This document shows, piece by piece, positions 1 to 64,000 of a stretch of DNA of 64,000 nt. Source of the stretch: Rhabdothermincola salaria (GTDB taxonomy: Bacteria; Actinomycetota; Acidimicrobiia; Acidimicrobiales; Acidimicrobilacustridaceae). Made by a program: the position numbers and the translations under genes. How positions within the stretch are numbered: the stretch's first letter is position 1; each line of letters opens with the position of its first letter. The stretch lies in the NCBI RefSeq assembly GCF_021246445.1, contig NZ_JAJQXW010000001.1, forward strand, positions 922,068 through 986,067, written 5' to 3'. Under the pieces are notes generated by a model that saw nothing but the letters and a program-made list of their open reading frames with translations, made no database searches and was not told where the DNA came from.

Positions 1-1
1 C

Positions 2-604
2 GTCGACGACTGCCTCGCCGGGGAGCCCGAGTTCGGCGTGGTGCTCATCGAACGGGGGAGCGAGGTCGGCGGCGGTGACCTGCGCCGTGACGTCGGCACC
101 GTCGCCCGCATCGTGGAGGCCGTGCGCTTCGACGACGGCCGCTGGGGTCTGGGCTGCGTGGGCGTGCGCCGGGTCCGGGTGGATCACTGGTTGCCCGACG
201 ACCCCTATCCCCGTGCGGAGATCGCCGACTGGGAGGACGAGCAGGTCGGGCCGGCAGCCACCGACCTCCTCGTCGAGGTGACCGCCCGCCTCCGTCAGGT
301 GCTGGCGGCCACCGCGGAGCTCGGCCTGCCCGCGGCGCCCGCCACCCTCGAGCTGGCCGACGACCCGGTCCTGGCCAGCTACCAGGCCAGCGCCCTGGCC
401 CCCTTCGGCCCCGCCGACCACCACGACCTCCTCGCCGAACCGGGCCCCGAGGCCCGGCTGGCCCACCTCCGGCACCTGTTGGTCGAGGAGACCGAGTACC
501 TGGAGCGTCGACTGGCCATGGCCTCCGAGGACCTCGGCCCCCCGGACGACGACGACCGCCCTCGGCCCGAACCCGGCGACGACCCGCCGGACGACGACAC
601 CTGA
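2..604 (+). CDS. LON peptidase substrate-binding (LON_N) domain protein, 5'-partial
   Basis: Frame open from the window edge; FGVVLIERGSEVGGG..VGTVARI..G.RRVRVDHWLPDDPYP motifs typical of standalone LON_N proteins. Confidence 0.85.
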   Translation, partial: VDDCLAGEPEFGVVLIERGSEVGGGDLRRDVGTVARIVEAVRFDDGRWGLGCVGVRRVRVDHWLPDDPYPRAEIADWEDEQVGPAATDLLVEVTARLRQVLAATAELGLPAAPATLELADDPVLASYQASALAPFGPADHHDLLAEPGPEARLAHLRHLLVEETEYLERRLAMASEDLGPPDDDDRPRPEPGDDPPDDDT

Positions 605-703
605 TCGCTCGTCGCTGGAGGACGTTGCGCCGGCATGGAGATCGGCTTTCGGCGGTGTGGGTAGGGTTGGCCGTTGACCGTCCCCGTCGACGAGGTGAGC
701 TGC

Positions 704-1048
704 GTGGCCAACAAGACATCGGTGCCCGACACCCTGCAAGAGCTCAAGGACCTGCTCGTCTCGTACGCCAAGCAGGAGACGATCGATCCTCTGCGCAACG
801 TGGGCCGGTTCCTCGGCTTCGGCCTCGGCGGCATCATGTTGCTGTCGCTCGGCACGGTCCTGCTGGCCCTGGCGGCCCTGCGGGCGCTGCAGACCCAGAC
901 CGGCGACGTGTTCGCCGGCTTCTGGTCCTGGGCGCCGTACCTCATCGTGATGGTGGGCCTGCTCGCCGTCACCGGCGTCGTGGCCAGCCGCATCACCAAG
1001 GGCGGGCTCGGCACGCCCGTCGAACCCAGCTCAGGGAAGGCACGATGA
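704..1048 (+). CDS. Actinobacterial holin-X-like two-TM membrane protein
   Basis: LKDLLVSYAKQETIDPL followed by two hydrophobic helices; GAGG before GTG 704 (alternative start 674). Confidence 0.65.
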   Translation: MANKTSVPDTLQELKDLLVSYAKQETIDPLRNVGRFLGFGLGGIMLLSLGTVLLALAALRALQTQTGDVFAGFWSWAPYLIVMVGLLAVTGVVASRITKGGLGTPVEPSSGKAR

Positions 1049-1266
1049 CCACGACCTCCACGCCGGGCGCGCCCATCACCCGCGACGACATCGAGGCCAA
1101 GTTCCGCGACATCCAGGGCGAGGTCGAGACCATGGAGACCGAGGCGCGCGACTACCTCGGCATGGCCATCGCCGCGGTCGCCGTCACCGTGGTCGTCGTC
1201 GCGTTCGTGCTCGGCAACCGGCGGGGCAAGAAGCGGCGCACGGTCGTCGAGATCCGCAGGGTCTGA
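1045..1266 (+). CDS. Small membrane protein (73 aa), possibly DUF3618/ElaB-like
   Basis: ATGA overlap with upstream stop; helical N-terminus (DDIEAKFRDIQGEVE), one TM helix, basic tail. Confidence 0.7.
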   Translation: MTTTSTPGAPITRDDIEAKFRDIQGEVETMETEARDYLGMAIAAVAVTVVVVAFVLGNRRGKKRRTVVEIRRV

Positions 1267-1586
1267 TGCCGCTGCTCGACACCGCCCGACGGCTGGGGCT
1301 CACGCGTGGGGTGTTCGGCGACAGCCGCCCCTGGCTGGTCATCGGTGGCCTGGCCTGGGGCCTCCGCGCTCTGCAGTGGGCGCGCCGGCCCTCACCCGAG
1401 ACGGTGATGCGCGAGGTGCTCGAACCGGGCGAGACCATCGTCATCCGCCACGACGGTGCCCCGCCGACCCGCCGGCAGCGCCGCAAGGCCGCCAAGGCGG
1501 TCAAGAAGGCGTCCCGACGGGCGGAGCGCAGCGACGCCGAGGCGACGGCGGCGACCCTCGACGCCGTCACCGGCCACGGGGGCTGA
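1266..1586 (+). CDS. Hypothetical membrane-associated protein
   Basis: TGATG coupling to upstream gene; one hydrophobic segment and a basic C-terminal region. Confidence 0.6.
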
Positions 1587-1653
1587 CTCGCTCGTCTGCC
1601 CACCCGAGGGGGGCGGAGTTCGCTGTCGGCCCCCGGCCTGCGATCATGGGGAC

Positions 1654-1854
1654 GTGAAGGTGCTGTTGCGCAACCCCCGGCGGGAGATCGAGGTCCCGGG
1701 CCCGATCACCGTGATCAACCTGTTGGACCGCCTCGACCTCAACCGTGAGTCCGTGCTCGTCATCCGCGCCGGAGAGCTCGTGGCGGGCGACGCCACGTTG
1801 GCCGACGACGAGTCGGTCGAGGTCCGTCCCGTGATCTCGGGAGGCTTCCGATGA
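1654..1854 (+). CDS. ThiS/MoaD-family ubiquitin-like sulfur carrier (TtuB-like) ending GG-FR
   Basis: 66 aa beta-grasp pattern [47 protein letters not shown]-coupled to the TtuA-like gene. Confidence 0.85.
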
Positions 1855-2822
1855 AGTGCGTGACCTGTCGGGAACCGGCGATCATCGACATCCGCCGCCA
1901 CAACGCCAACTTCTGCGCCGAGCACTTCCTCGAGCAGTGCCGTCGTCAGGTCGTCAAGGCCATCGACGAGTTCGAGATGATCGCGCCGGGGGAGCGGGCA
2001 CTGGTCGCGGTGTCGGGCGGCAAGGACTCCCTCGCCGTCTGGGACCTGCTCACCGAGCTGGGCTACGACGCCGACGGCCTCTACCTGGGTCTCGGCATCG
2101 GCGAGTACAGCGACGTGTCGGGGCGCCATGCCCGCGACTTCGCCGCCGCCCGGGGGCTCAAGCTGCTCGAGGTCGACCTCCCCGAGCGCTTCGGCTACGA
2201 CATCCCCACCGGGGCCCGCGCCGCCCGCCGGGCGCCGTGCTCGGCGTGCGGGCTCTCCAAGCGCCACCTCTTCGACGCCGTGGCCGTCGAGGAGGGCTAC
2301 GACGTGCTCGTCACCGGCCACAACCTCGACGACGAGGCCGCCGTGCTGTTCGGCAACACCCTGCACTGGCACACCGAGTACCTCGGCCGCCAGCTCCCCG
2401 TCCTGGCCGAACGCGACGGCTTCCCCCGCAAGGTCAAGCCGCTGGTTCGCCTCACCGAGCGCGAGATGGCCGCCTACTGCGTCGTGCGGGGCATCGACTA
2501 CCTCGTCGACGAGTGCCCCATGGCCGCCGGCAACCGTCACCTCACCTACAAGGAAGCCTTGAACGACATCGAGAAGGCCTCACCCGGGGCCAAGCACTCC
2601 TTCTACTTCGGGTTCCTCGCGCGGGCCGCCGAACGCTTCGCCGACGAGGCCGAGACCGATCGTGAAGGTCTGCGCGCCTGTCCCACCTGCGGGGCTCCGA
2701 CCACCGCCGAGACGTGTGCGTTCTGCCGCCTGGTCGAACGGGCCGGTGGGGCCCGGCCCGACCCCTCGACGGCCACCGCGGTGCCCGTCGAGCTGGGACC
2801 GACGCGGGCCGGCGCCCGGTGA
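1851..2822 (+). CDS. ttuA: TtuA/Ncs6-type tRNA 2-thiolation enzyme (PP-loop, Fe-S, Zn fingers)
   Basis: N-terminal CxxC..CxxH Zn finger, SGGKDS PP-loop, CSAC, GHNLDD, ECP, C-terminal CPTC..CAFC. Confidence 0.8.
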
Positions 2823-3592
2823 GCCGCCTGTTCGGCGCCGGAGACCGCGTCCTGCTCATCGATCACAAGAAGCGCCGCTACCTCGTCACGCTCAAGGCCG
2901 GAGGGGAGTTCCACTCCCACGCCGGCTTCGTGCCGCACGACGCGGTGATCGGGGTCGAGGAGGGATCGACGGTCCGCTCCACCCGCCACCTGCCCTACCT
3001 GGCGATCCGCCCCACGCTGTCGGACTTCGTGCTCAAGATGCCCCGTGGCGCCCAGGTCATCTATCCCAAGGACCTCGGACCGATCCTCATGTTGGCCGAC
3101 CTCTTCCCGGGGGCCCGCGTGCTGGAGTCCGGCATCGGGTCCGGTGCCCTGTCCATGGCCATGCTCCGGGCCGGCGCCGACATCGTCGGCTACGAGCTCC
3201 GGGAGGACTTCGCCGCCCGGGCCCAGGAGAACGTCGCCTCCTTCCTGGGCGACGAGGCCATGAGCCGGTACCGGGTGGAGCTGCGCGACTGCTACGACGG
3301 CATCGACGAGACCGACCTCGACCGGGTCGTCCTCGACCTGCCCGAACCCTGGCGCATCGTCCCCCACGCCGAGAAGGCGCTTCACTCCGGCGGCATCTTG
3401 TTGGCCTACACGCCGAGCATCGTGCAGGTGATGCAGCTCCGCGAGGCGCTCGAGGCCAGCGCCTTCGAGATGGCCGAGACCGTCGAGGTGCTCAACCGCA
3501 CCTGGCACGTCGAAGGCCAGGCGGTGCGCCCGGATCACCGGATGGTGGCCCACACGGGCTTCCTCACCCACGCCCGCCTCCTGCGCGGCTGA
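2819..3592 (+). CDS. trmI: tRNA (adenine58-N1)-methyltransferase
   Basis: MPRGAQVIYPKD, VLESGIGSGAL, LDLPEPW, VRPDHRMVAHTGFL; GTGA overlap with ttuA stop. Confidence 0.93.
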   Translation: MSRLFGAGDRVLLIDHKKRRYLVTLKAGGEFHSHAGFVPHDAVIGVEEGSTVRSTRHLPYLAIRPTLSDFVLKMPRGAQVIYPKDLGPILMLADLFPGARVLESGIGSGALSMAMLRAGADIVGYELREDFAARAQENVASFLGDEAMSRYRVELRDCYDGIDETDLDRVVLDLPEPWRIVPHAEKALHSGGILLAYTPSIVQVMQLREALEASAFEMAETVEVLNRTWHVEGQAVRPDHRMVAHTGFLTHARLLRG

Positions 3593-3620
3593 GCCCCTTC
3601 GTCGCGATCCGAGCCGAGCC

Positions 3621-4793
3621 GTGAACCTCCTCGACGTGGCCCTGGTGGTCGTCGGCGTGGCCGTCGCGGTCGGCGGCTACCGGCTGGGCTTCATCACCCG
3701 GGTCGTGTCGTGGATCGGACTGGCGGTGGGGCTGATCCTCGCCGTCCGGCTCGCCCCGGCCCTGGTCTCCAGGATCGACCCCTCTCATGCCGGCATCGTG
3801 CTCGTGCTCACCGTGGGGCTGTTGTTGGTCGGGGCCTCCCTGGGCCAGGCGCTGGGCTTCCTCGTCGGGGGTCGGCTGCGTCCCCGACGACCCGACGGCG
3901 TCGTCGGCCGTCTCGACGGCGCCATGGGCGCCATCGCCGGCGTCGTGGGCCTGGTCGCGCTGGTCTGGCTGATGCTTCCGGTGCTGGCGGTGTCGCCGCC
4001 GTGGATCTCCCGGCCGGTCACCACCTCGTGGGTCGCCCGTGCGGTCGACCAGAACCTCCCCGAGCCGCCCGACGCCATGGCCGCCTTGCGGAGCCTCGTG
4101 GGCGAGGACTCCTTCCCGGAGGTCTTCGAGGCGCTGCGGCCCACTCCCGATCTCGGCCCGCCGCCGGAGGCGACCGGACTCGACCAGGCCACCAGCGAGA
4201 CCGTCGCCCGCTCGGTGTTGATGATCGAGGGCGTGGCCTGCGCCCGAGTCCAGGACGGCTCCGGTTGGGTGGCGGCACCCGAGACGGTGGTCACCAACGC
4301 CCACGTCGTGGCCGGACAGGCTCGCACCGAGGTCATCCGCGACGACGGTCGCCGCCTCGATGCACGTGTGATCGCCTTCGACCCCGACCGCGACCTCGCG
4401 GTGCTCGATGTCGACGGCCTCGACCGACCGGCGCTGACGGTCGTGGAGGCCGCCGCCGCGGCCGGGACCATCGGGGGCGTCTTCGGCCACCCCGGCGGCG
4501 AGCCGCTGCGCATCGCCCCGTTCGAGGTGGCCCGCCCCCTCGAGGCGACCGGGCGCGACATCTACGACGCCACCACCACCCGCCGCCAGGTCCTCGAGCT
4601 CTCCGCCGCCCTACGGCCCGGGGACTCCGGCTCGGCGCTCGTCGACCCCACCGGCCGGGTGGTCGGGGTGGCCTTCGCCATCGCTCGGGACCAGCCCGAC
4701 GTCGCCTACGCCCTCGCCACCCCGGAGCTGGAACCGGTGCTCGCCGACGCGGCCGTGGGCGCCACCGTCACCACCGGGGCCTGCCTGGGGTGA
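3621..4793 (+). CDS. marP: MarP-family membrane serine protease (CvpA TM domain + trypsin-like domain)
   Basis: Four N-terminal TM helices; catalytic motifs TNAHVV, DLAVL, GDSGS. Confidence 0.85.
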   Translation: MNLLDVALVVVGVAVAVGGYRLGFITRVVSWIGLAVGLILAVRLAPALVSRIDPSHAGIVLVLTVGLLLVGASLGQALGFLVGGRLRPRRPDGVVGRLDGAMGAIAGVVGLVALVWLMLPVLAVSPPWISRPVTTSWVARAVDQNLPEPPDAMAALRSLVGEDSFPEVFEALRPTPDLGPPPEATGLDQATSETVARSVLMIEGVACARVQDGSGWVAAPETVVTNAHVVAGQARTEVIRDDGRRLDARVIAFDPDRDLAVLDVDGLDRPALTVVEAAAAAGTIGGVFGHPGGEPLRIAPFEVARPLEATGRDIYDATTTRRQVLELSAALRPGDSGSALVDPTGRVVGVAFAIARDQPDVAYALATPELEPVLADAAVGATVTTGACLG

Positions 4794-4919
4794 CCGGTGG
4801 CCCGAGCGCCACGGCGACGGCGACGGCGACGGGACCGGGCGCGACACGAGGGAGGCAGTGCCTCCCTCGTGGTCAGTACCGATGCAGCTGGTGTCGGGCG
4901 GGCGCCGGACGCCCGCCGC

Positions 4920-5156
4920 TCACTCGGCTTCGATGAAGATGCACTCGCCGGGGCACTCCTCGGCGGACTCGATCACGGCGTCGAGCTGTCCGTCGGGGAT
5001 GTTGGCCATGCCGGCCGCGCCGCCCGGGTCGGAGAACACCTTGTCGCCCTCCCTGACGTAGGCGAGGCCGTCGTCGAGCAGGGTGAACACGTCAGGGGCG
5101 ATCTCTTCGCAGAGGCCGTCGCCGGTGCAGAGATCCTGGTCGATCCAGACCTTCAT
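4920..5156 (-). CDS. Single-cluster ferredoxin (CxxDxxC type)
   Basis: 78 aa, CTGDGLCEEIAP..ECPGECI; GAGG upstream; divergent from arc. Confidence 0.93.
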   Translation of the reverse strand: MKVWIDQDLCTGDGLCEEIAPDVFTLLDDGLAYVREGDKVFSDPGGAAGMANIPDGQLDAVIESAEECPGECIFIEAE

Positions 5157-5437
5157 TCGCCATGTACCTCTTCGTGAGGGAGTCGGGGTGGGGTGGCGTC
5201 CGCCGCAGAGGCGGGGGCCGTTCGACGGCCACTCTAGTGCACCTCCGGGGGATTTCCCCGGCATTGTCGGGAGAAATTCTGAGGGGCGAGCGCAGCTTAC
5301 GGCCCGGTGAGCATTCCCGGCGGCCATGCGCCCGTGCAAGTCCGTGTCACCGCCGTGTGAACCGTGCCGCCGCTCCGCCGGTCTGGGCAGGGACCGGGAT
5401 AGGGTCGACGACCACGCCGTGACCGAGGAGGTGGGCC

Positions 5438-7198
5438 GTGCCCGCACCGGACGACGACACCACCGAGAACGACGAACTGGCCGCCGTGCAGGACCAGATC
5501 GCCACGCTCGAGGAGGAGGTCGCCTCCCTGCGCCAACGCCTCCAGGACGCCCCCAAGCGCGTCCGCACCCTCGAGGAGCGCCTCCTCGAGACCAAGGGCC
5601 AGCTGGCCCAGGCCGTCTCGCAGAACGAGAAGCTGACCTACACGTTGCGAGAGGCACGTGAGCACATCGCCGCCCTGCGAGACGAGGTCGACAAGCTCAC
5701 CCAGCCACCCGCGGCCTACGGCACCTTCCTCGGCCGCAACGACGACGGCACCGTCGACGTCTTCTCCGGCGGACGCAAGGTGCGCGTCGCGGTGCACCCC
5801 GACCTCGACCACGTCGACCTGGCCCGTGGCTCGGAGGTCGTGCTCAACGACTCCCTCAACGTCGTACTGGCCCGGGCTCACGAGCGCACCGGCGAGGTGG
5901 TGACCTTCAAGGAGCTGCTCGACGACGGTCGTCGGGCCATGATCCTCGGGCGCGCCGACGAGGAGCAGGTCGTCGAGATCTGCGAGGACCTCCTCGCCGG
6001 ACCCCGGCTGCGAGCCGGCGATTCGGTGCTGCTCGACCCCCGCGCCGCCCTCCTGCTCGAGAAGCTGCCCCGCCCCGAGGTCGAGGAGCTCGTCCTCGAG
6101 GAGGTCCCCGACGTCTCCTACGCCGACGTGGGCGGCCTCGACGGCCAGATCGACCAGATCATGGATGCCGTCGAGCTGCCCTTCCTGCACCAGGACCTGT
6201 TCGCCGAGCACAAGCTCCCGGCCCCCAAGGGCATCTTGTTGTACGGCCCGCCGGGATGCGGCAAGACGCTCATCGCCAAGGCCGTCGCCAACTCCCTCGC
6301 CAAGAAGGTGGCCGAGGTCTCCGGCGACCAGGAGGCCCGCAGCTACTTCCTCAACATCAAGGGCCCCGAGCTGCTCAACAAGTACGTGGGCGAGACGGAG
6401 CGCCAGATCCGCCTCGTGTTCGAGCGAGCTCGCGAGAAGAGCGAGGAGGGCTGGCCCGTCATCGTCTTCTTCGACGAGATGGACTCCCTGTTCCGCACCC
6501 GCGGCACCGGCATCAGCTCGGACATGGAGTCCACGATCGTGCCGCAGCTCCTCGCCGAGATCGACGGCGTCGAAACCCTCAAGAACGTCATCGTGATCGG
6601 CGCCTCCAACCGCGAGGACCTCATCGATCCGGCCATCCTGCGCCCCGGACGCCTCGACGTGAAGATCAAGATCGAGCGTCCCGACGAGGGCGCGGCCGCC
6701 CAGATCTTCGCCCGGTACCTCACCGCCGACCTGCCCCTCGACGTCGACGAGGTCGACCAGCTCGGCGGGGGCGATCCCGAGAAGGCGGTACGGCTCATGA
6801 TCGAGCAGACCGTCGCCGAGATGTACCGCCACGACGAGGCCAACCAGTTCCTCGAGGTCACCTACCAGAACGGCGACAAGGAGGTCATGTACTTCAAGGA
6901 CTTCTCCTCGGGCGCCATGATCGAGAACATCGTGCGCCGGGCCAAGAAGCTGGCGATCAAGCGCTTCCTCGCCGACGGCGTGCGCGGCATCCGGGTGGAC
7001 GACCTCATCGAGTCGATCCACCAGGAGTACAAGGAGCACGAGGACCTGCCCAACACGACCAACCCCGACGACTGGGCCAAGATCTCGGGCAAGAAGGGGG
7101 AGCGCATCGTCTACGTCCGCACCCTGGTCAAGAAGGCCGACACCGACCCCCAGGGCGGTCGATCCATCGAGCGGGTCGCGACCGGCCAGTACCTCTGA
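5438..7198 (+). CDS. arc: Proteasome AAA+ ATPase ARC/Mpa
   Basis: N-terminal coiled coil, OB domains, Walker A GPPGCGKT, Walker B FFDEMD, C-terminal GQYL. Confidence 0.97.
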
Positions 7199-7205
7199 GG
7201 CGACC

Positions 7206-8717
7206 ATGGCCATCGCCAAGATCTGCGGGATCGAGACCGAGTACGGCATCGTCATGCGCGGCACCGACGACCCCAACCCCATCGCCGCCTCCTCGATCCT
7301 CATCACGTCGTACCTCAACGACATCGCCGAGGCGCCGGGGACGCCCGGTCCCGCACCCAAGGTCGACTGGGACTTCGAGGACGAACAGCCCGGCACCGAC
7401 GCGCGGGGCTGGTCGCCGCTGGAGGCCATGGCCCCGGAGGTCGAGACCAACCTGGTGAACGCCGTGCTCACCAACGGCGCCCGCTACTACGTCGACCACG
7501 CCCACCCGGAGTGCTCGACCCCGGAGTGCGCCGACGCCCGCTCGGTCGTGGTCTTCGACCGGGCCGCCGAACGCATCCTGCAACGGTCGATGGCGGCGGC
7601 CAACCGGTCCCTGCCCCCGGGGCAGGAGATCGTCATCTACAAGAACAACTCCGACGGCAAGGGCAACTCCTACGGCTGCCACGAGAACTACCTGATGGAC
7701 CGCGAGGTGCCCTTCGGTCGGATCGTGAGCCAGGTCACCCCTCACTTCGTCACCCGCCAGATCTTCTGCGGGGCGGGCAAGGTGGGCTGCGAGGCGGGCC
7801 TCGGACCCGACGAGGTGCCGTTCCAGATCAGTCAACGAGCCGACTTCTTCGAAGAGGAGGTCGGTCTCGAGACCACGCTCAAGCGCCCCATCGTCAACAC
7901 CCGCGACGAGCCCCACGCCGACGCGTCGAAGTACCGGCGCCTCCACGTCATCATCGGTGACGCCAACCTCTCCGAGGTGGCCACGTTCTTGAAGGTCGGC
8001 ACCACCGCCCTCGTGCTGGCCATGATCGAGGACGACGTCCTACCCCGGCAGTTCGTCTTCGCCACCCCCGTCCCGTCCCTGCGCGCGGTCAGCTACGACC
8101 TGGGCCTCTCCACGCCGCTGGCCCTCGCCGACGGCACCACCGTGACCGCCCTCGAGGTGCAGTGGGAGCTCTACGCCCGGGCCCGCAAGTACGCCGACGA
8201 CGGCGGGCTCGAGGCCGTGGGGGCCGACGTGGGGGCCGAGGTCCTGCGGCGCTGGGAGGCCGTGCTCACCGGGCTCGAGTCCGACCCCATGGCCCTGGCC
8301 GGCCAGCTCGACTGGGTGGCCAAGTACCGCCTCGTCGACGCCTATCGCCAGCGCCACGAGCTGGCCTGGGGCGACGCCCGGCTGGCGGCCCTCGACCTGC
8401 AGTACCACGACCTGCGCCCGGACCGCTCGCTCGCCGCCCGCGTCGGGCTCGAGCGCCTGACCACCGATCAGGAGGTCGACGCGGCGATGACCGAGCCACC
8501 CACCGACACCCGGGCGTACTTCCGCGGGAAGTGCCTGCAGAAGTACGCCGACGACGTGGTCGCGGCCAACTGGGACTCCATGGTGTTCGACATCGGCAGC
8601 GAGCCGCTGCGTCGGGTCCCGATGATGGAACCCTCCCGCGGAACCGAGGCCCACGTGGGTAGCGTGATCCGAGACAGCGACACCTCCGCCGAGCTCCTCG
8701 AGCGGTTGGGTTCCTGA
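7206..8717 (+). CDS. dop: Pup deamidase/depupylase Dop
   Basis: [40 protein letters not shown]; directly upstream of pup. Confidence 0.96.
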   Translation: MAIAKICGIETEYGIVMRGTDDPNPIAASSILITSYLNDIAEAPGTPGPAPKVDWDFEDEQPGTDARGWSPLEAMAPEVETNLVNAVLTNGARYYVDHAHPECSTPECADARSVVVFDRAAERILQRSMAAANRSLPPGQEIVIYKNNSDGKGNSYGCHENYLMDREVPFGRIVSQVTPHFVTRQIFCGAGKVGCEAGLGPDEVPFQISQRADFFEEEVGLETTLKRPIVNTRDEPHADASKYRRLHVIIGDANLSEVATFLKVGTTALVLAMIEDDVLPRQFVFATPVPSLRAVSYDLGLSTPLALADGTTVTALEVQWELYARARKYADDGGLEAVGADVGAEVLRRWEAVLTGLESDPMALAGQLDWVAKYRLVDAYRQRHELAWGDARLAALDLQYHDLRPDRSLAARVGLERLTTDQEVDAAMTEPPTDTRAYFRGKCLQKYADDVVAANWDSMVFDIGSEPLRRVPMMEPSRGTEAHVGSVIRDSDTSAELLERLGS

Positions 8718-8745
8718 CCCCTCTCGAACGAAGGACGACAACGCG

Positions 8746-8940
8746 ATGGCCGAGCGAGAGCAGATCCGCAAGACCACCACCGAGAAGGCCGACGTCGAGG
8801 TCGACGAGGCCCCTGTCAGCACCGAGAAGGGCGAGAAGCTCAAGGCCGAGCTCGACGACCTGCTCGACGAGATCGACGAGGTCCTCGAGACCAACGCCGA
8901 GGACTTCGTGCGCAGCTTCGTCCAGAAGGGCGGGCAGTAG
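8746..8940 (+). CDS. pup: Prokaryotic ubiquitin-like protein Pup (GGQ type)
   Basis: DDLLDEIDEVLETNAEDFVRSFVQKGGQ. Confidence 0.97.
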   Translation: MAEREQIRKTTTEKADVEVDEAPVSTEKGEKLKAELDDLLDEIDEVLETNAEDFVRSFVQKGGQ

Positions 8941-8978
8941 CCCGCCGGACACCCGGCCCGGCACTAGCCTCGGCGCTC

Positions 8979-9824
8979 GTGACCATGCCGTTCTTCTCAC
9001 CCCCCGACGACCCCGGACCCGACTTCGCCGGGCTGTTGCGCCGGTCAGGCCTGGCTCCGGAGGCGCCCACCTCCGACGTCGCCGCCCGGATGCCCATCAC
9101 CCACGCCACCACCGTGGTCGCCATCCGCTACGCCGACGGGGTGGTGATGGCCGGTGACCGACGGGCCACGTCCGGCAACCTCATCTCGCACCGAGCCATC
9201 GAGAAGGTCTTCCCCGCCGACCGCCACAGCGGGGTGGCCATCGCCGGTGCCGCCGGACCGGCGATGGAGATGGTCAAGCTCTTCCAGCTGCAGCTCGAGC
9301 ACTACGAGAAGGTCGAGGGCAGCGCCCTCAGCCTCGAGGGCAAGGCCAACCAGCTCGGCCAGATGGTGCGGGGCAACCTCGGTGCGGCCCTGCAGGGTCT
9401 GGCCGTGGTGCCGCTCTTCGCCGGCTACGACGTGCTGCGGGGGACCGGCCGGCTCTTCCAGTACGACGTCACCGGCGGTCGCTACGAGGAGTCCAACTTC
9501 GCGTCCACCGGTTCGGGCAGCCTCCACGCCGGCACGGTGGTCAAGATCGGCTTCCGGGAGGGCCTCGAGCGGGCCCAGGCGCTCGACCTGGCCGTCACCG
9601 CGCTGTTCCAGGCCGCGGACGACGATTCGGCCACCGGTGGCCCCGACCTGGTGCGCGGCATCTATCCCACCGTCGCCACCATCACCGCCGCCGGGTTCGA
9701 GAAGGTGACCGAGGCCGAGATCGCCGAGCGCTTCGGTGACCTGATCGAGGTCCTCGCCGCCCGCGAGCCCGCCATCCCGGGCCGTCTCCCCGAGACGGGC
9801 ACCGACACAGGGGACGACGTCTGA
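8979..9824 (+). CDS. prcB: 20S proteasome beta subunit
   Basis: Propeptide then HA/TTVVA; AGDRRAT; DDSATGGPD. Confidence 0.96.
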   Translation: MTMPFFSPPDDPGPDFAGLLRRSGLAPEAPTSDVAARMPITHATTVVAIRYADGVVMAGDRRATSGNLISHRAIEKVFPADRHSGVAIAGAAGPAMEMVKLFQLQLEHYEKVEGSALSLEGKANQLGQMVRGNLGAALQGLAVVPLFAGYDVLRGTGRLFQYDVTGGRYEESNFASTGSGSLHAGTVVKIGFREGLERAQALDLAVTALFQAADDDSATGGPDLVRGIYPTVATITAAGFEKVTEAEIAERFGDLIEVLAAREPAIPGRLPETGTDTGDDV

Positions 9825-10552
9825 TGAGCATGCCCTTCTACGTCGCCCCCGAGCAGGTCATGAAGGACCGGGCCGACTACGCCCGCAAGGGCATCGCCCG
9901 GGGCCGCTCGTTGGCGGCCGTCGTCTACGCCGACGGCATCCTGGTGGCGGCCGAGAACCCGTCCTCGACGCTGCGCAAGGTCAGCGAGATCTACGACCGC
10001 ATCGCCTTCGCTGGTGTCGGCAAGTACAACGAGTTCGACCAGCTGCGCATCGCGGGGGTGCGGGCCGCGGACCTCAAGGGCTATGCCTACAGCCGCGAGG
10101 ACGTCGACGCCCGCAGCCTGGCCAACAACTACGCCTCCATCCTCGGCCAGGTCTTCACCCACGAGATGAAGCCGATGGAGGTCGAGATCCTGGTGGCCGA
10201 GGTGAGCGCCGAGCCCGCCGGCGACCAGCTGTTCCACATCCTCTACGACGGCACGGTCATGGACGAGAACCGCTACACGGTGCTCGGCGGCGAAGCCGAG
10301 GCCATCGCCACCCGCCTGGGCGAGCTCTGGAGCGACGGTCTCGACCTCCAGGGCGCGGTGCGCGCCGCTGTGGCCGCGCTGGGCGGCCCCGACCGGGCGC
10401 TCGGACCCGACGAGCTCGAAGTGGCCCTCCTCGAGCGCACCACCCGGCGGCGGGCCTTCCGCCGCGTCGAGCGGCACGAGCTCCTCTCGTTGCTGCCCGC
10501 GGTCGAGGCGACCGCCGATCCGGCGGGGGCGCCGGCCGAGGGTGGCGACTGA
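9824..10552 (+). CDS. prcA: 20S proteasome alpha subunit
   Basis: MPFYVAPEQVMKDRADYARKGIARGRS. Confidence 0.96.
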   Translation: MSMPFYVAPEQVMKDRADYARKGIARGRSLAAVVYADGILVAAENPSSTLRKVSEIYDRIAFAGVGKYNEFDQLRIAGVRAADLKGYAYSREDVDARSLANNYASILGQVFTHEMKPMEVEILVAEVSAEPAGDQLFHILYDGTVMDENRYTVLGGEAEAIATRLGELWSDGLDLQGAVRAAVAALGGPDRALGPDELEVALLERTTRRRAFRRVERHELLSLLPAVEATADPAGAPAEGGD

Positions 10553-10582
10553 CCCTGCCCGTCGGTCGGTAGCGTGCCCTGC

Positions 10583-11941
10583 ATGGAGCGACGGATCTTC
10601 GGTCTCGAGAACGAGTACGGGGTCACCTGCACGCTCCGCGGCCAGCGGCGCCTCAGCCCCGACGAGGTGGCGCGCTACCTGTTCCGCCGGGTCGTCTCCT
10701 GGGGCCGCTCCTCCAACGTGTTCCTGGCCAACGGGGCGAGGCTGTACCTCGACGTGGGCTCGCACCCCGAGTACGCCACGCCGGAGTGCGACTCGATCCA
10801 CGATCTGGTCGTGCACGACAAGGCGGGCGAGCGCATCCTCGAACAGCTCCTCACCAGCGCCGAGCAGCGCCTGGCCGAGGAGGGCATCAAGGGCGACATC
10901 TACCTGTTCAAGAACAACACCGACTCCGCCGGCAACTCCTATGGATGCCACGAGAACTACCTGACCTCCCGCCACGACGACTTCACCCACTACGCCGACG
11001 CGCTCATCCCGTTCCTGGTCAGCCGCCAGATCTACGCCGGCGCCGGCAAGGTGCTGCAGACGGCCCGCGGCGCCATGTTCTGCATCTCCCAGCGAGCCGA
11101 GCACATCTGGGAGGGCGTCTCGTCGGCCACCACCCGAAGCCGGCCGATCATCAACACCCGCGACGAGCCCCACGCCGACGCCGAGCGCTACCGACGCCTC
11201 CACGTGATCGTGGGCGACTCCAACATGAGCGAGTCGGCCACCTTCTTGAAGGTCGGAGCCACTGCCGTGCTGCTGCGCATGCTCGAGGAACCCAACGTCG
11301 TGCTGCGCGACATGACGCTCGAGAACCCCATCCGGGCCATCCGCGAGATCAGCCACGACATCACCTGCACCCGCAAGGTGCGCCTGGCCAACGGCCGGGA
11401 GGCCAGCGCGCTCGAGATCCAATCCGAGTACCTCGAGCGGGCCCTCAAGTACGCGGAGCGGCGCGATCTGTCACCGCTGGAGGTGCAGGCCCTCAACATG
11501 TGGGAGCACGCCCTCACCCAGATCGAGAAGGACCCTCTCGGCCTGGACCGAGAGGCCGACTGGGTCGTGAAGTACAAGCTGGTCGAGGCCTACCGGGCCA
11601 AGAACGACCTGGCGCTGAGCCACCCTCGGGTCTCGCTGCTCGACCTGCAGTACCACGACGTGAGCCGCAGCCGGGGCGTGTTCTACAAGCTCCAGGATCG
11701 CGGCCTGGTCGATCGCATGTGCACCGATGCCGAGATCGACGAGGCCGTCGACACCCCGCCGCAGACCACCCGGGCCCGGCTGCGCGGCGAGTTCATCCGA
11801 CGGGCCAAGGAGCGCAAGCGCGACTACACCGTCGACTGGGTGCACCTGAAGCTGAACGACCAAGCGCAGCGAACCGTCTTGTGCAAGGACCCCTTCAAGA
11901 GCCACGACGAGCGCGTCGAGAAGCTCATCGCCTCCCTCTGA
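10583..11941 (+). CDS. pafA: Pup-protein ligase PafA
   Basis: [41 protein letters not shown]. Confidence 0.97.
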
Positions 11942-11951
11942 GCTCACGACC

Positions 11952-12920
11952 ATGGCCACCAGCGACAAGCTCGAACGGATGATGAACCTGGCGGCGGCGC
12001 TGCTCGCCGCCGAGCGACCCGTCACCGCAGCCTGGATCGCCGAGCGGGTGGCCGGCTACCCCTCCGACAAGGTCGCGTTCCGCAAGGCGTTCGAGCGCGA
12101 CAAGGCCGAGCTGCGCGACCTCGGTGTCCCCATCACCGTCGAGGAGATCCCCGACTCGTACCCGCCCGACACCGGATACCGGATCGACCGGGCCGCGTAC
12201 GAGCTCCCCGACCCCGGGCTGGCCCCCGACGAGCTCGCCGCGCTGCGTCTGGCGCTGCAAGCAGTCCGCCTCGGCGACGACGATGCCGGCTCCGACGGCA
12301 CCGAGGCCCTCTGGAAGCTGGGTGGCGTCGTGCGCGACGACCACCACCCGCTCCCGCAGGCCACCGTGGCCTCGTTGCCCGCCGATCCGGCGCTGGTCCC
12401 GCTGTTCACCGCGGTCATGGAGCGGCGGACCGTCACCTTCACCTACGTCACCTCGCAGGGGGGGCAAGAGCGCGTCGTCGATCCCTGGCGCCTCGACAAC
12501 CGTCGAGGTCGGTGGTACCTCACCGGCCACGACCACCTCCGCGAGGGGGAGCGCAACTTCCGCCTCGACCGCATCGACGGCCCCGTCGAGCTCGGTGGCC
12601 CCGGAGCCTTCGAACGACCGGCCGCCCGGGTCGAGGGCGGACCCGGTCAGCCCTGGCTGTACGGCGACGGCGAGCCGGTCGTCGCCGAGCTCCTCGTCGA
12701 CGCCGACCGGGCCCGGTGGGCCCGCCAGCAGCTGGGCGACGACGTCGATGCCACCGACCACCCCGATGGGTCGGTGACCTTCCGGGTCCCGGTCACGTCG
12801 TGGCCGGCGTTCCGGGGCTTCGTCCTGAGCTTCCTCGACCGCGCCGAGCTGGTCGGCCCGGACGCGTTGCGCCGCGACCTGGTCGCCTGGGTGGGCGCGC
12901 TCGCCGGTGAGGCGTCGTGA
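11952..12920 (+). CDS. pafB: HTH-WYL-WCX regulator PafB
   Basis: FRKAFERDKAELRDLG HTH region, RWYL..R.FRLDRI WYL domain; follows pafA. Confidence 0.9.
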   Translation: MATSDKLERMMNLAAALLAAERPVTAAWIAERVAGYPSDKVAFRKAFERDKAELRDLGVPITVEEIPDSYPPDTGYRIDRAAYELPDPGLAPDELAALRLALQAVRLGDDDAGSDGTEALWKLGGVVRDDHHPLPQATVASLPADPALVPLFTAVMERRTVTFTYVTSQGGQERVVDPWRLDNRRGRWYLTGHDHLREGERNFRLDRIDGPVELGGPGAFERPAARVEGGPGQPWLYGDGEPVVAELLVDADRARWARQQLGDDVDATDHPDGSVTFRVPVTSWPAFRGFVLSFLDRAELVGPDALRRDLVAWVGALAGEAS

Positions 12921-13876
12921 CCGCCCGGACCCCCCGCCTCACCGCCACCGAACGCCTCCGACGCATGCTGGCGATCGTCCCCTGGGTGGCGGCCCAGGAC
13001 GACGGCGCCACCATCGACGAGATCTGTGCCCGCTTCGACCTCGACCGGGGCCAGCTGCAGGACTGCCTCGACACCGCGTTCATGGTGGGCCTGCACCCCT
13101 ACACGCCCGATGCCCTGATCGACGTCATCCTCGATGGCGACCGGGTCCGGCTGCGCCTCCCGGACTTCTTCACCCGCCCCCTCCGGCTCACCGCCGAGCA
13201 GGCGCTGGCCCTGCTGGCCGCCGGACGTTCCCTGCTCAACGTCCCCGGCGCCGACCGCGACGGGCCTCTGGCCCGAGGTCTCGAGAAGCTCTCGTCCACC
13301 ATGGGCGGCGACGCCGGCGCCCTCGTCGACGTCGAGCTGGGGGAGGGCGCCGGGTCGGTGCTGCCCCGGTTGCAGGTGGCCGTCGGCGAGCACCGCCGGC
13401 TGGCCCTCGACTACTACAGCTACGGGCGCGACGAGCTCACCCACCGCGAGGTCGACCCCTGGCGCGTGCACGCCGAGCAGGGACGCTGGTACCTCGAGGG
13501 CTGGTGCCACCTCAGCGACGACGTCCGTGTCTTCCGGGTGGACCGCATCGCCGAGGCGACGGTGCTCGAGGAGACCTTCGAGCCACCCCCCGACCCCCGT
13601 CCCGTCGAGGTGTTCCGACCCGGTCCCGACGATCCTCGCGTCACCCTCGACCTGGCCCCGGAGGCCCGTTGGGTGGCCGAGCAGTACCCGGTCGAGGAGA
13701 TCGAGGAGCTGGCATCCGGGGGCCTGCGCGTCACCCTGGCCGTCGTGGCCCGGCCGTGGCTCGAGCGCCTGTTGGTGCGCCTCGGGCCCGAGGCCACCGT
13801 GGTCGCCGCCCCGGAGGACCTCGGCGACGTCGCCGGCACCGCCGCCCGCCGGGTCCTCAGCCGGTACGGCGGGTAG
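12917..13876 (+). CDS. pafC: HTH-WYL-WCX regulator PafC
   Basis: RLRRMLAIVPWV, RPLRLTAEQA, WYLEGWCH..FRVDRI. Confidence 0.9.
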   Translation: MTARTPRLTATERLRRMLAIVPWVAAQDDGATIDEICARFDLDRGQLQDCLDTAFMVGLHPYTPDALIDVILDGDRVRLRLPDFFTRPLRLTAEQALALLAAGRSLLNVPGADRDGPLARGLEKLSSTMGGDAGALVDVELGEGAGSVLPRLQVAVGEHRRLALDYYSYGRDELTHREVDPWRVHAEQGRWYLEGWCHLSDDVRVFRVDRIAEATVLEETFEPPPDPRPVEVFRPGPDDPRVTLDLAPEARWVAEQYPVEEIEELASGGLRVTLAVVARPWLERLLVRLGPEATVVAAPEDLGDVAGTAARRVLSRYGG

Positions 13877-13935
13877 GCTCACCGAGCCGTGCTCTTGTTC
13901 GTCCCCCCTCTCGCCGACGTCTCCGTGGTCCCGCG

Positions 13936-14580
13936 GTGACCGTGTCGCCGCCACCCGAACACCCGGTCGCGGGGGGCCCGCTGCCGCCACCGGCCGAAGC
14001 CCCTCGGCGTGGGCTCGCCAAGCTCCTCGGCCCGGTCGGCGCCAACATCGCCGAGTGGCTCGTGGTCATCGTGGGCGCCGTCGTGCTGGCCCTCGTGATC
14101 AAGGCCTTCGTGCTGCAGGCCTTCTTCATCCCGTCGTTGTCGATGGCCTCGACCCTCGAAGAGGGCGATCGGGTGCTGGTCAACAAGCTGTCCTACACGT
14201 TCGGCGACGTCTCCCGAGGCGACATCGTGGTGTTCGAACGACCTCCCACCGAGACGGCGGGCGAGATCCCGGATCTCATCAAGCGGGTCGTCGGTCTCCC
14301 CGGCGAGTCCATCGTCATCAAGGACGACACCGTCTTCGTCGACGGCCAGGCCCTCGACGAGTCGTACCTCGACCCCGGGGTCGTCACCAGCACGGCCACC
14401 ACGCCGCTGAGCTGCAGCGACGCCGACCCCTGCCTCGTCCCGCCCGGCCACGTCTGGGTCATGGGCGACAACCGTCCGGACTCCAAGGACAGCCGGTTCT
14501 TCGGGCCCATCACCGAGTCCAGCATCGTGGGCGAGTCCTTCGTGAGGGTCTGGCCCCTCGGGCGCTTCTCCTTCTTCTGA
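13936..14580 (+). CDS. lepB: Signal peptidase I
   Basis: TM helix, FIPSLSMASTL (Ser), LIKRVVGLPG (Lys), MGDNRPDSKDSR. Confidence 0.93.
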   Translation: MTVSPPPEHPVAGGPLPPPAEAPRRGLAKLLGPVGANIAEWLVVIVGAVVLALVIKAFVLQAFFIPSLSMASTLEEGDRVLVNKLSYTFGDVSRGDIVVFERPPTETAGEIPDLIKRVVGLPGESIVIKDDTVFVDGQALDESYLDPGVVTSTATTPLSCSDADPCLVPPGHVWVMGDNRPDSKDSRFFGPITESSIVGESFVRVWPLGRFSFF

Positions 14581-14653
14581 TCCAGCCGTCGGCGGGCCGA
14601 TCGGCCGGCAGCGACCAGGTCCGGTCGTCCGGCGCCGGCTCGGCCAGGTCGGA

Positions 14654-15361
14654 TCAGGCGCGCGCGTGGATCCTCGCCATCATGCGGTCGACGTGGTCGG
14701 AGAACACGCCGTCGATGCCGGTGTCGAGCAGGTTGTCGATGGTGCGGTCGAACTGCACGTCCCATCCGAGGGCCAGCATCTCGAAGCGGTGCACGAGGGC
14801 CACGAGACCCCCGGTCCAGTCGCTGTGGTGCAGGTTGACGGCGTCGAGGCCGGCCGCCGCCGCCCGGGCCACATGACGCTCGGCGCCTCCCTCCATCCGC
14901 TTGAGACGGGTCGAGTCGACCAGCTTGACACTGGGGGAGAGGGCCCTCCAGGTAGCCGCCAGCTCCCAATCGGGATGGCACAGCCAGAGGCGCTCCTCGG
15001 CGCCCACGTCACGGGCGCTGGCCACCAGCTCGGCCGCGACCGCCTCGTCCTTGACGTCGACGGAGAGCTCGAAGTCGGTGCCGCAGTCGGCGTAGAGCTC
15101 GGCCAACGTGACCAGGTGCCCGGGGAGCTCGTCGCGGCGGTGGGCGGCGATGGGCCGGCGGCGCATCCGCCCGCCCACGACCCCGTCGTGGTCGAGCACG
15201 GCCTGGCCGTCGGCGCTCGACCAGGCGTCGGTCTCCAGGCCCGTGGCCCCCAGCCGCAGCGCCAGGCGGAACGCCTCGAGGGTGTTGTCGGCGGCGTGGG
15301 CCCGGGCGCCGCGATGGGCGAAGCCGATCGGAGGGCGTCGAACCGAGGCGAATCGAGGCAC
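14654..15361 (-). CDS. Glycerophosphodiester phosphodiesterase family protein
   Basis: FAHRGA..DNTLEAF..GLETD, VLDHD, IDGVFSD; start approximate. Confidence 0.88.
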   Translation of the reverse strand: MPRFASVRRPPIGFAHRGARAHAADNTLEAFRLALRLGATGLETDAWSSADGQAVLDHDGVVGGRMRRRPIAAHRRDELPGHLVTLAELYADCGTDFELSVDVKDEAVAAELVASARDVGAEERLWLCHPDWELAATWRALSPSVKLVDSTRLKRMEGGAERHVARAAAAGLDAVNLHHSDWTGGLVALVHRFEMLALGWDVQFDRTIDNLLDTGIDGVFSDHVDRMMARIHARA

Positions 15362-15415
15362 CCCGCGAGCATGCCCGGCGGCACCCTGCTCCAGCCATTC
15401 GGCCCACGCGTCGCG

Positions 15416-15444
15416 CTCAAGCGAGCGCTCCTCGTGGCCGAGAA
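15416..15444 (+). promoter_or_regulatory. Possible sigma-28 (FliA/WhiG)-type promoter
   Basis: TCAA-N16-GCCGAGAA compared with TAAA-N15/16-GCCGATAA; 46 nt upstream of the Zn-ribbon gene start. Confidence 0.35.
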
Positions 15445-15490
15445 CAACCATGGGTCCACAAGGGGCCGACACGACGAGGAGCACGACGAA

Positions 15491-15841
15491 ATGGCGACCA
15501 TCCGAGCGACCTGCCCCACCTGTGGCGACGTGGAGCTCAGCACGGCCGACGTGCAGGTACGGGTCAGCGCCACCGAGCGCCGCAGCAGCTACGCCTTCGT
15601 CTGCCCACGCTGCGAGACGACCGTCGTCAAGCCCGCCGAACCGCGCACGATCGACCTGCTCCTGGCCTCCGGCGTCGCCTACGAGCTGTCGATGCCGACG
15701 GTCGAGGTGGCCGACCACGAGGCCGGCGGGGCGCCCATCACCTCGGCGGAGCTCCAGGGCTTCCAGAGCCTGCTCGGCGACGACGACGAGCTGTGGGCGG
15801 CGTTCGATGCCGCCGAGAGCCAGGATCGTCGCCGCCGCTGA
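15491..15841 (+). CDS. Small Zn-ribbon hypothetical protein (116 aa)
   Basis: GAGGAG SD; CPTC..CPRC pairs; acidic helical C-terminus. Confidence 0.75.
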   Translation: MATIRATCPTCGDVELSTADVQVRVSATERRSSYAFVCPRCETTVVKPAEPRTIDLLLASGVAYELSMPTVEVADHEAGGAPITSAELQGFQSLLGDDDELWAAFDAAESQDRRRR

Positions 15842-15892
15842 TCGTCGGGCCCGAAGGGGCCCTCGGAGGCGACGGCGCTAGGATTTGTCGCT

Positions 15893-16225
15893 GTGTTCAA
15901 CGTCGGTGGTGGAGAGATCCTCGTCATCCTCCTCATCGCGCTCCTCTTCCTCGGCCCCGAACGGATGCCCGACGCCGCCAAGAAGCTGGGGCGCTTCCTC
16001 GGGGAGGCCCGTCGCATGACGGCCGGCTTCCAGGAGGAGGTCCGCAGCGCCATGGACCTGAGCGGCACCGATGACGCGGTGCAGCGTTCCGATGCCGGTC
16101 CCCGGCTCATCGGGCCACCCCCCGAGCCCACCGCCCCCCGCACACCGGAGGGTCCGGCCGACGACGGTGACGCGACCGAGGTCTCGCCCCCGGGCGACGG
16201 TCGCGACGACTCCAGTGCGGCCTGA
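15893..16225 (+). CDS. tatB: Twin-arginine translocase TatA/TatB subunit
   Basis: MFNVGGGEILVILLIALLFLGPERMP; the MFxxG..E..GPER pattern favours TatB. Confidence 0.8.
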   Translation: MFNVGGGEILVILLIALLFLGPERMPDAAKKLGRFLGEARRMTAGFQEEVRSAMDLSGTDDAVQRSDAGPRLIGPPPEPTAPRTPEGPADDGDATEVSPPGDGRDDSSAA

Positions 16226-16237
16226 CCCCCGGGGCCG

Positions 16238-17026
16238 GTGGTGAGCGCCAACCCCGACGCCGAGCCGCGCACGACCAGCGGCCACATGACGATCTGGGAG
16301 CACATCGCCGAGCTCCGCTCCCGCCTCATCAAGGTCATGATCGCCGTGGGACTGGGTGCGATCCTGGGGTGGATCCTGTTCCCCTGGGTGTTCGACATCC
16401 TGCAGACGCCGTTCCGCGACCTCGTCGAGAACCGGGGTGGCCGGATCGTGGCCAACGCCCCGCTCCAGGCCTTCAGCACCCGCCTCAAGGTCGCGGGCTA
16501 CCTCGGCATCGTGTTCGCCATGCCGGTCATCCTCTGGCAGCTCTGGCGCTTCGTCACGCCGGGCCTGTACCCCCACGAGAAGAAGTACGCAATCCCGTTC
16601 ACGGTGACGTCGCTGGTGCTCTTCGCGCTCGGGGCGTCGCTGGCCTACTACACCTTGAACCCGGCGCTCGAGTTCCTCATCGGGGTCGGCGGCGACGACA
16701 TCGAGCCGTACTACACCGTCGACAGCTACATCATGTTGATCGTCTGGATGATGATCGGCTTCGGCATCGGCTTCGAGGTCCCGGTGCTGCTCGTGGCCCT
16801 CCAGATGGTGGGCATCCTCACCCCCCGCAAGCTGCTGAGCTGGTGGCGCATCGCCATCGTGCTCAACGTCGTCGCCGCGGCGGTCATCACCCCCAGCGGC
16901 GATCCGATCACCATGATGGCGCTGGCGGTGCCGATGACCGTCCTCTACCTCATGAGCATCGGTGTGGGCGCGCTGTTCCTCCGGTTGCGGCGCCGAAAGG
17001 CCGAGCGAGCCGGCACCGCGGCGTGA
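16238..17026 (+). CDS. tatC: Twin-arginine translocase TatC
   Basis: EHIAELRSRL, WRFVTPGLY, FEVP, ITPSGDP. Confidence 0.95.
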   Translation: MVSANPDAEPRTTSGHMTIWEHIAELRSRLIKVMIAVGLGAILGWILFPWVFDILQTPFRDLVENRGGRIVANAPLQAFSTRLKVAGYLGIVFAMPVILWQLWRFVTPGLYPHEKKYAIPFTVTSLVLFALGASLAYYTLNPALEFLIGVGGDDIEPYYTVDSYIMLIVWMMIGFGIGFEVPVLLVALQMVGILTPRKLLSWWRIAIVLNVVAAAVITPSGDPITMMALAVPMTVLYLMSIGVGALFLRLRRRKAERAGTAA

Positions 17027-19287
17027 CCACCCCGACCGGGCGGGCCTTCTCGCTCGACCCCTTCCAGATCGAGGCCATCGCCGCCATCGACGACGGCCGA
17101 TCGGTGCTGGTCAGCGCCCCCACCGGTTCCGGCAAGACCGTCGTGGCCGAGCACGCCGTCGCCCGGACCCTCGCCGAGGGCGGGCGGGCCTTCTACACCA
17201 CCCCGATCAAGGCCCTGTCGAACCAGAAGTACCACGACCTGGTCCGCCGGCACGGCGTCGACCAGGTCGGTCTGCTCACCGGCGACACCTCGGTCAACGG
17301 TGACGCCCCGGTCGTGGTGATGACGACCGAGGTGCTGCGCAACATGATCTACAGCCGGTCGTCGGCGCTCGACGGCCTGGCCTGGGTCGTCCTCGACGAG
17401 GTCCACTACCTCCAGGACACCTATCGGGGCCCGGTGTGGGAGGAGGTCATCGTGCACCTCCCCGTCGGCGTCCGCCTGGTGTGCCTGTCGGCCACCGTCT
17501 CGAACGCGACGGAGCTGGCCCACTGGATCGAGACGGTCCGTGGTCCCACGCATGTGGTGGTGGAGGAGACCCGCCCGGTCACCCTCGACAACTGGTACCT
17601 GGTCGAGGACCGGCTCCACGGCACCCTCGACCGCCTCCCGACCCTCGTCGGGGGACGAGCCAACCCCGACGGGAGCCGCTACGACGCCGAGCCGTCCCGA
17701 CCCGATGCCCGTCGGGGCCGCGGACGGCCTCGCCGCCGGCATGCCACCCCCCGGCGAACCGACGTCGTCGGCCTGTTGGCCGACGACAGCCTCCTGCCCG
17801 CCATCTACTTCATCTTCTCCCGGGCCGCGTGCGACGACGCCGTCACCGCCTCCATGGCCGCCGGGCTGCGCTTCACCGACGATGCCGAACGGTCGCGGAT
17901 CCGCACCATCGTCGACCGCCACGTCGCCGGGCTCTCCGACGCCGACCTGGCCGTGCTCGACCACGACCAGTGGCGCCACGCCCTCGAATGCGGGGTGGCC
18001 GCCCACCACGCCGGCATGGTGCCTCCGTTCAAGGAGGCCGTGGAGGCCTGCTTCGTGGAGGGCCTGGTCAAGGTGGTGTTCGCCACCGAGACCCTCGCCC
18101 TCGGCATCAACATGCCGGCCCGCACGGTGGTCATCGAGAAGCTCACCAAGTTCACCGGCGAACGCCACGAGTTCCTCACGCCCGGGCAGTACACCCAGCT
18201 CACCGGAAGGGCGGGGCGACGCGGCATCGACGACCACGGCCACGCCGTCGTGCTCTGGTCGCCGTTCGTCACCTTCGGCGAGGTGGCGGGCCTGGCGGCC
18301 AGCCGCAGCTTCCGCCTCACCAGTGCCTTCCGCCCGACGTACAACATGGCCGCGAACCTCGTGCGTCGCTACGGCGCCGACGAGGCCCACCGGCTGCTCA
18401 ACCTCAGCTTCGCCCAGTACCAGGCCGACGCCGAGGTGGTGCGGGTGCAGCACCGGCTCCAGCGCCGCCGGGCCGACCTCGAGCGAGCGATCGAGAAGCT
18501 GCACGGGGGTGGGCTGAAGGGGGCCGCCCGCGACCGGGCCCACCGCCAGGTGGATCGCACCGAACGCGACGTCGCCCACCTCGAACACCAGGTCCGGGGT
18601 CGCACCGACACGCTGGTCGACCACTTCGACCGGGTCCTGCAGATGCTCGAGGCGTGGGGCCACCTCGACGGCTGGGCCCTGACCCGCCGCGGCGAGCAGC
18701 TGGTGCGCATCTACCACGAGACCGACCTGCTGGTCGCCGAGGCCCTCGAGGAAGGCCTCTTCGACGGCATCGACGCCCCCACCCTCGCCGGCCTCGCCTC
18801 CGGGTTCGTGTACGAGTCGCGCCAGTCCGGCCCCGATCTCGAGGCTTGGTTCCCCACCCGCGCCGTCGCCCACCGGGCCCACCAGCTCGACCAGCTCGCC
18901 GTCGAGATCGGTCGCGACGAGGCCCAGCTGGGCCTGCCCGTCACCCGCACCCCGGACTGGGGCTTCTTCGCCCTCGCCCACGCCTGGGCGGCGGGCGACG
19001 ACCTGGTCCACGTGCTCGGCGAGGACGAGCTGTCGGGGGGCGACTTCGTCCGCACCATCCGCCAGCTGCTCGACCTCCTACGCCAGTTGGGGGAGGCCGC
19101 CGCCGACCCCACGACCGCGGCGACGGCGCGGTCCGCCGCCGACCTCGTCCACCGCGGTGTGGTGGCCGCCTCGTCGGCGATCACCACCGGTGACGACACC
19201 GACGACGCCACGGGGGGAGGCGACGACGAGACCGCCGGCGCCCCCGACCGGGGGGTCGACGGGGTGGCCGAGGACACCGGCCGATGA
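17023..19287 (+). CDS. helY: Ski2-like DEAD/DEAH helicase HelY
   Basis: APTGSGKT, PIKALSNQK, DEVH, SAT, HHAG, QLTGRAGRRG, DSHCT-like GDFVR; follows tatC. Confidence 0.92.
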   Translation: MTTPTGRAFSLDPFQIEAIAAIDDGRSVLVSAPTGSGKTVVAEHAVARTLAEGGRAFYTTPIKALSNQKYHDLVRRHGVDQVGLLTGDTSVNGDAPVVVMTTEVLRNMIYSRSSALDGLAWVVLDEVHYLQDTYRGPVWEEVIVHLPVGVRLVCLSATVSNATELAHWIETVRGPTHVVVEETRPVTLDNWYLVEDRLHGTLDRLPTLVGGRANPDGSRYDAEPSRPDARRGRGRPRRRHATPRRTDVVGLLADDSLLPAIYFIFSRAACDDAVTASMAAGLRFTDDAERSRIRTIVDRHVAGLSDADLAVLDHDQWRHALECGVAAHHAGMVPPFKEAVEACFVEGLVKVVFATETLALGINMPARTVVIEKLTKFTGERHEFLTPGQYTQLTGRAGRRGIDDHGHAVVLWSPFVTFGEVAGLAASRSFRLTSAFRPTYNMAANLVRRYGADEAHRLLNLSFAQYQADAEVVRVQHRLQRRRADLERAIEKLHGGGLKGAARDRAHRQVDRTERDVAHLEHQVRGRTDTLVDHFDRVLQMLEAWGHLDGWALTRRGEQLVRIYHETDLLVAEALEEGLFDGIDAPTLAGLASGFVYESRQSGPDLEAWFPTRAVAHRAHQLDQLAVEIGRDEAQLGLPVTRTPDWGFFALAHAWAAGDDLVHVLGEDELSGGDFVRTIRQLLDLLRQLGEAAADPTTAATARSAADLVHRGVVAASSAITTGDDTDDATGGGDDETAGAPDRGVDGVAEDTGR

Positions 19288-19895
19288 CCATCCGCAAGGG
19301 CGAGGCGTGGGGCGCCCCTGGGGCTCTGCCGGCCGACGGGGTCCTGGTGCACAGCGACGCCCAGGCACGCGAGGTGGTGACGGAGGCGCGACGTCGCGGT
19401 GACCCGATCCCCACCCTGGGCCTGCTCGGCGGCGACCTCTGTCGCACCCTGGGCGGCAAGGGCGACGTCGAGCGCCTGCGATCGGCGGACGCCATGACCT
19501 TCCCCGTCGACCTCGGCGCCGCCCTGGTCGACGGCCACCTCCACTGGTTCGTGGCCCACCTCGTCGCTCGCCGCTCGTGGTGGTTCGGGCGGGTGATCGC
19601 CGTGATGAACGCCCAGTGGCACGGCCGCTGGGATCTCGGCCCCCGTTCCCACCCCGACGACGGACTGCTCGACATCACCGACGCCACCATGGCCCTCGGA
19701 GACCGGTGGAAGGCGTGGCGGAGGCTTCCCACGGGGACACACCTGCCGCACCCCTCGCTGCGAACGACGCGCACCGCGGCCGCCACCTTCGATCTCGAGC
19801 CCGCCCTCACGGTGCACCTCGACGGTCGAGCCGTCGGACGGGCCCGCACCCTGGCGGTGAGGATCGAGCCCGATGCCCTCACCGTCGTCGTGTGA
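19284..19895 (+). CDS. Short diacylglycerol kinase/YegS-like protein
   Basis: GGDLCRTLG, VDLG, PDDGLLD, VHLDG motifs; the N-terminal catalytic domain looks reduced. Confidence 0.6.
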   Translation: MTIRKGEAWGAPGALPADGVLVHSDAQAREVVTEARRRGDPIPTLGLLGGDLCRTLGGKGDVERLRSADAMTFPVDLGAALVDGHLHWFVAHLVARRSWWFGRVIAVMNAQWHGRWDLGPRSHPDDGLLDITDATMALGDRWKAWRRLPTGTHLPHPSLRTTRTAAATFDLEPALTVHLDGRAVGRARTLAVRIEPDALTVVV

Positions 19896-19959
19896 CCCGC
19901 CGCCCGGTCCGGACGGGCCGCCTGGGGCGTCGGTCAGAGCGGGAGGTAGCGTCAGGGCG

Positions 19960-21141
19960 ATGGACGTGCGTGAGCTGAAGGACCAGGTGTGCGCCGAGAT
20001 CGATCGGCGGGCCGGCCAGCTGATCGGGGTCTCCCACGACATCCACGCCCACCCCGAGGAGAACTTCGAGGAGCACCACGCCCACGACCTGCTGACCACG
20101 GTGCTCGAGGAGGCCGGCCTCGACACCACCCGTGCGGCCTACGGCCTCGAGACCGCCTTCGACGCCCGCCGCGGCGAGGGCGGGCCCACCGTGGCGGTGA
20201 TGCTCGAGTACGACGCCCTGCCCGGCCTGGGCCACGCCTGCGGGCACAACATCATCGCCGCCGCCGGCCTCGGCGCAGGGTTGGCCGCGGCCACGGTGGC
20301 CGAGCGCCTCGGCGGGTCCCTCCGGGTGCTCGGCACCCCGGCCGAGGAGGGAGGGGGCGGCAAGGTGCTGATGACGGCCGCCGGCGCCCTCGACGGCGTC
20401 GACGCCGCCTTGATGGTCCATCCCGCCGACCACGACCTGCGCCAGATGACCACCATCGCCATCCAGCGCCTGCGCGTGGCCTACGCCGGTGAGGCCGCAC
20501 ACGCCGCGGCCTTCCCGTGGAACGGCCGCAACGCCCTCGACGCAGCCGTGCTCGGCTACAACGCGGTCGCCGCGCTGCGCCAGCACATCCGGCCCGACGA
20601 GCGCATCCATGGCGTCTTCACCGACGGTGGCGACAAGCCCAACATCGTGCCGGCCCACGCCGCCATGCTCTGGTACGTGCGCTCGGGCACCCTGGAGCGC
20701 CTCCAACCGCTCAAGAGCAGGGTGCTCGACGCCCTGCGCAGCGGGGCCATGGCCACCGGTTGTGACGTCACCCACGAGTGGCTCGAGCCGGCGTACGCCG
20801 AGCTGCGCAGCAACACGCGTCTCGAGGACCTCTACGCCGCCAACTCCGCCCACCTGGGCCGACTGTTGCTCGACCCGGAGGAGGGCCTGCAGGTGTGCGG
20901 CAGCACCGACATGGGCAACGTCTCCCAGGAGGTGCCGAGCATCCACCCGATGATCGCCGTGGCCCCCGAGGGCGTGAGCATCCACACCCCCGAGTTCGCC
21001 CACTTCGCGGCGGGTCCCGAGGGCGATGCGGCCGTGCTCGACGGCGCCAAGGCCATGGCCATGACCATCGTCGACCTCTGGGCTCGTCCCGGGATCCTCA
21101 CCGAGGACGGCCCCGCAAGCCGTGACGATGGCCCCCGCTAG
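19960..21141 (+). CDS. M20 family amidohydrolase (PM20D2/AbgB-like)
   Basis: EYDALP..HACGHN, GTPAEEGGGGK, HP, GSTDMGNVS. Confidence 0.9.
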   Translation: MDVRELKDQVCAEIDRRAGQLIGVSHDIHAHPEENFEEHHAHDLLTTVLEEAGLDTTRAAYGLETAFDARRGEGGPTVAVMLEYDALPGLGHACGHNIIAAAGLGAGLAAATVAERLGGSLRVLGTPAEEGGGGKVLMTAAGALDGVDAALMVHPADHDLRQMTTIAIQRLRVAYAGEAAHAAAFPWNGRNALDAAVLGYNAVAALRQHIRPDERIHGVFTDGGDKPNIVPAHAAMLWYVRSGTLERLQPLKSRVLDALRSGAMATGCDVTHEWLEPAYAELRSNTRLEDLYAANSAHLGRLLLDPEEGLQVCGSTDMGNVSQEVPSIHPMIAVAPEGVSIHTPEFAHFAAGPEGDAAVLDGAKAMAMTIVDLWARPGILTEDGPASRDDGPR

Positions 21142-21183
21142 GGTCCGCGGCCAGACCTCGGGCACGCCGTACGCTCGCCGCCC

Positions 21184-22791
21184 GTGAGCCTCTACGTCGC
21201 CGAGGAGTTCACCGCGGAGGAGGCGGACGTCCTCCGGCGGTACTTCACCAACCTGTACGACCCCGTGTTCGCCCTCGTGAACCTGCCCGAGGTCGTCAAG
21301 GGAGCGCTGTTCGCCCGCTACTCGCGCTCACCGAAGAGCCTGCGACGTCTGTTCCTCGACGAGTTCGTGGGCGAGCTGGACATCACCGGAGACGCCTCGA
21401 TCGACGCCACCGTGGGCCTCCGGCGGGCCGAGGAGCTCTACGACCGCGTCTTCTTCGAGTACGGCGACGACTCCGTCGCCCAGCTCGGTGGCGTGCACCT
21501 GGCCTGCGAGCAGGCCTCGAACCTGTTGACCAAGGTGCTCGAGTGGGGACGCCTCATGTCCTACCTCGAGCAGTCCACCCGCTACATCGCCTACGACAGC
21601 CGCATCGGGGGCCGCTACCGCTACCACCGGCCGGCCGGCGTGATGCAGTCCCGGCAGGCCACTCGCTACATCGGCGACATGGACCGGATGTTCGACACCT
21701 ATGCCGAGCTGTTGCCGGTGGTGGTCGACCACCTGCGCGACACCGTGCCCAAGGACCCGGCCGACAGCGACTTCGTCTACCGCCAGGCGATCCGGGCCAA
21801 GGCGTTCGACTCCCTCCGAGGCCTGCTGCCCGCCTCCTCGCTGTCCAACGTCGGCATCTACGGCACCGGTCAGGGCTACGAGCAGCTGCTGTTGCGCATG
21901 CGGTCCCATCCGCTGCCCGAGGCCCGCCACTACGCCGACCTCATGCTCACCGAGCTGCGCAAGGTCATCCCGTCGTTCCTCAAGCGGGTCGACCTCGACG
22001 ACCGGGGGGTGGCGTGGAGCCGATACCTGGAGTCCAGCCGGGAGCAGATGGAGGACCTCGCCGATCGATTGTTCCCCGCCGGCACCGACCTGGAGCCGGC
22101 TCCGGTCGTCACCCTCGTCGACTTCGACCCCGACGCCGAGGTCAAGCTCGTCGCCAGTGCCCTCTATCCGTTCGTCTCGCTGCCCGAGAGCCAGATAGAG
22201 GCCCGGGTGCGGGCCATGGGGGCCGACGAGCGCCTGGCCGTCCTGAGGGCCTACGAGGGCGACCGGGCCAACCGGCGCCACAAGCCGGGCCGAGCGCTCG
22301 AGCGTCCGACGTACCGTTTCGACGTCCTGGCCGACTACGGGGCGTTCCGCGACCTGCAGCGCCATCGGATGCTCACCATCGAGTGGCAGGCCCTGACCCC
22401 CCGTCACGGCTACACGCGACCCGAGGCCGTCGACACCGCCGGGGTGGGGGCGCGCTTCGACGACGCCATGGACCGCTCCGCCGCCCTCTACGACGCCCTG
22501 GTCCCCGACGTCCCGTCCGAGGCCTCCTACGCCGTCGCCCTGGCCTACAAGGTCCGGTTCGTCATGCAGATGAACGCTCGCGAGGCGATGCACCTCATCG
22601 AGCTGCGCACCACCCCCCAGGGGCACCCCGCCTACCGCCTGGTGGGCCAGGAGATGCACCGCCTGATCGAAGAACAGGCCGGTCACAGCGCCGTCGCCGA
22701 GATGATGCGCTTCGTCGACCACTCCGCCGAAGCCGAGCTCGAACGGCTGCACGCCGAGCGCCGAGCCGAGGCTCGCCGAGAAACCTCCTGA
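21184..22791 (+). CDS. thyX: Tandem (double-domain) FAD-dependent thymidylate synthase
   Basis: ALFARYSRS, YGDDSVA, EQSTRY, second repeat with RDLQRHR and HLIELR; 535 aa, about twice a normal ThyX. Confidence 0.85.
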   Translation: MSLYVAEEFTAEEADVLRRYFTNLYDPVFALVNLPEVVKGALFARYSRSPKSLRRLFLDEFVGELDITGDASIDATVGLRRAEELYDRVFFEYGDDSVAQLGGVHLACEQASNLLTKVLEWGRLMSYLEQSTRYIAYDSRIGGRYRYHRPAGVMQSRQATRYIGDMDRMFDTYAELLPVVVDHLRDTVPKDPADSDFVYRQAIRAKAFDSLRGLLPASSLSNVGIYGTGQGYEQLLLRMRSHPLPEARHYADLMLTELRKVIPSFLKRVDLDDRGVAWSRYLESSREQMEDLADRLFPAGTDLEPAPVVTLVDFDPDAEVKLVASALYPFVSLPESQIEARVRAMGADERLAVLRAYEGDRANRRHKPGRALERPTYRFDVLADYGAFRDLQRHRMLTIEWQALTPRHGYTRPEAVDTAGVGARFDDAMDRSAALYDALVPDVPSEASYAVALAYKVRFVMQMNAREAMHLIELRTTPQGHPAYRLVGQEMHRLIEEQAGHSAVAEMMRFVDHSAEAELERLHAERRAEARRETS

Positions 22792-22914
22792 CCCTCGCGC
22801 GGCACCGGCGAGAACCTCGGGTAGAAACCAAGGGGCCGGATCTGCCTATCATCCGCCGCACCAACCCCCCTTCGCCGTGTGCGGGAACACCGGCGACCCG
22901 ATGCCGAGGACGAG

Positions 22915-23424
22915 ATGGCTGACGACGACGTGATCGACGACGAGGACCTGGACGACGAGGAGCTCGAGGGCGACGACCTCGAGACCGACGAGGACCTCGG
23001 CGACGACCTCGAGACCGACGAGGTCGTCGAGACCGACGACTCGGAGGGTTCCGACGACACCGACGAGAGCAAAGAGGACGACGACGCACCGGCCAAGGCG
23101 AAGGCCAAGCGCGAGGACGACGACGACGAGGACGAAGAGGTCGATCCCGACGACGTCGAAGCCGACCTCGACGAGATCTTGAAGGTGCGCATCGCGGCGG
23201 CCGAGGACGACGACGACGAGGACGAAGAGGCCGCCCCCGAACCTCGTCCGACCGGCGACGTCGCCGAAGGCGTCACGCCTCGCAAGGCCCACGAGTTCAC
23301 GTGCACCGGCTGCTTCTTGGTGGTCAACCCGAGCCAGTTCGGTCCGCCCTCCAGCATGACCTGTCCGGTCGGGGAGGCCGACTGCCCGGCGATCGAGCGA
23401 CTCCAGCGAGAGATGGTGAGCTGA
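22915..23424 (+). CDS. DUF4193-like extremely acidic protein with C-terminal Cys motif
   Basis: Long D/E tracts; VTPRKAHEFTCTGCFLVVNPSQ resembles the DUF4193 C-terminus. Confidence 0.7.
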   Translation: MADDDVIDDEDLDDEELEGDDLETDEDLGDDLETDEVVETDDSEGSDDTDESKEDDDAPAKAKAKREDDDDEDEEVDPDDVEADLDEILKVRIAAAEDDDDEDEEAAPEPRPTGDVAEGVTPRKAHEFTCTGCFLVVNPSQFGPPSSMTCPVGEADCPAIERLQREMVS

Positions 23425-23427
23425 TCC

Positions 23428-24036
23428 ATGGCCGACGAGCGCCGCGACGACGACACCCCCCGTTCCCCGGTCGATCAGGTCGTCGACTACTGCGTGCTCG
23501 CTCCTCTCGGGTTCGCGCTCGAGGCCCGCTCACTGCTGCCCACCTTCATCGAGCGGGGCCGCTCCCAGGTGGGCGTGGCCAAGATGGTCGGAGAGTTCGC
23601 GGTGAAGTGGGGGAGCACCCGGGTCGAGTCGGCGGTGGTCGACGCCCAGGAGCAGGCGATGGGCCTGCTCCGCCTCACCGGCCTGGCCCCGCTCGACGAG
23701 CGCGAGCGGGGCCACGACGACGCACGGGCGCGGTCCGAGCCCGCCGATGCCGACGATCGACCCCCCCTCGAACCGGGCTCGATCGGGACCGTCTCGGTGG
23801 CCCCCTCCGACGCTCACCCGGTCGAGGCCGGCGTGGTCGACGAGGGGGGACCGTCGATCGAGGTCGACTCGTTGGCCATCCCCGACTACGACAACCTGTC
23901 GGCGTCGCAGGTCCTGCCCCGCCTCGACGGCCTCGAACCGAGCGAGCTCGAGGCAGTGGGGCGCTACGAGCGGGACCATCGCGGGCGCAAGACGATCCTC
24001 AACCGGGTGGCTCAACTCGAACACCCCGACGGCTGA
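23428..24036 (+). CDS. Hypothetical protein with C-terminal helical IPDYDNL..YE..R.RKTIL module
   Basis: Coherent ORF in operon; C-terminal module resembles tails of actinobacterial ferritin-like or lipid-droplet-associated proteins. Confidence 0.7.
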   Translation: MADERRDDDTPRSPVDQVVDYCVLAPLGFALEARSLLPTFIERGRSQVGVAKMVGEFAVKWGSTRVESAVVDAQEQAMGLLRLTGLAPLDERERGHDDARARSEPADADDRPPLEPGSIGTVSVAPSDAHPVEAGVVDEGGPSIEVDSLAIPDYDNLSASQVLPRLDGLEPSELEAVGRYERDHRGRKTILNRVAQLEHPDG

Positions 24037-24040
24037 CACC

Positions 24041-24508
24041 GTGCACGCCGCCCGCCAGGCCACTCGTCACGACCTCGGGGTGCTGGTGGCCCTCGCCGAG
24101 GCCGCCGTCGGCGAGCTCGCCCCCCTGCGCGGCGGCGACACGTGGGCCCGCACGGTCGGGCGCCGACCGCCCCTCGAGCCGCCCCTGTCGACGGCCCTCG
24201 ACGATCCCGGCCATCTGGTCGTGTGCGGCACCCTCGACGGTTGCGTCGTGGGCTACGCCACCGCCCGGGTCGATGGCCTCGACGACGGTTCACGGTTGGC
24301 CACGCTCGACGACATCTACGTGCTGCCCGACGCCCGCCACGTCGGGGTCGGCGAGGCCATGATGGACCTCGTGGTCGAGTGGGCGGGTGCCGAGGGCGCC
24401 TTCGGCATCGACGCGCTGGCCCTGCCCGGCATGCGCGACACCAAGAACTTCTTCGAGCGCTTCGGTCTCGTGGCCCGGGCCATCGTCGTTCACCGACGCC
24501 TGTCGTGA
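24041..24508 (+). CDS. GNAT family N-acetyltransferase
   Basis: IYVLPDARHVGVGEAM (motif A), KNFFERFG. Confidence 0.85.
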   Translation: MHAARQATRHDLGVLVALAEAAVGELAPLRGGDTWARTVGRRPPLEPPLSTALDDPGHLVVCGTLDGCVVGYATARVDGLDDGSRLATLDDIYVLPDARHVGVGEAMMDLVVEWAGAEGAFGIDALALPGMRDTKNFFERFGLVARAIVVHRRLS

Positions 24509-24921
24509 CGGCCCGGCCCGAGCTCAGCGTGGCCGCCGTCGTCGTGCACGACGGCATGCTGCTGGTGGTGCGCAGGGGCCACGGCCCGGCGGCGGGGGAG
24601 TGGTCCGTGCCCGGCGGTCGGGTCGAGCACGGCGAGACGCTGGCCGAGGCCGTGGTGCGCGAGGTCGCCGAGGAGACTGGGCTCGAGTGCATCTGCGGAG
24701 AGCTGCTGGGGTGGGTCGAGGTCCTCGACGACCGGGCCGAGGGACACCACCACGTGATCCTCGACTTCGTGGCGACGGTGCTCGACCACAGGGAACCACG
24801 GGCGGGCGACGACGCCGCCGAGGCGGCGTGGGTGCCACTCGGCGACGTCGCCCAGCTCAACCTGGTCGACGGCCTCGCCGAGTTCCTCCACGACAACGGG
24901 GTCCTCGACACGATCGTGTGA
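24505..24921 (+). CDS. NUDIX hydrolase
   Basis: Nudix box PGGRVEHGETLAEAVVREVAEETGL. Confidence 0.92.
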   Translation: MTARPELSVAAVVVHDGMLLVVRRGHGPAAGEWSVPGGRVEHGETLAEAVVREVAEETGLECICGELLGWVEVLDDRAEGHHHVILDFVATVLDHREPRAGDDAAEAAWVPLGDVAQLNLVDGLAEFLHDNGVLDTIV

Positions 24922-24945
24922 CGAGGACCGTGGGCCCGACGCGCC

Positions 24946-24972
24946 CGGCCCCGGCTCGCAGAGCCGGGGCCG
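24946..24972. terminator. GC hairpin between convergent genes, probable bidirectional terminator
   Basis: CGGCCCCGGCTC-GCA-GAGCCGGGGCCG perfect 12-bp stem; no U-tract. Confidence 0.5.
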
Positions 24973-25005
24973 TCGCGGGTGGGGTCGCCGTGGTGTCGTC
25001 GACCC

Positions 25006-25767
25006 TCAGCGGCCCTTCCACTCGGGTGGGCGCTTCTCGATGAACGCCTCGAGGCCCTCCTTGGTGTCCTCGGAGCCCAGGACACGTCCGAAGGCGTCAC
25101 CCGTGGCCTTCTTGATGGTGGCCTCGTCCTCCCAGTCGGCCATCAGGACCAGGTCGCGGCTCTCCCACACCGACAGCGGGGCGTTGGCGGCGATGGTCTC
25201 GGCCATGGCCATGGCGCCCTCGAGAGCCTGACCGGGCTCGGTCACCCGGTTGACCATGCCCAGCTGGTAGGCCCGCTCGGCGGTGAGGTTCTCGGCGGTG
25301 AGGGCCACCTCGAGGGCCACGTTCTTGCCGACCAGCTTGGGGAGGCGGTAGAGGCCGCCACCGGCTGCCACCAGGTTGCGCTTCACCTCGGCGAGCCCGA
25401 AGGCGGCCTGGGTGGACGCCACGATCATGTCGCACGCCAGCGCGATCTCACATCCGCCGGCAGTGGCCAGCCCGTCGATGGCGGCGATGATCGGCTTGCG
25501 GCGCTGCCGGTCCACGATGCCGCCGAACCCTCCCTTGGCGGTGGCCAGCTCGGCGGCCTTGCCGCTGTTGATGGCCTTCAGATCGGCGCCGGCGCAGAAG
25601 ACCGGCCCGTTGGCGGCCAGGACGGCGACCCAGACGTCGGGGTCGGCCTCGAGCGTGTCGAGGTGAGCGTCCATCGCCTGGGCCACATCACCGTTGATGG
25701 CGTTGCGGGCTTCAGGGCGGTTCAGGGTGAGCAGGGCGACGTGGCCCCGCACTTCGTAGTCAACCAT
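25006..25767 (-). CDS. Enoyl-CoA hydratase/crotonase
   Basis: LNRPEARNAI, FCAGADL, GGCEIALACD, FGLAEV. Confidence 0.93.
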   Translation of the reverse strand: MVDYEVRGHVALLTLNRPEARNAINGDVAQAMDAHLDTLEADPDVWVAVLAANGPVFCAGADLKAINSGKAAELATAKGGFGGIVDRQRRKPIIAAIDGLATAGGCEIALACDMIVASTQAAFGLAEVKRNLVAAGGGLYRLPKLVGKNVALEVALTAENLTAERAYQLGMVNRVTEPGQALEGAMAMAETIAANAPLSVWESRDLVLMADWEDEATIKKATGDAFGRVLGSEDTKEGLEAFIEKRPPEWKGR

Positions 25768-25863
25768 GGGGCCGACCTTAGCCAGGGCTGAACGAGCGGG
25801 GCGTACGACGAAGACCGCATCGACCGCCTCGTCGACCAGCGAAGGTAGGATCGCCCCACACCC

Positions 25864-26049
25864 ATGACGAGCTCCGCATCCTCCCGGCGGCCCCTCGAGT
25901 GCCCCTACTGCAACGACTGCGAGGTCGAGCGCCTCTTCCTCGCCTCGTTCGGCCTCGACTCCTGCCAGTGCGGCTCGTGCGGCGCCCGTTGGGACCAGGA
26001 CGCTCGCAGCGGCCAGTACCGCGGCCGGGCCAGCCGCACGTGGATCTGA
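25864..26049 (+). CDS. Small Zn-ribbon protein (61 aa)
   Basis: CPYC..CQCGSC..W; TAGGAT upstream; 4 nt before the HAD gene. Confidence 0.6.
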   Translation: MTSSASSRRPLECPYCNDCEVERLFLASFGLDSCQCGSCGARWDQDARSGQYRGRASRTWI

Positions 26050-26053
26050 CGAC

Positions 26054-26626
26054 GTGACCGAGGTCCTCACGGGACGCGACCTGGTCGTGTTCGACCTCGA
26101 CGGGACCCTGCTCGACTCCGACGCCGCCCTGCTGGCCCCGTTCGCCGAGATGGGGGTCGATCTCAGCGACGTGCGCATGGGATCGGTGGTGGGCGCGGAG
26201 TGCGAGCGGCTGGGTGTCTCCGTCGACGAGTACGTGGCCCGCTACGACACCGAGGTGGTGCAGCCGTTCGCCGGTGTCGAGGACGTGCTGGCCTGCGTGC
26301 CGCGGTGGGCGGTGTGCTCCAACAAGCACCCGATCTCCGGGCGGGCCGAACTGGCCCGCCTCGGCTGGCAGCCCGAGGTGGCCATGTTCACCGACGCCTT
26401 CGCCGGCGCCCCCAAGGAGGTGGGCCCGGTGCTCGATCGCCTCGGAGTCGACGCCGACCGGGCCGTCTTCGTGGGCGACACCTCCCACGACCGGGCCACG
26501 GCGTCGCGGGCCGGGGTCCCGTTCGTCCTCGCCGGCTGGAACCCCCGGGCCCAACCCGGCCCCGGGGACATCGTGGCGCGGCGCCCCGAAGAGCTGCTGG
26601 TCGTGCTCGGACTCGACGCCGTCTAA
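26054..26626 (+). CDS. HAD family hydrolase (phosphoglycolate phosphatase-like)
   Basis: FDLDGTL, SNK, PK, VGDTSHD. Confidence 0.88.
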   Translation: MTEVLTGRDLVVFDLDGTLLDSDAALLAPFAEMGVDLSDVRMGSVVGAECERLGVSVDEYVARYDTEVVQPFAGVEDVLACVPRWAVCSNKHPISGRAELARLGWQPEVAMFTDAFAGAPKEVGPVLDRLGVDADRAVFVGDTSHDRATASRAGVPFVLAGWNPRAQPGPGDIVARRPEELLVVLGLDAV

Positions 26627-26650
26627 CGCAGCCGGCTCACGCCGGGTGGG

Positions 26651-28366
26651 TCACTCGCCGGTGGTCGTGTCCGGCCCGGGCTCGGGGGCGGTCTCCGCGG
26701 CAGGCTCGGCCGCGGTCTCCGCGGCAGGCTCGGCCGCGGTCTCCGCGGCAGGCTCGGCCGCGGTCTCCGCGGCAGGCTCGGCCGCGGTCTCCGCGGCAGG
26801 CTCGGCAGCGGTCTCCGCGGCAGGCTCGGAGGCAGTGGGAGGCACGGACGGCGACGAGTCGCCTTCGGCCGGCGCCGCCCCGGCGCCGAGGGTCCCTGCG
26901 GGCTGCTCGCCGGCATCGAGCGTGCCGGCCGGCTGCTCGCCGGCATCGAGGCTCGCCGGCGCCGCCGCACCGGGCTCGAGGCTGGGCGGCGCGTCCGAGG
27001 GCGCCGGGGGAGCGGTGGCACCCTCCGCCGGAGCCTGGTCGGGAGCCACGGGGCGATCCTCGACGGGAGCCTCCGGGGCGGCCCCCGCGGCCGGGGCGGG
27101 CGGAGGCGGCTTGCGAGGCCCGCCCTTGCCCTTGGCCCGGGGCCGTCCGGGACGGGCCGACTTCGGCGCCTGGGGCGGCGCCTCGACACCGAACTGGGCG
27201 GCGATCTGCGGCACCCGCGACGCCGCCTTCTTGACGGCGGCGAGGAGCTCGTCGGTGGGCTCGGCGGGGACGGCCTGGGCCGTCACCTGGGATCGCACCG
27301 GCGAGTAGGCCACCGCATCGATGACCGTGGCGAAGCGGTCGGGACCGGTCTCGGCGGTCATCGACGTCCCCGCGGCCTCCACCAGGCGGGTGGCCAGCTC
27401 GGCGGGGAAGGGGGCGCCGGCCTTGGGCGGTCGCGAGCTCAGTCGCAGCGCCCGCACGGAGCGGCCCTCGCGCAACATCTCGTCGATCTCGGCCAACCAG
27501 GCGGCGTGTTCGGCATCGACCCGCTCGGTGAGGGCGGTGCGGAGCTGCTCGGCGAGCTGACGGCTCTCCTCGTCACGGGCCCCCGCATCGGCGGCCACGA
27601 CCACGGAGCGCAGGTCGCGCAGGTCGAGCTCGGCCACCTCGGCCAGGGCCGCCTCGGCCTTGTCGCGCCACTCGGCGGCGCGCAGGGCGGGCATCAGGTC
27701 CTCGGCCATGGCCAGCAGGGGAGAAGCGCTGATCTCGGGCTTGCCCTCGGCGATGTTGGTCTCGTTCTGCTTCTCGACGGCCTGGCGCACGGCCGGGATG
27801 CCACCCCGGAGCACCTGCTCGGCGACGGGCCGCTGCTCCTCGGGAAGGGCGGCCAACGCCTCGTTGCGATGCACCCGGCCGGCCCGGAGCCGCTTGGGCT
27901 TGGGCTTGGGCTCGGGAGCCGGACGCTCGGGGCGGGGACGATCGCTGCGTCCGCCGCGCTCACGCCGTTCGCCGCTGCGGTCGCCGCGGTCCCCTCGACT
28001 GCGCTCGCCCTCGGGGCGGTCGCGCCGACCGCGACCCTCGCGTCGATCACCGTCGCGGCCTCGCCGCTCGCCGCGCCCCTTGGGGGCGAGGGTGGTGGTG
28101 ACCAGCTGCTCGTCGCGCCGGGGCGGGCCGAGGATCTCGAGGCGCTCGGGCTCCTTGCGGGCCCCCTTGGGCGGGAGCACGGCCGTGATCACGATGCCGT
28201 CGATCAAGAAGTCGGCATCGGCGCGCACGACGTCGCCGACCTTGGCGCCGTCGTAGAGCAGGGTGCCGTCGAGATCCCCCTTGGGCTGCTTGGCCCCGGC
28301 GGCACGCCAGGTCCAGGTGCCGTCGTCACGGGTGCTGGTGAGCTCGACTTCGATCCTGCGAGACAT
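26651..28366 (-). CDS. Hypothetical 571-aa protein with Arg-rich linker and repetitive acidic tail
   Basis: Long ORF with normal codon use; beta-rich N-terminus, R/G/D/E-rich linker, helical core, EPAAETAA repeats. Confidence 0.8.
   Translation of the reverse strand: MSRRIEVELTSTRDDGTWTWRAAGAKQPKGDLDGTLLYDGAKVGDVVRADADFLIDGIVITAVLPPKGARKEPERLEILGPPRRDEQLVTTTLAPKGRGERRGRDGDRREGRGRRDRPEGERSRGDRGDRSGERRERGGRSDRPRPERPAPEPKPKPKRLRAGRVHRNEALAALPEEQRPVAEQVLRGGIPAVRQAVEKQNETNIAEGKPEISASPLLAMAEDLMPALRAAEWRDKAEAALAEVAELDLRDLRSVVVAADAGARDEESRQLAEQLRTALTERVDAEHAAWLAEIDEMLREGRSVRALRLSSRPPKAGAPFPAELATRLVEAAGTSMTAETGPDRFATVIDAVAYSPVRSQVTAQAVPAEPTDELLAAVKKAASRVPQIAAQFGVEAPPQAPKSARPGRPRAKGKGGPRKPPPPAPAAGAAPEAPVEDRPVAPDQAPAEGATAPPAPSDAPPSLEPGAAAPASLDAGEQPAGTLDAGEQPAGTLGAGAAPAEGDSSPSVPPTASEPAAETAAEPAAETAAEPAAETAAEPAAETAAEPAAETAAEPAAETAPEPGPDTTTGE
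26688..26829. repeat. 24-bp coding tandem repeat, about 6 copies
   Basis: GCGGTCTCCGCGGCAGGCTCGGCC units encoding EPAAETAA on the minus strand. Confidence 0.95.
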
Positions 28367-28451
28367 AGGTCTGACACGCTACCGCAGCCGACCGCAGCGC
28401 TCGACCGCTCGCCCCGGTGACCCGAGCCCCGCACCCTATGCTCGTCGGGCG

Positions 28452-29159
28452 ATGAGCACCCCCGACGGCGAGACGCCCGAGTTCGACCAGCGACCCTTCA
28501 GCGCGCCGGCCGGCGCCACCGAGGTGCTGCTGGTGCGCCATGGCCAGTCGGCACCGTTCCGCCCCGGTGCGCCGTTCGCCCTGGTCGACGGACAGGGAGA
28601 CCCGCCGCTGTCGGACTTCGGCCGGTGGCAGGCCGATCGGATCGCCGAGCGCCTCGCCGGCGAGTCCGTCGACGCCGTGTACGTCACCACCCTGCGGCGC
28701 ACGGTGGAGACCATCGCCCCGCTGGTCGATCGCGTCGGCGTCGAGGCCCGGGTCGAGCCCGATCTGCGCGAGGTCCACCTCGGGGAGTGGGAGGGAGGCC
28801 TGTTCCGCCAGAAGGTGGCCGAAGGCCACCCGGCCCTGGCCCGGATGGACCGTGACCAGGACTGGGGGGCCATCCCGGGGGCCGAGCCGGTGGCCGCGCT
28901 GCGGGCCCGGGTACGGGGCGCCATCGAGCGGATCCACGCAGCCCACCCCGACCAGCGGGTGGTGGCCGTGAGCCATGGCGGGGCCATCGGCGCGGTGCTG
29001 GCGGAGGCCAGCGGGTCGCGGTCGCTGGCCTTCTCGGGCGCCGACAACGCGTCGATCAGCCACCTGGTCATCCTCGGCGACCGCTGGATCGTGCGGCGCT
29101 TCAACGACACCGGCCATCTGGCCGGAGAGCTCTCGACCCGTCCCGACCAGCTCACCTGA
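28452..29159 (+). CDS. Histidine phosphatase family protein
   Basis: LVRHGQS, LREVHLGEWEG, VSHGG, RFNDTGHL. Confidence 0.92.
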   Translation: MSTPDGETPEFDQRPFSAPAGATEVLLVRHGQSAPFRPGAPFALVDGQGDPPLSDFGRWQADRIAERLAGESVDAVYVTTLRRTVETIAPLVDRVGVEARVEPDLREVHLGEWEGGLFRQKVAEGHPALARMDRDQDWGAIPGAEPVAALRARVRGAIERIHAAHPDQRVVAVSHGGAIGAVLAEASGSRSLAFSGADNASISHLVILGDRWIVRRFNDTGHLAGELSTRPDQLT

Positions 29160-29277
29160 CCCACCGACCCCACCCGTGGCTGTCGGGTCAGCGCGTCGGG
29201 GGGGCGTCCACACCCCGCCAGGTTGCGGATTCTCGAGGTGCACGGGGCACGATCCGGACGACGACCGATCCCTCCGG

Positions 29278-29305
29278 AGTGCCGATAATCCTCGTTATGT
29301 CTAGT
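29278..29305. other. dif: dif site (XerCD chromosome dimer resolution)
   Basis: AGTGCCGATAA-TCCTCG-TTATGTCTAGT, 11-6-11 layout matching E. coli GGTGCGCATAA-N6-TTATGTTAAAT and actinobacterial GCCGATAA..TTATGTCAAGT; AT-rich, intergenic, at the gene-orientation switch. Confidence 0.85.
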
Positions 29306-29618
29306 TATCCCGGTCAGTGCCCGGGTGGCGCCGCCGCCGACCTGACCGGCGCCGACATCGGCTCACCACCCCACCACGAACGGGTCATCACGCTGCGCCC
29401 CTCACGCCGCGAGCGCACTGGCTCCTGACGCCGTGCCTCGGCCGGATGCGAGACCAGGCCGAGACATCCGTCGCCGAGGGGCCCCGCCCCGCCGACCACG
29501 GCTGGGGGCCGAGGCCGGTGGGTGCCCGTGGACGCCCGCGACAGCCCACCGCAGGACCGCCTCGCCGGGGCGCTCGAGCACAGACCGGCTCCTCCGCCCG
29601 AGGGCACCACAATCCGGC

Positions 29619-29640
29619 CATAACGTCACCTGACGCAATG
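29619..29640. promoter_or_regulatory. 22-bp palindromic site, copy 1
   Basis: CATAACGTCA-CC-TGACGCAATG; the 16-bp CGTCACCTGACGCAAT is identical to 31228-31243. Confidence 0.7.
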
Positions 29641-29713
29641 ACCGCAGCTGGTGGCGCGCCCCCCGTGGTGTGGGCGCGGCACCGCTCAGCGATCCCGTCG
29701 CTAGGTTGACCCC

Positions 29714-30814
29714 ATGCACCCCGGCCGATCACGCCGGCCGGGCCGAGCGCCCCGGCCCACACCTCGGTGGTCGGCGCTGGTGGTGGCCGGGCTCGCCGTC
29801 GTCGCCGCGTGCGCCGGCCCCGCCCAACCCACCGCGGTGGCCCCCACCAGCCAGGTGACCACCGCCAGCACCACGACCACGACCACGGGCCCCCGTGCCC
29901 CTCTCGAGGCCAGCGCGGCCGTCGCCGACGCCGTCACCGAGGCGGCCGAGGCCAACGGCCTGGTGCGCTGGCCGTCAGGGCGCCTCACGGTCACGGTCAG
30001 GGGCTCCATCACCCCCCGGGACTCCGAGATCCTCTCCGCCGCCGCCGCCGAGCTCGGCGCGGCCGCCGACCTCGTGCTCGAGGTGGGCTCGCACCCCGAT
30101 CCCGACATCGACGTGCTGTTCGCACCACGGCCGGAGTGGCCCGCAGACCTCCAGGAGATCACCGATCACGTCCTCGGCGTCACCCGATCCACGTGGACGG
30201 GCGACGGCCTGCTCACCGAGGTCCGGGTGGCGATCGACTCCAGCATCGGCCAGGCCGCCCGCAACGAGACCATCGTCCACGAGCTCGTGCACGCACTGGG
30301 GATCGGCCACGTCGCCTGCCCGACCTCCATCGTCCACGGCGGCGGCGAGGGTGCCCCTGGTTGGTCGCTGTCGCCCCTCGACCGTGACCTCGTGCGCACC
30401 TGGTACGCGCCCGAGCTGTCCCCCGGCGATGACGCCGCCGCCGTCCGAGCCGACCTGGTGGTCGTGACGGGCGGACCCGAGTGCGAGGCGCCCGGCCTCG
30501 AGGCGGCCGAGACCCCCGAGGGCACCCTGTGGTGCGAGCTCACCGAGGGCGCCAGCCGACCGTGCGTCGTGGTCGACGGCCTGGGCGCCGAACCGGCTGT
30601 GCCGTTCGGCGCCGCCGCCGAGTGGTGGGTGATGGACGGCATCGTCTTCGATCACGATCCCGACCGGTACGAGGCGTTCGTCTTCGAAGGCCGCCGCCTG
30701 CTGTGCGAGCGCACGCTCGAGGGACGCTGGCCGTGCCAGTTCACCGAGGGGCCGGGCCCGTTGACCGGCGTCGACGCCTGGACCGACGGCGACCTCGTCT
30801 ACGACGCCCCCTGA
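29714..30814 (+). CDS. Secreted lipoprotein with zincin (HExxHxxGxxH) domain and Cys-containing C-terminal repeats
   Basis: Signal peptide ending VAAC, Thr-rich linker, HELVHALGIGH, two LxC..PC..G.G..W..DG.V(F/Y)D repeats. Confidence 0.75.
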   Translation: MHPGRSRRPGRAPRPTPRWSALVVAGLAVVAACAGPAQPTAVAPTSQVTTASTTTTTTGPRAPLEASAAVADAVTEAAEANGLVRWPSGRLTVTVRGSITPRDSEILSAAAAELGAAADLVLEVGSHPDPDIDVLFAPRPEWPADLQEITDHVLGVTRSTWTGDGLLTEVRVAIDSSIGQAARNETIVHELVHALGIGHVACPTSIVHGGGEGAPGWSLSPLDRDLVRTWYAPELSPGDDAAAVRADLVVVTGGPECEAPGLEAAETPEGTLWCELTEGASRPCVVVDGLGAEPAVPFGAAAEWWVMDGIVFDHDPDRYEAFVFEGRRLLCERTLEGRWPCQFTEGPGPLTGVDAWTDGDLVYDAP

Positions 30815-31233
30815 GCGATCGCACCCGGTGGTCGGACGTCGGGATCCTCGGCCCCGGTGCGGGGCTCGATCCACACCTCGGCGAGCGGTCGGGCGTTCTC
30901 CTGCAGCCAGGCCAGGGCTTCGGCCACCTCCCGCGGGTCCGAGGATCGCTCGAGGTCGCGCTCGACGTCCTCGAGCGCGGCCTGCAGGCAGTACAGCCGG
31001 CCCTGGAGGTCCTCGAGCCGTTCACGATCGACGATGACGTCGGCGTCGCCGAGGCCGTGGGCCCCGGCGAGCTTGCGGGCCAGGTACGCCTGCTGGCGAC
31101 ACCCGGCCCGGCAGTAGCGCCGCGGACGCCCCGCACCGCGGCGCTCGGGCAGGTTGCGGCCGCACCAACGGCACCGCCGCGCCGGATCGCTCCCCTGTCG
31201 GCCGGGACCCGGCCCCGCGCTGGATTCCGTCAC
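30799..31233 (-). CDS. Cys4 Zn-finger / AT-hook-like putative DNA-binding protein with coiled coil
   Basis: CRWCGRNLPERRGAGRPRRYCRAGCRQQAY followed by an amphipathic helix; GTG start 7 nt after TAGATT. Confidence 0.75.
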   Translation of the reverse strand: MTESSAGPGPGRQGSDPARRCRWCGRNLPERRGAGRPRRYCRAGCRQQAYLARKLAGAHGLGDADVIVDRERLEDLQGRLYCLQAALEDVERDLERSSDPREVAEALAWLQENARPLAEVWIEPRTGAEDPDVRPPGAIAQGAS

Positions 31234-31244
31234 CTGACGCAATC
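31223..31244. promoter_or_regulatory. 22-bp palindromic site, copy 2, over the Zn-finger gene promoter and start
   Basis: GATTCCGTCA-CC-TGACGCAATC (9 of 10 arm positions match) overlapping the -10 box and GTG. Confidence 0.7.
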
Positions 31245-31279
31245 TAGCGGCGGGGTCGGGTCCCGTGGGTGATCCCCGA

Positions 31280-32485
31280 TCAGCCGGTGAAACGGGGCGT
31301 CACCACCACACCTGGCCCCGACGGGGTCGGCGCGGTGCTCGCCGGAGCGACCTCGGTGGTCGTGCTCGTCGTGCTCGTCGTGGTGGTGGTGCTGGCGGGG
31401 GGCGGCGGTGGCACCGGCAGCGGGAACGGGGCCAGGGCCAGACCCCACACCCCCTGGTAGGTGGCGAACACGTCGGCGAAGCCGTCGCTGAAGGGCGACG
31501 ACAGGGCTCCGGCATCGGCGCCCGAGGCGATGACCCAGGTCTCCAGCGACACGAGGGGGTCCTGGCCCCCGACCGCCCACTCGCCCAACGGCTCGCCGAG
31601 CGCCACCAGGGCCTGCAGGACCACGGCGGTCGAGTTCGGGTCGGCGCCGAAGCTCAACAGGTCGAAGGCGAAGCCGCCGCGGTGGGTGCCGTCGTCCTCC
31701 TGGAGCTGGCTGAAGAAGGTGCCCGGGTCGGTGTCGAGCAGCCCCAGCGCGTCCGTGGCCGCCAGGGCCTGCACCGCGAAGGAGGTGTTGTTGCTGTCCG
31801 GGCTCAGGTACTCGGGATCACCGACGACCACGCAGTCGGCCAGCCCGGCACCCTCCGGCGCCCGGTATCCCTGCCAGCCCCCGAGGGTCTCGGCCGGCCC
31901 TTCACCGGCACCGCACTGCTGGTCGGCGAGCCATCCGAGCGAGCCGGCCGGGACGGTCTCGCCGGCCGCGACCAGGCCGAGCACGGCCAGCGACTGCAGC
32001 GTCGCGGACGAATAGGAGTCGGGGACACCGAACAGGCCGGTCTCGGATACCTCGTAGGTGGCCAGCGTCCGCCCGACGAGATCGGTGCCGGGTGACCCGA
32101 AGGCCCGGGGGTCGCGCTCGGTGGCGACGGCCAGCATGGTGAGGTAGCCGAGTCGACCCGGGTTGTCGACGCCCCCCACCACGGCGTAGTCGTCGACACG
32201 GGCCTCCAGGTAGCCCATGGCGGCGTCGAGCGCCTCGGGCTGCGTGCCGGTGGTGGCCAACGACAAGGCCACGTTCACCGTCCAGCTCACGGAGGGCACG
32301 CCGGGGTCGTAGGGGTTCTCCACCGACCCGTCGGGACCCACGAGGCCGGCCAACCAGGCGGTGGCCGGCCCGGCCGCCGGCGACGACGCCGAGGTGGGGC
32401 TGGGCACGACCAGCGCGCCGAGCACGGCGGCGATCGTGACGACGACCACCAAGAGGCGTCGTCGGGTCGGGTGCAACAGGGTCAT
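31280..32485 (-). CDS. Secreted prenyltransferase/squalene-cyclase-repeat (alpha/alpha barrel) protein, cobalamin-riboswitch controlled
   Basis: Signal peptide; helical repeats QSLAVLGLVAAG, DSNNTSFAVQALAA, DPNSTAVVLQALVALG, ATYQGVWGLA; P/T linker; ends VVVTPRFTG. Confidence 0.75.
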   Translation of the reverse strand: MTLLHPTRRRLLVVVVTIAAVLGALVVPSPTSASSPAAGPATAWLAGLVGPDGSVENPYDPGVPSVSWTVNVALSLATTGTQPEALDAAMGYLEARVDDYAVVGGVDNPGRLGYLTMLAVATERDPRAFGSPGTDLVGRTLATYEVSETGLFGVPDSYSSATLQSLAVLGLVAAGETVPAGSLGWLADQQCGAGEGPAETLGGWQGYRAPEGAGLADCVVVGDPEYLSPDSNNTSFAVQALAATDALGLLDTDPGTFFSQLQEDDGTHRGGFAFDLLSFGADPNSTAVVLQALVALGEPLGEWAVGGQDPLVSLETWVIASGADAGALSSPFSDGFADVFATYQGVWGLALAPFPLPVPPPPPASTTTTTSTTSTTTEVAPASTAPTPSGPGVVVTPRFTG

Positions 32486-32610
32486 GGGGATCCTCGATCG
32501 GTCGGGGCGGACGAGACGCCTCCCCCGCTCCCCCACGCTCGGCCCGCTCGACCGACTCGCAGATTCCCGGGCTCGGCACCGCAGTCCGCGACGGTGCATG
32601 CAGAGCTCTC

Positions 32611-32707
32611 GTGACCGGTCAGGTGATCCGACTCGCCGAGGGTCACCCCTCGACACACGGTTGCGGGACAGCGCCGGACTCTCACCGGACTTCCCCTCAC
32701 CGGGCAC
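32611..32707 (-). ncRNA. Cobalamin riboswitch (compact form)
   Basis: Minus strand GGGGAAGTCCGGTGAGAGTCCGGCGCTGTCCCGCAACCGTG..GAGTCGGATCACCTG core and B12 box. Confidence 0.88.
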
Positions 32708-32828
32708 GTGTTCGTGTAGCGCTCGCCATCCGAGCACGCCCGCCCACCCGCCGTCAACCACGCTCCTACACTCGGGACCGAGACGGGGCTCGGGGGATCG
32801 ACCCCACCCTCGAGGCGAGGAGGCTGCG

Positions 32829-33626
32829 ATGGGCGACCACACCACGAACGACGAGCTCTTCGACGAACGCAAGCCGCTGCTCTACACCCCGGCGACCTTC
32901 GACGACCCCGCCGCCGAGCGGCGCCACCGCCAGGAGCGCCTCGCCGCCGCCTTCCGCCTCTTCGGCCGGTTTGGCTTCGGGGAGGGCGTGGCCGGGCACA
33001 TCACGGTGCGCGACCCCGAGTTCGACGACCGCTTCTGGCTCAACCCCTTCGGCATGGACTTCCGGCTGATCCGCACCTCGGACCTGGTGTGCGTCGACCA
33101 CGAGGGGCGGATCGTCCACGGCGACCACGCCATCAACCAGGCGGCGTTCGCCATCCACTCCCAGGTGCACGCCGCCCGTCCCGACGTGGTGGCCGCCGCC
33201 CACACCCACTCCGTCCACGGCAAGGCCTTCTCGTCACTCGGTCGCCTGCTCGACCCGATCACCCAGGACGCGTGCGCCTTCTACGGCGACCACGTGCTGT
33301 TCGACGACTTCACCGGCGTCGTGCTCGACCCCATGGAGGGCAAGCGCATCGCGGCCGCCCTCGGTGACCACAAGGCCGCCATCCTGCGCAACCACGGGCT
33401 GCTCACCGTCGGCCATTCCGTCGACGAGGCAGCGTGGTGGTTCATCACCATGGAGCGCACCTGTCAGGCCCAGCTGCTGGCCATGGCCGCCGGCGACCCC
33501 ATCTCGATCGACGCCGACGCCGCCGCCCTCACCCAGACCCAGGTTGGCGGTCACTTCGCCGGCTGGTTCTCCTTCCAGCCCCTCCACGAGGTGATCGTGC
33601 GAGAGCAGCCCGACCTGCTCGACTGA
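32829..33626 (+). CDS. Class II aldolase/adducin family protein
   Basis: GEGVAGHITVRDP, AFAIHSQVH, HTHS, LRNHGLL. Confidence 0.92.
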   Translation: MGDHTTNDELFDERKPLLYTPATFDDPAAERRHRQERLAAAFRLFGRFGFGEGVAGHITVRDPEFDDRFWLNPFGMDFRLIRTSDLVCVDHEGRIVHGDHAINQAAFAIHSQVHAARPDVVAAAHTHSVHGKAFSSLGRLLDPITQDACAFYGDHVLFDDFTGVVLDPMEGKRIAAALGDHKAAILRNHGLLTVGHSVDEAAWWFITMERTCQAQLLAMAAGDPISIDADAAALTQTQVGGHFAGWFSFQPLHEVIVREQPDLLD

Positions 33627-33706
33627 CGCCGCCCACCGGCGCCCGCGCGGTCACCGGTCGACGCTTCGGGGGTTGTACCCTCGTCGCACAACCGACGCCG
33701 ACCACC

Positions 33707-33800
33707 GCGTGCGGGAGAGACCCGGTCGCGGCCCTCGGGCCACGGCCGGGCGCCGAAGGAGCAACCGCCCCGGAAACTCTCAGGCACCCGTACCGCACGC
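33707..33800 (+). ncRNA. Glycine riboswitch aptamer 1
   Basis: GGGAGAGA..CGCCGAAGGAGCAA..GAAACTCTCAGGC; P1 GCGTGCGG/CCGCACGC; upstream of gcvP. Confidence 0.92.
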
Positions 33801-33808
33801 ACCAGGCA

Positions 33809-33902
33809 ACTCTGGAGAGCAGCCTCGCGAGGGGCTCACCGACGGGGAAGGTCACGACGCCCACGGGCGCCGGGCGAAAACTCTCAGGTCCAACGACAGA
33901 GC
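33809..33902 (+). ncRNA. Glycine riboswitch aptamer 2
   Basis: CTCTGGAGAG..CACCGACGGGG..AAAACTCTCAGGT..GACAGAG. Confidence 0.88.
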
Positions 33903-33953
33903 GGGGTCCCCCACCCGATCCGGCGCGCCCGCCGGCACCGAGAGGACCCGACC

Positions 33954-36869
33954 GTGACCGACGCCCCACCCCCCACCGGCCTCCGCCTGAGCGACCTCGA
34001 CGACGCCCGCGCCTTCGTGGACCGCCACGTCGGGCCCGACGCCGGCGACGTGGCCACCATGCTCGAGCAGCTGGGCCTCGAGTCGCTCGACGCCCTCCTC
34101 GACGCCGTGGTGCCCTCGTCGATCCGCGACGACGCCCCGTTGCAGCTGCCCCCGGCGCGCTCCGAGCCCGAGGTGACCGCCGCCCTCCGGACCCTGGCCG
34201 ACGCCAACACCGTGCGCACCTCCCTCATCGGCACGGGCTGGTACGCCACCGTGACGCCCCCGGTCATCCGCCGCAACGTGCTCGAGAACCCGGCCTGGTA
34301 CACCGCCTACACGCCCTACCAGCCCGAGATCAGCCAGGGCCGCCTCGAGGCGCTGCTCACGTACCAGACCATGGTCTGCGACCTCACCGGCACCGAGCTC
34401 ACCAATGCGTCGATGCTCGACGAGGCGACCGCCGCGGCCGAGGGCATGGCGCTCGTGCACCGGGTGAACCCCAAGGCCGGCTCGGTGTTCGTGGTCGACC
34501 CCGACACCCACCCCCAGACCGTCTCGGTGGTGCAGACCCGGGCCGAGCCGCTCGGGCTCGAGGTCGTGGTCGCCGACCCGGCCGCACCGCTGCCCGACGG
34601 CACCTTCGGTGTCCTGGTCTCCCACCCGGGCTCCAGCGGAGAGCTCCGTCCGCTGGAGCCGGTCATCGCCGCGGCCCACGAGGCCGGAGCGCTGGTCGTC
34701 GTCGCCACCGACCTGCTGGCCTGCTGTGTGATGACCCCGCCCGGAGAGCTGGGGGCCGACGTCGTGGTCGGCTCCTCCCAGCGCTTCGGTGTGCCCATGG
34801 GGTTCGGGGGCCCGAGCGCCGGCTTCCTGGCCACCCGGGAGTCCTACAAGCGCACCCTGCCCGGCCGGCTGGTGGGGGTGTCGGTCGACGCCGCCGGTCG
34901 TCCGGCCTACCGGCTGGCCCTGCAGACCCGTGAACAGCACATCCGCCGCGAGAAGGCCACGTCGAACATCTGCACCGCCCAGGTGCTGCTCGCCGTCATG
35001 GCCGGGATGTACGCCGTCTGGCACGGCCCCGAGGGCCTGGCCCGGATCGCCACCCGGGTGCACCGCCTCACCAGCGTCCTGGCCGCCGGCCTCCGGACGG
35101 CCGGCGCCGACGTCGTCACCACCGCCTTCTTCGACACCCTCACCGTGCGGGTCCCGGGCCGGGCCTCCAGCGTGCTGACGGCCGCCCGGGACCTCGACCT
35201 CGAGCTGAGGTCGATCGACGACGACCACGTCGGGCTCAGCCTCGACGAGACCTCGACCATCGCGACCGTCGAGGCGGTCTGGGCTGCCTTCGGTGTCACC
35301 GACGCCCCGGACGTCACGGCCGTCGATGCCGCCACCGCCGATGCGCTCCCCACCGAGCAACGCCGTACCAGCGAGTTCTGCACCCACCCGGTCTTCCACA
35401 CCCATCGCAGCGAGACCGAGATGCTGCGCTACCTGCGCCGGTTGGCCGACGCCGACCTGGCCCTCGACCGGGCCATGATCCCCCTCGGCTCGTGCACCAT
35501 GAAGCTCAACGCCACCACCGAGATGGAACCCATCTCCTGGCCCGGCTTCGCCGACCTGCACCCCTACGCCCCCGCCACCGACGCCCAGGGCTACCGCACC
35601 CTCACCGACGACCTCGAGCGCTGGTTGTGCGAGGTCACCGGGTACGACGCCGTCTCGCTGCAGCCCAACGCCGGCTCCCAGGGCGAGTTCGCCGGTCTGC
35701 TGGCCATCCGGGCCTGGCACCGCAGCCGGGGCGAGGAGCACCGCGACGTGTGCCTCATCCCCGCCTCGGCCCACGGCACCAACGCCGCCAGCGCCGCCAT
35801 GGCCGGCATGCGCGTGGCCGTCGTGGCCTGCGACACCGACGGCAACGTCGATCTCGACGACCTCCGCACCGTCCTCGCCACCCACGCCGACCGGGTGGCC
35901 GCCCTCATGGTCACCTACCCGTCGACCCACGGCGTGTTCGAGGAGGCCATCGGTGACATCTGCGCAGCCGTCCACGACGCCGGCGGCCAGGTCTACCTCG
36001 ACGGGGCCAACCTCAACGCCCTGGTCGGCGTGGCCAAGCCCGGCCGGTTCGGCGCCGACGTGAGCCACCTCAACCTCCACAAGACGTTCTGCATCCCCCA
36101 CGGCGGCGGCGGTCCCGGCGTGGGGCCGGTGGCGGTCCGCTCCCACCTGGCGCCGTTCCTGCCGTCACACCCCGTGGTCGCCGCCGCCGGGCCGACCGGA
36201 ACCGACGGGCACGACGCACCCATCGGCGCGGTGTCGGCCGCCCCGTGGGGGTCGGCCGGGATCCTGCCCATCCCCTGGGCCTACGTGGCCCTCATGGGTC
36301 CCGACGGCCTGCGCCACGCCACTGCGGTGGCCATCCTGAGCGCCAACTACGTGGCCCGACGCCTCGGCGAGGCCTACCCCATCCTCTACAGCGGTCGCCA
36401 CGGCCTGGTGGCCCACGAGTGCATCCTCGACCTGCGACCCATCACCAAGGCCACCGGCATCACCGTCGACGACGTGGCCAAGCGCCTGATCGACTACGGC
36501 TTCCACGCGCCGACCATGTCGTTCCCGGTGGCCGGCACGTTGATGGTCGAGAGCACCGAGAGCGAGAGCCTGCTCGAGCTCGACCGCTTCTGCGACGCCA
36601 TGCTCGCCATCCGCGCCGAGATCGAGCAGGTGGCCTCGGGGGCGTGGCCGGCCGACGACAACCCACTGCTCAACGCCCCGCACCCGGCCGCCGACGTGGC
36701 CGACGACGAGTGGACCCACCCCTACCCGCGTCGCCTGGCGGGATGGCCCGCCGGCGGCACCGCTCGCCTGGGGAAGTACTGGCCGCCGGTGAGCCGGATC
36801 GACGGCGCCTACGGAGATCGCAACGTGGTGTGCTCGTGCCCACCGGTGGAGGCCTTCGCCGACGTCTGA
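33954..36869 (+). CDS. gcvP: Glycine dehydrogenase (single-chain P protein)
   Basis: [44 protein letters not shown]. Confidence 0.97.
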
Positions 36870-36899
36870 GCCCGACGGGCGCTCACCCGCGGCGAGGGG

Positions 36900-38009
36900 T
36901 CACAGGGCGCTGGCGCCCTTCGAGGCCCGGCTGTCGACGAACGGCAGCGGGACCACCCGGGCCGCCACGGCAGTGCCACGCACGTCGATCGCCAGCTCGT
37001 CGCCCTCCACCGTCTCGGGGGGCAGGAAGGCCAACGCGATCCCGTGGCCCAGCACGGGAGAGAAGTTCCCGCTCGTCACGGCCCCGACCGTCTCGCCGCC
37101 ACGGAGCACCGGCTGCCCCTCGCGGGGCGGGCGCCGACCCTCGGTGGCCAGGCCCCGGAGCCGGCGGCCCGGTCCGGCGTCGCGTTCGACCTCGAGCGGA
37201 TCGCGTCCCCGGAACGGCCCCTTCTCCCAGGCCACGACCCACCCGAGGTTGGCCTGCAGGGGGGTGATGCCCGGGCCCAGCTCGTGACCGTGCAGGGGCA
37301 GGCCGGCCTCCAGGCGCAACGTGTCGCGCGCGCCGAGGCCCGCCGGCTCGATGCCGGCAGCCACGAGGGCGTCGAACAGGCCCCCGGCATCGAGGGCCGG
37401 GACGGCGATCTCGAGGCCGTCCTCGCCGGTGTAGCCGGTGCCCGCCACGGTCAGATCGATCCCCTCCCACTCGACGGAGGCGACCGCGAAGCGCCGGACG
37501 CGAGCGGCGGCGGGCACGACCTGCGCCAGACGCTCGCGCGCCTTGGGGCCCTGGACGGCCAACACGGCGCGCTCGGCGGTGACGTCGGTCGCCGTCACCT
37601 CAGCACCCAGGGCGGCAGCCTCCTCGGCCAGCGCCCGCGTGACCCCCTCGGTGTTCGAGGCGTTGGGCATCACGTCGAAGGTCTCCGGCCCCACCCAGAA
37701 CACGATGATGTCGTCGACGACGGACGCGTCGTGGGCGTCGAGCAGGTGGGTGTACTGCGCCCGCCCCGGATCGATGCGGGTGAGGTCGTTGGTCAGAGCC
37801 CGCTGCAGGGTGAGGAGGGCACCGGGGCCGGCCACCCGCACCGTGCCGAGGTGGGACACGTCGAACACGACGGCCCCGTGCCGGCACGCCCGGTGCTCGG
37901 CCAGGGTGCCCTCCGGGTAGGACAGCGGCATCTCCCAGCCCCCGAAGGGCACCATCTTGGCGTCGAGGGCACGGTGGGTGGCGTCGAGGGGCGAGCGGCG
38001 ATCGGTCAC
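36900..38009 (-). CDS. gcvT: Glycine cleavage T protein
   Basis: VPFGGWEMPLSY, FDVSHLG, TGYTGEDG, GLGARDTLRLEAG. Confidence 0.95.
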   Translation of the reverse strand: MTDRRSPLDATHRALDAKMVPFGGWEMPLSYPEGTLAEHRACRHGAVVFDVSHLGTVRVAGPGALLTLQRALTNDLTRIDPGRAQYTHLLDAHDASVVDDIIVFWVGPETFDVMPNASNTEGVTRALAEEAAALGAEVTATDVTAERAVLAVQGPKARERLAQVVPAAARVRRFAVASVEWEGIDLTVAGTGYTGEDGLEIAVPALDAGGLFDALVAAGIEPAGLGARDTLRLEAGLPLHGHELGPGITPLQANLGWVVAWEKGPFRGRDPLEVERDAGPGRRLRGLATEGRRPPREGQPVLRGGETVGAVTSGNFSPVLGHGIALAFLPPETVEGDELAIDVRGTAVAARVVPLPFVDSRASKGASAL

Positions 38010-38094
38010 CCGTCGACCCTACCCCTGGGCTCGCTCCCGCTCCCGCTCCCGCTCCCCCGCCCGGCCCGAGGCCACCCACCCCGGGCCGACATCC

Positions 38095-38853
38095 TCATTG
38101 CGGAGGCGGGGCCAGCGGGCCGCGGGCGGTGAGTCGTTCCACCCACGTGGAGGCCACCTCGACCTCTCCCCCGTCGCCGCCCCAGCCCACCAGGAGACCC
38201 TCGGCGAGCGAGCGGGCGAGCGGCGCGGCGCGGAACAGGTGGCGGTCGAGGGGTGCCAGCCGATCGAGGCGGAGCACCCCGAGCAGCGACGCGTGCCAGA
38301 CGAGGGCACGCGCCACGGGGTCGCCGGGCTGGAGGCTCTGGTGGTCGACGGCGTCACCCAGACGCCCGACCACCGGGTCGAGGACTCGGTGGACCACGGG
38401 CAGCAGCTCGCCGGCGAGGGCCCGCTCGAGCGGCGGGGCGGTCGGAGGCGCCTCGCCGAGCAGCTCGCGGACGAGGGCGACCTCGTCGGGGTAGACGACG
38501 GCGGCGGCGGCCAGGAAGCCGGCGTGGGCGAGGAGCTCCACGAGAGGACGGGTGCTGTCCTCGACGTCCTCGGTGGCGAGGTCCTCGTCCCACCGGGCCC
38601 GACCGGCCCGGTACGAGTGCTCGAGCGTCGCCACCGCTTCGGCCTGGAGCCCGGCCAGCAGGGCCGCCTTGGAGGCGAAGGCGGTGTAGAGGGTGCCGAC
38701 GGCGCAGTCGAGCTGGTCGGCGACGGCCTGCATCGTGACCCCGGCCAGGCCCTCGCGGTCGATGACCGCGCCGGCCGCAGCCAGGATCCGCTGCCGCTTC
38801 AGCTCCCGGGTGCGCTCACGCCGGTCGTCGGGGACGACCTTCAGATGAACCAT
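38095..38853 (-). CDS. TetR/AcrR family regulator
   Basis: ILAAAGAVIDREGLAGVTMQAVADQLDCAVGTLYTAFASK HTH; start approximate. Confidence 0.88.
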   Translation of the reverse strand: MVHLKVVPDDRRERTRELKRQRILAAAGAVIDREGLAGVTMQAVADQLDCAVGTLYTAFASKAALLAGLQAEAVATLEHSYRAGRARWDEDLATEDVEDSTRPLVELLAHAGFLAAAAVVYPDEVALVRELLGEAPPTAPPLERALAGELLPVVHRVLDPVVGRLGDAVDHQSLQPGDPVARALVWHASLLGVLRLDRLAPLDRHLFRAAPLARSLAEGLLVGWGGDGGEVEVASTWVERLTARGPLAPPPQ

Positions 38854-38879
38854 GTTCACAGTATGAACGTGGTTCATCT
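38843..38879. promoter_or_regulatory. Double palindromic operator over the tetR start
   Basis: AGATGAACCATGTTCA-CAGTA-TGAACGTGGTTCATCT: 16-bp inverted arms, each containing TGAAC-N3-GTTCA. Confidence 0.75.
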
Positions 38880-39130
38880 CACCGGCGCGGATGGTTCCCC
38901 CCGAACGGGGTCACGCCCCGTCGTCCGTCCGCCGGGCCAGCGGTCGTCATCTGGCCTCTGGGCCGAGACCGACGGACCGGTGCACCCGTCGGCCGGAACC
39001 GGCGGCGCTCGTCGCCCCCCCCGACGCCCCTCCCCTCCCCCGCGTGTCACGCGGCACCGCCGATCCCGGACGGGATCGGCGGATCAGCGAGCGAGGGGCG
39101 GCGCGGGGCGGCGACGGAGGGGTGGGGCGA

Positions 39131-39601
39131 TCAGGACCCGGCGGCCAGCGACGTGACGGTGGCCCCGGCCGATGTGGTGGGGTGCAGCTCGTGGATGCGG
39201 GCATCGACCTCGTCGCGCACGCCGCCCAGGGCGAGGATGTTGAGCACGCCCTGGCCCTTCTTCACCAGGTCGATGAGCTCGCCGTCGTCCTGGATCACCA
39301 CCGAGGAGCTGCCCTGGATCACCAGGTTGGCGGTGGTGATGTCGGCACCGAGGTGGTCGCGCAGGTAGCCGAAGACGTCGCGGACGTTCTCGAGCTTGAT
39401 CCCGGCGTCGAGGAGGCTCTTGACGACCTTCAACTCGAGCAGGTCGGTGTAGCTGTAGCGGCGGCGGCTGCCGCTCCCGGCGGCGTCGACGAGCGAGGGC
39501 CTCACCAGGTCGGTGCGGGCCCAGTAGTCGAGCTGGCGATAGCTGATCCCCACGATCTCTGCGGCCTTGGCGCCGCTGAAGCCCTCGTCCTTGGTGCTCA
39601 T
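39131..39601 (-). CDS. MerR-family regulator (Rv1830/McdR-like)
   Basis: GISYRQLDYWART.LV.PS..GSGSRRRYS..LLDAGI; synteny with the garA block. Confidence 0.9.
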   Translation of the reverse strand: MSTKDEGFSGAKAAEIVGISYRQLDYWARTDLVRPSLVDAAGSGSRRRYSYTDLLELKVVKSLLDAGIKLENVRDVFGYLRDHLGADITTANLVIQGSSSVVIQDDGELIDLVKKGQGVLNILALGGVRDEVDARIHELHPTTSAGATVTSLAAGS

Positions 39602-39795
39602 CGTTGCTCCTCGAGGGCCCGTGCCCGGTGGGTGATCACGCTCACGTGGAGGGTGACAGGGCCTCTGGCTCCACCTGAGGTCGTCATGACAGCGGTGAAA
39701 CTACGCCCGTGAGAGCTGGAGGGTACGACGTGCGGGACGCCCGGTCAACGATCGCCGCCGTTCGGCCACGGAAGGGCCGGGCCCGGAGGGACCGC

Positions 39796-40293
39796 TCAGG
39801 AGGCGAAGTCGTCCGGGTTCACCGAGTCGATGAACTCCCGGAACTGCTCCACGACGTCCTCGCCCCCGGCCTCGTCGCCGTCCTCGTCGACCTCTTCGGG
39901 CAACCCGGCCTCGTCGAGGAGCTCCTCGGTGGCGAAGATGGGGCACTCCACCCGCAGGGCCAACGCCATGGCGTCGGAGGGACGGCTCGACACCTGCACC
40001 CGGCGATCGCCGGTCTGGAGGTGGAGGTCGGCGTAGAAGGTGCCCTCCTCGAGGTGGGTGATCACCACCCGCTCGACCACGGCCCCGAGCTCGGCGACGA
40101 CGTCGCGCATCAGGTCGTGGGTCATGGGGCGCTGGGTCACCACGCCGTCGAGGGCGAAGGCGATGGCGGCCGCTTCGGGTTGGCCGATGAAGATCGGCAG
40201 CAGCCGGTGCTCGCCCTCGCGCTCACGCAGCACGACGACGGGGATGTTGCCGGGCAACTCGATGCGAACGGCGACCAACTCCATCTCGACCAT
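39796..40293 (-). CDS. Bifunctional nuclease / DUF151 protein (Rv1829-like)
   Basis: LPIFIGQPEA, RPMTHDL, SRPSDAMALA, FREFIDSVNPDDF. Confidence 0.92.
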   Translation of the reverse strand: MVEMELVAVRIELPGNIPVVVLREREGEHRLLPIFIGQPEAAAIAFALDGVVTQRPMTHDLMRDVVAELGAVVERVVITHLEEGTFYADLHLQTGDRRVQVSSRPSDAMALALRVECPIFATEELLDEAGLPEEVDEDGDEAGGEDVVEQFREFIDSVNPDDFAS

Positions 40294-40386
40294 CCTTCGC
40301 ACCCTACCGGGCCGGGGCGGCACCGGGACCGCCCAATCCGGTCCGATGCGCGGGCCGGGGTGGTGGGTCGGTCGGGTCGAGGGCCC

Positions 40387-41532
40387 TCAGGCGCGCCCGA
40401 GGTACTCGCGCAGCGCGGCGCGCACCATGGCCGCCCGGAGATCGTCGGCCAGCTCGGCGAGGTCCTCGAGCATCTCGACCGCCTCCTGCCGGGCCGCCGG
40501 TCGACGTTGCTTGAGCAACGGGGTGATGAGCTGCTCGAACAACCCGGCCTCGCGCTCGGCGGCCACCTTGTACATGCGCAGGTGGCGGGGCTCGATGCCG
40601 TAGCGGCCGAAGCTGACGGCCAGGCGGGCCACGATGAGCGCGTCCTCGTCGTAGTAGTCGACCGAGCCCATGGTGCGGGCCCCGAGCAGCCCGTAGCGCT
40701 CCAGCTCCCCCAGTTGCCTGGGGGTGAGACCGGTGGCCGCGCACAGGTCGTCGAGCGACAGCGTCACCGACGCGTCGTCGGCCAGGCGGATCGGGGCGTC
40801 GTCGTCGGAGTCGTCGGGCTCGGCGGGCGGCACCTCGTCGCCCGGCGTGTGCCCGGTGGGGTGACGACGTCGACCCCGGCGGGCCCGCTCGGCAGGGGTC
40901 GAGGCGCTCTCGGGGGCCTCGACCAGGCGGGCGACGGCCCGGGCCCGGTCGTGGTCGTCGGGCTCGGCGTCATCGCTGGCGTCGCCGAGCGCCGGGTGCC
41001 CGGTCGGCTCGTCGTCGATCACCACACCGGCCCGACGCAGCAACGTGAGGGGGGCTCGGGCGGGTTCGGGTGCATCGGCCGTGGACCCGGGCCCCTCGTC
41101 GGCGGAGGGCTCCGGTGGTTCGTCGACGGTGGCGGGCACCACCTGGGCCTCTGCGGGCTCGGTGACCTCGGTGACCTCGGAGGACTCCGGGGCCGATGCC
41201 TGGTCACCCACGGGCGGTGAGCCGGGTGCGGGGGCGCCGTCCGCGGCCAGGGGCAGGACGCCCTCCGGCGACCCGTCACCGAGGTCGCCGGCCGCCAGAC
41301 GGTCCTTGATGACCTTGAGGGGCAGGAAGTGGTCGCGCTGCTGGGTCAGGATCCAACGCAGCCGGTCGATGTCGGTGTCGTGGAACTTGCGGTAGCCCGA
41401 CGGGGTGCGCTCGGGGTCGAGCAGGCCCTGGCTCTCGAGGAAGCGGATCTTGGAGATGGTGATGTCGGGGAAGTCCGGCTGCAGCAGCGTCAGGACCTCA
41501 CCGATCGAGAGGTGGGTGCGGTCGGCGCCCAT
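40387..41532 (-). CDS. MerR-family regulator (FtsR/Rv1828-like) with long disordered linker
   Basis: SIGEVL..FPDITISKIRFLE..RTPSGYRKF..QRDHFLPLKVIK; second domain GIEPRHLR. Confidence 0.88.
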   Translation of the reverse strand: MGADRTHLSIGEVLTLLQPDFPDITISKIRFLESQGLLDPERTPSGYRKFHDTDIDRLRWILTQQRDHFLPLKVIKDRLAAGDLGDGSPEGVLPLAADGAPAPGSPPVGDQASAPESSEVTEVTEPAEAQVVPATVDEPPEPSADEGPGSTADAPEPARAPLTLLRRAGVVIDDEPTGHPALGDASDDAEPDDHDRARAVARLVEAPESASTPAERARRGRRRHPTGHTPGDEVPPAEPDDSDDDAPIRLADDASVTLSLDDLCAATGLTPRQLGELERYGLLGARTMGSVDYYDEDALIVARLAVSFGRYGIEPRHLRMYKVAAEREAGLFEQLITPLLKQRRPAARQEAVEMLEDLAELADDLRAAMVRAALREYLGRA

Positions 41533-42023
41533 CACTCCTCGCCGGCACCCTGGAAGAACACCAGCTTGAACTTGCCGATCTGCACCTCGTCGCCGTTGGC
41601 CAGCGGTGCCTCCTCGATGCGCTCCCGGTTGAGGTAGGTGCCGTTGAGCGAGCCGGTGTCGCAGACCATGTAGTGGTCGTCGTCGTCGCGCCGGAACTCG
41701 GCGTGGCGACGCGAGACGGTGATGTCGTCGAGGAAGATGTTGCTGTCGGGGTGCCGGCCGGCCGTCGTGCAGGCGGTCTCGAGGGCGTAGCGGCTCCCTG
41801 CCTTCGGCCCCCGCTTGACGACCAGCACGCCGGTGTCGCGGGGGACCTCCTCGAGGTCGAGCGCGACGTCGTCTTCGACCGGGTCGGCGGGGGCCGACGG
41901 GTGGAAGGTGATCGTGGTGTTCTCCGGTGCGACGGTCTCGAGGATCGCGCCACACGACGAGCAGAAGTTCGACCCGAGTGGGTTGCGGTGCCCGCAGTTG
42001 TTGCAGAAGACCTCGCTCACCAC
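41532..42023 (-). CDS. garA: Zn-ribbon + FHA protein (GarA/OdhI-like)
   Basis: CNNC..CSSC, ENTTITF (ETTS-like), GRHPDSNIFLDDITVSRRHAEF, GSLNGTY. Confidence 0.82.
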   Translation of the reverse strand: MVSEVFCNNCGHRNPLGSNFCSSCGAILETVAPENTTITFHPSAPADPVEDDVALDLEEVPRDTGVLVVKRGPKAGSRYALETACTTAGRHPDSNIFLDDITVSRRHAEFRRDDDDHYMVCDTGSLNGTYLNRERIEEAPLANGDEVQIGKFKLVFFQGAGEE

Positions 42024-42024
42024 G

Positions 42025-42405
42025 TCACCCCTCGATCAACCGCCGGTACGCGTCGCCGTCGAGCAGGCCGTCGAGCTGCTCGGGGTCGCTCACCTCGATG
42101 ACGCAGATCCACCCGTCGCCGTAGGGGTCGTCGTTGAGCCGCTCGGGCGCATCGTCGAGGCCCTGGTTGACCTCGACCACGACTCCGGCCACAGGGGCGT
42201 AGATGTCCGACACGGACTTGGTGGACTCGACCTCGCTGACCTTGGCGGCCGCGTCCACCGTGGCCCCCTGCTCGGGCACCTCGACGTACACGACATCGCC
42301 GAGCGCGTCCTGGGCGTAGTCGGTGATGCCGACGCGGACACGGTCGCCCTCCACTCGAACCCACTCGTGGTCGGTGGAGTAGCGCAGGTCCTCCGGGATC
42401 AACAT
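42025..42405 (-). CDS. gcvH: Glycine cleavage H protein
   Basis: HEWV, GITDYAQDALGD, VESTKSVSD (lipoyl Lys), N.DPYG.GW. Confidence 0.96.
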   Translation of the reverse strand: MLIPEDLRYSTDHEWVRVEGDRVRVGITDYAQDALGDVVYVEVPEQGATVDAAAKVSEVESTKSVSDIYAPVAGVVVEVNQGLDDAPERLNDDPYGDGWICVIEVSDPEQLDGLLDGDAYRRLIEG

Positions 42406-42460
42406 GGCCGCACGCTACCCGATCCGCCGAACCCTCGACACGAGGATGAGACTTGCCGCC

Positions 42461-44947
42461 TCACCGCACCATCTGGCGGATCCGACGGGCGTACTCCTCG
42501 GCCAGGCGACGGGCGGAGTCCGCCGAGGAGCCTTCGGCCCAGATGTGGGTGACCGGCTCCTCGGGGTCGGGCAGGGCGAGGGCCCACCCGCCGTCGTGGA
42601 GCACCTTGACGCCGTCGACGAGCACGAGGTCGCGGTCCTTGCTCTGCTCCATGAGCGTGCGCATCACCGCCCCCTTCTGATCCCACGGGGTGACCACGGT
42701 GTCGTGGACCACGTGCACGCGAGGGAGCCCGGCCACCACGTCGGACAGCTTCCGTTCGTGGAAGGCCATCAGGTCGAGGACCTTCACGAGGGTCGCGGCC
42801 GCGTCGAACCCCGGCATGAAGCCGGGGAGGATGAAGTTGCCGGACTGGTTGCCCGCGAAGCCCACCCCGGCCTCGGTGGCGGCGTCCATGAGGGCCGGGT
42901 TGGAGAGCTTGGTCCAGCGGATCTTGATGCCGTGCTCCTCGAGGATGCGCACCGCGGCCTGCGAGGTGTTCACCGGCAGGGCCACCCGGTCGCCGAAGAG
43001 CGTGCCGGGCAGCAGCGTCAGCAACGAGAGCAGGCTCTCGGAATGGGTGAGGACGTGGCCCTCGTCGTCGACCAGGCGCAGCTGCTCGCCATCGGGGTCG
43101 ATCACCGCGCCGAGCTGGCTGCCGGAGCTGCGGACCAGGTCGGCGACGGCGGTGGCGTGCCCGTCGAGGTCGTCGCGCAGCACTCCGGCGGTGGAGATGA
43201 ACGGGTTGACGGCGAGCACCTCGAGGCCGAGCTTCGACAGCACGTTGGGCATGGCGAAGGACGCCGAGCCGTAGGCGTAGTCGATCACGACCTTGGAGCG
43301 GGCGGCTCGGATGCGGCTCATGTCGACGGTGGCACCGAGGGCGTCGGCGTAGTGCTCGAGGGCCCGGGAGGCGAAGCCGATGTCGCCGATCTCGCCCGGG
43401 AAGACCCGGCGGAAGTCCTGGCGGGCGTAGAGGCGTTCGATCTTGCGTTGCACGTCCTCGGTGATGTCGAGCCCGTCCTCGTCGAAGAAGCGCACCGCCA
43501 CGGATTGCGGGTCGCCCTTCACCAGGCGCACGGTGAGGCCACCGCGGATGTTCGGACGGCGCATCACGAAGCGGGTCACCGGGACCGACGCCACCTCGAG
43601 GTCCTCGACGTTGATCCCCACGCTGTTGAGTCCGGCCATCAGCGCCCGCTTGAGCATGCGGGACGAGCGGCTGGAGTCACGGGAGGTGACGACGGTGGTG
43701 CCCTTCTTGAGCAGACCGCCGTAGGCCATGGCCACCCGCACCGCGAACTCGGGGGTGATGTCGACGTTGGCCAACCCCGACGCGCCGATCCGGCCGAACA
43801 GGCTGCGGGCGCCACGCGACTCCCACACGATCGACTCGTTGACGACGGCGCCGGGCTCGACGGTCTTGAAGGCGTAGACCTTCACCCCCGAGCCCAGGCT
43901 GGCTTCCTCGCCGAGGAAGCACTCGTCGCCGATGACCACGCCCTCCTCGGTGCGCACCCCCTTGCGCAGGTCGCACGAGCGACCCACCACGGTGCCCCGC
44001 AGGCGCACGGCCTCGCCGAGGTAGGCGTTGTCGTTCACGACCGTGCGCTCGAGGAAGGCGTCGTTGCGCACGCGGACGTTGGCGCCGAGCACCGAGTACT
44101 CCCCGATCACGGCGCCGGCCTCGATGCGGCAGTTCTCCCCGATCACGGCGGGCCCGGCGATGGTGGCATCGGGGTTCACCTCGGCGTTCTCCGCCAGCCA
44201 GACGCCCGGACGTATCTCGAACCCGGGGATCTCCACCTCCACCTTGCGGTCGAGGATGTCCTTGTGGGCCCGCACGTAGGCCTCGAGCGTGCCCACGTCC
44301 TCCCAGTACCCCTCGGTGATGGCACCGAAGAGTGGCTTGCCCTCGGCGAGGAGCTTCGGGAACACCTCGCTGGAGAAGTCGACCGAGCGATCGGGCTCGA
44401 TGTAGTCGAAGATCTCCGGTTCGAGCACGAACATGCCCGTGTTGATGGTGTCGCTGAAGACCTGCCCCCACGTGGGCTTCTCGAGGAACCGCTCGATGCT
44501 GCCGTCCTCACGGGTGATCACGATGCCGAACTCGAGCGGGTTGTCGACGTGGGCCAGTCCGATGGTGGCCATCGCCTGGTTCGCCTCGTGGACGTCGATG
44601 ATGGCGGAGAGGTCCACATCGGTGAGCACGTCGCCGGAGATCACCAGGAAGCGCTCGGTGAGGTGCTCCATGGCGTTGCGCACCGAGCCGGCGGTCCCGA
44701 GGGGGGTCTCCTCGGTGGCGTAGGCGATCTTCACGCCGAAGTCGGAGCCGTCGCCGAAGTAGTCGCGGATGGCGTTGGCCATGAAGGCCACCGTCACCAC
44801 GATCTCGTCGATGCCGTGGCGCTTGAGCAGGTCGATGACGTGCTCCATCATCGGCCGGTTGACCAGGGGCAGGAGCGGCTTCGGAGCGTTGGAGGTGAGG
44901 GGCCGGAGCCGGGTTCCCTCGCCACCCGCCATGATGACCGCCTTCAT
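42461..44947 (-). CDS. Mannose-1-phosphate guanylyltransferase + LbH + phosphomannomutase-like fusion
   Basis: [18 protein letters not shown], hexapeptide repeats, PMM-like C-half with DPDGE. Confidence 0.88.
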
Positions 44948-45001
44948 GAACGTCCTCCCTCGGCGCAGGTGCCGCCCCACGGCGGCCTGATGCCTGCGAA
45001 C

Positions 45002-45685
45002 CTACCCTGCCCGGGCGGCTCGGCCCTCCCGCAGGGCGCGGATCCCGGCCGGGACGTACATCACCGCCGCGTAGTAGCTGAGGACGAGGCCCGGGACGGC
45101 GAAGGCCCAGGCCATCACCGCGGCCTCGTCGGCCCACCACATGGTGCTGGCTCCGGCGAGGAACAGCGGGAAGGCGAACATCAAGGCGAACGTGCCGGCC
45201 TTGCCGAACCAGGTGACGTCGATCCGAACGGCACCCAGCGCGGCCAGCGTGAGGGTGGCACCGGCCACCAGTCCCTCGCGGACCAGCACGGCGACGCACA
45301 ACCACAGCGGGGCGGCGCCGTCGATGATGATGGCCACGATGGCGACGAAGAACAGCAGGCGGTCCGCCACCGGGTCGAGCACCTTCCCGAGCGTCGACAC
45401 CTGGTGCCAGCGGCGGGCGATGTACCCGTCGACCCAGTCGGTTGCCCCGAGTCCGGCGAGCAGCCAGGCGGCCGCGCCCTGGTCCCCCTGGCCGAGCAGC
45501 AGCCACACGAAAACGGGGAGCAGCGCCAGGCGGACGAAGGTGATGACGTTGGGCACGGTGACGATGCGGTCCTCCCCGGCCACGTCGTCGCGGTGGACCT
45601 CGATGGCGTGCTTCTCGGAGGCGGCCTGGGCGCTGACCGGGCGTGCGCCGCGTCGCACGGGGTCCGGAGGCGGGGACGCGGGCAT
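45002..45685 (-). CDS. CDP-alcohol phosphatidyltransferase (PgsA2/cardiolipin synthase-like)
   Basis: TVPNVIT..R, TDWVDGYIAR..LGKVLDPVADR. Confidence 0.9.
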   Translation of the reverse strand: MPASPPPDPVRRGARPVSAQAASEKHAIEVHRDDVAGEDRIVTVPNVITFVRLALLPVFVWLLLGQGDQGAAAWLLAGLGATDWVDGYIARRWHQVSTLGKVLDPVADRLLFFVAIVAIIIDGAAPLWLCVAVLVREGLVAGATLTLAALGAVRIDVTWFGKAGTFALMFAFPLFLAGASTMWWADEAAVMAWAFAVPGLVLSYYAAVMYVPAGIRALREGRAARAG

Positions 45686-45711
45686 GGTTCGCACTCTACG
45701 ATCACCGTCCC

Positions 45712-46116
45712 ATGACCACGATCTTCACCAAGATCCTCACCGGCGAGCTCCCGGGGCGCTTCGTCCACCGTGACGAGACCTGTGCCGCCTTCCTCACCAT
45801 CGCCCCCATCACGAAGGGCCACACCCTCGTCGTCCCCGTCGCCGAGGTCGACCACTGGACCGATCTCGACGACGAGGTGGTCGCCCACCTCATGGTGGTG
45901 GCCAAGAAGGTCGGCGAGGCCCAGAAGCGGGCCTTCGGCGCCGATCGGGTGGCCCTGATGATCGCCGGGCTGGAGGTGCCCCACACCCACCTGCACGTGC
46001 TGCCCATCCGCAGCGAGCGCGACATGGACTTCGCCAAGGCCCAGGGCGACGTCCCGGCCGAGGAGCTCGACGCCGTCGCCGATGCACTGCGGGCCGAGGT
46101 GGAGCGCGGGCAGTAG
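45712..46116 (+). CDS. HIT family protein
   Basis: TIFTKI, GHTLVVP, EVPHTHLHV. Confidence 0.93.
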   Translation: MTTIFTKILTGELPGRFVHRDETCAAFLTIAPITKGHTLVVPVAEVDHWTDLDDEVVAHLMVVAKKVGEAQKRAFGADRVALMIAGLEVPHTHLHVLPIRSERDMDFAKAQGDVPAEELDAVADALRAEVERGQ

Positions 46117-46129
46117 GACGGCTCGCCCG

Positions 46130-46873
46130 TCAGAGCAGGCTGGACTGCCCGGGGAGCTCACCCTCCGGGACCGGGTCGACCTCGTCGACGAGGTGGGCGC
46201 CCTTGTTGCGCACGTTGTTGACCTCGGTGCTCACCGGTCGCAGGGCCACCAACGAGGGCGGCGCCGGCACCAGGAGCCGCCCGAGGACCTCGAGATCGTG
46301 CACGTCGGGGTCGAGCCAGGTGTCCCACTGCGACCGGGGCAGGATGACCGGCATCCGGTCGTGGACCGGACGCACCGTCTCGTTGGGCTCGCCGGTGATG
46401 ATCGTGCACGACCGCAGCGACCCCCCGCCGGCCTCACGCTCGGCGTCCGAGGCGCCGGGGTCACGCCACACCTCCCAGAGGCCGGCGAACGCCAACGGCT
46501 CGCCGTCGGGTCGGTGGATGTAGACGGGTTGCTTGCGCTTCTGGCCCGGGACGGCCTTCCACTCGTAGAAGCCGTCGGCCGGGACCAGGCACCGCCGCTT
46601 CTGGAAGGCCGGCTTGAACGCCCCCTTCGACGCGAGGGTCTCGGCTCGGGCGTTGATCATCCGGTTGCCCACCGACGGGTCCTTGGCCCAACGCGGCACC
46701 AGGCCCCAGTGCATGGGGGTGACCCGCCGGGTCCGGCCGTCGGCGAGCACGACGTAGACGTCGTTGGTCGGGGCCACGTTGTAGCTGGGTTCGAGGGCCG
46801 CTTCGGGGGCTTCGGCATCGAAGTACCGAGCGATCTCCCCGGGCGGGGAGGCAGAGACGAAGCGGCCGCACAT
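46130..46873 (-). CDS. SOS response-associated peptidase (SRAP/HMCES/YedK)
   Basis: MCGRF N-terminus, YNVAPT, INARAET, GFYEW, HDRMPVIL. Confidence 0.95.
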   Translation of the reverse strand: MCGRFVSASPPGEIARYFDAEAPEAALEPSYNVAPTNDVYVVLADGRTRRVTPMHWGLVPRWAKDPSVGNRMINARAETLASKGAFKPAFQKRRCLVPADGFYEWKAVPGQKRKQPVYIHRPDGEPLAFAGLWEVWRDPGASDAEREAGGGSLRSCTIITGEPNETVRPVHDRMPVILPRSQWDTWLDPDVHDLEVLGRLLVPAPPSLVALRPVSTEVNNVRNKGAHLVDEVDPVPEGELPGQSSLL

Positions 46874-46913
46874 GGTCGTGACGGTAGTGGCCCGGGGCGG
46901 GACCGCAAGGGGG

Positions 46914-48491
46914 TCAGGCGGGGTCGACGTCGGCGTCGGTGAAGCCGACCTCGGGGCGCAACGTCGGGAACAAGATGACCTCTCGGATGCTCTCCACGCC
47001 GGCCAGCAGCATCACCAGGCGATCGATGCCCATGCCCATCCCACCGGCCGGGGGCATGCCGTACTCCAGGGCCCGGATGTAGTCGAGATCGACGTCGGCG
47101 GCCTCGGGGTCGCCGGCGGCCTTGTGGGCCGCCTCCTCGCGGAACCGGGCCAGCTGCTCGGCGGGGTCGTTGAGCTCGCTGTAGGCGTTGGCCAGCTCGC
47201 GACCGTCGACGATCACCTCGAAGCGCTCGACCAACGTCGGGTCGTCTCGATGGGGCTTGGCCAGCGGCGACGTCTCGCGAGGGTGGTCGAGCACGACCGT
47301 CGGTTCCACCACCTTGGGCTCGACCAGCTCGTCGTAGACCTCGTGGGTGCAGCGCCCCGCGCCCCACGAGTCGTCCCAGGCCAGGCCCAGGCCGTCGAGG
47401 ACGGCACGCGCCTCCGCCACCGGCATGGCCGGGTGGATGTCGACGCCGACGGTCTCGGCGATGAGCTCGACCATGGTGACCCTGCGCCACGGTCCGGCCA
47501 GCTCGATCGTGCGTCCCCGGCACTCCACGGTGGTGGTGCCGTTGGCGGCCTGGGCGGCCGCCCCCACCAGCGCCTCGGTGAGCTCGATCATCTCGTTGTA
47601 GTCACCGAAGGCCTCGTAGGCCTCGAGCATGGTGAACTCGGGGTTGTGGCGGGTGTCGATGCCCTCGTTGCGGAACACGCGGCCGATCTCGAAGACCCGT
47701 TCGAACCCGCCCACCAGGAGCCGCTTGAGCGGGAGCTCGAGGGCGATGCGCAGGTAGGTGTCGAGATCGAGGGCGTTGTAGTGGGTGACGAACGGCCGGG
47801 CCGTGGCCCCGCCCTGTTGGAGGTGCAGCATCGGCGTCTCCACCTCGAGGTACTCCCGCTGGCGCAGCACCGCGCGGACGGCATCGACCGCGGCGACGCG
47901 CACCTCGAACACCCGCCGAGCGTCGGGGTTGACGGTGAGGTCGACGTAGCGCTGACGAAAGCGCGTGTCCACGTCGGACAGGCCCTTCCACTTGTCCGGG
48001 AGGGGCCGGACCGCCTTGGAGAGCAGGACGAAGTCGGTCACCTTGACCGACAGCTCGCCCTTCCTGGTCACCATGACCGTGCCCTCGACCCCGACCCAGT
48101 CGCCTCGATCGAGGTCGTTGAAGTCGGGCATCCGCTCCTTGCCGAGCACCCCGGCGGACACGAACAGCTGCACCTCCCCGGAACGGTCTCGCAGCTGACC
48201 GAAGGTGAGGCGCCCCTGTTCCCGCTTGAGCATCAAGCGGCCGGCGACGCGCACCTCGACGTCGGTCTCCACCCCGTCCTCGAGGCCCTCGAACTCGGCC
48301 CGCAGCTCCCCGATGGTGCGGTCGCGGTCGAAGCGGTAGGGGTAGGGATCGATCCCGCGCTCGCGCAGGGCGGCCACCTTGTCCAGGCGCTGCGCCCGGA
48401 TCGACGCCCTCTCGACCGCCGCCTCGGCGTCGCTGAGCTCCTCGACGACCTCGGCGTCGTCGGCGCCGCTCGTGGTGGCATCGGGGGTCAT
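46914..48491 (-). CDS. lysS: Lysine-tRNA ligase (class II)
   Basis: RQRYVDL, GGATARPF.THYN, FRNEGI..HNPEFTMLE, YGMPPAGG.G.GIDRL. Confidence 0.96.
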   Translation of the reverse strand: MTPDATTSGADDAEVVEELSDAEAAVERASIRAQRLDKVAALRERGIDPYPYRFDRDRTIGELRAEFEGLEDGVETDVEVRVAGRLMLKREQGRLTFGQLRDRSGEVQLFVSAGVLGKERMPDFNDLDRGDWVGVEGTVMVTRKGELSVKVTDFVLLSKAVRPLPDKWKGLSDVDTRFRQRYVDLTVNPDARRVFEVRVAAVDAVRAVLRQREYLEVETPMLHLQQGGATARPFVTHYNALDLDTYLRIALELPLKRLLVGGFERVFEIGRVFRNEGIDTRHNPEFTMLEAYEAFGDYNEMIELTEALVGAAAQAANGTTTVECRGRTIELAGPWRRVTMVELIAETVGVDIHPAMPVAEARAVLDGLGLAWDDSWGAGRCTHEVYDELVEPKVVEPTVVLDHPRETSPLAKPHRDDPTLVERFEVIVDGRELANAYSELNDPAEQLARFREEAAHKAAGDPEAADVDLDYIRALEYGMPPAGGMGMGIDRLVMLLAGVESIREVILFPTLRPEVGFTDADVDPA

Positions 48492-48766
48492 GGGGGCTCC
48501 TAGCAGCAGACGACGGCGGCGAGCGCGACGGCGGGGTGCCGACGGGCACCCCGCAGCGCAGATCTGGTCGGGGGCGCCCAGTCGAGCCGCACCCTCGGTC
48601 GGATCGACACTATCGGATGGCGACCGGACCCCGAGGTGGGGGTTCGCTCCGCTCGGGAGGGGTAGGACCTCGTCAACACCGCTCCCACCCGGGGGCGACC
48701 GACGCCTGTCCGAGCCCCACCCTGGAGGGTGAACCCCGTGGCCCAGCCGATGCCGACCCTGCTGCC

Positions 48767-49765
48767 ATGACCCACCGGTGGCTGCTCGCCCAGGCCGGCG
48801 ACGAGATCGCCGACGTGCAGGAACAAGCCCAGAGCTGGATCGACCGAGCCGTCGATTCACTGCCCCGCATCGGCATCGCCGTCGGGGTGCTCCTCGTCAT
48901 GTGGGGGGTCTCGGTCGGCGTCCGCCACCTGCTCGCCTACCGCTGGCGGCGCACGCGGACGCCCAGCTTCGCCGCCGTCATGTCCCGACTGGTCGGCTGG
49001 GTGATCGTCGGGCTGGGGATGTTGGTCGCCCTCGTTGTCGGCTTCCCGAGCATCGATCCCGTCGACATGGTCGCCGGCCTCGGCATCGTCTCGGTCGCGG
49101 CCGGCTTCGCCTTCCAGGACATCTTGTCCAACCTGTTGGCCGGTCTGCTCCTCATCGTCCGCCAGCCCTTCATCTCGGGCGATCAGATCGAGGTCGACGA
49201 CCACCACGGCACCGTCGAGGGCATCACCATCCGGGAGACCTCGATCACCACGTTCGACGGCCGCCGCGTCCTCATCCCCAACCGCGACGTCTACCAGGGG
49301 GCGGTCGTCATCCAGACCGCGCACCCGGCGGTGCGCAGCGAGCTGACCGTCGGTTGCAGCTACGACGACGACCTCGAGGTGGTGACGGCCACGGCCCTGA
49401 CGGCCCTGCGTTCGTGCCCCGGCGTCCTTCGCGAGCCACCTCCGGAGGCGTTGCTGTGCGAGTTCGGGGAGTCGACGATCACCCTCGAGCTCTGGTTCTG
49501 GAGCGACCCGCACCAGATCGAGGTCCGCCGCACCCAGCACCAGGTGGTGCTGGCGACGAAGGCCGCCTTCGACCGAGCCGGGCTCTCCATGCCCTGGCCG
49601 ATCGTCACCTTGCAGGCCGGGCCGTCGATGAGCAGAGCCCTGGGCGATGCGCCGGATGCGGCCGGGGACGACGATCCCCGTGATCGGGACGACGCGGGAC
49701 CTTCACCGTCGGCCCCGGGGGGCGACCCGGGTCAGGACAGCGAGGTGGCGAACAGGCCGTCGTAG
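48767..49765 (+). CDS. MscS small-conductance mechanosensitive channel
   Basis: GFAFQDILSNLLAG..PF..GDQI, DGRRVLIPN; start approximate. Confidence 0.88.
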   Translation: MTHRWLLAQAGDEIADVQEQAQSWIDRAVDSLPRIGIAVGVLLVMWGVSVGVRHLLAYRWRRTRTPSFAAVMSRLVGWVIVGLGMLVALVVGFPSIDPVDMVAGLGIVSVAAGFAFQDILSNLLAGLLLIVRQPFISGDQIEVDDHHGTVEGITIRETSITTFDGRRVLIPNRDVYQGAVVIQTAHPAVRSELTVGCSYDDDLEVVTATALTALRSCPGVLREPPPEALLCEFGESTITLELWFWSDPHQIEVRRTQHQVVLATKAAFDRAGLSMPWPIVTLQAGPSMSRALGDAPDAAGDDDPRDRDDAGPSPSAPGGDPGQDSEVANRPS

Positions 49766-50904
49766 GCGAGACCCCACGGTGGACGGAGGAAGCCGAGGGC
49801 GCGCACGTCCTCGAACCAGTGAGCGAAGGGCGACCGTTGCGAATAGGTCCCTCCCCCGAGGACCCGACCAAGGCGGCGCACGACGTCCTCGGCCAGCTCG
49901 GCCCCTGCCTGCTTGGCCCGCAGCGCCCCGTGGATGGCGACGGTGGGGTCTCCCGTCTCCGTCGCCCGGACGCCACCCTCGAAGGCCTGGACCATGAGCC
50001 AGTGCTCAGTCTCGGCTCGAGTCCACTCCACCTGCTCGTAGGCGCGGAGGTCCTGCGCCTTGGCGGCGATCGTCGGACGCGCGGTGGCCACCGCCTCGTC
50101 GACAAGACCCAGGATCACGGCCGTGAACAGGCACGAGATGTAGGCCCCGCTGTTCTGCGTCAGGTCGCTGAGCGGTCCGGGGTACGCCGCTCGGACGGCT
50201 GGCGCCCCCTCGAGGTCCATGGCGTGGCTCTGGGTGGCCTTCATGCCGGTCCCGTCCCACTCGGCGAGGAGGCGCATGCCGCCGGATCCGTCCCAGGAGC
50301 GGTCGCTCGTGTCGAGGACGAACAGCGACGGGCTGTCCTCGCCCTCTGCGACCGCGGTCGTGACCATGAAGTCGGCGATGCCCGAGCCGCTCCCGAAGTG
50401 CTTCTGACCCACCAGGCGATAGCCGTGTCCCGGCAGGCCCACGTCGACCGCCGGATCGGGCGTCGCAACCGTCCGCGTCCTCGAGATGTCGCCGCCACTG
50501 CCGGGCTCGGACGTGATCGTGCCCCACTGGGACCCGGACACGGCTGATGCGAAGACGGCCCGTCGCTGCTCGGCCCACTCCGATGCGTCCCCCTCTGCGG
50601 TCGCCGCCCAGTAGGCGAGGACGGCGGGGTGCATGGCGGCCACCAGCGCCACGGCGGGGTCGGCCCCGCCCAGATCTCGCAAGGCACCGGCCAAGGGGCG
50701 AACGGAGCGGACGACGTCCTCGAAGCCCCCACCGGCGACGACCGGCGCACACGCGGCGAGGAAGCCGGCGTCGGCCAGGGCGCGGAAGTCGGCAGGGTCG
50801 AGGTGGCGGCGGGTGAGGCGTTCGGCTCGTTGCTCGCGCCACTCGGTCGCGAGCGGTGCGACGGCGGCCTGCAACTCGGACATGGCGACCACGACATCCT
50901 CCAC
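49732..50904 (-). CDS. Acyl-CoA dehydrogenase-like flavoprotein
   Basis: SEPGSGGD, GQKHFGSG, WDGTGMKATQSH, LGG..FEDVR; start 50904 or 50883. Confidence 0.8.
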   Translation of the reverse strand: MEDVVVAMSELQAAVAPLATEWREQRAERLTRRHLDPADFRALADAGFLAACAPVVAGGGFEDVVRSVRPLAGALRDLGGADPAVALVAAMHPAVLAYWAATAEGDASEWAEQRRAVFASAVSGSQWGTITSEPGSGGDISRTRTVATPDPAVDVGLPGHGYRLVGQKHFGSGSGIADFMVTTAVAEGEDSPSLFVLDTSDRSWDGSGGMRLLAEWDGTGMKATQSHAMDLEGAPAVRAAYPGPLSDLTQNSGAYISCLFTAVILGLVDEAVATARPTIAAKAQDLRAYEQVEWTRAETEHWLMVQAFEGGVRATETGDPTVAIHGALRAKQAGAELAEDVVRRLGRVLGGGTYSQRSPFAHWFEDVRALGFLRPPWGLAYDGLFATSLS

Positions 50905-51197
50905 GACAGATCGTCATCCGACCGCTCCCAGCGTGCTCGCTCGGCATCGACCTGTCCACGACCAGCGTCGGGGATCGGCCCGCTCGACTCTCACCCGGCC
51001 CCCTCGTCGCCGCTTTCCGGCGACCTCGGAGCCCAGCGACCGCCCGCCGGGGCGGGCGCCGTTCGAGCCGATCTGGCAAAGGAGATGACCCAGGACCCTG
51101 GTGAGGACGGGTGCCGGGATCGACAGTCGAAGTAGGCGACCGGCCCTTCCGCCGTCCGAGCGGGCGGCGCTGGTCGACGCAGTGTCGGAGGTGCATC

Positions 51198-51977
51198 ATG
51201 CGCGCCCGCCCATCCGCCCGGGGTTCCCTGACCGAGCGTCAGGCAAGGGGTGGCGGCGCACCCTCGGCGGTTCGCTCCCACCGCTGGCGCCGACCCGGGC
51301 TGTTCGCCCTGCTCGTGCTCTCGCTCCTCGTTGTCGCCTCGTGCGACCCCAACCCCTACCAGGGGTCGCCGGACGGCCCCCAGCTGACCATCGTCGGCGA
51401 CAGCCTCGTCTGTGACATCGAACGCCAGGCCAACGACCGCTTCCTCTACGAGGGCTGGCACGTGTCGGTCACCGCGCTCGGCGGGTACACGGTGCAGGAC
51501 CACGAGGGCACGATCCGCAAGGTCGCGGCCACGAACCCACAGGTCGTGGTGATTGCGCTGGGCGCCAACGACATCCGCGAGATCAGCGAGGGGCTGCAGA
51601 CCTACGACGAGTACCGCCGCGACGTGCGCGTGACCCTCGACATCCTGCGCAACGTGCCGTTCCTCGTCTGGGTGGGTGTGACCACCACCAACGGCTACTG
51701 GGGGCCCGACGGGGACCACCGGGTCGTAGGACCGTGGATCAACCTCATCACCGTGGTCGAGCTGGCCGCATCCGGGCGGGTCCCGGGTACGACGCTCTAC
51801 GCCGACTGGGCCAGCGAGTCGGCTGGACGGATGGACTACTTCGTCGCTCCGGGGAACGTGCACCACTCGGCGCTGGGCTGCGCGGCCTACCTCGACCTCA
51901 TCGATCGTGCGGCCGCCTCGTTCCCGGGAAGCCCCATACAGCGGCCGCTGGACTCGGTGAGCGTCGGCCCTGGTTGA
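51198..51977 (+). CDS. SGNH/GDSL hydrolase lipoprotein, C-terminally truncated
   Basis: GGAGG SD, lipobox VASC, GDSL, GAND, N(D)VHH. Confidence 0.7.
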   Translation: MRARPSARGSLTERQARGGGAPSAVRSHRWRRPGLFALLVLSLLVVASCDPNPYQGSPDGPQLTIVGDSLVCDIERQANDRFLYEGWHVSVTALGGYTVQDHEGTIRKVAATNPQVVVIALGANDIREISEGLQTYDEYRRDVRVTLDILRNVPFLVWVGVTTTNGYWGPDGDHRVVGPWINLITVVELAASGRVPGTTLYADWASESAGRMDYFVAPGNVHHSALGCAAYLDLIDRAAASFPGSPIQRPLDSVSVGPG

Positions 51978-52253
51978 GCGCGGATCGTCGGGTGGGCGGC
52001 CGACCCCGACAGCACGACGACCGACATCCACCTCTACGTCGACAACCGTTGGGGCGGAGCGTTCACCGCCGACCGCCATCGCCCCGACGTGGCGCTCGCC
52101 CTCCCCCAGTTCGGGGCGTACCGGGGCTTCGACGTGACCTTCCCGGTGTCGTCGGGACCGCACACGATCTGCGTGTAGGCCATCGACCAGGGCCCCGATG
52201 CGCCGAACCTGCTGGTGGCGTGCCGTGAGACCTGGGTGTCATCGGCTGGCTGA
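51978..52253 (+). pseudogene. Decayed C-terminal beta-rich domain of the SGNH lipoprotein
   Basis: Same frame continues ARIVGWAADPD..IHLYVD..ADRHRPDV..GFD..HTICV*AI..LVACR, with in-frame stops at 51975 (TGA) and 52176 (TAG). Confidence 0.7.
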
Positions 52254-52468
52254 GCCGCCGACCGGTGGTGCCGCCACACATGGGGTGGCCGCCCCGGCCT
52301 TCGATCTGCACAAGCGGGCCGGCAGCCCTCTGACCAACCCGCTCGTCGAATGGAGCCTCCGCGTCGTCTTGGCCTGTGCGCAGGTCTCGCGGACGGCTCC
52401 CCCCCCCCTCCGGTCCCACGGGATTCGACCATCAGGCGATGCGCGGCAGCCGGCGCGGCGGCAGGCCC

Positions 52469-54304
52469 TCACCGGTGCGCCGCCGACGTGGCGACGCTCC
52501 CGTCGTGGCCGCCGAGGAGTTCGCTGTCTCGACGTTTGGACAGGCCTGCGTCATCGGTGAGGTAGGTCGTGGTGGAGGGGAAGGCGAATCCGCTGCCGGC
52601 GGCTTCGATGATCTCGTGGATCAGCAACAGCAGCTCCTGCTGCACTTCGGTGAACACGCTGTACCTGTCGGTGCCGATGTGGGCGCGGACTTCGATGTCG
52701 ATCGACGACGCCCCGAACCCGCAGACGCGCACCCGTGGGAAGTCCGTCTTGTCGAGCACCATGGGGTGAGATCGGAATCGGGCATCGATCGCGCTGACGA
52801 TCGTCCGCAGTTGGTCGACCGTGGTTTCGTATCGCACACCTACCGTGTGGACGAAGAGGATGTGGTTACGCTCGCTGTAGTTGGTCACCTTGGCCCGACT
52901 GAGGTCGGCGTTCGGCAAGGTCACCTGGGTGTCATCCAACCGTCGAATCCGCGTCGATCGTGGGCCGATCGCCTCGACGGTGCCGAACTCGTCGTCGACT
53001 CGAATGTCGTCGTGGACCCGGAACGGCTTGTCCAGATACACGGTGATGCCGCCGAGCAGATTCTCGAGTGTGCTCGTCGCCGCGAGTCCCACGGCGAGGC
53101 CGGCGACGCCGGCGCCAACCCCCAGCCCGATGGTTGGGACCCCGACGCGGGACAAGCCCATGAGTGCGAGAGAGAACGCGCCACCGAGACTGACCACCTT
53201 GGCGAGGAGGCGCAACAGGTGTGCGTCGATGCTCTCGTCGCGGATCGCCGGCGTGGCGATGATCCATTCGACGGCGAGCTTGGTGACGACCCAGAACGCC
53301 CAAGCCATCGACGCCCAGATCACCAACGTCACGAGGACATTGGCGATGGTTGCGGCGTTGCCGCTGTGGTTGACCTGCTCGTCCATGAATCGCCGAGCGA
53401 CCCCGATCAGGATGAGCAGTAGGACCGGCGTCGTCAGCTGGTGCACGTACCCGCTGAGTGTGCCTGGTGTGCCCCGGCTCCCGACCCACCGCTGCCAGAG
53501 CCCGATGGTCACTACGACCAAGCCGAGGACGACCACGTCGACGATCAACTTCCACAGCGGCGAGCCGAGAAAGTCGCGGTCGAACCCATCCGGGAGAGAA
53601 TCGACGAGGGAGCGCGGTACGAGATGGCCTGTGAAATTGGCCTCCTCCTGAACCCAGTTGCGGACCTCCACCTCCTCGTTGGGCGGGAGACCGTCGACGT
53701 CCTTGCGCCAACCGGGGAGCCGGGAGACGGTCTCTGCGGAGAAGACGTAGTCGTCGGCGCGCGCTCCCTCGTCGACGCGCGTGATCTTGATCTCCGTCCC
53801 CGGCAGCGTGTAGCCCGTGATTCCACCGCCGGTGAAGAGGAACGGAGCGTCGGTTTCGGGGAACGTGAACTCTTCGGTTGCCCGAGCGGCAGCCTCGACC
53901 TCTGCGGCGTCGGGGATCTCGTCGACAGCCGGTGGCGGGATGCGGTTCAGGATGTCAGCCAGGCTGGTGAAGGAGACCACGATCGCCTCGCCCTGATTCG
54001 CTTCGGACACCTCGGAGAAGTCGAACAGCTGCTCGGTCCTCTCCAGCGCCGAGTCGAACGCCGCTTGGTTTGCTTCGGAGCGGTCCTGCTCGTACGTGAG
54101 CAGGAGTTCTTCGAGGAGTTCGACCTGTGCCACGAACGACAGATAAGTGGCCTGCGGGCTTGACGTGTCCAGCGGCTCCAGCGGGTTCTCCTGCGCGTGC
54201 GCGGGAGACGGGCCGAGCAGGACTGCGGCGATCACGGCCAGCGCCGCCACGATCGTCACCCGGCGTGCCGAACCCACCGGCCCCATGATCTGCCGTCGAG
54301 TCAT
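52469..54304 (-). CDS. Large MscS family channel with exported N-terminal domain
   Basis: Signal peptide ..AHA, DTSSPQAT, GLAATSTLENLLGG..KPFRV.D, IGPRSTRIR, FAFPSTT; start 54304 or 54286. Confidence 0.85.
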   Translation of the reverse strand: MTRRQIMGPVGSARRVTIVAALAVIAAVLLGPSPAHAQENPLEPLDTSSPQATYLSFVAQVELLEELLLTYEQDRSEANQAAFDSALERTEQLFDFSEVSEANQGEAIVVSFTSLADILNRIPPPAVDEIPDAAEVEAAARATEEFTFPETDAPFLFTGGGITGYTLPGTEIKITRVDEGARADDYVFSAETVSRLPGWRKDVDGLPPNEEVEVRNWVQEEANFTGHLVPRSLVDSLPDGFDRDFLGSPLWKLIVDVVVLGLVVVTIGLWQRWVGSRGTPGTLSGYVHQLTTPVLLLILIGVARRFMDEQVNHSGNAATIANVLVTLVIWASMAWAFWVVTKLAVEWIIATPAIRDESIDAHLLRLLAKVVSLGGAFSLALMGLSRVGVPTIGLGVGAGVAGLAVGLAATSTLENLLGGITVYLDKPFRVHDDIRVDDEFGTVEAIGPRSTRIRRLDDTQVTLPNADLSRAKVTNYSERNHILFVHTVGVRYETTVDQLRTIVSAIDARFRSHPMVLDKTDFPRVRVCGFGASSIDIEVRAHIGTDRYSVFTEVQQELLLLIHEIIEAAGSGFAFPSTTTYLTDDAGLSKRRDSELLGGHDGSVATSAAHR

Positions 54305-54717
54305 CGGCGAAGCCGCGCCGAACTGATCGGTCTCGAGGCGTTCCTGACCACGAAGGAGATTGTGACTCATGGGAGCCGTGGCGCCGAAACCCGGCTTCGC
54401 CGACGAGGAGCAACGACGGGCGAGCGAATCGCCGAGCTGAACAGCGAGGTCGACCAGCTCCCCCGTCTGCTCATCTCGAACCGAGCGGTTCATGACCTGC
54501 ACCTCGAGACCGTGTGCCCACGGCAGTGCGAGACCGTCGACGTCTCCGTCGACGACGAGGTTGGATCGATCAGTCCCCGCAGCGTGCTCGAGCTGACGCA
54601 TGCCCAGCGACACCGGCGGGACAAGGGGCTCACAGGACGGTGTCGACAGACCGTTGACATCGGGCTGTTTCGGGGGCCGAGGCCGCCGCCCCTGCGGGCG
54701 GCTGACCTGCGGAATGT

Positions 54718-54795
54718 TGGTCGGGCTGGCGGGATTCGAACCCACGACCTTCGGTCCCCCAGACCGACGCGCTAACCAAGCTGCGCCACAGCCCG
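54718..54795 (-). tRNA. tRNA-Pro(GGG)
   Basis: CGGGCTG acceptor stem, D-loop AGCTTGGTTA, anticodon arm TCGGT-CTGGGGG-ACCGA, TTCGAAT T-loop, encoded CCA. Confidence 0.96.
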
Positions 54796-54808
54796 TGGAG
54801 GCGACACC

Positions 54809-56353
54809 CTAGCCGTCTCGCGCCACGGTCTCCGAATCGGCCGATCGGGCCCCGACCGCACCGGGACCGGCCCGGCGCACCTCGTGGGCCCCGGGGTCGA
54901 AGCGCCGGGTGCGCCACCAGTAGGACAGGGTGGATCCGGGCCACAGGGTGTCCACCCGACCATCGGCGGAGCGGTACCAGCTGTCGCAGCCCGACGCCCA
55001 CACCGTGCCCCGCATGCGGCGCTGCACGTCGGCGTAGGCCTCGGCCTGCACGTCGGCTCGCACCTCCACCACGTCGGCGTCCGCGCGTCGGAGGTGATCG
55101 AGCGCCGTGACCGCGTGGTGGAGCTGGGCCTCGATCATGAAGACGATCGAGTTGTGCCCGAGACCGGTGCTGGGGCCGGCGAGCAGGAACAGGTTGGGGA
55201 AACCGGCGACGGTGATGCCGAGGTGGGTGGCGGCCCCGTCGCGCCACGCCTCCGAGAGCTCCACCCCACCCCGGCCCACGACCCGCATGGGCGCGAGGAA
55301 GTCCGTGGCGGCGAACCCGGTGCCGAGGATCAACGTGTCCGCCGGGTGGTCGACGCCGTCGACCGTGCGCACCCCGGTGGCGGTCACCTGTTGGATGGGG
55401 TCGGTGACGAGCTCGACGTCGGAGCGGGCCAGCGTGGGGTACCAGTCGTCGGAGATGAGGAGCCGCTTGCACCCCGGCGTGATGGTGGGGGTGACCGCGG
55501 CCCGCAACGAGGGATCGTGGATGGACTCGGCGATGTGCTCGGTGCCCATCCGTCTCACCCGGTCGGTGACGCGAGGGTGGCCGAGGAAGGCCAGCACCAG
55601 CAGCTCTTGACGGGCGTAGATCCGCCAGCGGTGCAGCCGTTGCAGGACCGGGACCCGTCGGTAGAGCCGCCGCTTCCAGCCCGGCACGGGCCGATCCTCT
55701 CGCCCCACGACCCACGGTGCGGTGCGCTGGAACACCGTGACCAGCGAGGCCACCGGGGCGATCTCGGGCACGAACTGCACGGCGCTGGCGCCGGTGCCCA
55801 CGACCGCCACTCGTTCGCCGGTCAGATCGTGGGCGTGGTCCCAGCGAGCCGAGTGGAACACGGTGCCCTCGAAGTCGCCGAGGCCGGGGAGCTCGGGCAC
55901 GTGGGGCTGCGACAACGGGCCGGTGCCGTTGAGGACCACGTCGGCCACGAGCACCTCACCATCAGCGGTGTGGACCGCCCACGTGCCGTCGTGGTCGTCC
56001 CAGACCATCTCCGTCACGGTGGTGGCGAACCGGATCCGTCGGCGCAGGTCGTGGCGGTCGGTCGTGCGCTGCAGGTAGGCCTGGATCTCGGGCTGGCGGG
56101 GATAGGCCCGGGTCCAGTCCGGGTTCGGTTCGAAGGAGAACGAGTAGAGGTGGCTCGGGATGTCGCAGGCGCAACCCGGATAGGTGTTGTCCCTCCAGGT
56201 GCCGCCCACCTCGTCCGCCGCCTCCAGGACCACCACGTCGTCGTGGCCGGCCGCCACCAGCTCGATGGCGGCGCCGAGCCCGGCGAAGCCGGCGCCGATC
56301 ACCACGATGCGCAGTGGCCGCCTCCTCGGGCGTCCGGTCAGCTCAGGAACCAC
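54809..56353 (-). CDS. Flavin-containing (Baeyer-Villiger-type) monooxygenase
   Basis: GAGFAG, GGTW..N.YPG..CD, FEGTVFHSARWD fingerprint, GTGASA; start approximate. Confidence 0.9.
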   Translation of the reverse strand: MVPELTGRPRRRPLRIVVIGAGFAGLGAAIELVAAGHDDVVVLEAADEVGGTWRDNTYPGCACDIPSHLYSFSFEPNPDWTRAYPRQPEIQAYLQRTTDRHDLRRRIRFATTVTEMVWDDHDGTWAVHTADGEVLVADVVLNGTGPLSQPHVPELPGLGDFEGTVFHSARWDHAHDLTGERVAVVGTGASAVQFVPEIAPVASLVTVFQRTAPWVVGREDRPVPGWKRRLYRRVPVLQRLHRWRIYARQELLVLAFLGHPRVTDRVRRMGTEHIAESIHDPSLRAAVTPTITPGCKRLLISDDWYPTLARSDVELVTDPIQQVTATGVRTVDGVDHPADTLILGTGFAATDFLAPMRVVGRGGVELSEAWRDGAATHLGITVAGFPNLFLLAGPSTGLGHNSIVFMIEAQLHHAVTALDHLRRADADVVEVRADVQAEAYADVQRRMRGTVWASGCDSWYRSADGRVDTLWPGSTLSYWWRTRRFDPGAHEVRRAGPGAVGARSADSETVARDG

Positions 56354-56538
56354 TGCACGCCCTCGACGACCCGCCACCCCAGGTAGAGGACCAGCGCCAC
56401 CACGAGCACCCAGAAGTGCCACGGCGCCCGGCCGGACTTCGGTGGCTCGGCGATGGGACGACCACAGGTCGGGCACGCGCCGTCCGGGGGCATGGAGTTC
56501 GGGCTCCAGAACTTGTCGCAGTCCTCACAGAACGGCAA
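56338..56538 (-). CDS. Small Zn-ribbon membrane protein (66 aa)
   Basis: CEDC..CPTC plus C-terminal TM helix PWHFWVLVVALVLYLGWR; GAGG SD before TTG. Confidence 0.7.
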   Translation of the reverse strand: MPFCEDCDKFWSPNSMPPDGACPTCGRPIAEPPKSGRAPWHFWVLVVALVLYLGWRVVEGVQWFLS

Positions 56539-56600
56539 GGGGACCTCGTTGCGGGGGGTGTCCGGCGACGCGCACCGGGCCCGATGCCGGGCCCGAGGCT

Positions 56601-57677
56601 TCAGGTCCGTCGGATGGCGAGGATGGCGACGTCATCTTGCAGGGGTCCGCTCGAGAAGTCGCTGGCCGCCTCGAGCAGGGACTTGCACAGTACGTCGGGC
56701 CCCGCCCCGGGATCACGTCTGACGATCTGGGCGATGCGGTCCTCGCCGAACAGGTGCTCGCCATCTCGGACCTCCGACAGGCCGTCGGTGTAGAGCAGGC
56801 AGAGATCGCCGGGTTCGAGGGTGACCTCACGACTGGTGAACTCCGCGCCGGCGTCGAGCATCAAGATGGGGCCGGTGGCCCGCAGGGGGCGCAGGTCGCG
56901 GTCGTGCCACATCCACGCCGCGGGATGTCCCGCCGACGCGAAGCGCAGCGTGCCGGCGGCGGTGTCGAACACCACGACGCACAGCGAGATGAACTCCTCG
57001 GGCCCCCCGACGGCGGTGATCTGGGCGTTGAGCTCCTCGAGCGCCTGGGCCGGATCGCGGTACTGGCGCAGGAAGACCCGCAACAGGTACTTGGCCTGGA
57101 AGGCGGTGATCGCCGGTTCGATCCCGTGCCCCGACACGTCGCCGATCACGGCCGCCATGCGGGTCGGGCTCAACCGGATCAGGTCGTAGAAGTCACCGGC
57201 CATGAGGCCGTCACCGGGCTGGTAGACCCGGCCGATCTCGAACCCCTCGAAGGCGGGCAGGCTCTCGGGGGCGAGACGTTCGGCCCAGCGGCGGGGGGCC
57301 AGCTCGTCCTGGGTCAGCACCTCTTGGGCCCGCCGTTCGAGCTCGCTGCGGGCCTGCGCCACCCGCGCCTCGGCGACGAAGTTGCGGCCGAGCACCACCG
57401 AGACGATGGCCGGCACGGCGAGCGCGAACAGGGCCAGGGACTCGAAGCGGCCGGCCCGCCAGGCGAAGACCAGCGCCACGCCGGCGATGAGCAGGTAGGT
57501 GGCCGAGGACAGGGCGTCCTTACGGAAGTCGGATCGCACCAGGGTGAGCGTCTCGGGATCACCCTCGGCGTTCTCGAGGCGGCGCAGCTGGCGCAGCCGA
57601 TAGCGCGCCGACCGGGCCCACACCACGGCCGCCACCAAGCCGGCCAACGTCACGACGACGAGGAGGGGCTGGTCCAT
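56601..57677 (-). CDS. Membrane-bound PP2C/SpoIIE (RsbU-like) phosphatase
   Basis: Three TM helices; AGDFYD, GDVSGHG, SAGHP, YTDGL, QDDVA. Confidence 0.9.
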   Translation of the reverse strand: MDQPLLVVVTLAGLVAAVVWARSARYRLRQLRRLENAEGDPETLTLVRSDFRKDALSSATYLLIAGVALVFAWRAGRFESLALFALAVPAIVSVVLGRNFVAEARVAQARSELERRAQEVLTQDELAPRRWAERLAPESLPAFEGFEIGRVYQPGDGLMAGDFYDLIRLSPTRMAAVIGDVSGHGIEPAITAFQAKYLLRVFLRQYRDPAQALEELNAQITAVGGPEEFISLCVVVFDTAAGTLRFASAGHPAAWMWHDRDLRPLRATGPILMLDAGAEFTSREVTLEPGDLCLLYTDGLSEVRDGEHLFGEDRIAQIVRRDPGAGPDVLCKSLLEAASDFSSGPLQDDVAILAIRRT

Positions 57678-57743
57678 ACGGCAGCGAGCGTAGTGCCGGG
57701 GTGTGACCCCCATCGGCCCCACCACGCAGCGTGGCGGGCCGGC

Positions 57744-59186
57744 TCAGTCGCGCTTGCGGACCCGCATCTTGATGGGGGTGGCCCCCATGTCGAACGCCTC
57801 GCGCAGGGAACGCTCGAGGTAGCGCAGGTACGACGCCGGCATCTCCTTGTTGGCGAACAAGGTGAAGGTGGGCGGGTCGGTGGCGCCCTGGGTGGCGTAG
57901 AGCACCCGGGCGCCGTGAGGGGCCGGCTGTGAGGCCTGCGCGGCGCGGATCACCTGGTTGACCTTCCGGGTGGGAACCCGACGGTGGTAGTCCTCGATGG
58001 TTCCCGCCAGCGCCGGGAGCATCCGGTGCACGCCCTTGCCGGTGAGGGCGCTGATCTTGAGCACCGGAGCCTCGCCGACGAAGTGGAGGCGTTGGCTGAT
58101 CTGATAGCCGATCTCGTCGCGCTGCTCGGCGTCGAGCAGCTCCCACTTGTTGAGCACCACCACGATCGGACAGCCCGCGGCGTCGATGCGCTCGGCCAGG
58201 CGCTGGTCCTGGGCGGTGATCCCGATGGTGGCGTCGATGACGAGCAGGGCGACGTCGGAACGGTCGATCGCCTGCAGGGCCCGCACGAGGGAGTAGTACT
58301 CGGTGCCCTCGTCGATCCGGGCCCGGCGTCGCATGCCGGCGGTGTCGACGAAGCGCACCGGCCCGTCCGGGGTCTCGACCACGGTGTCGACGGCGTCGCG
58401 GGTGGTGCCCGGCATGTCGTGGACGACCGAGCGGTCGTCGCCGATCAACCGGTTGAACAACGTGGACTTGCCGACGTTGGGTCGTCCCACGATGGAGACG
58501 GAGAAGACCTTGTCCTTCTCGTCGACGGGGCCGACGTCGTCGTCGGGCTCGTCCGGGGCGGGAGGCAGGAGGTCCACGAGCAGATCGAGCATGTCGCCGG
58601 TCCCCCGGCCGTGCAGGGCGCTCACGGGCAGCGGGTCCCCCACGCCGAGGTTGAGCAGCTCCCAGATGGCGGCCTCACGGTTGGTGTCGTCGACCTTGTT
58701 GGCGACCAACAGCACCGGGCGGGCGTTGCGCCGCAGGATGGCCGCGACCCGGCTGTCCTCCTCGGTGATGCCGACGGTGGCGTCGACGACGAACAGCACG
58801 GCGTCGGCGTCGGCGATGGCCTTCTCGGACTGGCGGGACACCTTCTCGTCGAGGGTGCTGCCCCCGGGCATCCATCCGCCCGTGTCGACCAGCCGGAACT
58901 CGCGACCCCGCCAGTCGGCGACGATCTCCTTGCGGTCCCGGGTCACGCCCGGTCGCTCCTCGACGATCGCCTCGCGCCGCCCCAGGATCCGGTTGAACAA
59001 CGTGGACTTGCCCACGTTGGGCCGCCCCACGACCGCCACGACCGGGAGCTCGGAGCTGGCCGGCGCCAGGGCGTCGGCGCCGTCGAGGTCGGCCTGGCGG
59101 TCGGCCTCGGTGTCGTAGGGGTCGGCGAAGGGATCGAGGACCTCGTCGTCGTGGTCGGGTGGGGTCGGGCTGGGGTCGTCGATCAT
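57744..59186 (-). CDS. der: Ribosome biogenesis GTPase Der (EngA)
   Basis: Two GRPNVGKS domains, DTGG/DTAG, NKVD/NKWE, C-terminal KH-like domain. Confidence 0.96.
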   Translation of the reverse strand: MIDDPSPTPPDHDDEVLDPFADPYDTEADRQADLDGADALAPASSELPVVAVVGRPNVGKSTLFNRILGRREAIVEERPGVTRDRKEIVADWRGREFRLVDTGGWMPGGSTLDEKVSRQSEKAIADADAVLFVVDATVGITEEDSRVAAILRRNARPVLLVANKVDDTNREAAIWELLNLGVGDPLPVSALHGRGTGDMLDLLVDLLPPAPDEPDDDVGPVDEKDKVFSVSIVGRPNVGKSTLFNRLIGDDRSVVHDMPGTTRDAVDTVVETPDGPVRFVDTAGMRRRARIDEGTEYYSLVRALQAIDRSDVALLVIDATIGITAQDQRLAERIDAAGCPIVVVLNKWELLDAEQRDEIGYQISQRLHFVGEAPVLKISALTGKGVHRMLPALAGTIEDYHRRVPTRKVNQVIRAAQASQPAPHGARVLYATQGATDPPTFTLFANKEMPASYLRYLERSLREAFDMGATPIKMRVRKRD

Positions 59187-60565
59187 CGTTCCTCCAGGGC
59201 GCGCCGCAGGGCGATGCCGTCGGTGGCGACGATCTCGACGGGGCGGGGCAGGTCGGCTGGGCTCGTACCGTCGAGGAAGTAGCCCTGCGAGAGGCACACG
59301 TCGGGCAAGAGGTAGCGGTGGGTCTCGGGTTGGTCGGCGAGCACGCGGGCCAGGTCGGCGCCCACCATGAGGCCGGCGACGCCGGTGTTGCCGCCGAAGA
59401 ACTCGTTCTCGACGGGGACGATCCGCACGTCGTCGCGGCCGAACCCCTCGACGAGGGGCCCCAGCACAGCGGCGCCGTAGACCCCGGTGAGGATCCCGAC
59501 GGGCGCTCCCCGGCGGGGGCGCAGACGCACGGAGGCGCCGCTGTCGCCCCCGGCGGCCCCGCTGGCGCGAGGGGCGCGGTAGCCCTCGGCGGGTGCCCCG
59601 TCGACCCAGGCGAAGAACCCCGACGCCACCCCGGTCGGCTCGGCCACCCGGCCGGTGAACTCCTGCTCGAAGGTGCGGGCCATCCCGACCCCGTCCTCGT
59701 GCATGGGGAAGCCCTCGTAGGCCTCGGCCTCGGGGAAGGGCGCCTCGGCGAGCAGGTAGTACTCGTCGGCCGCGAAGACCAGCCGCCGACCCAGGGTGGC
59801 GCGGTAGACCTCCTGCCAGTCGTGCACCGCGTCGAGCACGGCGGCGGCCTCGGCGAGGGTGTGGGGCCGCATCCCCGGCTCGGGGTTGTAGCGGCTCACG
59901 CCGAGGGGCACCACGCACAGCGACGCCAGCTCGGGGTACCGGTCGAGCACCCCGGCGAAGGTGTCGTCGAGGATCGCCCCGTCGTTGCGCCCCGGGCACA
60001 CCACGACCTGGCCGTGGACCTCGATGCCGTGGTCGAGCAGTGCCCGGAGCCATCGCAGGCTGGTCGCCCCCCGCCGGTTGCGCAGCATCTCGGCGCGGAC
60101 CTCGGGATCGGTGGCGTGGATGGAGACGTGCAGTGGGCCGAGGCCCTCGGTGATCACGCGCTCGAGGTCGGCCTCGGTGAAGCGGGTCAGGGTGGTGAAG
60201 TTCCCGTAGAGGAAGGACAGGCGGTAGTCGTCGTCCTTGAGGTAGAGGCTCTTTCGCAGTCCCGGCGGCAACTGGTAGATGAAGCAGAACTCGCAGTGGT
60301 TGTCGCAGGTGCGCACCTGATCGAACAGGGCCGACTCGATCTCGGCGCCCAGAGGCTCTCCGGCGCCCTTCACCACCTCGAGTTGCAGCGCCAACCCGCC
60401 ACGGCCGACCTCGAGGTCGAGCTCGGGCTCGTCGGCCAGCAACCGGTAGGCGATGACGTCGCGCGGCACCTCGCCGTTGAGCGACAGGATCTCGTCACCC
60501 GGCAGCACCCCGGCCCGAGCGGCCGGCGACGCGGGCGCGACGGCGACGACACGGGGCGTGGACAT
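59183..60565 (-). CDS. PDZ + radical SAM-like DUF512 protein
   Basis: N-terminal PDZ (SPAARAGVLPGDEI), CDNHCEFC, KDDDYRLSFLYGNF.TLT; 4-nt overlap with der. Confidence 0.88.
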   Translation of the reverse strand: MSTPRVVAVAPASPAARAGVLPGDEILSLNGEVPRDVIAYRLLADEPELDLEVGRGGLALQLEVVKGAGEPLGAEIESALFDQVRTCDNHCEFCFIYQLPPGLRKSLYLKDDDYRLSFLYGNFTTLTRFTEADLERVITEGLGPLHVSIHATDPEVRAEMLRNRRGATSLRWLRALLDHGIEVHGQVVVCPGRNDGAILDDTFAGVLDRYPELASLCVVPLGVSRYNPEPGMRPHTLAEAAAVLDAVHDWQEVYRATLGRRLVFAADEYYLLAEAPFPEAEAYEGFPMHEDGVGMARTFEQEFTGRVAEPTGVASGFFAWVDGAPAEGYRAPRASGAAGGDSGASVRLRPRRGAPVGILTGVYGAAVLGPLVEGFGRDDVRIVPVENEFFGGNTGVAGLMVGADLARVLADQPETHRYLLPDVCLSQGYFLDGTSPADLPRPVEIVATDGIALRRALEER

Positions 60566-60647
60566 GGCTGCCGAGGCTACCGGCGCCCCTGGCCAGACAC
60601 GCATTCCCGCCCGTTCGGTGACACGCCGCCGCCGATACCCTGCGACC

Positions 60648-61709
60648 ATGGATGCAGCCTCACCCACCGCCGGTGCCACCGGTGTGCAGACCGTGCTCCT
60701 GGCCGCTCCCCGTGGCTTCTGCGCCGGCGTCGAGATGGCGATCAAGGCCCTGGCCTGGATGGTGCGGGCCTTCGAGCCGCCGGTCTACTGCTACCACGAG
60801 ATCGTCCACAACCAGAAGGTGGTCCGCCGCTTCGAGGACCTGGGCGTCGTGTTCGTCGACGACATCGCCGACGTGCCGCCGGGTCGACCGGTCATGCTGT
60901 CGGCCCACGGGTCGGCGCCCGAGGTGGTGGCGGCGGCCCAGGCCAACGGCGGCTACGTCGTCGACGCCGTCTGCCCCCTGGTGACGAAGGTCCACCACGA
61001 GGTCAAGGTCCGCGCCGGGAAGGGCTACCACATCGTCTACGTGGGCCACGAGGGGCACGAGGAGGCCGAGGGAACCATGGCGGTCGCCCCCGAGGCCATC
61101 CACCGCGTCGAATCGGTCGAGGAGGTCGACGCCCTCCCCCGCTTCGACGGACCCGTCGCCCTGCTGGCCCAGACCACGCTGAGCCACCGCGACTGGGCCG
61201 GCGTCCTCGACGCCACCCGTGAGCGGTTTCCCGAGCTGTGGATGCCGGGCCGCTCCGACCTCTGCTTCGCCACCACCAACCGCCAGTCGGCGTTGATGGA
61301 GATCGCCCCCAGCTGCGATGCGGTGGTCGTCATCGGTTCGGCCAACTCGTCCAACACCCGGGCGTTGGAGTCGCTGGCCCGCGCCGCCGGCTGTGCGCGG
61401 GTCTACCGGGTGAACGGGCCCGATGAGGTACCCGACGACCTGCACGGCACGGTCGGGGTCACGGCCGGGGCATCGGCCCCCGAGGAGCTCGTCGAGACCG
61501 TGATCGCCCGCCTGGCCCCCGCTCGAGGCGTCCAGGAGGTGCGCATCACCACCGAGGACGAGTACTTCCCACCGCCTCGCAACCTCCGCGACCTGCTGTC
61601 GAGCGTCGACACCGCGGCCGGGTTCCTGCTCGGGGGTCCCACGCAGGATCGGCCGCCGGTCAACGATCGCCTGGTCGCGGCCAGCGAGGTGCTCGCCAGG
61701 CTCGGCTGA
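60648..61709 (+). CDS. ispH: 4-hydroxy-3-methylbut-2-enyl diphosphate reductase
   Basis: PRGFCAGV, IVHN, DAVCPLV, QTTL, LCFATTNRQ, SSN, TAGASAP. Confidence 0.96.
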   Translation: MDAASPTAGATGVQTVLLAAPRGFCAGVEMAIKALAWMVRAFEPPVYCYHEIVHNQKVVRRFEDLGVVFVDDIADVPPGRPVMLSAHGSAPEVVAAAQANGGYVVDAVCPLVTKVHHEVKVRAGKGYHIVYVGHEGHEEAEGTMAVAPEAIHRVESVEEVDALPRFDGPVALLAQTTLSHRDWAGVLDATRERFPELWMPGRSDLCFATTNRQSALMEIAPSCDAVVVIGSANSSNTRALESLARAAGCARVYRVNGPDEVPDDLHGTVGVTAGASAPEELVETVIARLAPARGVQEVRITTEDEYFPPPRNLRDLLSSVDTAAGFLLGGPTQDRPPVNDRLVAASEVLARLG

Positions 61710-61782
61710 TCCCGCCGGCGGTGTCCTCGGGCCGACCCGCCCGACGGTGACGTCGGACGTGTCCGATGGCACACTGGGCGAC

Positions 61783-62337
61783 ATGCCCGCCACCTTCACC
61801 CGCATGGACGAGTCGACCCTCGAGGACTGGATGGAGATCGGCGCGGCCACGTCGGCCAACCAGGGCCGCGTGGCCGAGCGGATGCTCGAGCTGTTGCGCG
61901 CCCTGTCCAGCATCACCGACGGGTTCGGCACCGATCAGCTCACCCACTGCCTGCAGACGGCCACCCTCGCCGAACGGGCCGGCGCCGACGACGACGTCGT
62001 CTTCGCGGCGCTGATGCACGACGTGGGCAAGGCGATCAGCGTGCCCAACCACCCGGCGATCTCCGCGGAGATGATCAAGCCCTACGTGCGGCCCGAGGTC
62101 TACGCCATGATCCGCGTCCACCAGGACTTCCAGGGTCGCCACTACTACGCCCACTTCGGCGGCGACCCCGATGCCCGCGACGCCCACCGGGCCGAGCTCA
62201 GCGACCAGGAGTGGGCGTTGGCGGAGCGCTTCGCCGACGAGTGGGACCAGGTGGCCTTCGACCCGGAGTACGACACCTTGCCGCTCGAGCACTTCGAGCC
62301 GCTGGTGCGCCAGGTCACCGCCCAGGCCCGCATGTAG
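61783..62337 (+). CDS. HD-domain protein (PhnZ-like metalloenzyme)
   Basis: QLTHCLQTATLA, LMHDVGK, NH, HQ..HY, WD. Confidence 0.8.
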   Translation: MPATFTRMDESTLEDWMEIGAATSANQGRVAERMLELLRALSSITDGFGTDQLTHCLQTATLAERAGADDDVVFAALMHDVGKAISVPNHPAISAEMIKPYVRPEVYAMIRVHQDFQGRHYYAHFGGDPDARDAHRAELSDQEWALAERFADEWDQVAFDPEYDTLPLEHFEPLVRQVTAQARM

Positions 62338-62376
62338 CGACCCCGGGCCCGAGCCGGACGGCCCGAGGAGCCGGCG

Positions 62377-63555
62377 TCAGAGGCCCCGGTGGTCCTCGGC
62401 CAGGCCGAGCAGCACCTGAGCCGATTCGAGGTAGGTCTTCTCGCTGATGAAGGCGTGCTGGGTGCCCGTGTAGATGTCGCGGAAGGCCCGCTCGAGCCGG
62501 CTGCCCTCACGGATCGCCGTGGTGCCGGCAGCGAGGTGGCACCACTGCGCCACCTCGCGGCTGGCCTCCGTGGCGTAGGTGGCAGCGATGCGCATGTCGG
62601 CGCGCATCCTGGGCGTGAGGGGTTCCCCGGCGGTCACGGCCGCCTCGGCGGTGGTGAAGGCGTCGAGGACCAGCAGGCGGGCGGCCCGCCACATGCCGGT
62701 GTGGTGGGCGAAGTTGCGCTGGAAGGTCTGGCGGTTGGCCAGGGTCTCCATGTCGCTCATGCGGACCTTGCTCAGGGCCAGCTCGGCGACGTCGTCGAGC
62801 ATGCTCTGGGCCACGCCCAGCGCCCAGCCGGCATGTCCGGCCGCGGTGATGGCCATGAGGCCCATGCGGAACGCCGGCCCCTCGCCCCGGTGAGGGGTGC
62901 GCTCGAAGAGGTTGAACACCCGGTGCTCGGGCACGAACGTGTCGGTGGTGTTGTAGTCGTAGGAGCCGGTGCCCTTCAGGCCCTGGACGTGCCAGCCGTC
63001 GGTGAAGGTCAGGTCCTCGCGTGGGAACACGCCGGCGAGGAGCTGCACCTGGCCGTCGTCGTCGAGGACGATCTCACCGTCGTCCATCGGGAGGAAGCCG
63101 GCGCAGACCCAGGCCGAGTGGCCGGTCCCGGACCCGAAGTTCCACGAGCCGCTCACCCGGTAGCCGCCGTCGACCTTGACGCCCTGGCCGTTGGGGGCGA
63201 ACTGCCCACCGAGGGTGACCCGCTCGGACAGGTCGCCGAACACCTCGTCGAAGCCCTCGTCGGGCAGGTAGGCCGCGGTCGCCGCCGCCGACGGCAGGTT
63301 GGCGATGCCGATCCAGCCGAAGGAGCCGTCGAGCCAGGCCATCTGCTGCCAGGTCGCCAGCATCTCGGCGAAGCCCGGTTCGCTCCCCCCGGCCGGCGCC
63401 GGGTTCATGTGGCGCATGAGACCGGTGTCCCACATGGCCTCCACGATCGGCGCGGTCATGGTGCGGGCGGCCTCGGCGGCCCCCGCCTGCTCGGTCACCA
63501 CGTCGGCCATGGCCGCCACGAGGTCGGTGCCGGTGTCCCCCAGAGTCATCGTCAT
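62377..63555 (-). CDS. Acyl-CoA dehydrogenase-fold flavin-dependent hydroxylase (HsaA/HpaH-like)
   Basis: DGSFGW, SGSWNFGSG..H, WHVQGLKGTGS.D, LERAFRD..QH. Confidence 0.85.
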   Translation of the reverse strand: MTMTLGDTGTDLVAAMADVVTEQAGAAEAARTMTAPIVEAMWDTGLMRHMNPAPAGGSEPGFAEMLATWQQMAWLDGSFGWIGIANLPSAAATAAYLPDEGFDEVFGDLSERVTLGGQFAPNGQGVKVDGGYRVSGSWNFGSGTGHSAWVCAGFLPMDDGEIVLDDDGQVQLLAGVFPREDLTFTDGWHVQGLKGTGSYDYNTTDTFVPEHRVFNLFERTPHRGEGPAFRMGLMAITAAGHAGWALGVAQSMLDDVAELALSKVRMSDMETLANRQTFQRNFAHHTGMWRAARLLVLDAFTTAEAAVTAGEPLTPRMRADMRIAATYATEASREVAQWCHLAAGTTAIREGSRLERAFRDIYTGTQHAFISEKTYLESAQVLLGLAEDHRGL

Positions 63556-63659
63556 GCCTCGTTTGTAGCCGACAGCGCGCCCCGCCGGCGCACGGCGGCG
63601 GCCGATGCCCTGTCGGATCGAGCCCGGGGTCGTGGCTGGGGTGCCCCCTCCAGACGGGC

Positions 63660-64000
63660 TCAGCCGTGCCGGTTGGGCGACCCGGCCAGCGCCTGGGCCT
63701 CGTCGAAGAGCGCCTGGATGGCGACCGCCAGCTGGCTCGTGACCTCCCGGACGGCCCGACGGGGGACCCGCCCGTTCTCGCCCTTCGGAGGCGGCGTGAT
63801 GGGGGTGCCGACGACGATCACGATCTTCACCGGACGCACCCACTTGGACCCCTTGGCCATGGCCCGCTCGCTCCCGCCGATGCCCACCGGCAGGATCGGC
63901 GCACCGGTGCGGCAGGCGACGTAGCTGGGGCCGTCGAACACCTTGGCGATCTCGGGTCCGCTCTGTCGCGTCCCCTCGGGGAACATCACGAGGGGCTCGC
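63660..64000 (-). CDS. Lysophospholipid acyltransferase (PlsC-like), 5'-partial
   Basis: MFPEGTR, PILPVGI.G. Confidence 0.85.
   Translation of the reverse strand, partial: EPLVMFPEGTRQSGPEIAKVFDGPSYVACRTGAPILPVGIGGSERAMAKGSKWVRPVKIVIVVGTPITPPPKGENGRVPRRAVREVTSQLAVAIQALFDEAQALAGSPNRHG

Follow-up and report, generated by a model that had tools for sequence, protein, structure and literature searches.

A predicted tRNA T-loop modification operon with a tailed ubiquitin-like sulfur carrier in Rhabdothermincola salaria

Three overlapping genes at positions 1654-3592 of a 64,000-nucleotide stretch of the Rhabdothermincola salaria genome (hereafter, the window, meaning the whole stretch of DNA that was analyzed) encode, as read from the sequence, a 66-aa ubiquitin-like protein (Ubl), a TtuA-type enzyme and TrmI. 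We interpret this trio, with a probability of roughly 0.7, as a tRNA T-loop ('elbow') modification operon for m1A58 and s2U54. It is not a new kind of system, as every part falls in a known family. The features of the trio and its downstream neighborhood are as follows.

1654..1854, plus strand: ttuB-like gene, GTG start at 1654, TGA stop at 1852-1854, 66 aa, C-terminus ...RPVISGGFR
1840..1844, plus strand: GGAGG within the carrier Gly-Gly codons, putative Shine-Dalgarno site for ttuA, with 6 nt between it and the ATG
1851..2822, plus strand: ttuA-like gene, ATG start at 1851, TGA stop at 2820-2822, 323 aa
2819..3592, plus strand: trmI gene, GTG start at 2819, TGA stop at 3590-3592, 257 aa
3621..4793, plus strand: MarP-family membrane serine protease gene (NCBIfam MarP_fam_protase 302 bits, cut-off 250)
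5438-7198, plus strand: arc (NCBIfam pup_AAA 761 bits)
7206-8717, plus strand: dop, an open reading frame
8746-8940, plus strand: pup, an open reading frame
8979-9824, plus strand: prcB, an open reading frame

The ttuB-like stop and the ttuA start share ATGA (1851-1854), and the ttuA stop and the trmI start share GTGA (2819-2822), confirming from the sequence the two overlaps by which an earlier note on this DNA had joined the three genes; both start codons of the overlapping genes match the start positions of homologues. The family calls made in that note (Ubl, TtuA-like enzyme and TrmI) agree with Pfam, which gave ThiS for the first, TtuA_LIM_N and the PP-loop family for the second, and GCD14 and TrmI-like_N for the third. 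A scan of positions 1-9000 returned no promoter-like sites and three terminator-like sites (1.9 expected), with none at operon boundaries, a result that says little in a genome of 72% G+C.

The enzyme scored 309 bits against T. thermophilus TtuA (PDB 5b4e, residues 1-296), 241 against PH0300 and 91 against M. maripaludis NcsA, and the NCBIfam models of TtuA, NcsA and TtcA gave 265, 120 and 73.5 bits, respectively. Judged by scores alone, it is TtuA-type, of group II in the TtcA/TtuA/Ncs6 superfamily, nearer to the solved TtuAs than to NcsA/Ncs6 or TtcA, and the grouping with TtcA that the earlier note had set against its own reading failed to appear in the same comparison (73.5 bits for the TtcA model versus 265 for TtuA). 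The TtuA score stayed below the 450-bit equivalog cut-off of NF049949, a Pyrococcus-type model by its name (tRNAsynTtuAPyrococ), whose cut-off was reached in one of 14 named genomes in a control run. Pfam TtuA_LIM_N (38 bits) and ATP_bind_3 (34.6 bits) both passed their cut-offs of 27 bits. The PP-loop motif SGGKDS (S55-S60) is invariant in 14 aligned homologues, as are the [4Fe-4S] cysteines C130, C133 and C222, which match 5b4e column for column; the cluster ligands of T. thermophilus TtuA are reported as Cys130, Cys133 and Cys222 (PMC7025502). An N-terminal zinc finger (C3, C6, C22, H25) and a C-terminal one (C277, C280, C289, C292) are also present, with C3, C6, C22, K137, C277, C280, C289 and C292 invariant among the 14 homologues. 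We predict a [4Fe-4S]-type PP-loop tRNA 2-thiolase with two zinc fingers, the only TtuA-family gene of the genome. Close relatives are already named TtuA by automatic database annotation.

By its sequence, the Ubl (hereafter, the carrier) is a beta-grasp sulfur carrier of the ThiS/TtuB/SAMP2 family. It matched Pfam ThiS at 25.9 bits (cut-off 22.5) and SAMP2 at 24.2 bits; among solved structures it came closest to TtuB of T. thermophilus (PDB 5ztb_E, E 5.3e-06), with an alignment over the whole length up to ...ISGG, and next closest to SAMP2-type proteins of P. furiosus. The carrier consists of a 64-aa core (...PVISGG) and a two-residue tail, FR, which blocks the Gly-Gly carboxylate; no free C-terminal Gly-Gly is encoded, and trimming would therefore be needed. 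This Gly-Gly-Phe-Arg end was absent from what the earlier note had observed. The core length to GG is constant at 64 aa in 84 distinct homologues, and S62, G63 and G64 are invariant among 32 aligned carrier sequences, while the residues past GG are conserved neither in length nor in sequence and only 6 of 68 separate (unfused) carriers end in Gly-Gly as encoded. The spacing of the putative Shine-Dalgarno GGAGG to the ttuA start would explain the two-residue tail. Among relatives, 48 of 68 separate genes versus 11 of 39 fused ones open the Gly pair with GGA or GGG (yielding GGAGG or GGGGG), and the ttuA start most often follows at a spacing of 5 nt (22/68 separate-gene relatives).

The third protein is a predicted tRNA m1A58 methyltransferase homologue, with Pfam GCD14 (101.5 bits) and TrmI-like_N (70.2 bits) and with Rv2118c as its best solved relative (1i9g, 215 bits), followed by T. 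thermophilus TrmI (2pwy, 156 bits). In Thermus, m1A58 is described as promoting the thiolation of U54 (PMC6313347, PMC7912444). A T-loop of the form GTTCRANYC, with U54 and A58, occurs in 47 of the 53 tRNA genes of the R. salaria genome. The close coupling of ttuA and trmI gives independent genomic support to the m1A58-to-s2U54 dependency, so far known from Thermus only.

Partner genes lie elsewhere in the genome. No ThiF-type E1 was found among the genes of the window, as the earlier note had said, and the genome-wide search for MoeB/E1 and JAMM that it had proposed returned one of each, both outside. The sole strong ThiF match (C1:1279086-1279793, ~293 kb past the window end) is an E1 with rhodanese and ThiF on one polypeptide (NF006444 MoeB, 560 bits, cut-off 449). 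The best NCBIfam match of the single JAMM/Prok-JAB protein is haloarchaeal desampylase, at 60.5 bits versus a cut-off of 130. A JAMM protein was detected in 79/79 TtuA-positive genomes versus 43/80 sampled TtuA-negative ones, and TrmI in only 25 of 80 sampled TtuA-negative genomes; these counts come from related genomes and cannot be treated as independent. The JAMM gene adjoins cysM in R. salaria, and a JAMM-E1-CysO-CysM cluster occurs in other lineages, so the presence of JAMM may reflect cysteine synthesis alone.

No protease gene was found in the operon. The MarP-family gene starts 28 nt past the trmI end and is perhaps co-transcribed with trmI; its product carries Pfam Colicin_V and Trypsin_2. 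A MarP-like protease was set aside as the carrier-processing enzyme, given its CvpA-type membrane domain and the finding of a tblastn match to the gene in no more than 47 of the 80 loci from Acidimicrobiia, although some of these loci stop too early to reveal it. The protease domain of M. tuberculosis MarP faces the cell exterior. The proposed model does not need this gene.

MnmA is present here and in 78 of the 79 TtuA-positive genomes, so U34 thiolation already has an enzyme, and position 54 is favored over 34 because MnmA is present and there is a single TtuA-family gene. Neither TrmFO nor TrmA was found in the genome, and the predicted product is thus s2U54, not m5s2U54. The T-loop thiolation pathway suggested in the earlier note is accordingly retained in part: the TtuA-type enzyme, the TtuB-like carrier and TrmI stand by homology, and its s2T54 product does not, as the search for TrmFO that it had called for came out empty and no m5U54 methyltransferase was found.

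Of 401 genomes sampled across the phylum, 135 gave a TtuA match. In 108 of the 110 loci read, the gene immediately upstream of TtuA encodes a Ubl (the other two are cut by contig ends), and in 109 TrmI lies downstream on the same strand, an arrangement far beyond chance. The trio, whose ttuBA pair the earlier note did not know from model species, turned out to be the rule in Acidimicrobiia and present in several other classes. Of 107 relatives, 39 carry an in-frame fusion of the carrier to TtuA and 68 keep the two separate, and 33 of the 39 fused loci lack a start codon at the junction; the RefSeq proteins WP_211262493.1 and WP_165492289.1 are examples of the fused form. Placed on the TtuA tree, 24 family labels require 24 changes against a minimum of 23, indicating vertical descent. 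Neither a carrier-TtuA fusion nor the trio operon is mentioned in the literature searched; Burroughs et al. (PMC5881585, PMC2732565) may describe the neighborhood.

In the pathway that we propose, the GG-FR carrier precursor would first be cut after Gly64, most likely by the single JAMM/Prok-JAB protein of the genome, and the trimmed carrier would be adenylated and sulfurated by the single E1, the rhodanese-MoeB fusion; both JAMM and E1 are probably common to the CysO and MoaD pathways. TrmI would methylate A58 to m1A58. The TtuA-like enzyme would adenylate C2 of U54 through its PP-loop and swap the oxygen for sulfur, which the TtuB-like carrier would supply from its thiocarboxylated C-terminal glycine and which would be passed via the free iron of the [4Fe-4S] cluster. 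The end product would be s2U54 paired with m1A58, not m5s2U54, with position 54 predicted from homology and gene linkage only, and we infer that it would serve T-loop stiffening in a non-thermophile.

An improbable alternative is that the enzyme acts elsewhere in the tRNA, thiolating U34 as NcsA/Ncs6 does or C32 as TtcA does, and that the trmI linkage reflects co-regulation only of tRNA-modifying genes. TtuA, NcsA and TtcA form one superfamily with the same chemistry, and the models of NcsA and TtcA also give matches (120 and 73.5 bits) while the TtuA equivalog score is below its cut-off, yet the scores with solved TtuAs are three times the NcsA score, and both zinc fingers, described as absent from group I TtcA (PMC3980101), are present. 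Position-54 thiolation is given as unknown in mesophiles (PMC6313347), which would suit another target; against this, MnmA occurs in 78/79 operon-carrying genomes and TrmI is directly adjacent in 109/110 loci. We give a similarly small chance to the Ubl being no sulfur carrier here but an accessory part of TtuA, permanently attached or blocked by its tail, with a role in folding, tRNA binding or regulation, and to the enzyme using sulfide or persulfide directly. An SGG that is invariant at exactly 62-64 in fused and separate carriers would make little sense unless the protein is cut and a glycine freed, and the unconserved residues past it resemble a discarded propeptide or linker, even though only 6/68 separate carriers end in Gly-Gly as encoded, 39/107 loci have the in-frame fusion to TtuA (33/39 without a junction start codon) and the operon has no protease gene. 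T. thermophilus TtuA is reported to be able to use free sulfide in vitro (PMC11323500), so carrier dependence is not certain; on the other side, JAMM is found in 79/79 carrier genomes, and cleavage of fused MoaD-MoaE is documented (PMC4326299, PMC8832034). The T-loop operon with a processed sulfur carrier is the reading that we prefer.

The arc-dop-pup-prcB block (5438-9824) begins 1.8 kb downstream of the trio. Among loci with enough sequence, arc lies <8 kb downstream of ttuA in 45/47 from Acidimicrobiia and 9/10 from other classes, and the adjacency to arc belongs to a phylum-wide synteny of the whole block and is not peculiar to this lineage. The trmI-arc synteny presumably persists in actinobacteria without ttuBA, as in M. 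tuberculosis Rv2118c-mpa. The adjacency of the trio to the Pup genes is explained by this old synteny, which argues against the carrier being mainly a protein tag, as part of a second ubiquitin-like conjugation system that acts together with the Pup-proteasome or supplies it, despite the recurrence of the block beside arc-dop-pup-prcB (45/47 and 9/10 loci). We regard such tagging as the least probable of these alternatives. Thermus TtuB is reported to form conjugates, including on TtuA Lys137 (PMC3980101), and Lys137 is invariant here, but the Thermus conjugation sites Lys226 and Lys229 are not kept, the R. salaria enzyme having A226 and R229. The genome has both an E1 and a JAMM protein, as a conjugation system would; neither an E2- nor an E3-like gene turned up in the block, and tagging would supplement sulfur transfer, not substitute for it. 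Support for a second tagging system is limited to the conserved Lys137 and the presence of JAMM.

Beyond this genome, a broader reading to which we give even odds is that a broad and largely non-thermophilic section of the Actinomycetota makes s2U54 paired with m1A58 without an m5U54 step, using a carrier produced in the manner of ubiquitin, as a precursor or as an N-terminal fusion to the enzyme that it serves, and cut after Gly-Gly. The repeated switching between fused and separate states (at least seven times) would apparently result from the Gly-Gly codons doubling as the ttuA ribosome-binding site. The growth temperature of R. salaria was ~38 C by a rough proteome-based estimate; tRNA G+C (0.652) was set aside as a thermometer, as it is ambiguous in a high-G+C genome. 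In the sources consulted, s2U54/m5s2U54 are reported only from thermophiles (PMC5372745, PMC6313347), and reviews to 2026 place 2-thiolation of position 54 only or typically in thermophiles (PMC5372745, PMC6313347, PMC13602947). The complete machinery appears vertically inherited in about a third of the sampled actinobacterial genomes, including cultured non-extremophile species, and a mostly non-thermophilic s2U54, if true, would overturn the thermophile-specific view of T-loop 2-thiolation. The tailed and fused carriers would also offer a simple bacterial model of ubiquitin-like precursor processing, and of how several carriers may share a single E1 and a single JAMM.

The nearest known system is that for s2T54 in Thermus thermophilus, comprising TtuA, TtuB, TtuC (E1), TtuD (rhodanese), IscS/SufS and TrmI (PDB 5b4e, 5gha, 5ztb). 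The R. salaria proteins share with it the architecture and catalytic residues of the enzyme, the carrier family, and the presence of E1 and rhodanese functions, and the functional TrmI-TtuA link described in Thermus (PMC6313347) appears here as a gene overlap. Unlike in Thermus, the carrier ends in GG-FR (the solved TtuB chain ends in GG), E1 and rhodanese are joined in a single polypeptide, the genes ttuB, ttuA and trmI overlap in one operon, TrmFO and TrmA were not found in the genome, so that the product is probably s2U54, and the rough temperature estimate does not predict a thermophilic host. The archaeal SAMP2/UblA systems with NcsA and TtuA paralogues (Haloferax, Thermococcus, Pyrococcus) likewise set a ThiS-family Ubl beside a PP-loop thiolase, and ThiS-family genes adjoin PP-loop ATPase genes in archaea (PMC2948915); the present system differs in its bacterial phylum, in an enzyme much nearer to TtuA than to NcsA, and in having trmI in the operon. 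A third likeness is with M. tuberculosis MoaX, a fused MoaD-MoaE whose cleavage is reported as required (PMC4326299), with the D. radiodurans MoaD-MoaE, described as cut by DRJAMM (PMC8832034), and with the CysO-Mec-CysM-MoeZR system (PMC3227635; Iyer 2006, PMC1779556, table rows 4c and 4d). As in these, the Gly-Gly is buried by a tail or fusion partner and would need exposing, JAMM lies beside cysM, and one E1 probably serves several carriers. Unlike in MoaX and the D. radiodurans MoaD-MoaE, the fusion partner is a predicted tRNA thiolase, not MoaE.

The earlier note had described three genes joined by ATGA and GTGA overlaps, and reading window positions 1654-3592 confirmed this set. A ttuB-like carrier gene, a ttuA-like gene and trmI follow one another with four-base overlaps (ATGA at 1851-1854 between the carrier gene and ttuA, GTGA at 2819-2822 between ttuA and trmI), and the ttuA and trmI starts correspond to the first aligned residue of their homologues.

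The trio and its neighbours in the window (loci counted are Acidimicrobiia loci)
38-604, +, Lon N-terminal (substrate-binding) domain protein; matched in 65/80 loci
674-1048, +, holin-X-like membrane protein; matched in 77/80 loci
1266-1586, +, 106-aa protein without family; matched in fewer of the 80 loci than the two preceding genes
GTG 1654 to TGA 1852-1854, +, ttuB-like carrier gene; 66 residues, C-terminal end GG-Phe-Arg
ATG 1851 to TGA 2820-2822, +, ttuA-like gene; 323 residues
GTG 2819 to TGA 3590-3592, +, trmI; 257 residues
3621-4793, +, MarP-family membrane serine protease gene, starting 28 nt past trmI; CvpA and trypsin-like domains (NCBIfam 302 bits, cut-off 250); matched in 47/80 loci
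4920-5177, -, small single-cluster ferredoxin gene between the tRNA-modification genes and arc; Fer4_15, 65 bits
5438-9824, +, arc, dop, pup and prcB, downstream of the trio, the MarP-family gene and the ferredoxin gene

The three genes upstream of the carrier (38-1586) accompany the block across Acidimicrobiia, and the ferredoxin gene is found at 70-93% identity in 60/80 loci of this class. In 3/12 loci of other classes the carrier is instead preceded, at about 1.1 kb, by a weak MarP-like match (27-33% identity).

The small protein passed the Pfam ThiS model (25.9 bits, cut-off 22.5), with SAMP2 just short of passing. Its closest solved relative was Thermus thermophilus TtuB (E 5.3e-06, the alignment reaching ...ISGG), and Pyrococcus SAMP2-type proteins came next. 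The enzyme has Pfam TtuA_LIM_N and PP-loop domains, and scored 309 bits against T. thermophilus TtuA (residues 1-296), 241 against PH0300 and 91 against Methanococcus NcsA; among NCBIfam models TtuA (265 bits, below that model's cut-off of 450) ranked ahead of NcsA (120) and TtcA (73.5). These scores do not group the enzyme with TtcA, one of the outcomes that the earlier note gave as refuting its reading. The PP-loop S55-S60, cluster cysteines 130/133/222, Lys137 and eight zinc-finger ligand positions are kept, and all except the fourth N-terminal zinc ligand are invariant across 14 homologues phylum-wide. The third protein is TrmI (Pfam GCD14 and TrmI-like_N), with Rv2118c as closest solved relative (215 bits; Thermus TrmI, 156 bits).

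Of 8000 relatives from a word-based search, those closest in sequence (98-72% identity) belong to metagenomes and Acidimicrobiales MAGs, and JGI already names several of these 'tRNA-5-methyluridine54 2-sulfurtransferase'. A TtuA hit at E <= 1e-20 was found in 135/401 evenly drawn genomes of the phylum, including 9 genomes flagged unpublished, all hits (126/392 without them); about 17 hits, at 28-40% identity, are distant paralogues that lack the gene context of the trio. Gene order was compared at 110 close-type loci, none from unpublished genomes. The carrier lies directly upstream of ttuA (tblastn) in 108, the remaining 2 being truncated by contig ends, and in 109 they are followed by TrmI on the same strand; locus L031 has no TrmI within 1.4 kb, and at locus L127 it is 6.5 kb off. 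The named Acidimicrobiia loci have the carrier in 80/80 and TrmI in 77/80, the contig stopping just past ttuA in the other three. Of the loci whose downstream sequence extends for 8 kb or more, 45/47 from Acidimicrobiia and 9/10 from other classes have arc inside those first 8 kb.

A TtuA tree of 112 rows was built with IQ-TREE in quick mode (LG+G4), with five distant paralogues for the outgroup. It accommodates the 24 taxonomic-family labels with 24 changes against a minimum of 23, and ttuA has therefore been inherited vertically. The block ttuB-ttuA-trmI-...-arc-dop-pup-prcB has thus long been part of the phylum and is not special to the lineage of the window, and no functional reason is needed for its placement next to the Pup-proteasome genes. 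Overall, the trio is a genuine operon of known parts, old and well conserved, of which the window copy is typical. What stands out holds clade-wide: a likely non-thermophilic setting, a blocked or fused carrier and a missing m5U54 step.

Some loci in the sample were unusual. Identical fused TtuB-TtuA sequences occur at L035 (genome G235, family f47) and L036 (genome G153, contig C150, family f23), and G153 carries another, different copy as well (L196). A foreign contig is probably present in one of these two bins. A divergent TtuA-like gene (L135, about 40% identity) on contig C13 of the 1.3-Mb genome G240 has no adjacent carrier or TrmI; the end of an E1-like gene lies about 0.9 kb upstream of it, and G240 holds a second, yet more distant TtuA paralogue. 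At L178 (G112), L195 (G053), L205 (G177) and L211 (G138) the ttuA frame, whether fused or adjacent, is broken by one TGA or lies in two pieces, possibly reflecting pseudogenes, frameshifts or assembly errors.

The carrier is made in a blocked form, its Gly-Gly not being free as encoded. The core up to Gly-Gly has 64 residues in all 84 distinct carrier homologues, and S62, G63 and G64 are invariant among 32 aligned sequences. A stop codon stands right behind Gly-Gly in only 6/68 separately encoded carriers; the others have unconserved tails of 1 to >12 residues, Phe-Arg in the window copy. No stop codon is present in 39/107 loci, where the carrier is in frame with the first zinc finger of TtuA through a linker of 1-13 residues, and in 33 of these 39 fusions the codon aligned with the first residue of TtuA is not a start codon. 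Fusions annotated as single RefSeq proteins include WP_211262493.1 (402 aa, Nitriliruptor alkaliphilus; Pfam ThiS 9-64, TtuA_LIM_N 70-95, PP-loop 125-297) and WP_165492289.1 (387 aa, Egibacter rhizosphaerae). Explaining the fused and separate states takes at least 7 changes on the TtuA tree.

The Gly-Gly codons of the window copy are GGAGGC, with GGAGG at 1840-1844, 6 nt ahead of the ttuA ATG. Separate genes have GGA or GGG as first Gly codon in 48/68 cases vs 11/39 for fused genes, and among the separate genes a spacing of 5 nt to the ttuA start is most frequent (22/68); the rows are related and these figures descriptive. From this placement and codon bias we infer that ribosomes bind at the Gly-Gly codons to start ttuA, the short tail probably being the cost of that coupling. 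A MoaD-like carrier of the source genome (contig C4, 174153-174374, - strand) is also tailed, VSGG being followed by CGPTAGAR, and a second carrier in the genome would therefore need trimming.

Candidate partners were found elsewhere in the source genome (completeness 97.8%). It encodes one strong ThiF-family E1 (contig C1, 1279086-1279793, about 293 kb beyond the window) with an N-terminal rhodanese domain bearing the CAGGVRS motif and with 560 bits against NCBIfam NF006444 'MoeB' (cut-off 449), and TtuC-like and TtuD-like functions thus lie on one chain. The one Prok-JAB (JAMM) protein (C1, 1134253-1134651) is encoded beside a PLP-dependent CysM-like gene, and the two are not separated by a carrier gene. 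Two further ThiS-family proteins are present, one MoaD-like (GG plus 8 residues) and one CysO-like (ending in GG), the latter on another contig (C2, 765539-765793) adjoining a chaperonin gene. In 11 of 12 other carrier genomes the JAMM gene neighbours cysM, a CysO-like gene or E1, and 6 of those 11 have the full JAMM-E1-CysO-like-(CysM) order, an operon type tabulated by Iyer et al. 2006 (PMC1779556). JAMM was detected in 79/79 TtuA-positive genomes (of 126 published, picked for about 94% or more completeness) vs 43/80 TtuA-negative genomes (the first 80 of 266 in catalogue order), a distribution that agrees with a protease requirement, with the CysO pathway and relatedness as confounders.

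Passages of PMC3980101 report that Thermus TtuB conjugates to TtuA Lys137, Lys226 and Lys229, and that thiouridine is down by about 50% in a JAMM mutant. Lys137 is invariant (14 homologues), and the window enzyme has Ala at position 226 and Arg at 229. Conjugation of the carrier is possibly a side activity, unneeded to explain the locus.

The IVYWREL fraction of 0.3985 (2008 long high-GC3 ORFs of the source genome) gives a crude growth temperature of ~38 C by a formula reportedly from Zeldovich et al. 2007, a rough estimate whose IVYWREL value may be inflated by high G+C. The Microthrixaceae, Ilumatobacteraceae and Iamiaceae relatives are presumably non-thermophiles, as we also take the fusion holders N. 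alkaliphilus and E. rhizosphaerae to be. As for s2T54, reviews call it 'only present in thermophiles' (PMC5372745) or 'typically found in thermophilic bacteria' (PMC13602947, 2026), and one has it as 'not from mesophiles' (PMC6313347). No description of the trio operon or a TtuB-TtuA fusion was found in the non-subscription literature searched, or in 12 of the 25 matching places in Iyer 2006 and 12 of the 14 in Makarova & Koonin 2010; the latter paper describes archaeal ThiS-family genes adjoining PP-loop ATPase genes.

Position 34 is disfavoured as the target: the bacterial U34 thiolase MnmA occurs in the source genome (231 bits) and in 78/79 positives, and the TtuA-like enzyme is the sole member of its family in the source genome; the enzyme therefore comes on top of U34 thiolation and does not stand in for it. 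The T-loop is favoured by the tie to TrmI, found in only 25/80 sampled TtuA-negative genomes vs nearly all ttuA loci, and the T-loop GTTCRANYC occurs in 47/53 tRNA genes of the source genome. In Thermus, according to passages of PMC6313347, PMC7912444 and PMC3980101, m1A58 acts as a positive determinant for the thiolation of U54, and it is the base with which s2U54 pairs. TrmFO was not found in the source genome or in 35/35 positives selected to span every family; the TrmA/RumA family (PF05958) was not found in the source genome, and positives gave only weak partial matches (26-50 bits, 11/79). Because neither TrmFO nor TrmA was detected, the product is predicted to be s2U54, not m5s2U54. This predicted state would resemble that of Sulfolobus acidocaldarius, which has TtuA and TtuB without TrmA according to the relevant passage of PMC7912444.

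Follow-up and report, generated by a model that had tools for sequence, protein, structure and literature searches.

The window, by which we mean the whole stretch of DNA that was analysed (64,000 nucleotides from Rhabdothermincola salaria), carries a dif site (29279..29306, plus strand), followed by a gene for a predicted lipoprotein (29714..30814, plus strand) and, on the opposite strand, by a gene for a small protein predicted to combine a zinc ribbon with a helical hairpin (30799..31233, minus strand). Two copies of a short palindrome accompany these genes, one between dif and the lipoprotein gene, the other on the start of the zinc-ribbon gene. For comparison, 76 related loci were gathered through the zinc-ribbon protein, not through dif, which together with the window gives a set of 77 sequences.

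The dif site, GTGCCGATAA-TCCTCG-TTATGTCTAGTT, is 28 bp long and has two 11-bp inverted arms around a 6-bp centre, the classical 11-6-11 architecture of the XerCD type; by analogy with E. coli, we take the left arm to be XerC-like and the right arm to be XerD-like. Its identity is well supported by the arms, by its single occurrence (no other place in the window matches at 17/22 or more arm positions), by the orientation of the genes, which converges on dif, and by a switch in the polarity of the KOPS-like word GGGGGAG. With the dif sequence of Frankia alni as reference, the arms match at 8/8 (GCCGATAA) and 10/11 (TTATGTCTAGT) positions, together 18/19 (PMC3025954). All 23 copies of GGGGGAG in the window point toward dif: 11/11 at or before position 27012 are on the plus strand and 12/12 at or after position 32520 are on the minus strand, the strand switch falling within 27006..32526 (last plus-strand copy, 27006-27012; first minus-strand copy, 32520-32526). 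The dif site called in the first-pass annotation of this DNA therefore holds. At a threshold of at least 16/22 arm matches, 64 of the related loci have a single homologous dif each, which with the window makes 65/77 sequences. Pooled over 64 loci, copies of GGGGGAG pointing toward and away from dif numbered 232 and 28 in one count, and 241 and 10 in the other; the word is a candidate for an FtsK-orienting sequence. GC skew showed no flip at dif in the 64-kb window and was uninformative or contrary as a marker of the terminus; among 41 loci, which are not independent of one another, 40 had a positive left-minus-right GC skew. A search of the literature found nothing on a dif site in Acidimicrobiia and, among the matches listed, neither KOPS in Actinobacteria nor anything relevant on zinc proteins accessory to dif or Xer in Actinobacteria; on MatP/matS in Actinobacteria it brought up two reviews.

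The zinc-ribbon protein and its gene

The gene codes for 144 amino acids from a GTG start and is probably leaderless; GTG at 31233 is favoured over TTG at 31242 because homologues begin with MT[EK]. The CxxC..GRPRRYCxxxC pattern described in the first-pass annotation is present, as C21xxC24 and G35-R36-P37-R-R-Y-C41-xxx-C45, followed by three helices. Among homologues, C21, C24 and C41 are invariant, as is G35-R36; P37 is kept in close relatives, and the last position is Cys or His. The N-terminal half is strongly basic, with Arg and Lys residues flanking G35-R36-P37. A confident AF2 model (mean pLDDT 81.5) has the zinc knuckles at about residues 20-45 and helices at residues 43-58, 70-96 and 100-119. 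The flanks of the palindrome are AT-rich, against a genome of 72% GC, and in the model the GRP core lies inside the folded zinc ribbon; the GRP core of a canonical AT-hook is not within a folded zinc ribbon.

Homologues are numerous (315 at E<=1e-3; 624 representative clusters), and those with a name come only from Acidimicrobiia or unclassified Actinomycetota, a distribution that rests on few source names. Profile searches with the protein against Pfam and NCBIfam gave no match at E<=1, a sequence profile search of the PDB gave no match (best E 0.37), and no PDB structure matched in Foldseek at E<=0.001, where only generic helical hairpins came up. In the protein atlas, the protein falls among unnamed actinobacterial clusters, the nearest named families being DUF2116 (0.77) and YacG (0.76), both below the threshold for a lead. 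A tblastn search with the protein against plasmids and phages gave no match. Of 12 longer homologues checked for fused domains, one carried such a domain (HNH), probably through a gene-call fusion; the remaining 11 carried none. Judged by these searches, the protein belongs to a family without earlier description and to no recognised DNA-binding family.

A conserved palindrome on the start codon

The 16-bp sequence CGTCACCTGACGCAAT occurs exactly twice in the whole window, both times on the plus strand, at 29624-29639 (copy 1) and 31228-31243 (copy 2), as the first-pass annotation had reported. By chance, 0.02 copies were expected, and none of 100 shuffles had two; at up to two mismatches, nothing beyond these copies was found in the 64 kb. 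The window has no other exact CGTCA-N2-TGACG site; allowing one mismatch adds a site at 16010, and the resulting three sites, against 4.9 expected, are at chance level. Each copy lies within a 22-bp palindrome, copy 2 at 31223..31244 (GATTCCGTCACCTGACGCAATC; supported by the exact 16-mer repeat and by position counts over 61 sequences) and copy 1, the dif-proximal predicted site, at 29619..29640 (CATAACGTCACCTGACGCAATG; supported by the exact 16-mer repeat). The palindromes claimed earlier are thus present, but both are imperfect: the central CC is not self-complementary, and 9/10 arm pairs match in copy 2 (GATTC-CGTCA-CC-TGACG-CAATC) and 8/10 in copy 1 (CATAA-CGTCA-CC-TGACG-CAATG). Both window copies have the same CAAT flank and the same central GG/CC, which is rare.

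Copy 2 spans the start codon GTG, at 31233-31231 on the minus strand, together with three of the six bases of a -10-like box, TAGATT (31241..31246, minus strand), which was read from the sequence 7 nt upstream of the GTG; the placement of this copy in the first-pass annotation, on the -10 box and start codon, is thereby confirmed. A generic scan for sigma-70 promoters and terminators over 29.1-31.4 kb gave 0 matches, none at the TAGATT box, and an Rfam scan of 27-34 kb returned riboswitches only, none at the palindromes or in the DNA between dif and copy 1. The flanks of copy 1 are without the TANNNT box found at copy 2. Copy 1 is 318 bp from dif, close to the 315 bp estimated at first, and 75-84 bp upstream of the ATG of the lipoprotein gene (29714).

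In the related loci, a palindrome on the start codon is found in 72 of the 74 with upstream sequence (one to two mismatches allowed). The conserved site is a palindrome of 20-24 bp with the consensus TARTWT-CGTCAC-GTGACG-AAAYYA, the dyad falling between CGTCAC and GTGACG, and the repeat is its core. Position-specific counts over 61 sequences show that conservation is symmetric from -6 to +17, with the dyad on the GTG or ATG start and the left half over the -10 box (TARTWT at -6..-1; T39/A41/T54 of 61), the TANNNT box ending 6 nt before the start codon. Conservation extends into codons 2-4, and the MT[EK] N-terminus is predicted to be fixed by the DNA site. In several loci, the palindrome has outer parts (TAATAT...ATATTA) that resemble -10 boxes on both strands. 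Exact CGTCA-N2-TGACG sites number 82 in the 1.16 Mb of the 76 loci, against 1.1 in shuffles; 57 are on the start of the gene and 6 are in tandem 90-275 bp upstream, so that 63/82 are at or just upstream of the gene. Each locus of about 20 kb has between 0 and 2 such sites (12 loci have none), and hardly any is more than 0.5 kb away from the gene or from dif. Four loci (L030, L034, L038 and L042) have a few additional good sites 1.6-3 kb past dif, close to a gene for enoyl-CoA hydratase, which suggests an ordinary small regulon. This layout, with a conserved and symmetric site over the -10 box and start codon of the protein's gene, fits a putative dimeric autorepressor.

Coupling of the gene and its sites to dif

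In 53 of the 77 sequences, the distance from the end of the zinc-ribbon ORF to dif is between -12 and about +95 bp. These comprise 48 cases at 16/22 or more arm matches (two of which, L008 and L029, were added by hand) and five weaker dif sites directly after the stop codon; the gap, as measured in 46 of the 48, ranges from -12 to +95 bp, with a median of 9. The stop codon is the TAA within a dif arm in four loci (L011, L021, L022 and L024), and the orientation of dif relative to the gene side is always the same. The association with dif guessed at in the first-pass annotation is strongly borne out by the homologues and is tighter than was guessed. Of the 65 dif-bearing sequences, 58 have a predicted site at a distance of 141-489 bp from dif. 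Gene order is also kept on both sides of dif, with gcvP in 56, an aldolase gene in 61, a histidine phosphatase gene in 40 and a DUF3071-like gene in 57 of the 76 loci; since the loci share phylogenetic ancestry as well as this gene order, the adjacency could be inherited gene order at a convergent intergenic spot.

Other DNA separates dif from the gene in 18 cases, the window included. Of these 18, 13 have a second palindrome at 141-351 bp from dif, and this distance is maintained with inserts of 1.1 to 7 kb; of the five exceptions, L009, L050 and L075 are without a nearby site and L032 and L035 have the site on the other side of dif. The second sites keep the core without the -10 (TANNNT) box of the first site; in 12 related loci the core is intact and the spacers are unalignable. 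On a quick and weakly resolved tree of the zinc-ribbon protein the displaced arrangements are scattered, and the well-supported forks force at least three changes. In the window, the spacer between dif and copy 1 (29307..29618) appears to be non-coding; it has no Rfam match at E<=1, and its sequence is not conserved among the 11 loci with such a spacer. The spacer was also considered as a decayed copy of the zinc-ribbon gene, which was rejected (over 66 translated frames, the best E was 0.0064, at 8.4 bits), as was a duplicated dif, the footprint of an integration, beside the gene (best 9-12/22 positions against a background mean of 10.3, in the 18 loci with dif displaced or not found).

The DNA inserted in the window is the lipoprotein gene, whose product has a metalloprotease-like HExxHxxGxxH motif and Pfam matches below threshold only (DUF2927, Matrixin and Astacin). 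The gene does not belong to the conserved module, having zero homologues in the 76 related loci; it is best read as a lineage-specific insert. Lying 84 bp upstream, copy 1 is also well placed to serve as an operator of the lipoprotein gene.

Interpretation and comparison with known systems

The comparison establishes the sites with their symmetry and conservation, the linkage of gene and dif, and the identity of dif; from these we infer that the protein binds the palindrome, dimerises, represses its own gene and acts on dif. The repeat would be the core of the binding site for the product of the 30799-31233 gene, a small basic zinc ribbon with a helical hairpin that probably binds as a dimer. 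The palindrome begins at the -10 box and reaches codon 4, and its dyad coincides with the start codon of what is probably a leaderless mRNA; bound protein would therefore exclude RNA polymerase, and the gene would thereby repress itself. In Acidimicrobiia, the gene is the last of one replication arm, and its end normally coincides with the outer edge of dif or falls within it, which places the predicted operator about 370-490 bp from dif; after an insertion between gene and dif, here the lipoprotein gene, a promoter-less second site is usually kept 140-350 bp from dif. Action at dif could be that of an architectural or accessory factor for dimer resolution by XerCD/FtsK, or of a boundary or roadblock protecting dif. 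That the protein is an autoregulatory DNA binder is probable; a functional role at dif is possible, although we rate its chances somewhat below even. The explanation as a whole, an autorepressing zinc-ribbon protein stationed beside dif and acting there, is the one that we favour, if only slightly. The reading given in the first-pass annotation is partly supported.

A considerable possibility, albeit one that falls well short of probable, is that the protein is a plain local autorepressor of its own gene and a few neighbours, here the lipoprotein gene, its adjacency to dif being inherited gene order, since it happens to come last before the convergent intergenic DNA in which dif lies. The synteny on both sides of dif, the position of copy 1 upstream of the lipoprotein ATG, the extra sites by the enoyl-CoA hydratase gene and the tandem upstream operators in six loci, which are typical of repressors, agree with it, as does the second site of L035, which overlaps the start of a hydrolase-like ORF. 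A regulator of neighbouring genes alone is harder to reconcile with L036 and L047, where the neighbouring gene ends, rather than starts, at the second site, with L037, L039 and L068, where the region between second site and dif is gene-free, or with the constant 141-351 bp between second site and dif in spite of inserts of several kilobases. Moreover, 53/77 ORFs end at, inside or near dif, with scant or no room for a terminator, and in L019, one of the 13 displaced cases with a nearby site, the gene is inverted, yet its site has stayed beside the same arm of dif, at a distance of about 311 bp. We consider it improbable that another regulator uses the palindrome, or that the palindrome is a -10/start element of leaderless promoters that works in both directions. 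The -10-like outer parts on both strands and the position of the protein outside recognised DNA-binding families could be so explained; in a promoter element, however, the symmetric half inside the coding region would be superfluous, the second sites keep the core without the TANNNT box, the exact sites concentrate at or just upstream of the zinc-ribbon gene, and the N-terminal half of its product is strongly basic, with a GRP motif.

The analogy with MatP-matS drawn in the first-pass annotation, in which the protein would condense a large terminus domain through many sites, is very improbable. Gene and sites are at the terminus, and the half-sites GTCAC and GTGAC are the 5-mers of the matS motif, in the opposite arrangement; yet an array of sites is lacking, with two exact sites in the 64-kb window and 0-2 per locus of about 20 kb, clustered at the gene or at dif, and the Pfam and NCBIfam searches gave no match to the MatP family at E<=1. 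Still less probable is that copy 1 and the spacer are without function and represent what is left of a gene start that was duplicated, or of DNA that Xer recombination had integrated at dif. The central GG/CC and the CAAT flank shared by the two copies fit duplication or gene conversion, but no trace of the protein was seen in the 66 frames of the spacer (best E 0.0064), the 18 loci gave no dif remnant beside the gene (9-12/22 against a background of 10.3), and the second-site core is intact in 12 related loci whose spacers cannot be aligned.

On chromosomes, dimer resolution is not known to require more than XerC/D, dif and FtsK, and accessory DNA-binding proteins in Xer recombination are known for plasmid sites only. 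The present data suggest, but do not prove, a new putative helper protein for dif. A stronger proposal, that Acidimicrobiia have a dedicated non-recombinase dif factor, encoded in cis, fused to dif, present class-wide and without counterpart in model bacteria, we hold to be rather unlikely; in it, a self-limiting zinc-ribbon dimer would sit about 150-500 bp from the XerD-like arm and influence XerCD/FtsK resolution by licensing, orienting or insulating it, or would tether dif to the division site. If action at dif is true, a class-conserved protein family would mean that the terminus is controlled at a new, additional level; if the protein is a repressor only, the locus would be a striking case of genomic hitch-hiking. 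Site, protein and dif are defined to the base, making the question directly testable, and cultured relatives exist (Aquihabitans daechungensis DSM 27986, Aquihabitans sp. G128 and McL0605). In addition, GGGGGAG and the dif consensus of Acidimicrobiales may aid in finding the terminus in assemblies of this poorly studied group.

The protein has a Cys pattern (CxxCG[KR] ... RP..C-x3-C, followed by a helix) similar to that of the small zinc ribbons YacG and DUF2116 and of the CGNR finger, but it has no Pfam match at E<=1 and carries a C-terminal hairpin that is missing from those families; YacG is known as a binder of gyrase, not of DNA. Like leaderless actinobacterial autorepressors, it has a palindrome on the start of transcription and translation, with TANNNT ending 6 nt upstream, a geometry of leaderless promoters known from studies of transcription start sites in mycobacteria; it differs from them in having a zinc ribbon with a GRP motif instead of a helix-turn-helix. 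MatP of enterobacteria is likewise a terminus-linked, probably dimeric binder (as is predicted here) of a short palindrome, and the matS motif contains GTCAC/GTGAC half-sites; the differences are one to two sites here against about two dozen over hundreds of kilobases, another fold, another arrangement of half-sites and the absence of a family match.

The plasmid sites cer and psi offer a parallel in one respect, a sequence-specific DNA binder (here predicted) with its site beside an XerCD core. At cer and psi, the DNA binders PepA, ArgR and ArcA act beside the core and control the reaction. The cer site is described as a 30-bp core with about 180 bp of accessory sequence (PMC5357621; see also bioRxiv 10.64898/2026.02.23.706985). 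The present locus differs in being chromosomal, in having a lone palindrome 140-490 bp away instead of contiguous accessory DNA, in a protein encoded in cis next to dif and in the lack of homology to PepA, ArgR or ArcA, no family, PDB sequence or fold match having been found. The palindrome here is, moreover, on the side of the XerD-like arm, whereas the accessory DNA of cer is on the XerC side. In xerS-difSL and xerH-difH, a dif-dedicated gene adjoins its site and the two are inherited together, as gene and dif are adjacent in 53/77 sequences here. The neighbour of dif in the present case is a 144-residue protein with a predicted zinc ribbon and three helices, without an integrase domain, and is not a tyrosine recombinase; the dif that it adjoins, in contrast to difSL, is of the classical 11-6-11 XerCD type.

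A palindrome on the start of the zinc-ribbon gene

Exactly two copies of the 16-mer CGTCACCTGACGCAAT are present on the + strand of the 64-kb window, at 29624-29639 and 31228-31243, against an expected count of 0.02 (two copies in 0/100 shuffles); this bears out the same-orientation pair reported by the first-pass annotation, and no third match was found in the window at up to two mismatches. The two copies are also the only exact matches to CGTCA-N2-TGACG in the 64 kb; allowing one mismatch adds only 16010, which is not an enrichment (3 sites vs 4.9 expected). Both copies are indeed palindromic over 22 bp, as had been described, but imperfectly so: copy 2 (P1; 31223-31244, GATTC-CGTCA-CC-TGACG-CAATC) pairs at 9/10 arm positions and copy 1 (P2; 29619-29640, CATAA-CGTCA-CC-TGACG-CAATG) at 8/10. 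Copy 2, said to lie on the -10 box and GTG start of the zinc-ribbon gene, does cover the start GTG (31233) as well as half of a TAGATT box. Copy 1 is 318 bp from the dif candidate, where about 315 bp had been estimated; the ATG of a lipoprotein gene (29714-30814) follows 84 bp downstream of it.

The zinc-ribbon gene (30799-31233, - strand) encodes a protein of 144 aa, rightly called uncharacterised: searches of Pfam and NCBIfam gave no match even at E<=1, its best hit in a PDB sequence search had an E-value of 0.37, and a PDB fold search gave nothing at E<=0.001. No match was found in plasmids or phages, and a protein atlas returned unnamed actinobacterial clusters only, with DUF2116 (0.77) and YacG (0.76) as weak leads. 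At E<=1e-3 it has 315 homologues, with 61-99% identity for the top 120, and a profile search gave 624 representative clusters (50% identity), of which 206 reach E<=1e-10; the sources of close and divergent members, where named (a minority of the sequences), are all Acidimicrobiia, Acidimicrobiales, Aquihabitans or unclassified Actinobacteria/Actinomycetota. The alignments show an N-terminal MT[EK], C21-x2-C24, an invariant G35-R36 with P37, C41-x3-C45 (the last Cys replaced by His in some divergent members), a basic helix, RQQAYLARK, and then an acidic helical hairpin. AlphaFold2 (56 sequences; mean pLDDT 81.5) predicted zinc knuckles at about residues 20-45 and helices at 43-58, 70-96 and 100-119.

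One genome scan with the family alignment yielded 76 related loci (1.16 Mb in total), all oriented with the gene on the + strand. They contain 82 exact CGTCA-N2-TGACG sites, distributed over 64 of the 76 loci, compared with 1.1 in composition-preserving shuffles. Most of these (57) lie on the start of the gene; six form a second copy 90-275 bp upstream of it, 11 closely follow the gene or lie between it and dif, and eight are elsewhere. With one or two mismatches allowed in the ten core positions, a start-codon site was found in 15 further loci, for a total of 72 among the 74 loci whose upstream sequence is available (it is cut off in L026 and L058); the site is absent from L032 and L044. In 61 sequences (60 loci and the window) the consensus is T-A-R-T-W-T-CGTCAC|GTGACG-A-A-A-Y-Y-A, with the NTG start codon at the dyad (G in 49 and A in 10 of 61), ACG as Thr2 and AAA/GAA as Lys/Glu3. 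On the left, a TANNNT box (T39/A41/T54 of 61) ends 6 nt ahead of the start codon, as in leaderless promoters of actinobacteria; in the window, the -10-like box is shifted by one base relative to the consensus, leaving a spacer of 7 nt. Conservation among the 61 sequences is confined to -6..+17, with none beyond.

A conserved symmetric site thus covers both the -10 box and the start codon of a probably leaderless gene, and symmetric conservation extending into the coding sequence looks like the site of a dimeric protein. Because the site is nearly confined to one small gene, it is most simply read as a putative operator of that gene's own product. The suggestion of autoregulation is well supported by this comparison, and we consider it probable that the zinc-ribbon protein is an autoregulatory DNA binder, the binding itself being deduced from conservation.

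The dif site and its surroundings

The candidate dif at 29279-29306 (GTGCCGATAA-TCCTCG-TTATGTCTAGTT) is unique in the window and agrees with the dif of Frankia alni, CACGCCGATAATGCACATTATGTCAAGT (PMC3025954), at 8/8 and 10/11 arm positions. Among GC3-filtered ORFs, 19/19 left of 24 kb are on the + strand and those right of 37 kb are mostly on the - strand, so that genes converge at the dif region. An unbiased search for words pointing toward dif on both sides returned GGGGGAG, which in the window has 11/11 + copies at or below 27012 and 12/12 - copies at or above 32520, and is under-represented overall (23 copies vs 33.8 expected). Pooled over 64 loci, it points toward dif 232 times and away from it 28 times on the gene side, and 241 and 10 times, respectively, on the opposite side; the top polar 8-mers were CGGGGGAG, GGGGAGCG and TGGGGGAG (72/0 and 72/0). 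GGGGGAG behaves like FtsK-orienting words and is a candidate KOPS-type motif of Acidimicrobiales. The terminus was correctly placed here: dif is genuine and located at the polarity switch. GC skew does not flip at dif in the window (1-24000 vs 40000-64000); it is about -0.06 left of dif, on the strand marked as leading by gene orientation and GGGGGAG polarity, and reaches its minimum near 38 kb. Since the leading-strand skew is negative and its minimum is off dif, skew is a poor terminus marker in this stretch; it has the terminus sign in 40/41 loci, which are not independent.

Several other features were recorded around the site. An AdoCbl riboswitch (32568-32721, - strand; 52.6 bits) precedes a membrane-protein gene (31280-32560, - strand; sub-threshold SCO2321-family match, 60.6 bits vs a cutoff of 300) that ends 37-46 bp upstream of the zinc-ribbon start, its stop (…RFTG*) being conserved just before the putative operator in many loci. 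A tandem glycine riboswitch (33702-33909, + strand; 54.7 and 41.6 bits) lies upstream of the glycine dehydrogenase gene gcvP (33954-36869). Within 13 kb of dif, 36900-42414 (- strand) carries gcvT, TetR, MerR, a bifunctional-nuclease-domain protein, an FHA protein with an N-terminal zinc ribbon, and gcvH, a cluster resembling the mycobacterial gcvH-garA-merR-Rv1829 neighbourhood. On the other side of dif, a 571-aa protein (26651-28366, - strand) is a conserved neighbour (N-terminal domain in 57/76 loci) with a C-terminal run of AAEPAAET repeats and no Pfam family over threshold. Four loci (L034, L038, L071 and L062) are titled 'uncultured Bifidobacterium sp.', 'Bifidobacterium breve' or 'Acidobacteria bacterium'; as they show the full Acidimicrobiales-type synteny, these bins are probably mislabelled.

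Coupling of the gene and its palindrome to dif

Called at a minimum of 16/22 arm positions, dif was found in 64 loci and the window, never more than once per sequence and always on the strand opposite to the zinc-ribbon gene, so that the XerD-like arm faces the gene (we name the arms XerC and XerD by analogy with E. coli). It abuts the ORF end in 48 of the 77 sequences (76 loci plus the window), with a gap of -12 to +95 bp (median 9; 46 measured, L008 and L029 counted by hand). A weaker dif follows straight after the stop in five others (L012, L020, L053, L071, L074); dif is displaced 206-7041 bp downstream in 17 (1492 bp in the window), lies upstream of the gene in one (L019) and was not found in the 2.1-6.6 kb downstream in four (L014, L026, L043, L044), and in two the contig ends at the gene (L061, L072). 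The TAA within the dif arm is itself the stop codon of the gene in L011, L021, L024 and L020; L022 has the same -12 gap, and the stop codons of several more loci overlap the dif 28-mer at its first bases. In the 13 of 20 displayed junctions where the codons for the conserved C-terminal W-I-E-P-R-T fall within a 45-bp view, they are only about 15-40 bp away from dif. With the gene end at or near dif in 53/77 sequences, leaving little or no space for a terminator, the coupling is far tighter than the first-pass annotation had assumed; the module linked to dif is genuine and conserved across the class.

In the 18 sequences with dif away from the ORF end, we looked on the gene side of dif for a palindrome with at most one core mismatch. 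One was present 141-351 bp from dif in 13/18: at 337 bp in the window, 340 in L001, 309 in L002, 322 in L010, 351 in L033, 321 in L036, 331 in L051, 235 in L047, 216 in L064, 292 in L068, 224 in L039 and 246 in L037 (plus a degenerate copy at 141). In L019 (Aquihabitans sp. G128), where the gene has the inverted orientation with respect to dif, the palindrome on the gene's start codon lies beside the same dif arm, at about 311 bp. The order there (about 9638-10405) is dif, then after about 290 bp the start-codon palindrome, gene, second palindrome, and recombination between the two palindromic sites could have inverted the cassette. The exceptions are L009, L050 and L075, with no palindrome near dif, and L032 and L035, which have one at 398 and 267 bp, respectively, but on the opposite side of dif. 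Overall, a palindrome lies 141-489 bp from dif in 58/65 dif-bearing sequences.

Second sites retain the core and lack the TANNNT box, and are putative binding sites, not promoter copies. The DNA between gene and second site is locus-specific (1.1 to 7 kb), with neighbouring genes in either orientation; none of the 76 loci carries a homologue of the lipoprotein gene seen in the window. From one locus to another, the spacers separating second site and dif cannot be aligned, and they show no protein trace (best E 0.0064, 8.4 bits, 66 frames) and no Rfam match. Displaced arrangements are scattered on a quick, weakly resolved tree of the protein (at least three changes by well-supported forks, six by the whole tree). 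No dif remnant was found next to the gene in 18 loci with dif displaced or not found (9-12/22 vs a background mean of 10.3), so that no footprint of Xer-mediated integration is seen. Some spacers contain features not common to loci, namely local repeats in L001 (11620-12003; hairpin-like units of about 40 bp, GGAGGCAGAT...ATCTGCCTCC), L037 (7128-7417) and L051 (13384-13758); that of L033 (16646-17040) holds a small zinc-ribbon-like ORF (CPRCGG...CANC) reading toward dif.

Possible roles and known systems

A zinc-ribbon dimer that binds the palindrome would shut its own promoter and hold the protein at a low, fixed amount, so that one dimer would always sit at a distance of a few hundred bp from the XerD-like arm. 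Such a dimer could shape the Xer synapse, in the manner of the accessory proteins of the plasmid sites cer and psi, or could stop or mark FtsK or transcription nearing dif. Where gene and dif are compactly arranged, transcripts started at the gene's own promoter have to extend into dif, so autorepression would also curb transcription across it. A site 141-351 bp from dif has been retained after insertions and one inversion, and a function of the protein at dif seems to us a serious possibility, though we would not presume it. The ordinary reading, a repressor with a small regulon, also fits. The loci were gathered via the protein and are mutually related; synteny extends over both dif flanks across the order (gcvP, class II aldolase, B12-riboswitch gene, zinc-ribbon gene, dif, histidine phosphatase, DUF3071-like gene), and a convergent intergenic spot is the natural location of dif. 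Copy 1 in the window is well positioned for repressing the lipoprotein gene, the second site of L035 overlaps the start of a hydrolase-like ORF, and six loci have putative tandem operators. Moreover, well-formed extra palindromes occur 1.6-3 kb beyond dif in L030 (12104), L034 (12091), L038 (9410) and L042 (13327), next to genes homologous to the enoyl-CoA hydratase gene of the window (25006-26241); the window itself has no such extra palindrome.

A literature search found, among the results listed, no report of an Acidimicrobiia dif site or of such a dif-linked protein. The analogy with MatP-matS raised by the first-pass annotation was rejected, as the zinc-ribbon system is unlike it both in the number of sites (two exact in 64 kb) and in protein family. 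Like the xerS-difSL modules, it has a gene welded to dif, but this gene is not a recombinase. Closest in the proposed mode of working are the accessory factors that shape the synapse at plasmid cer and psi (PMC5357621), from which the zinc-ribbon system differs in being chromosomal, in having a single site and in encoding its factor in cis.
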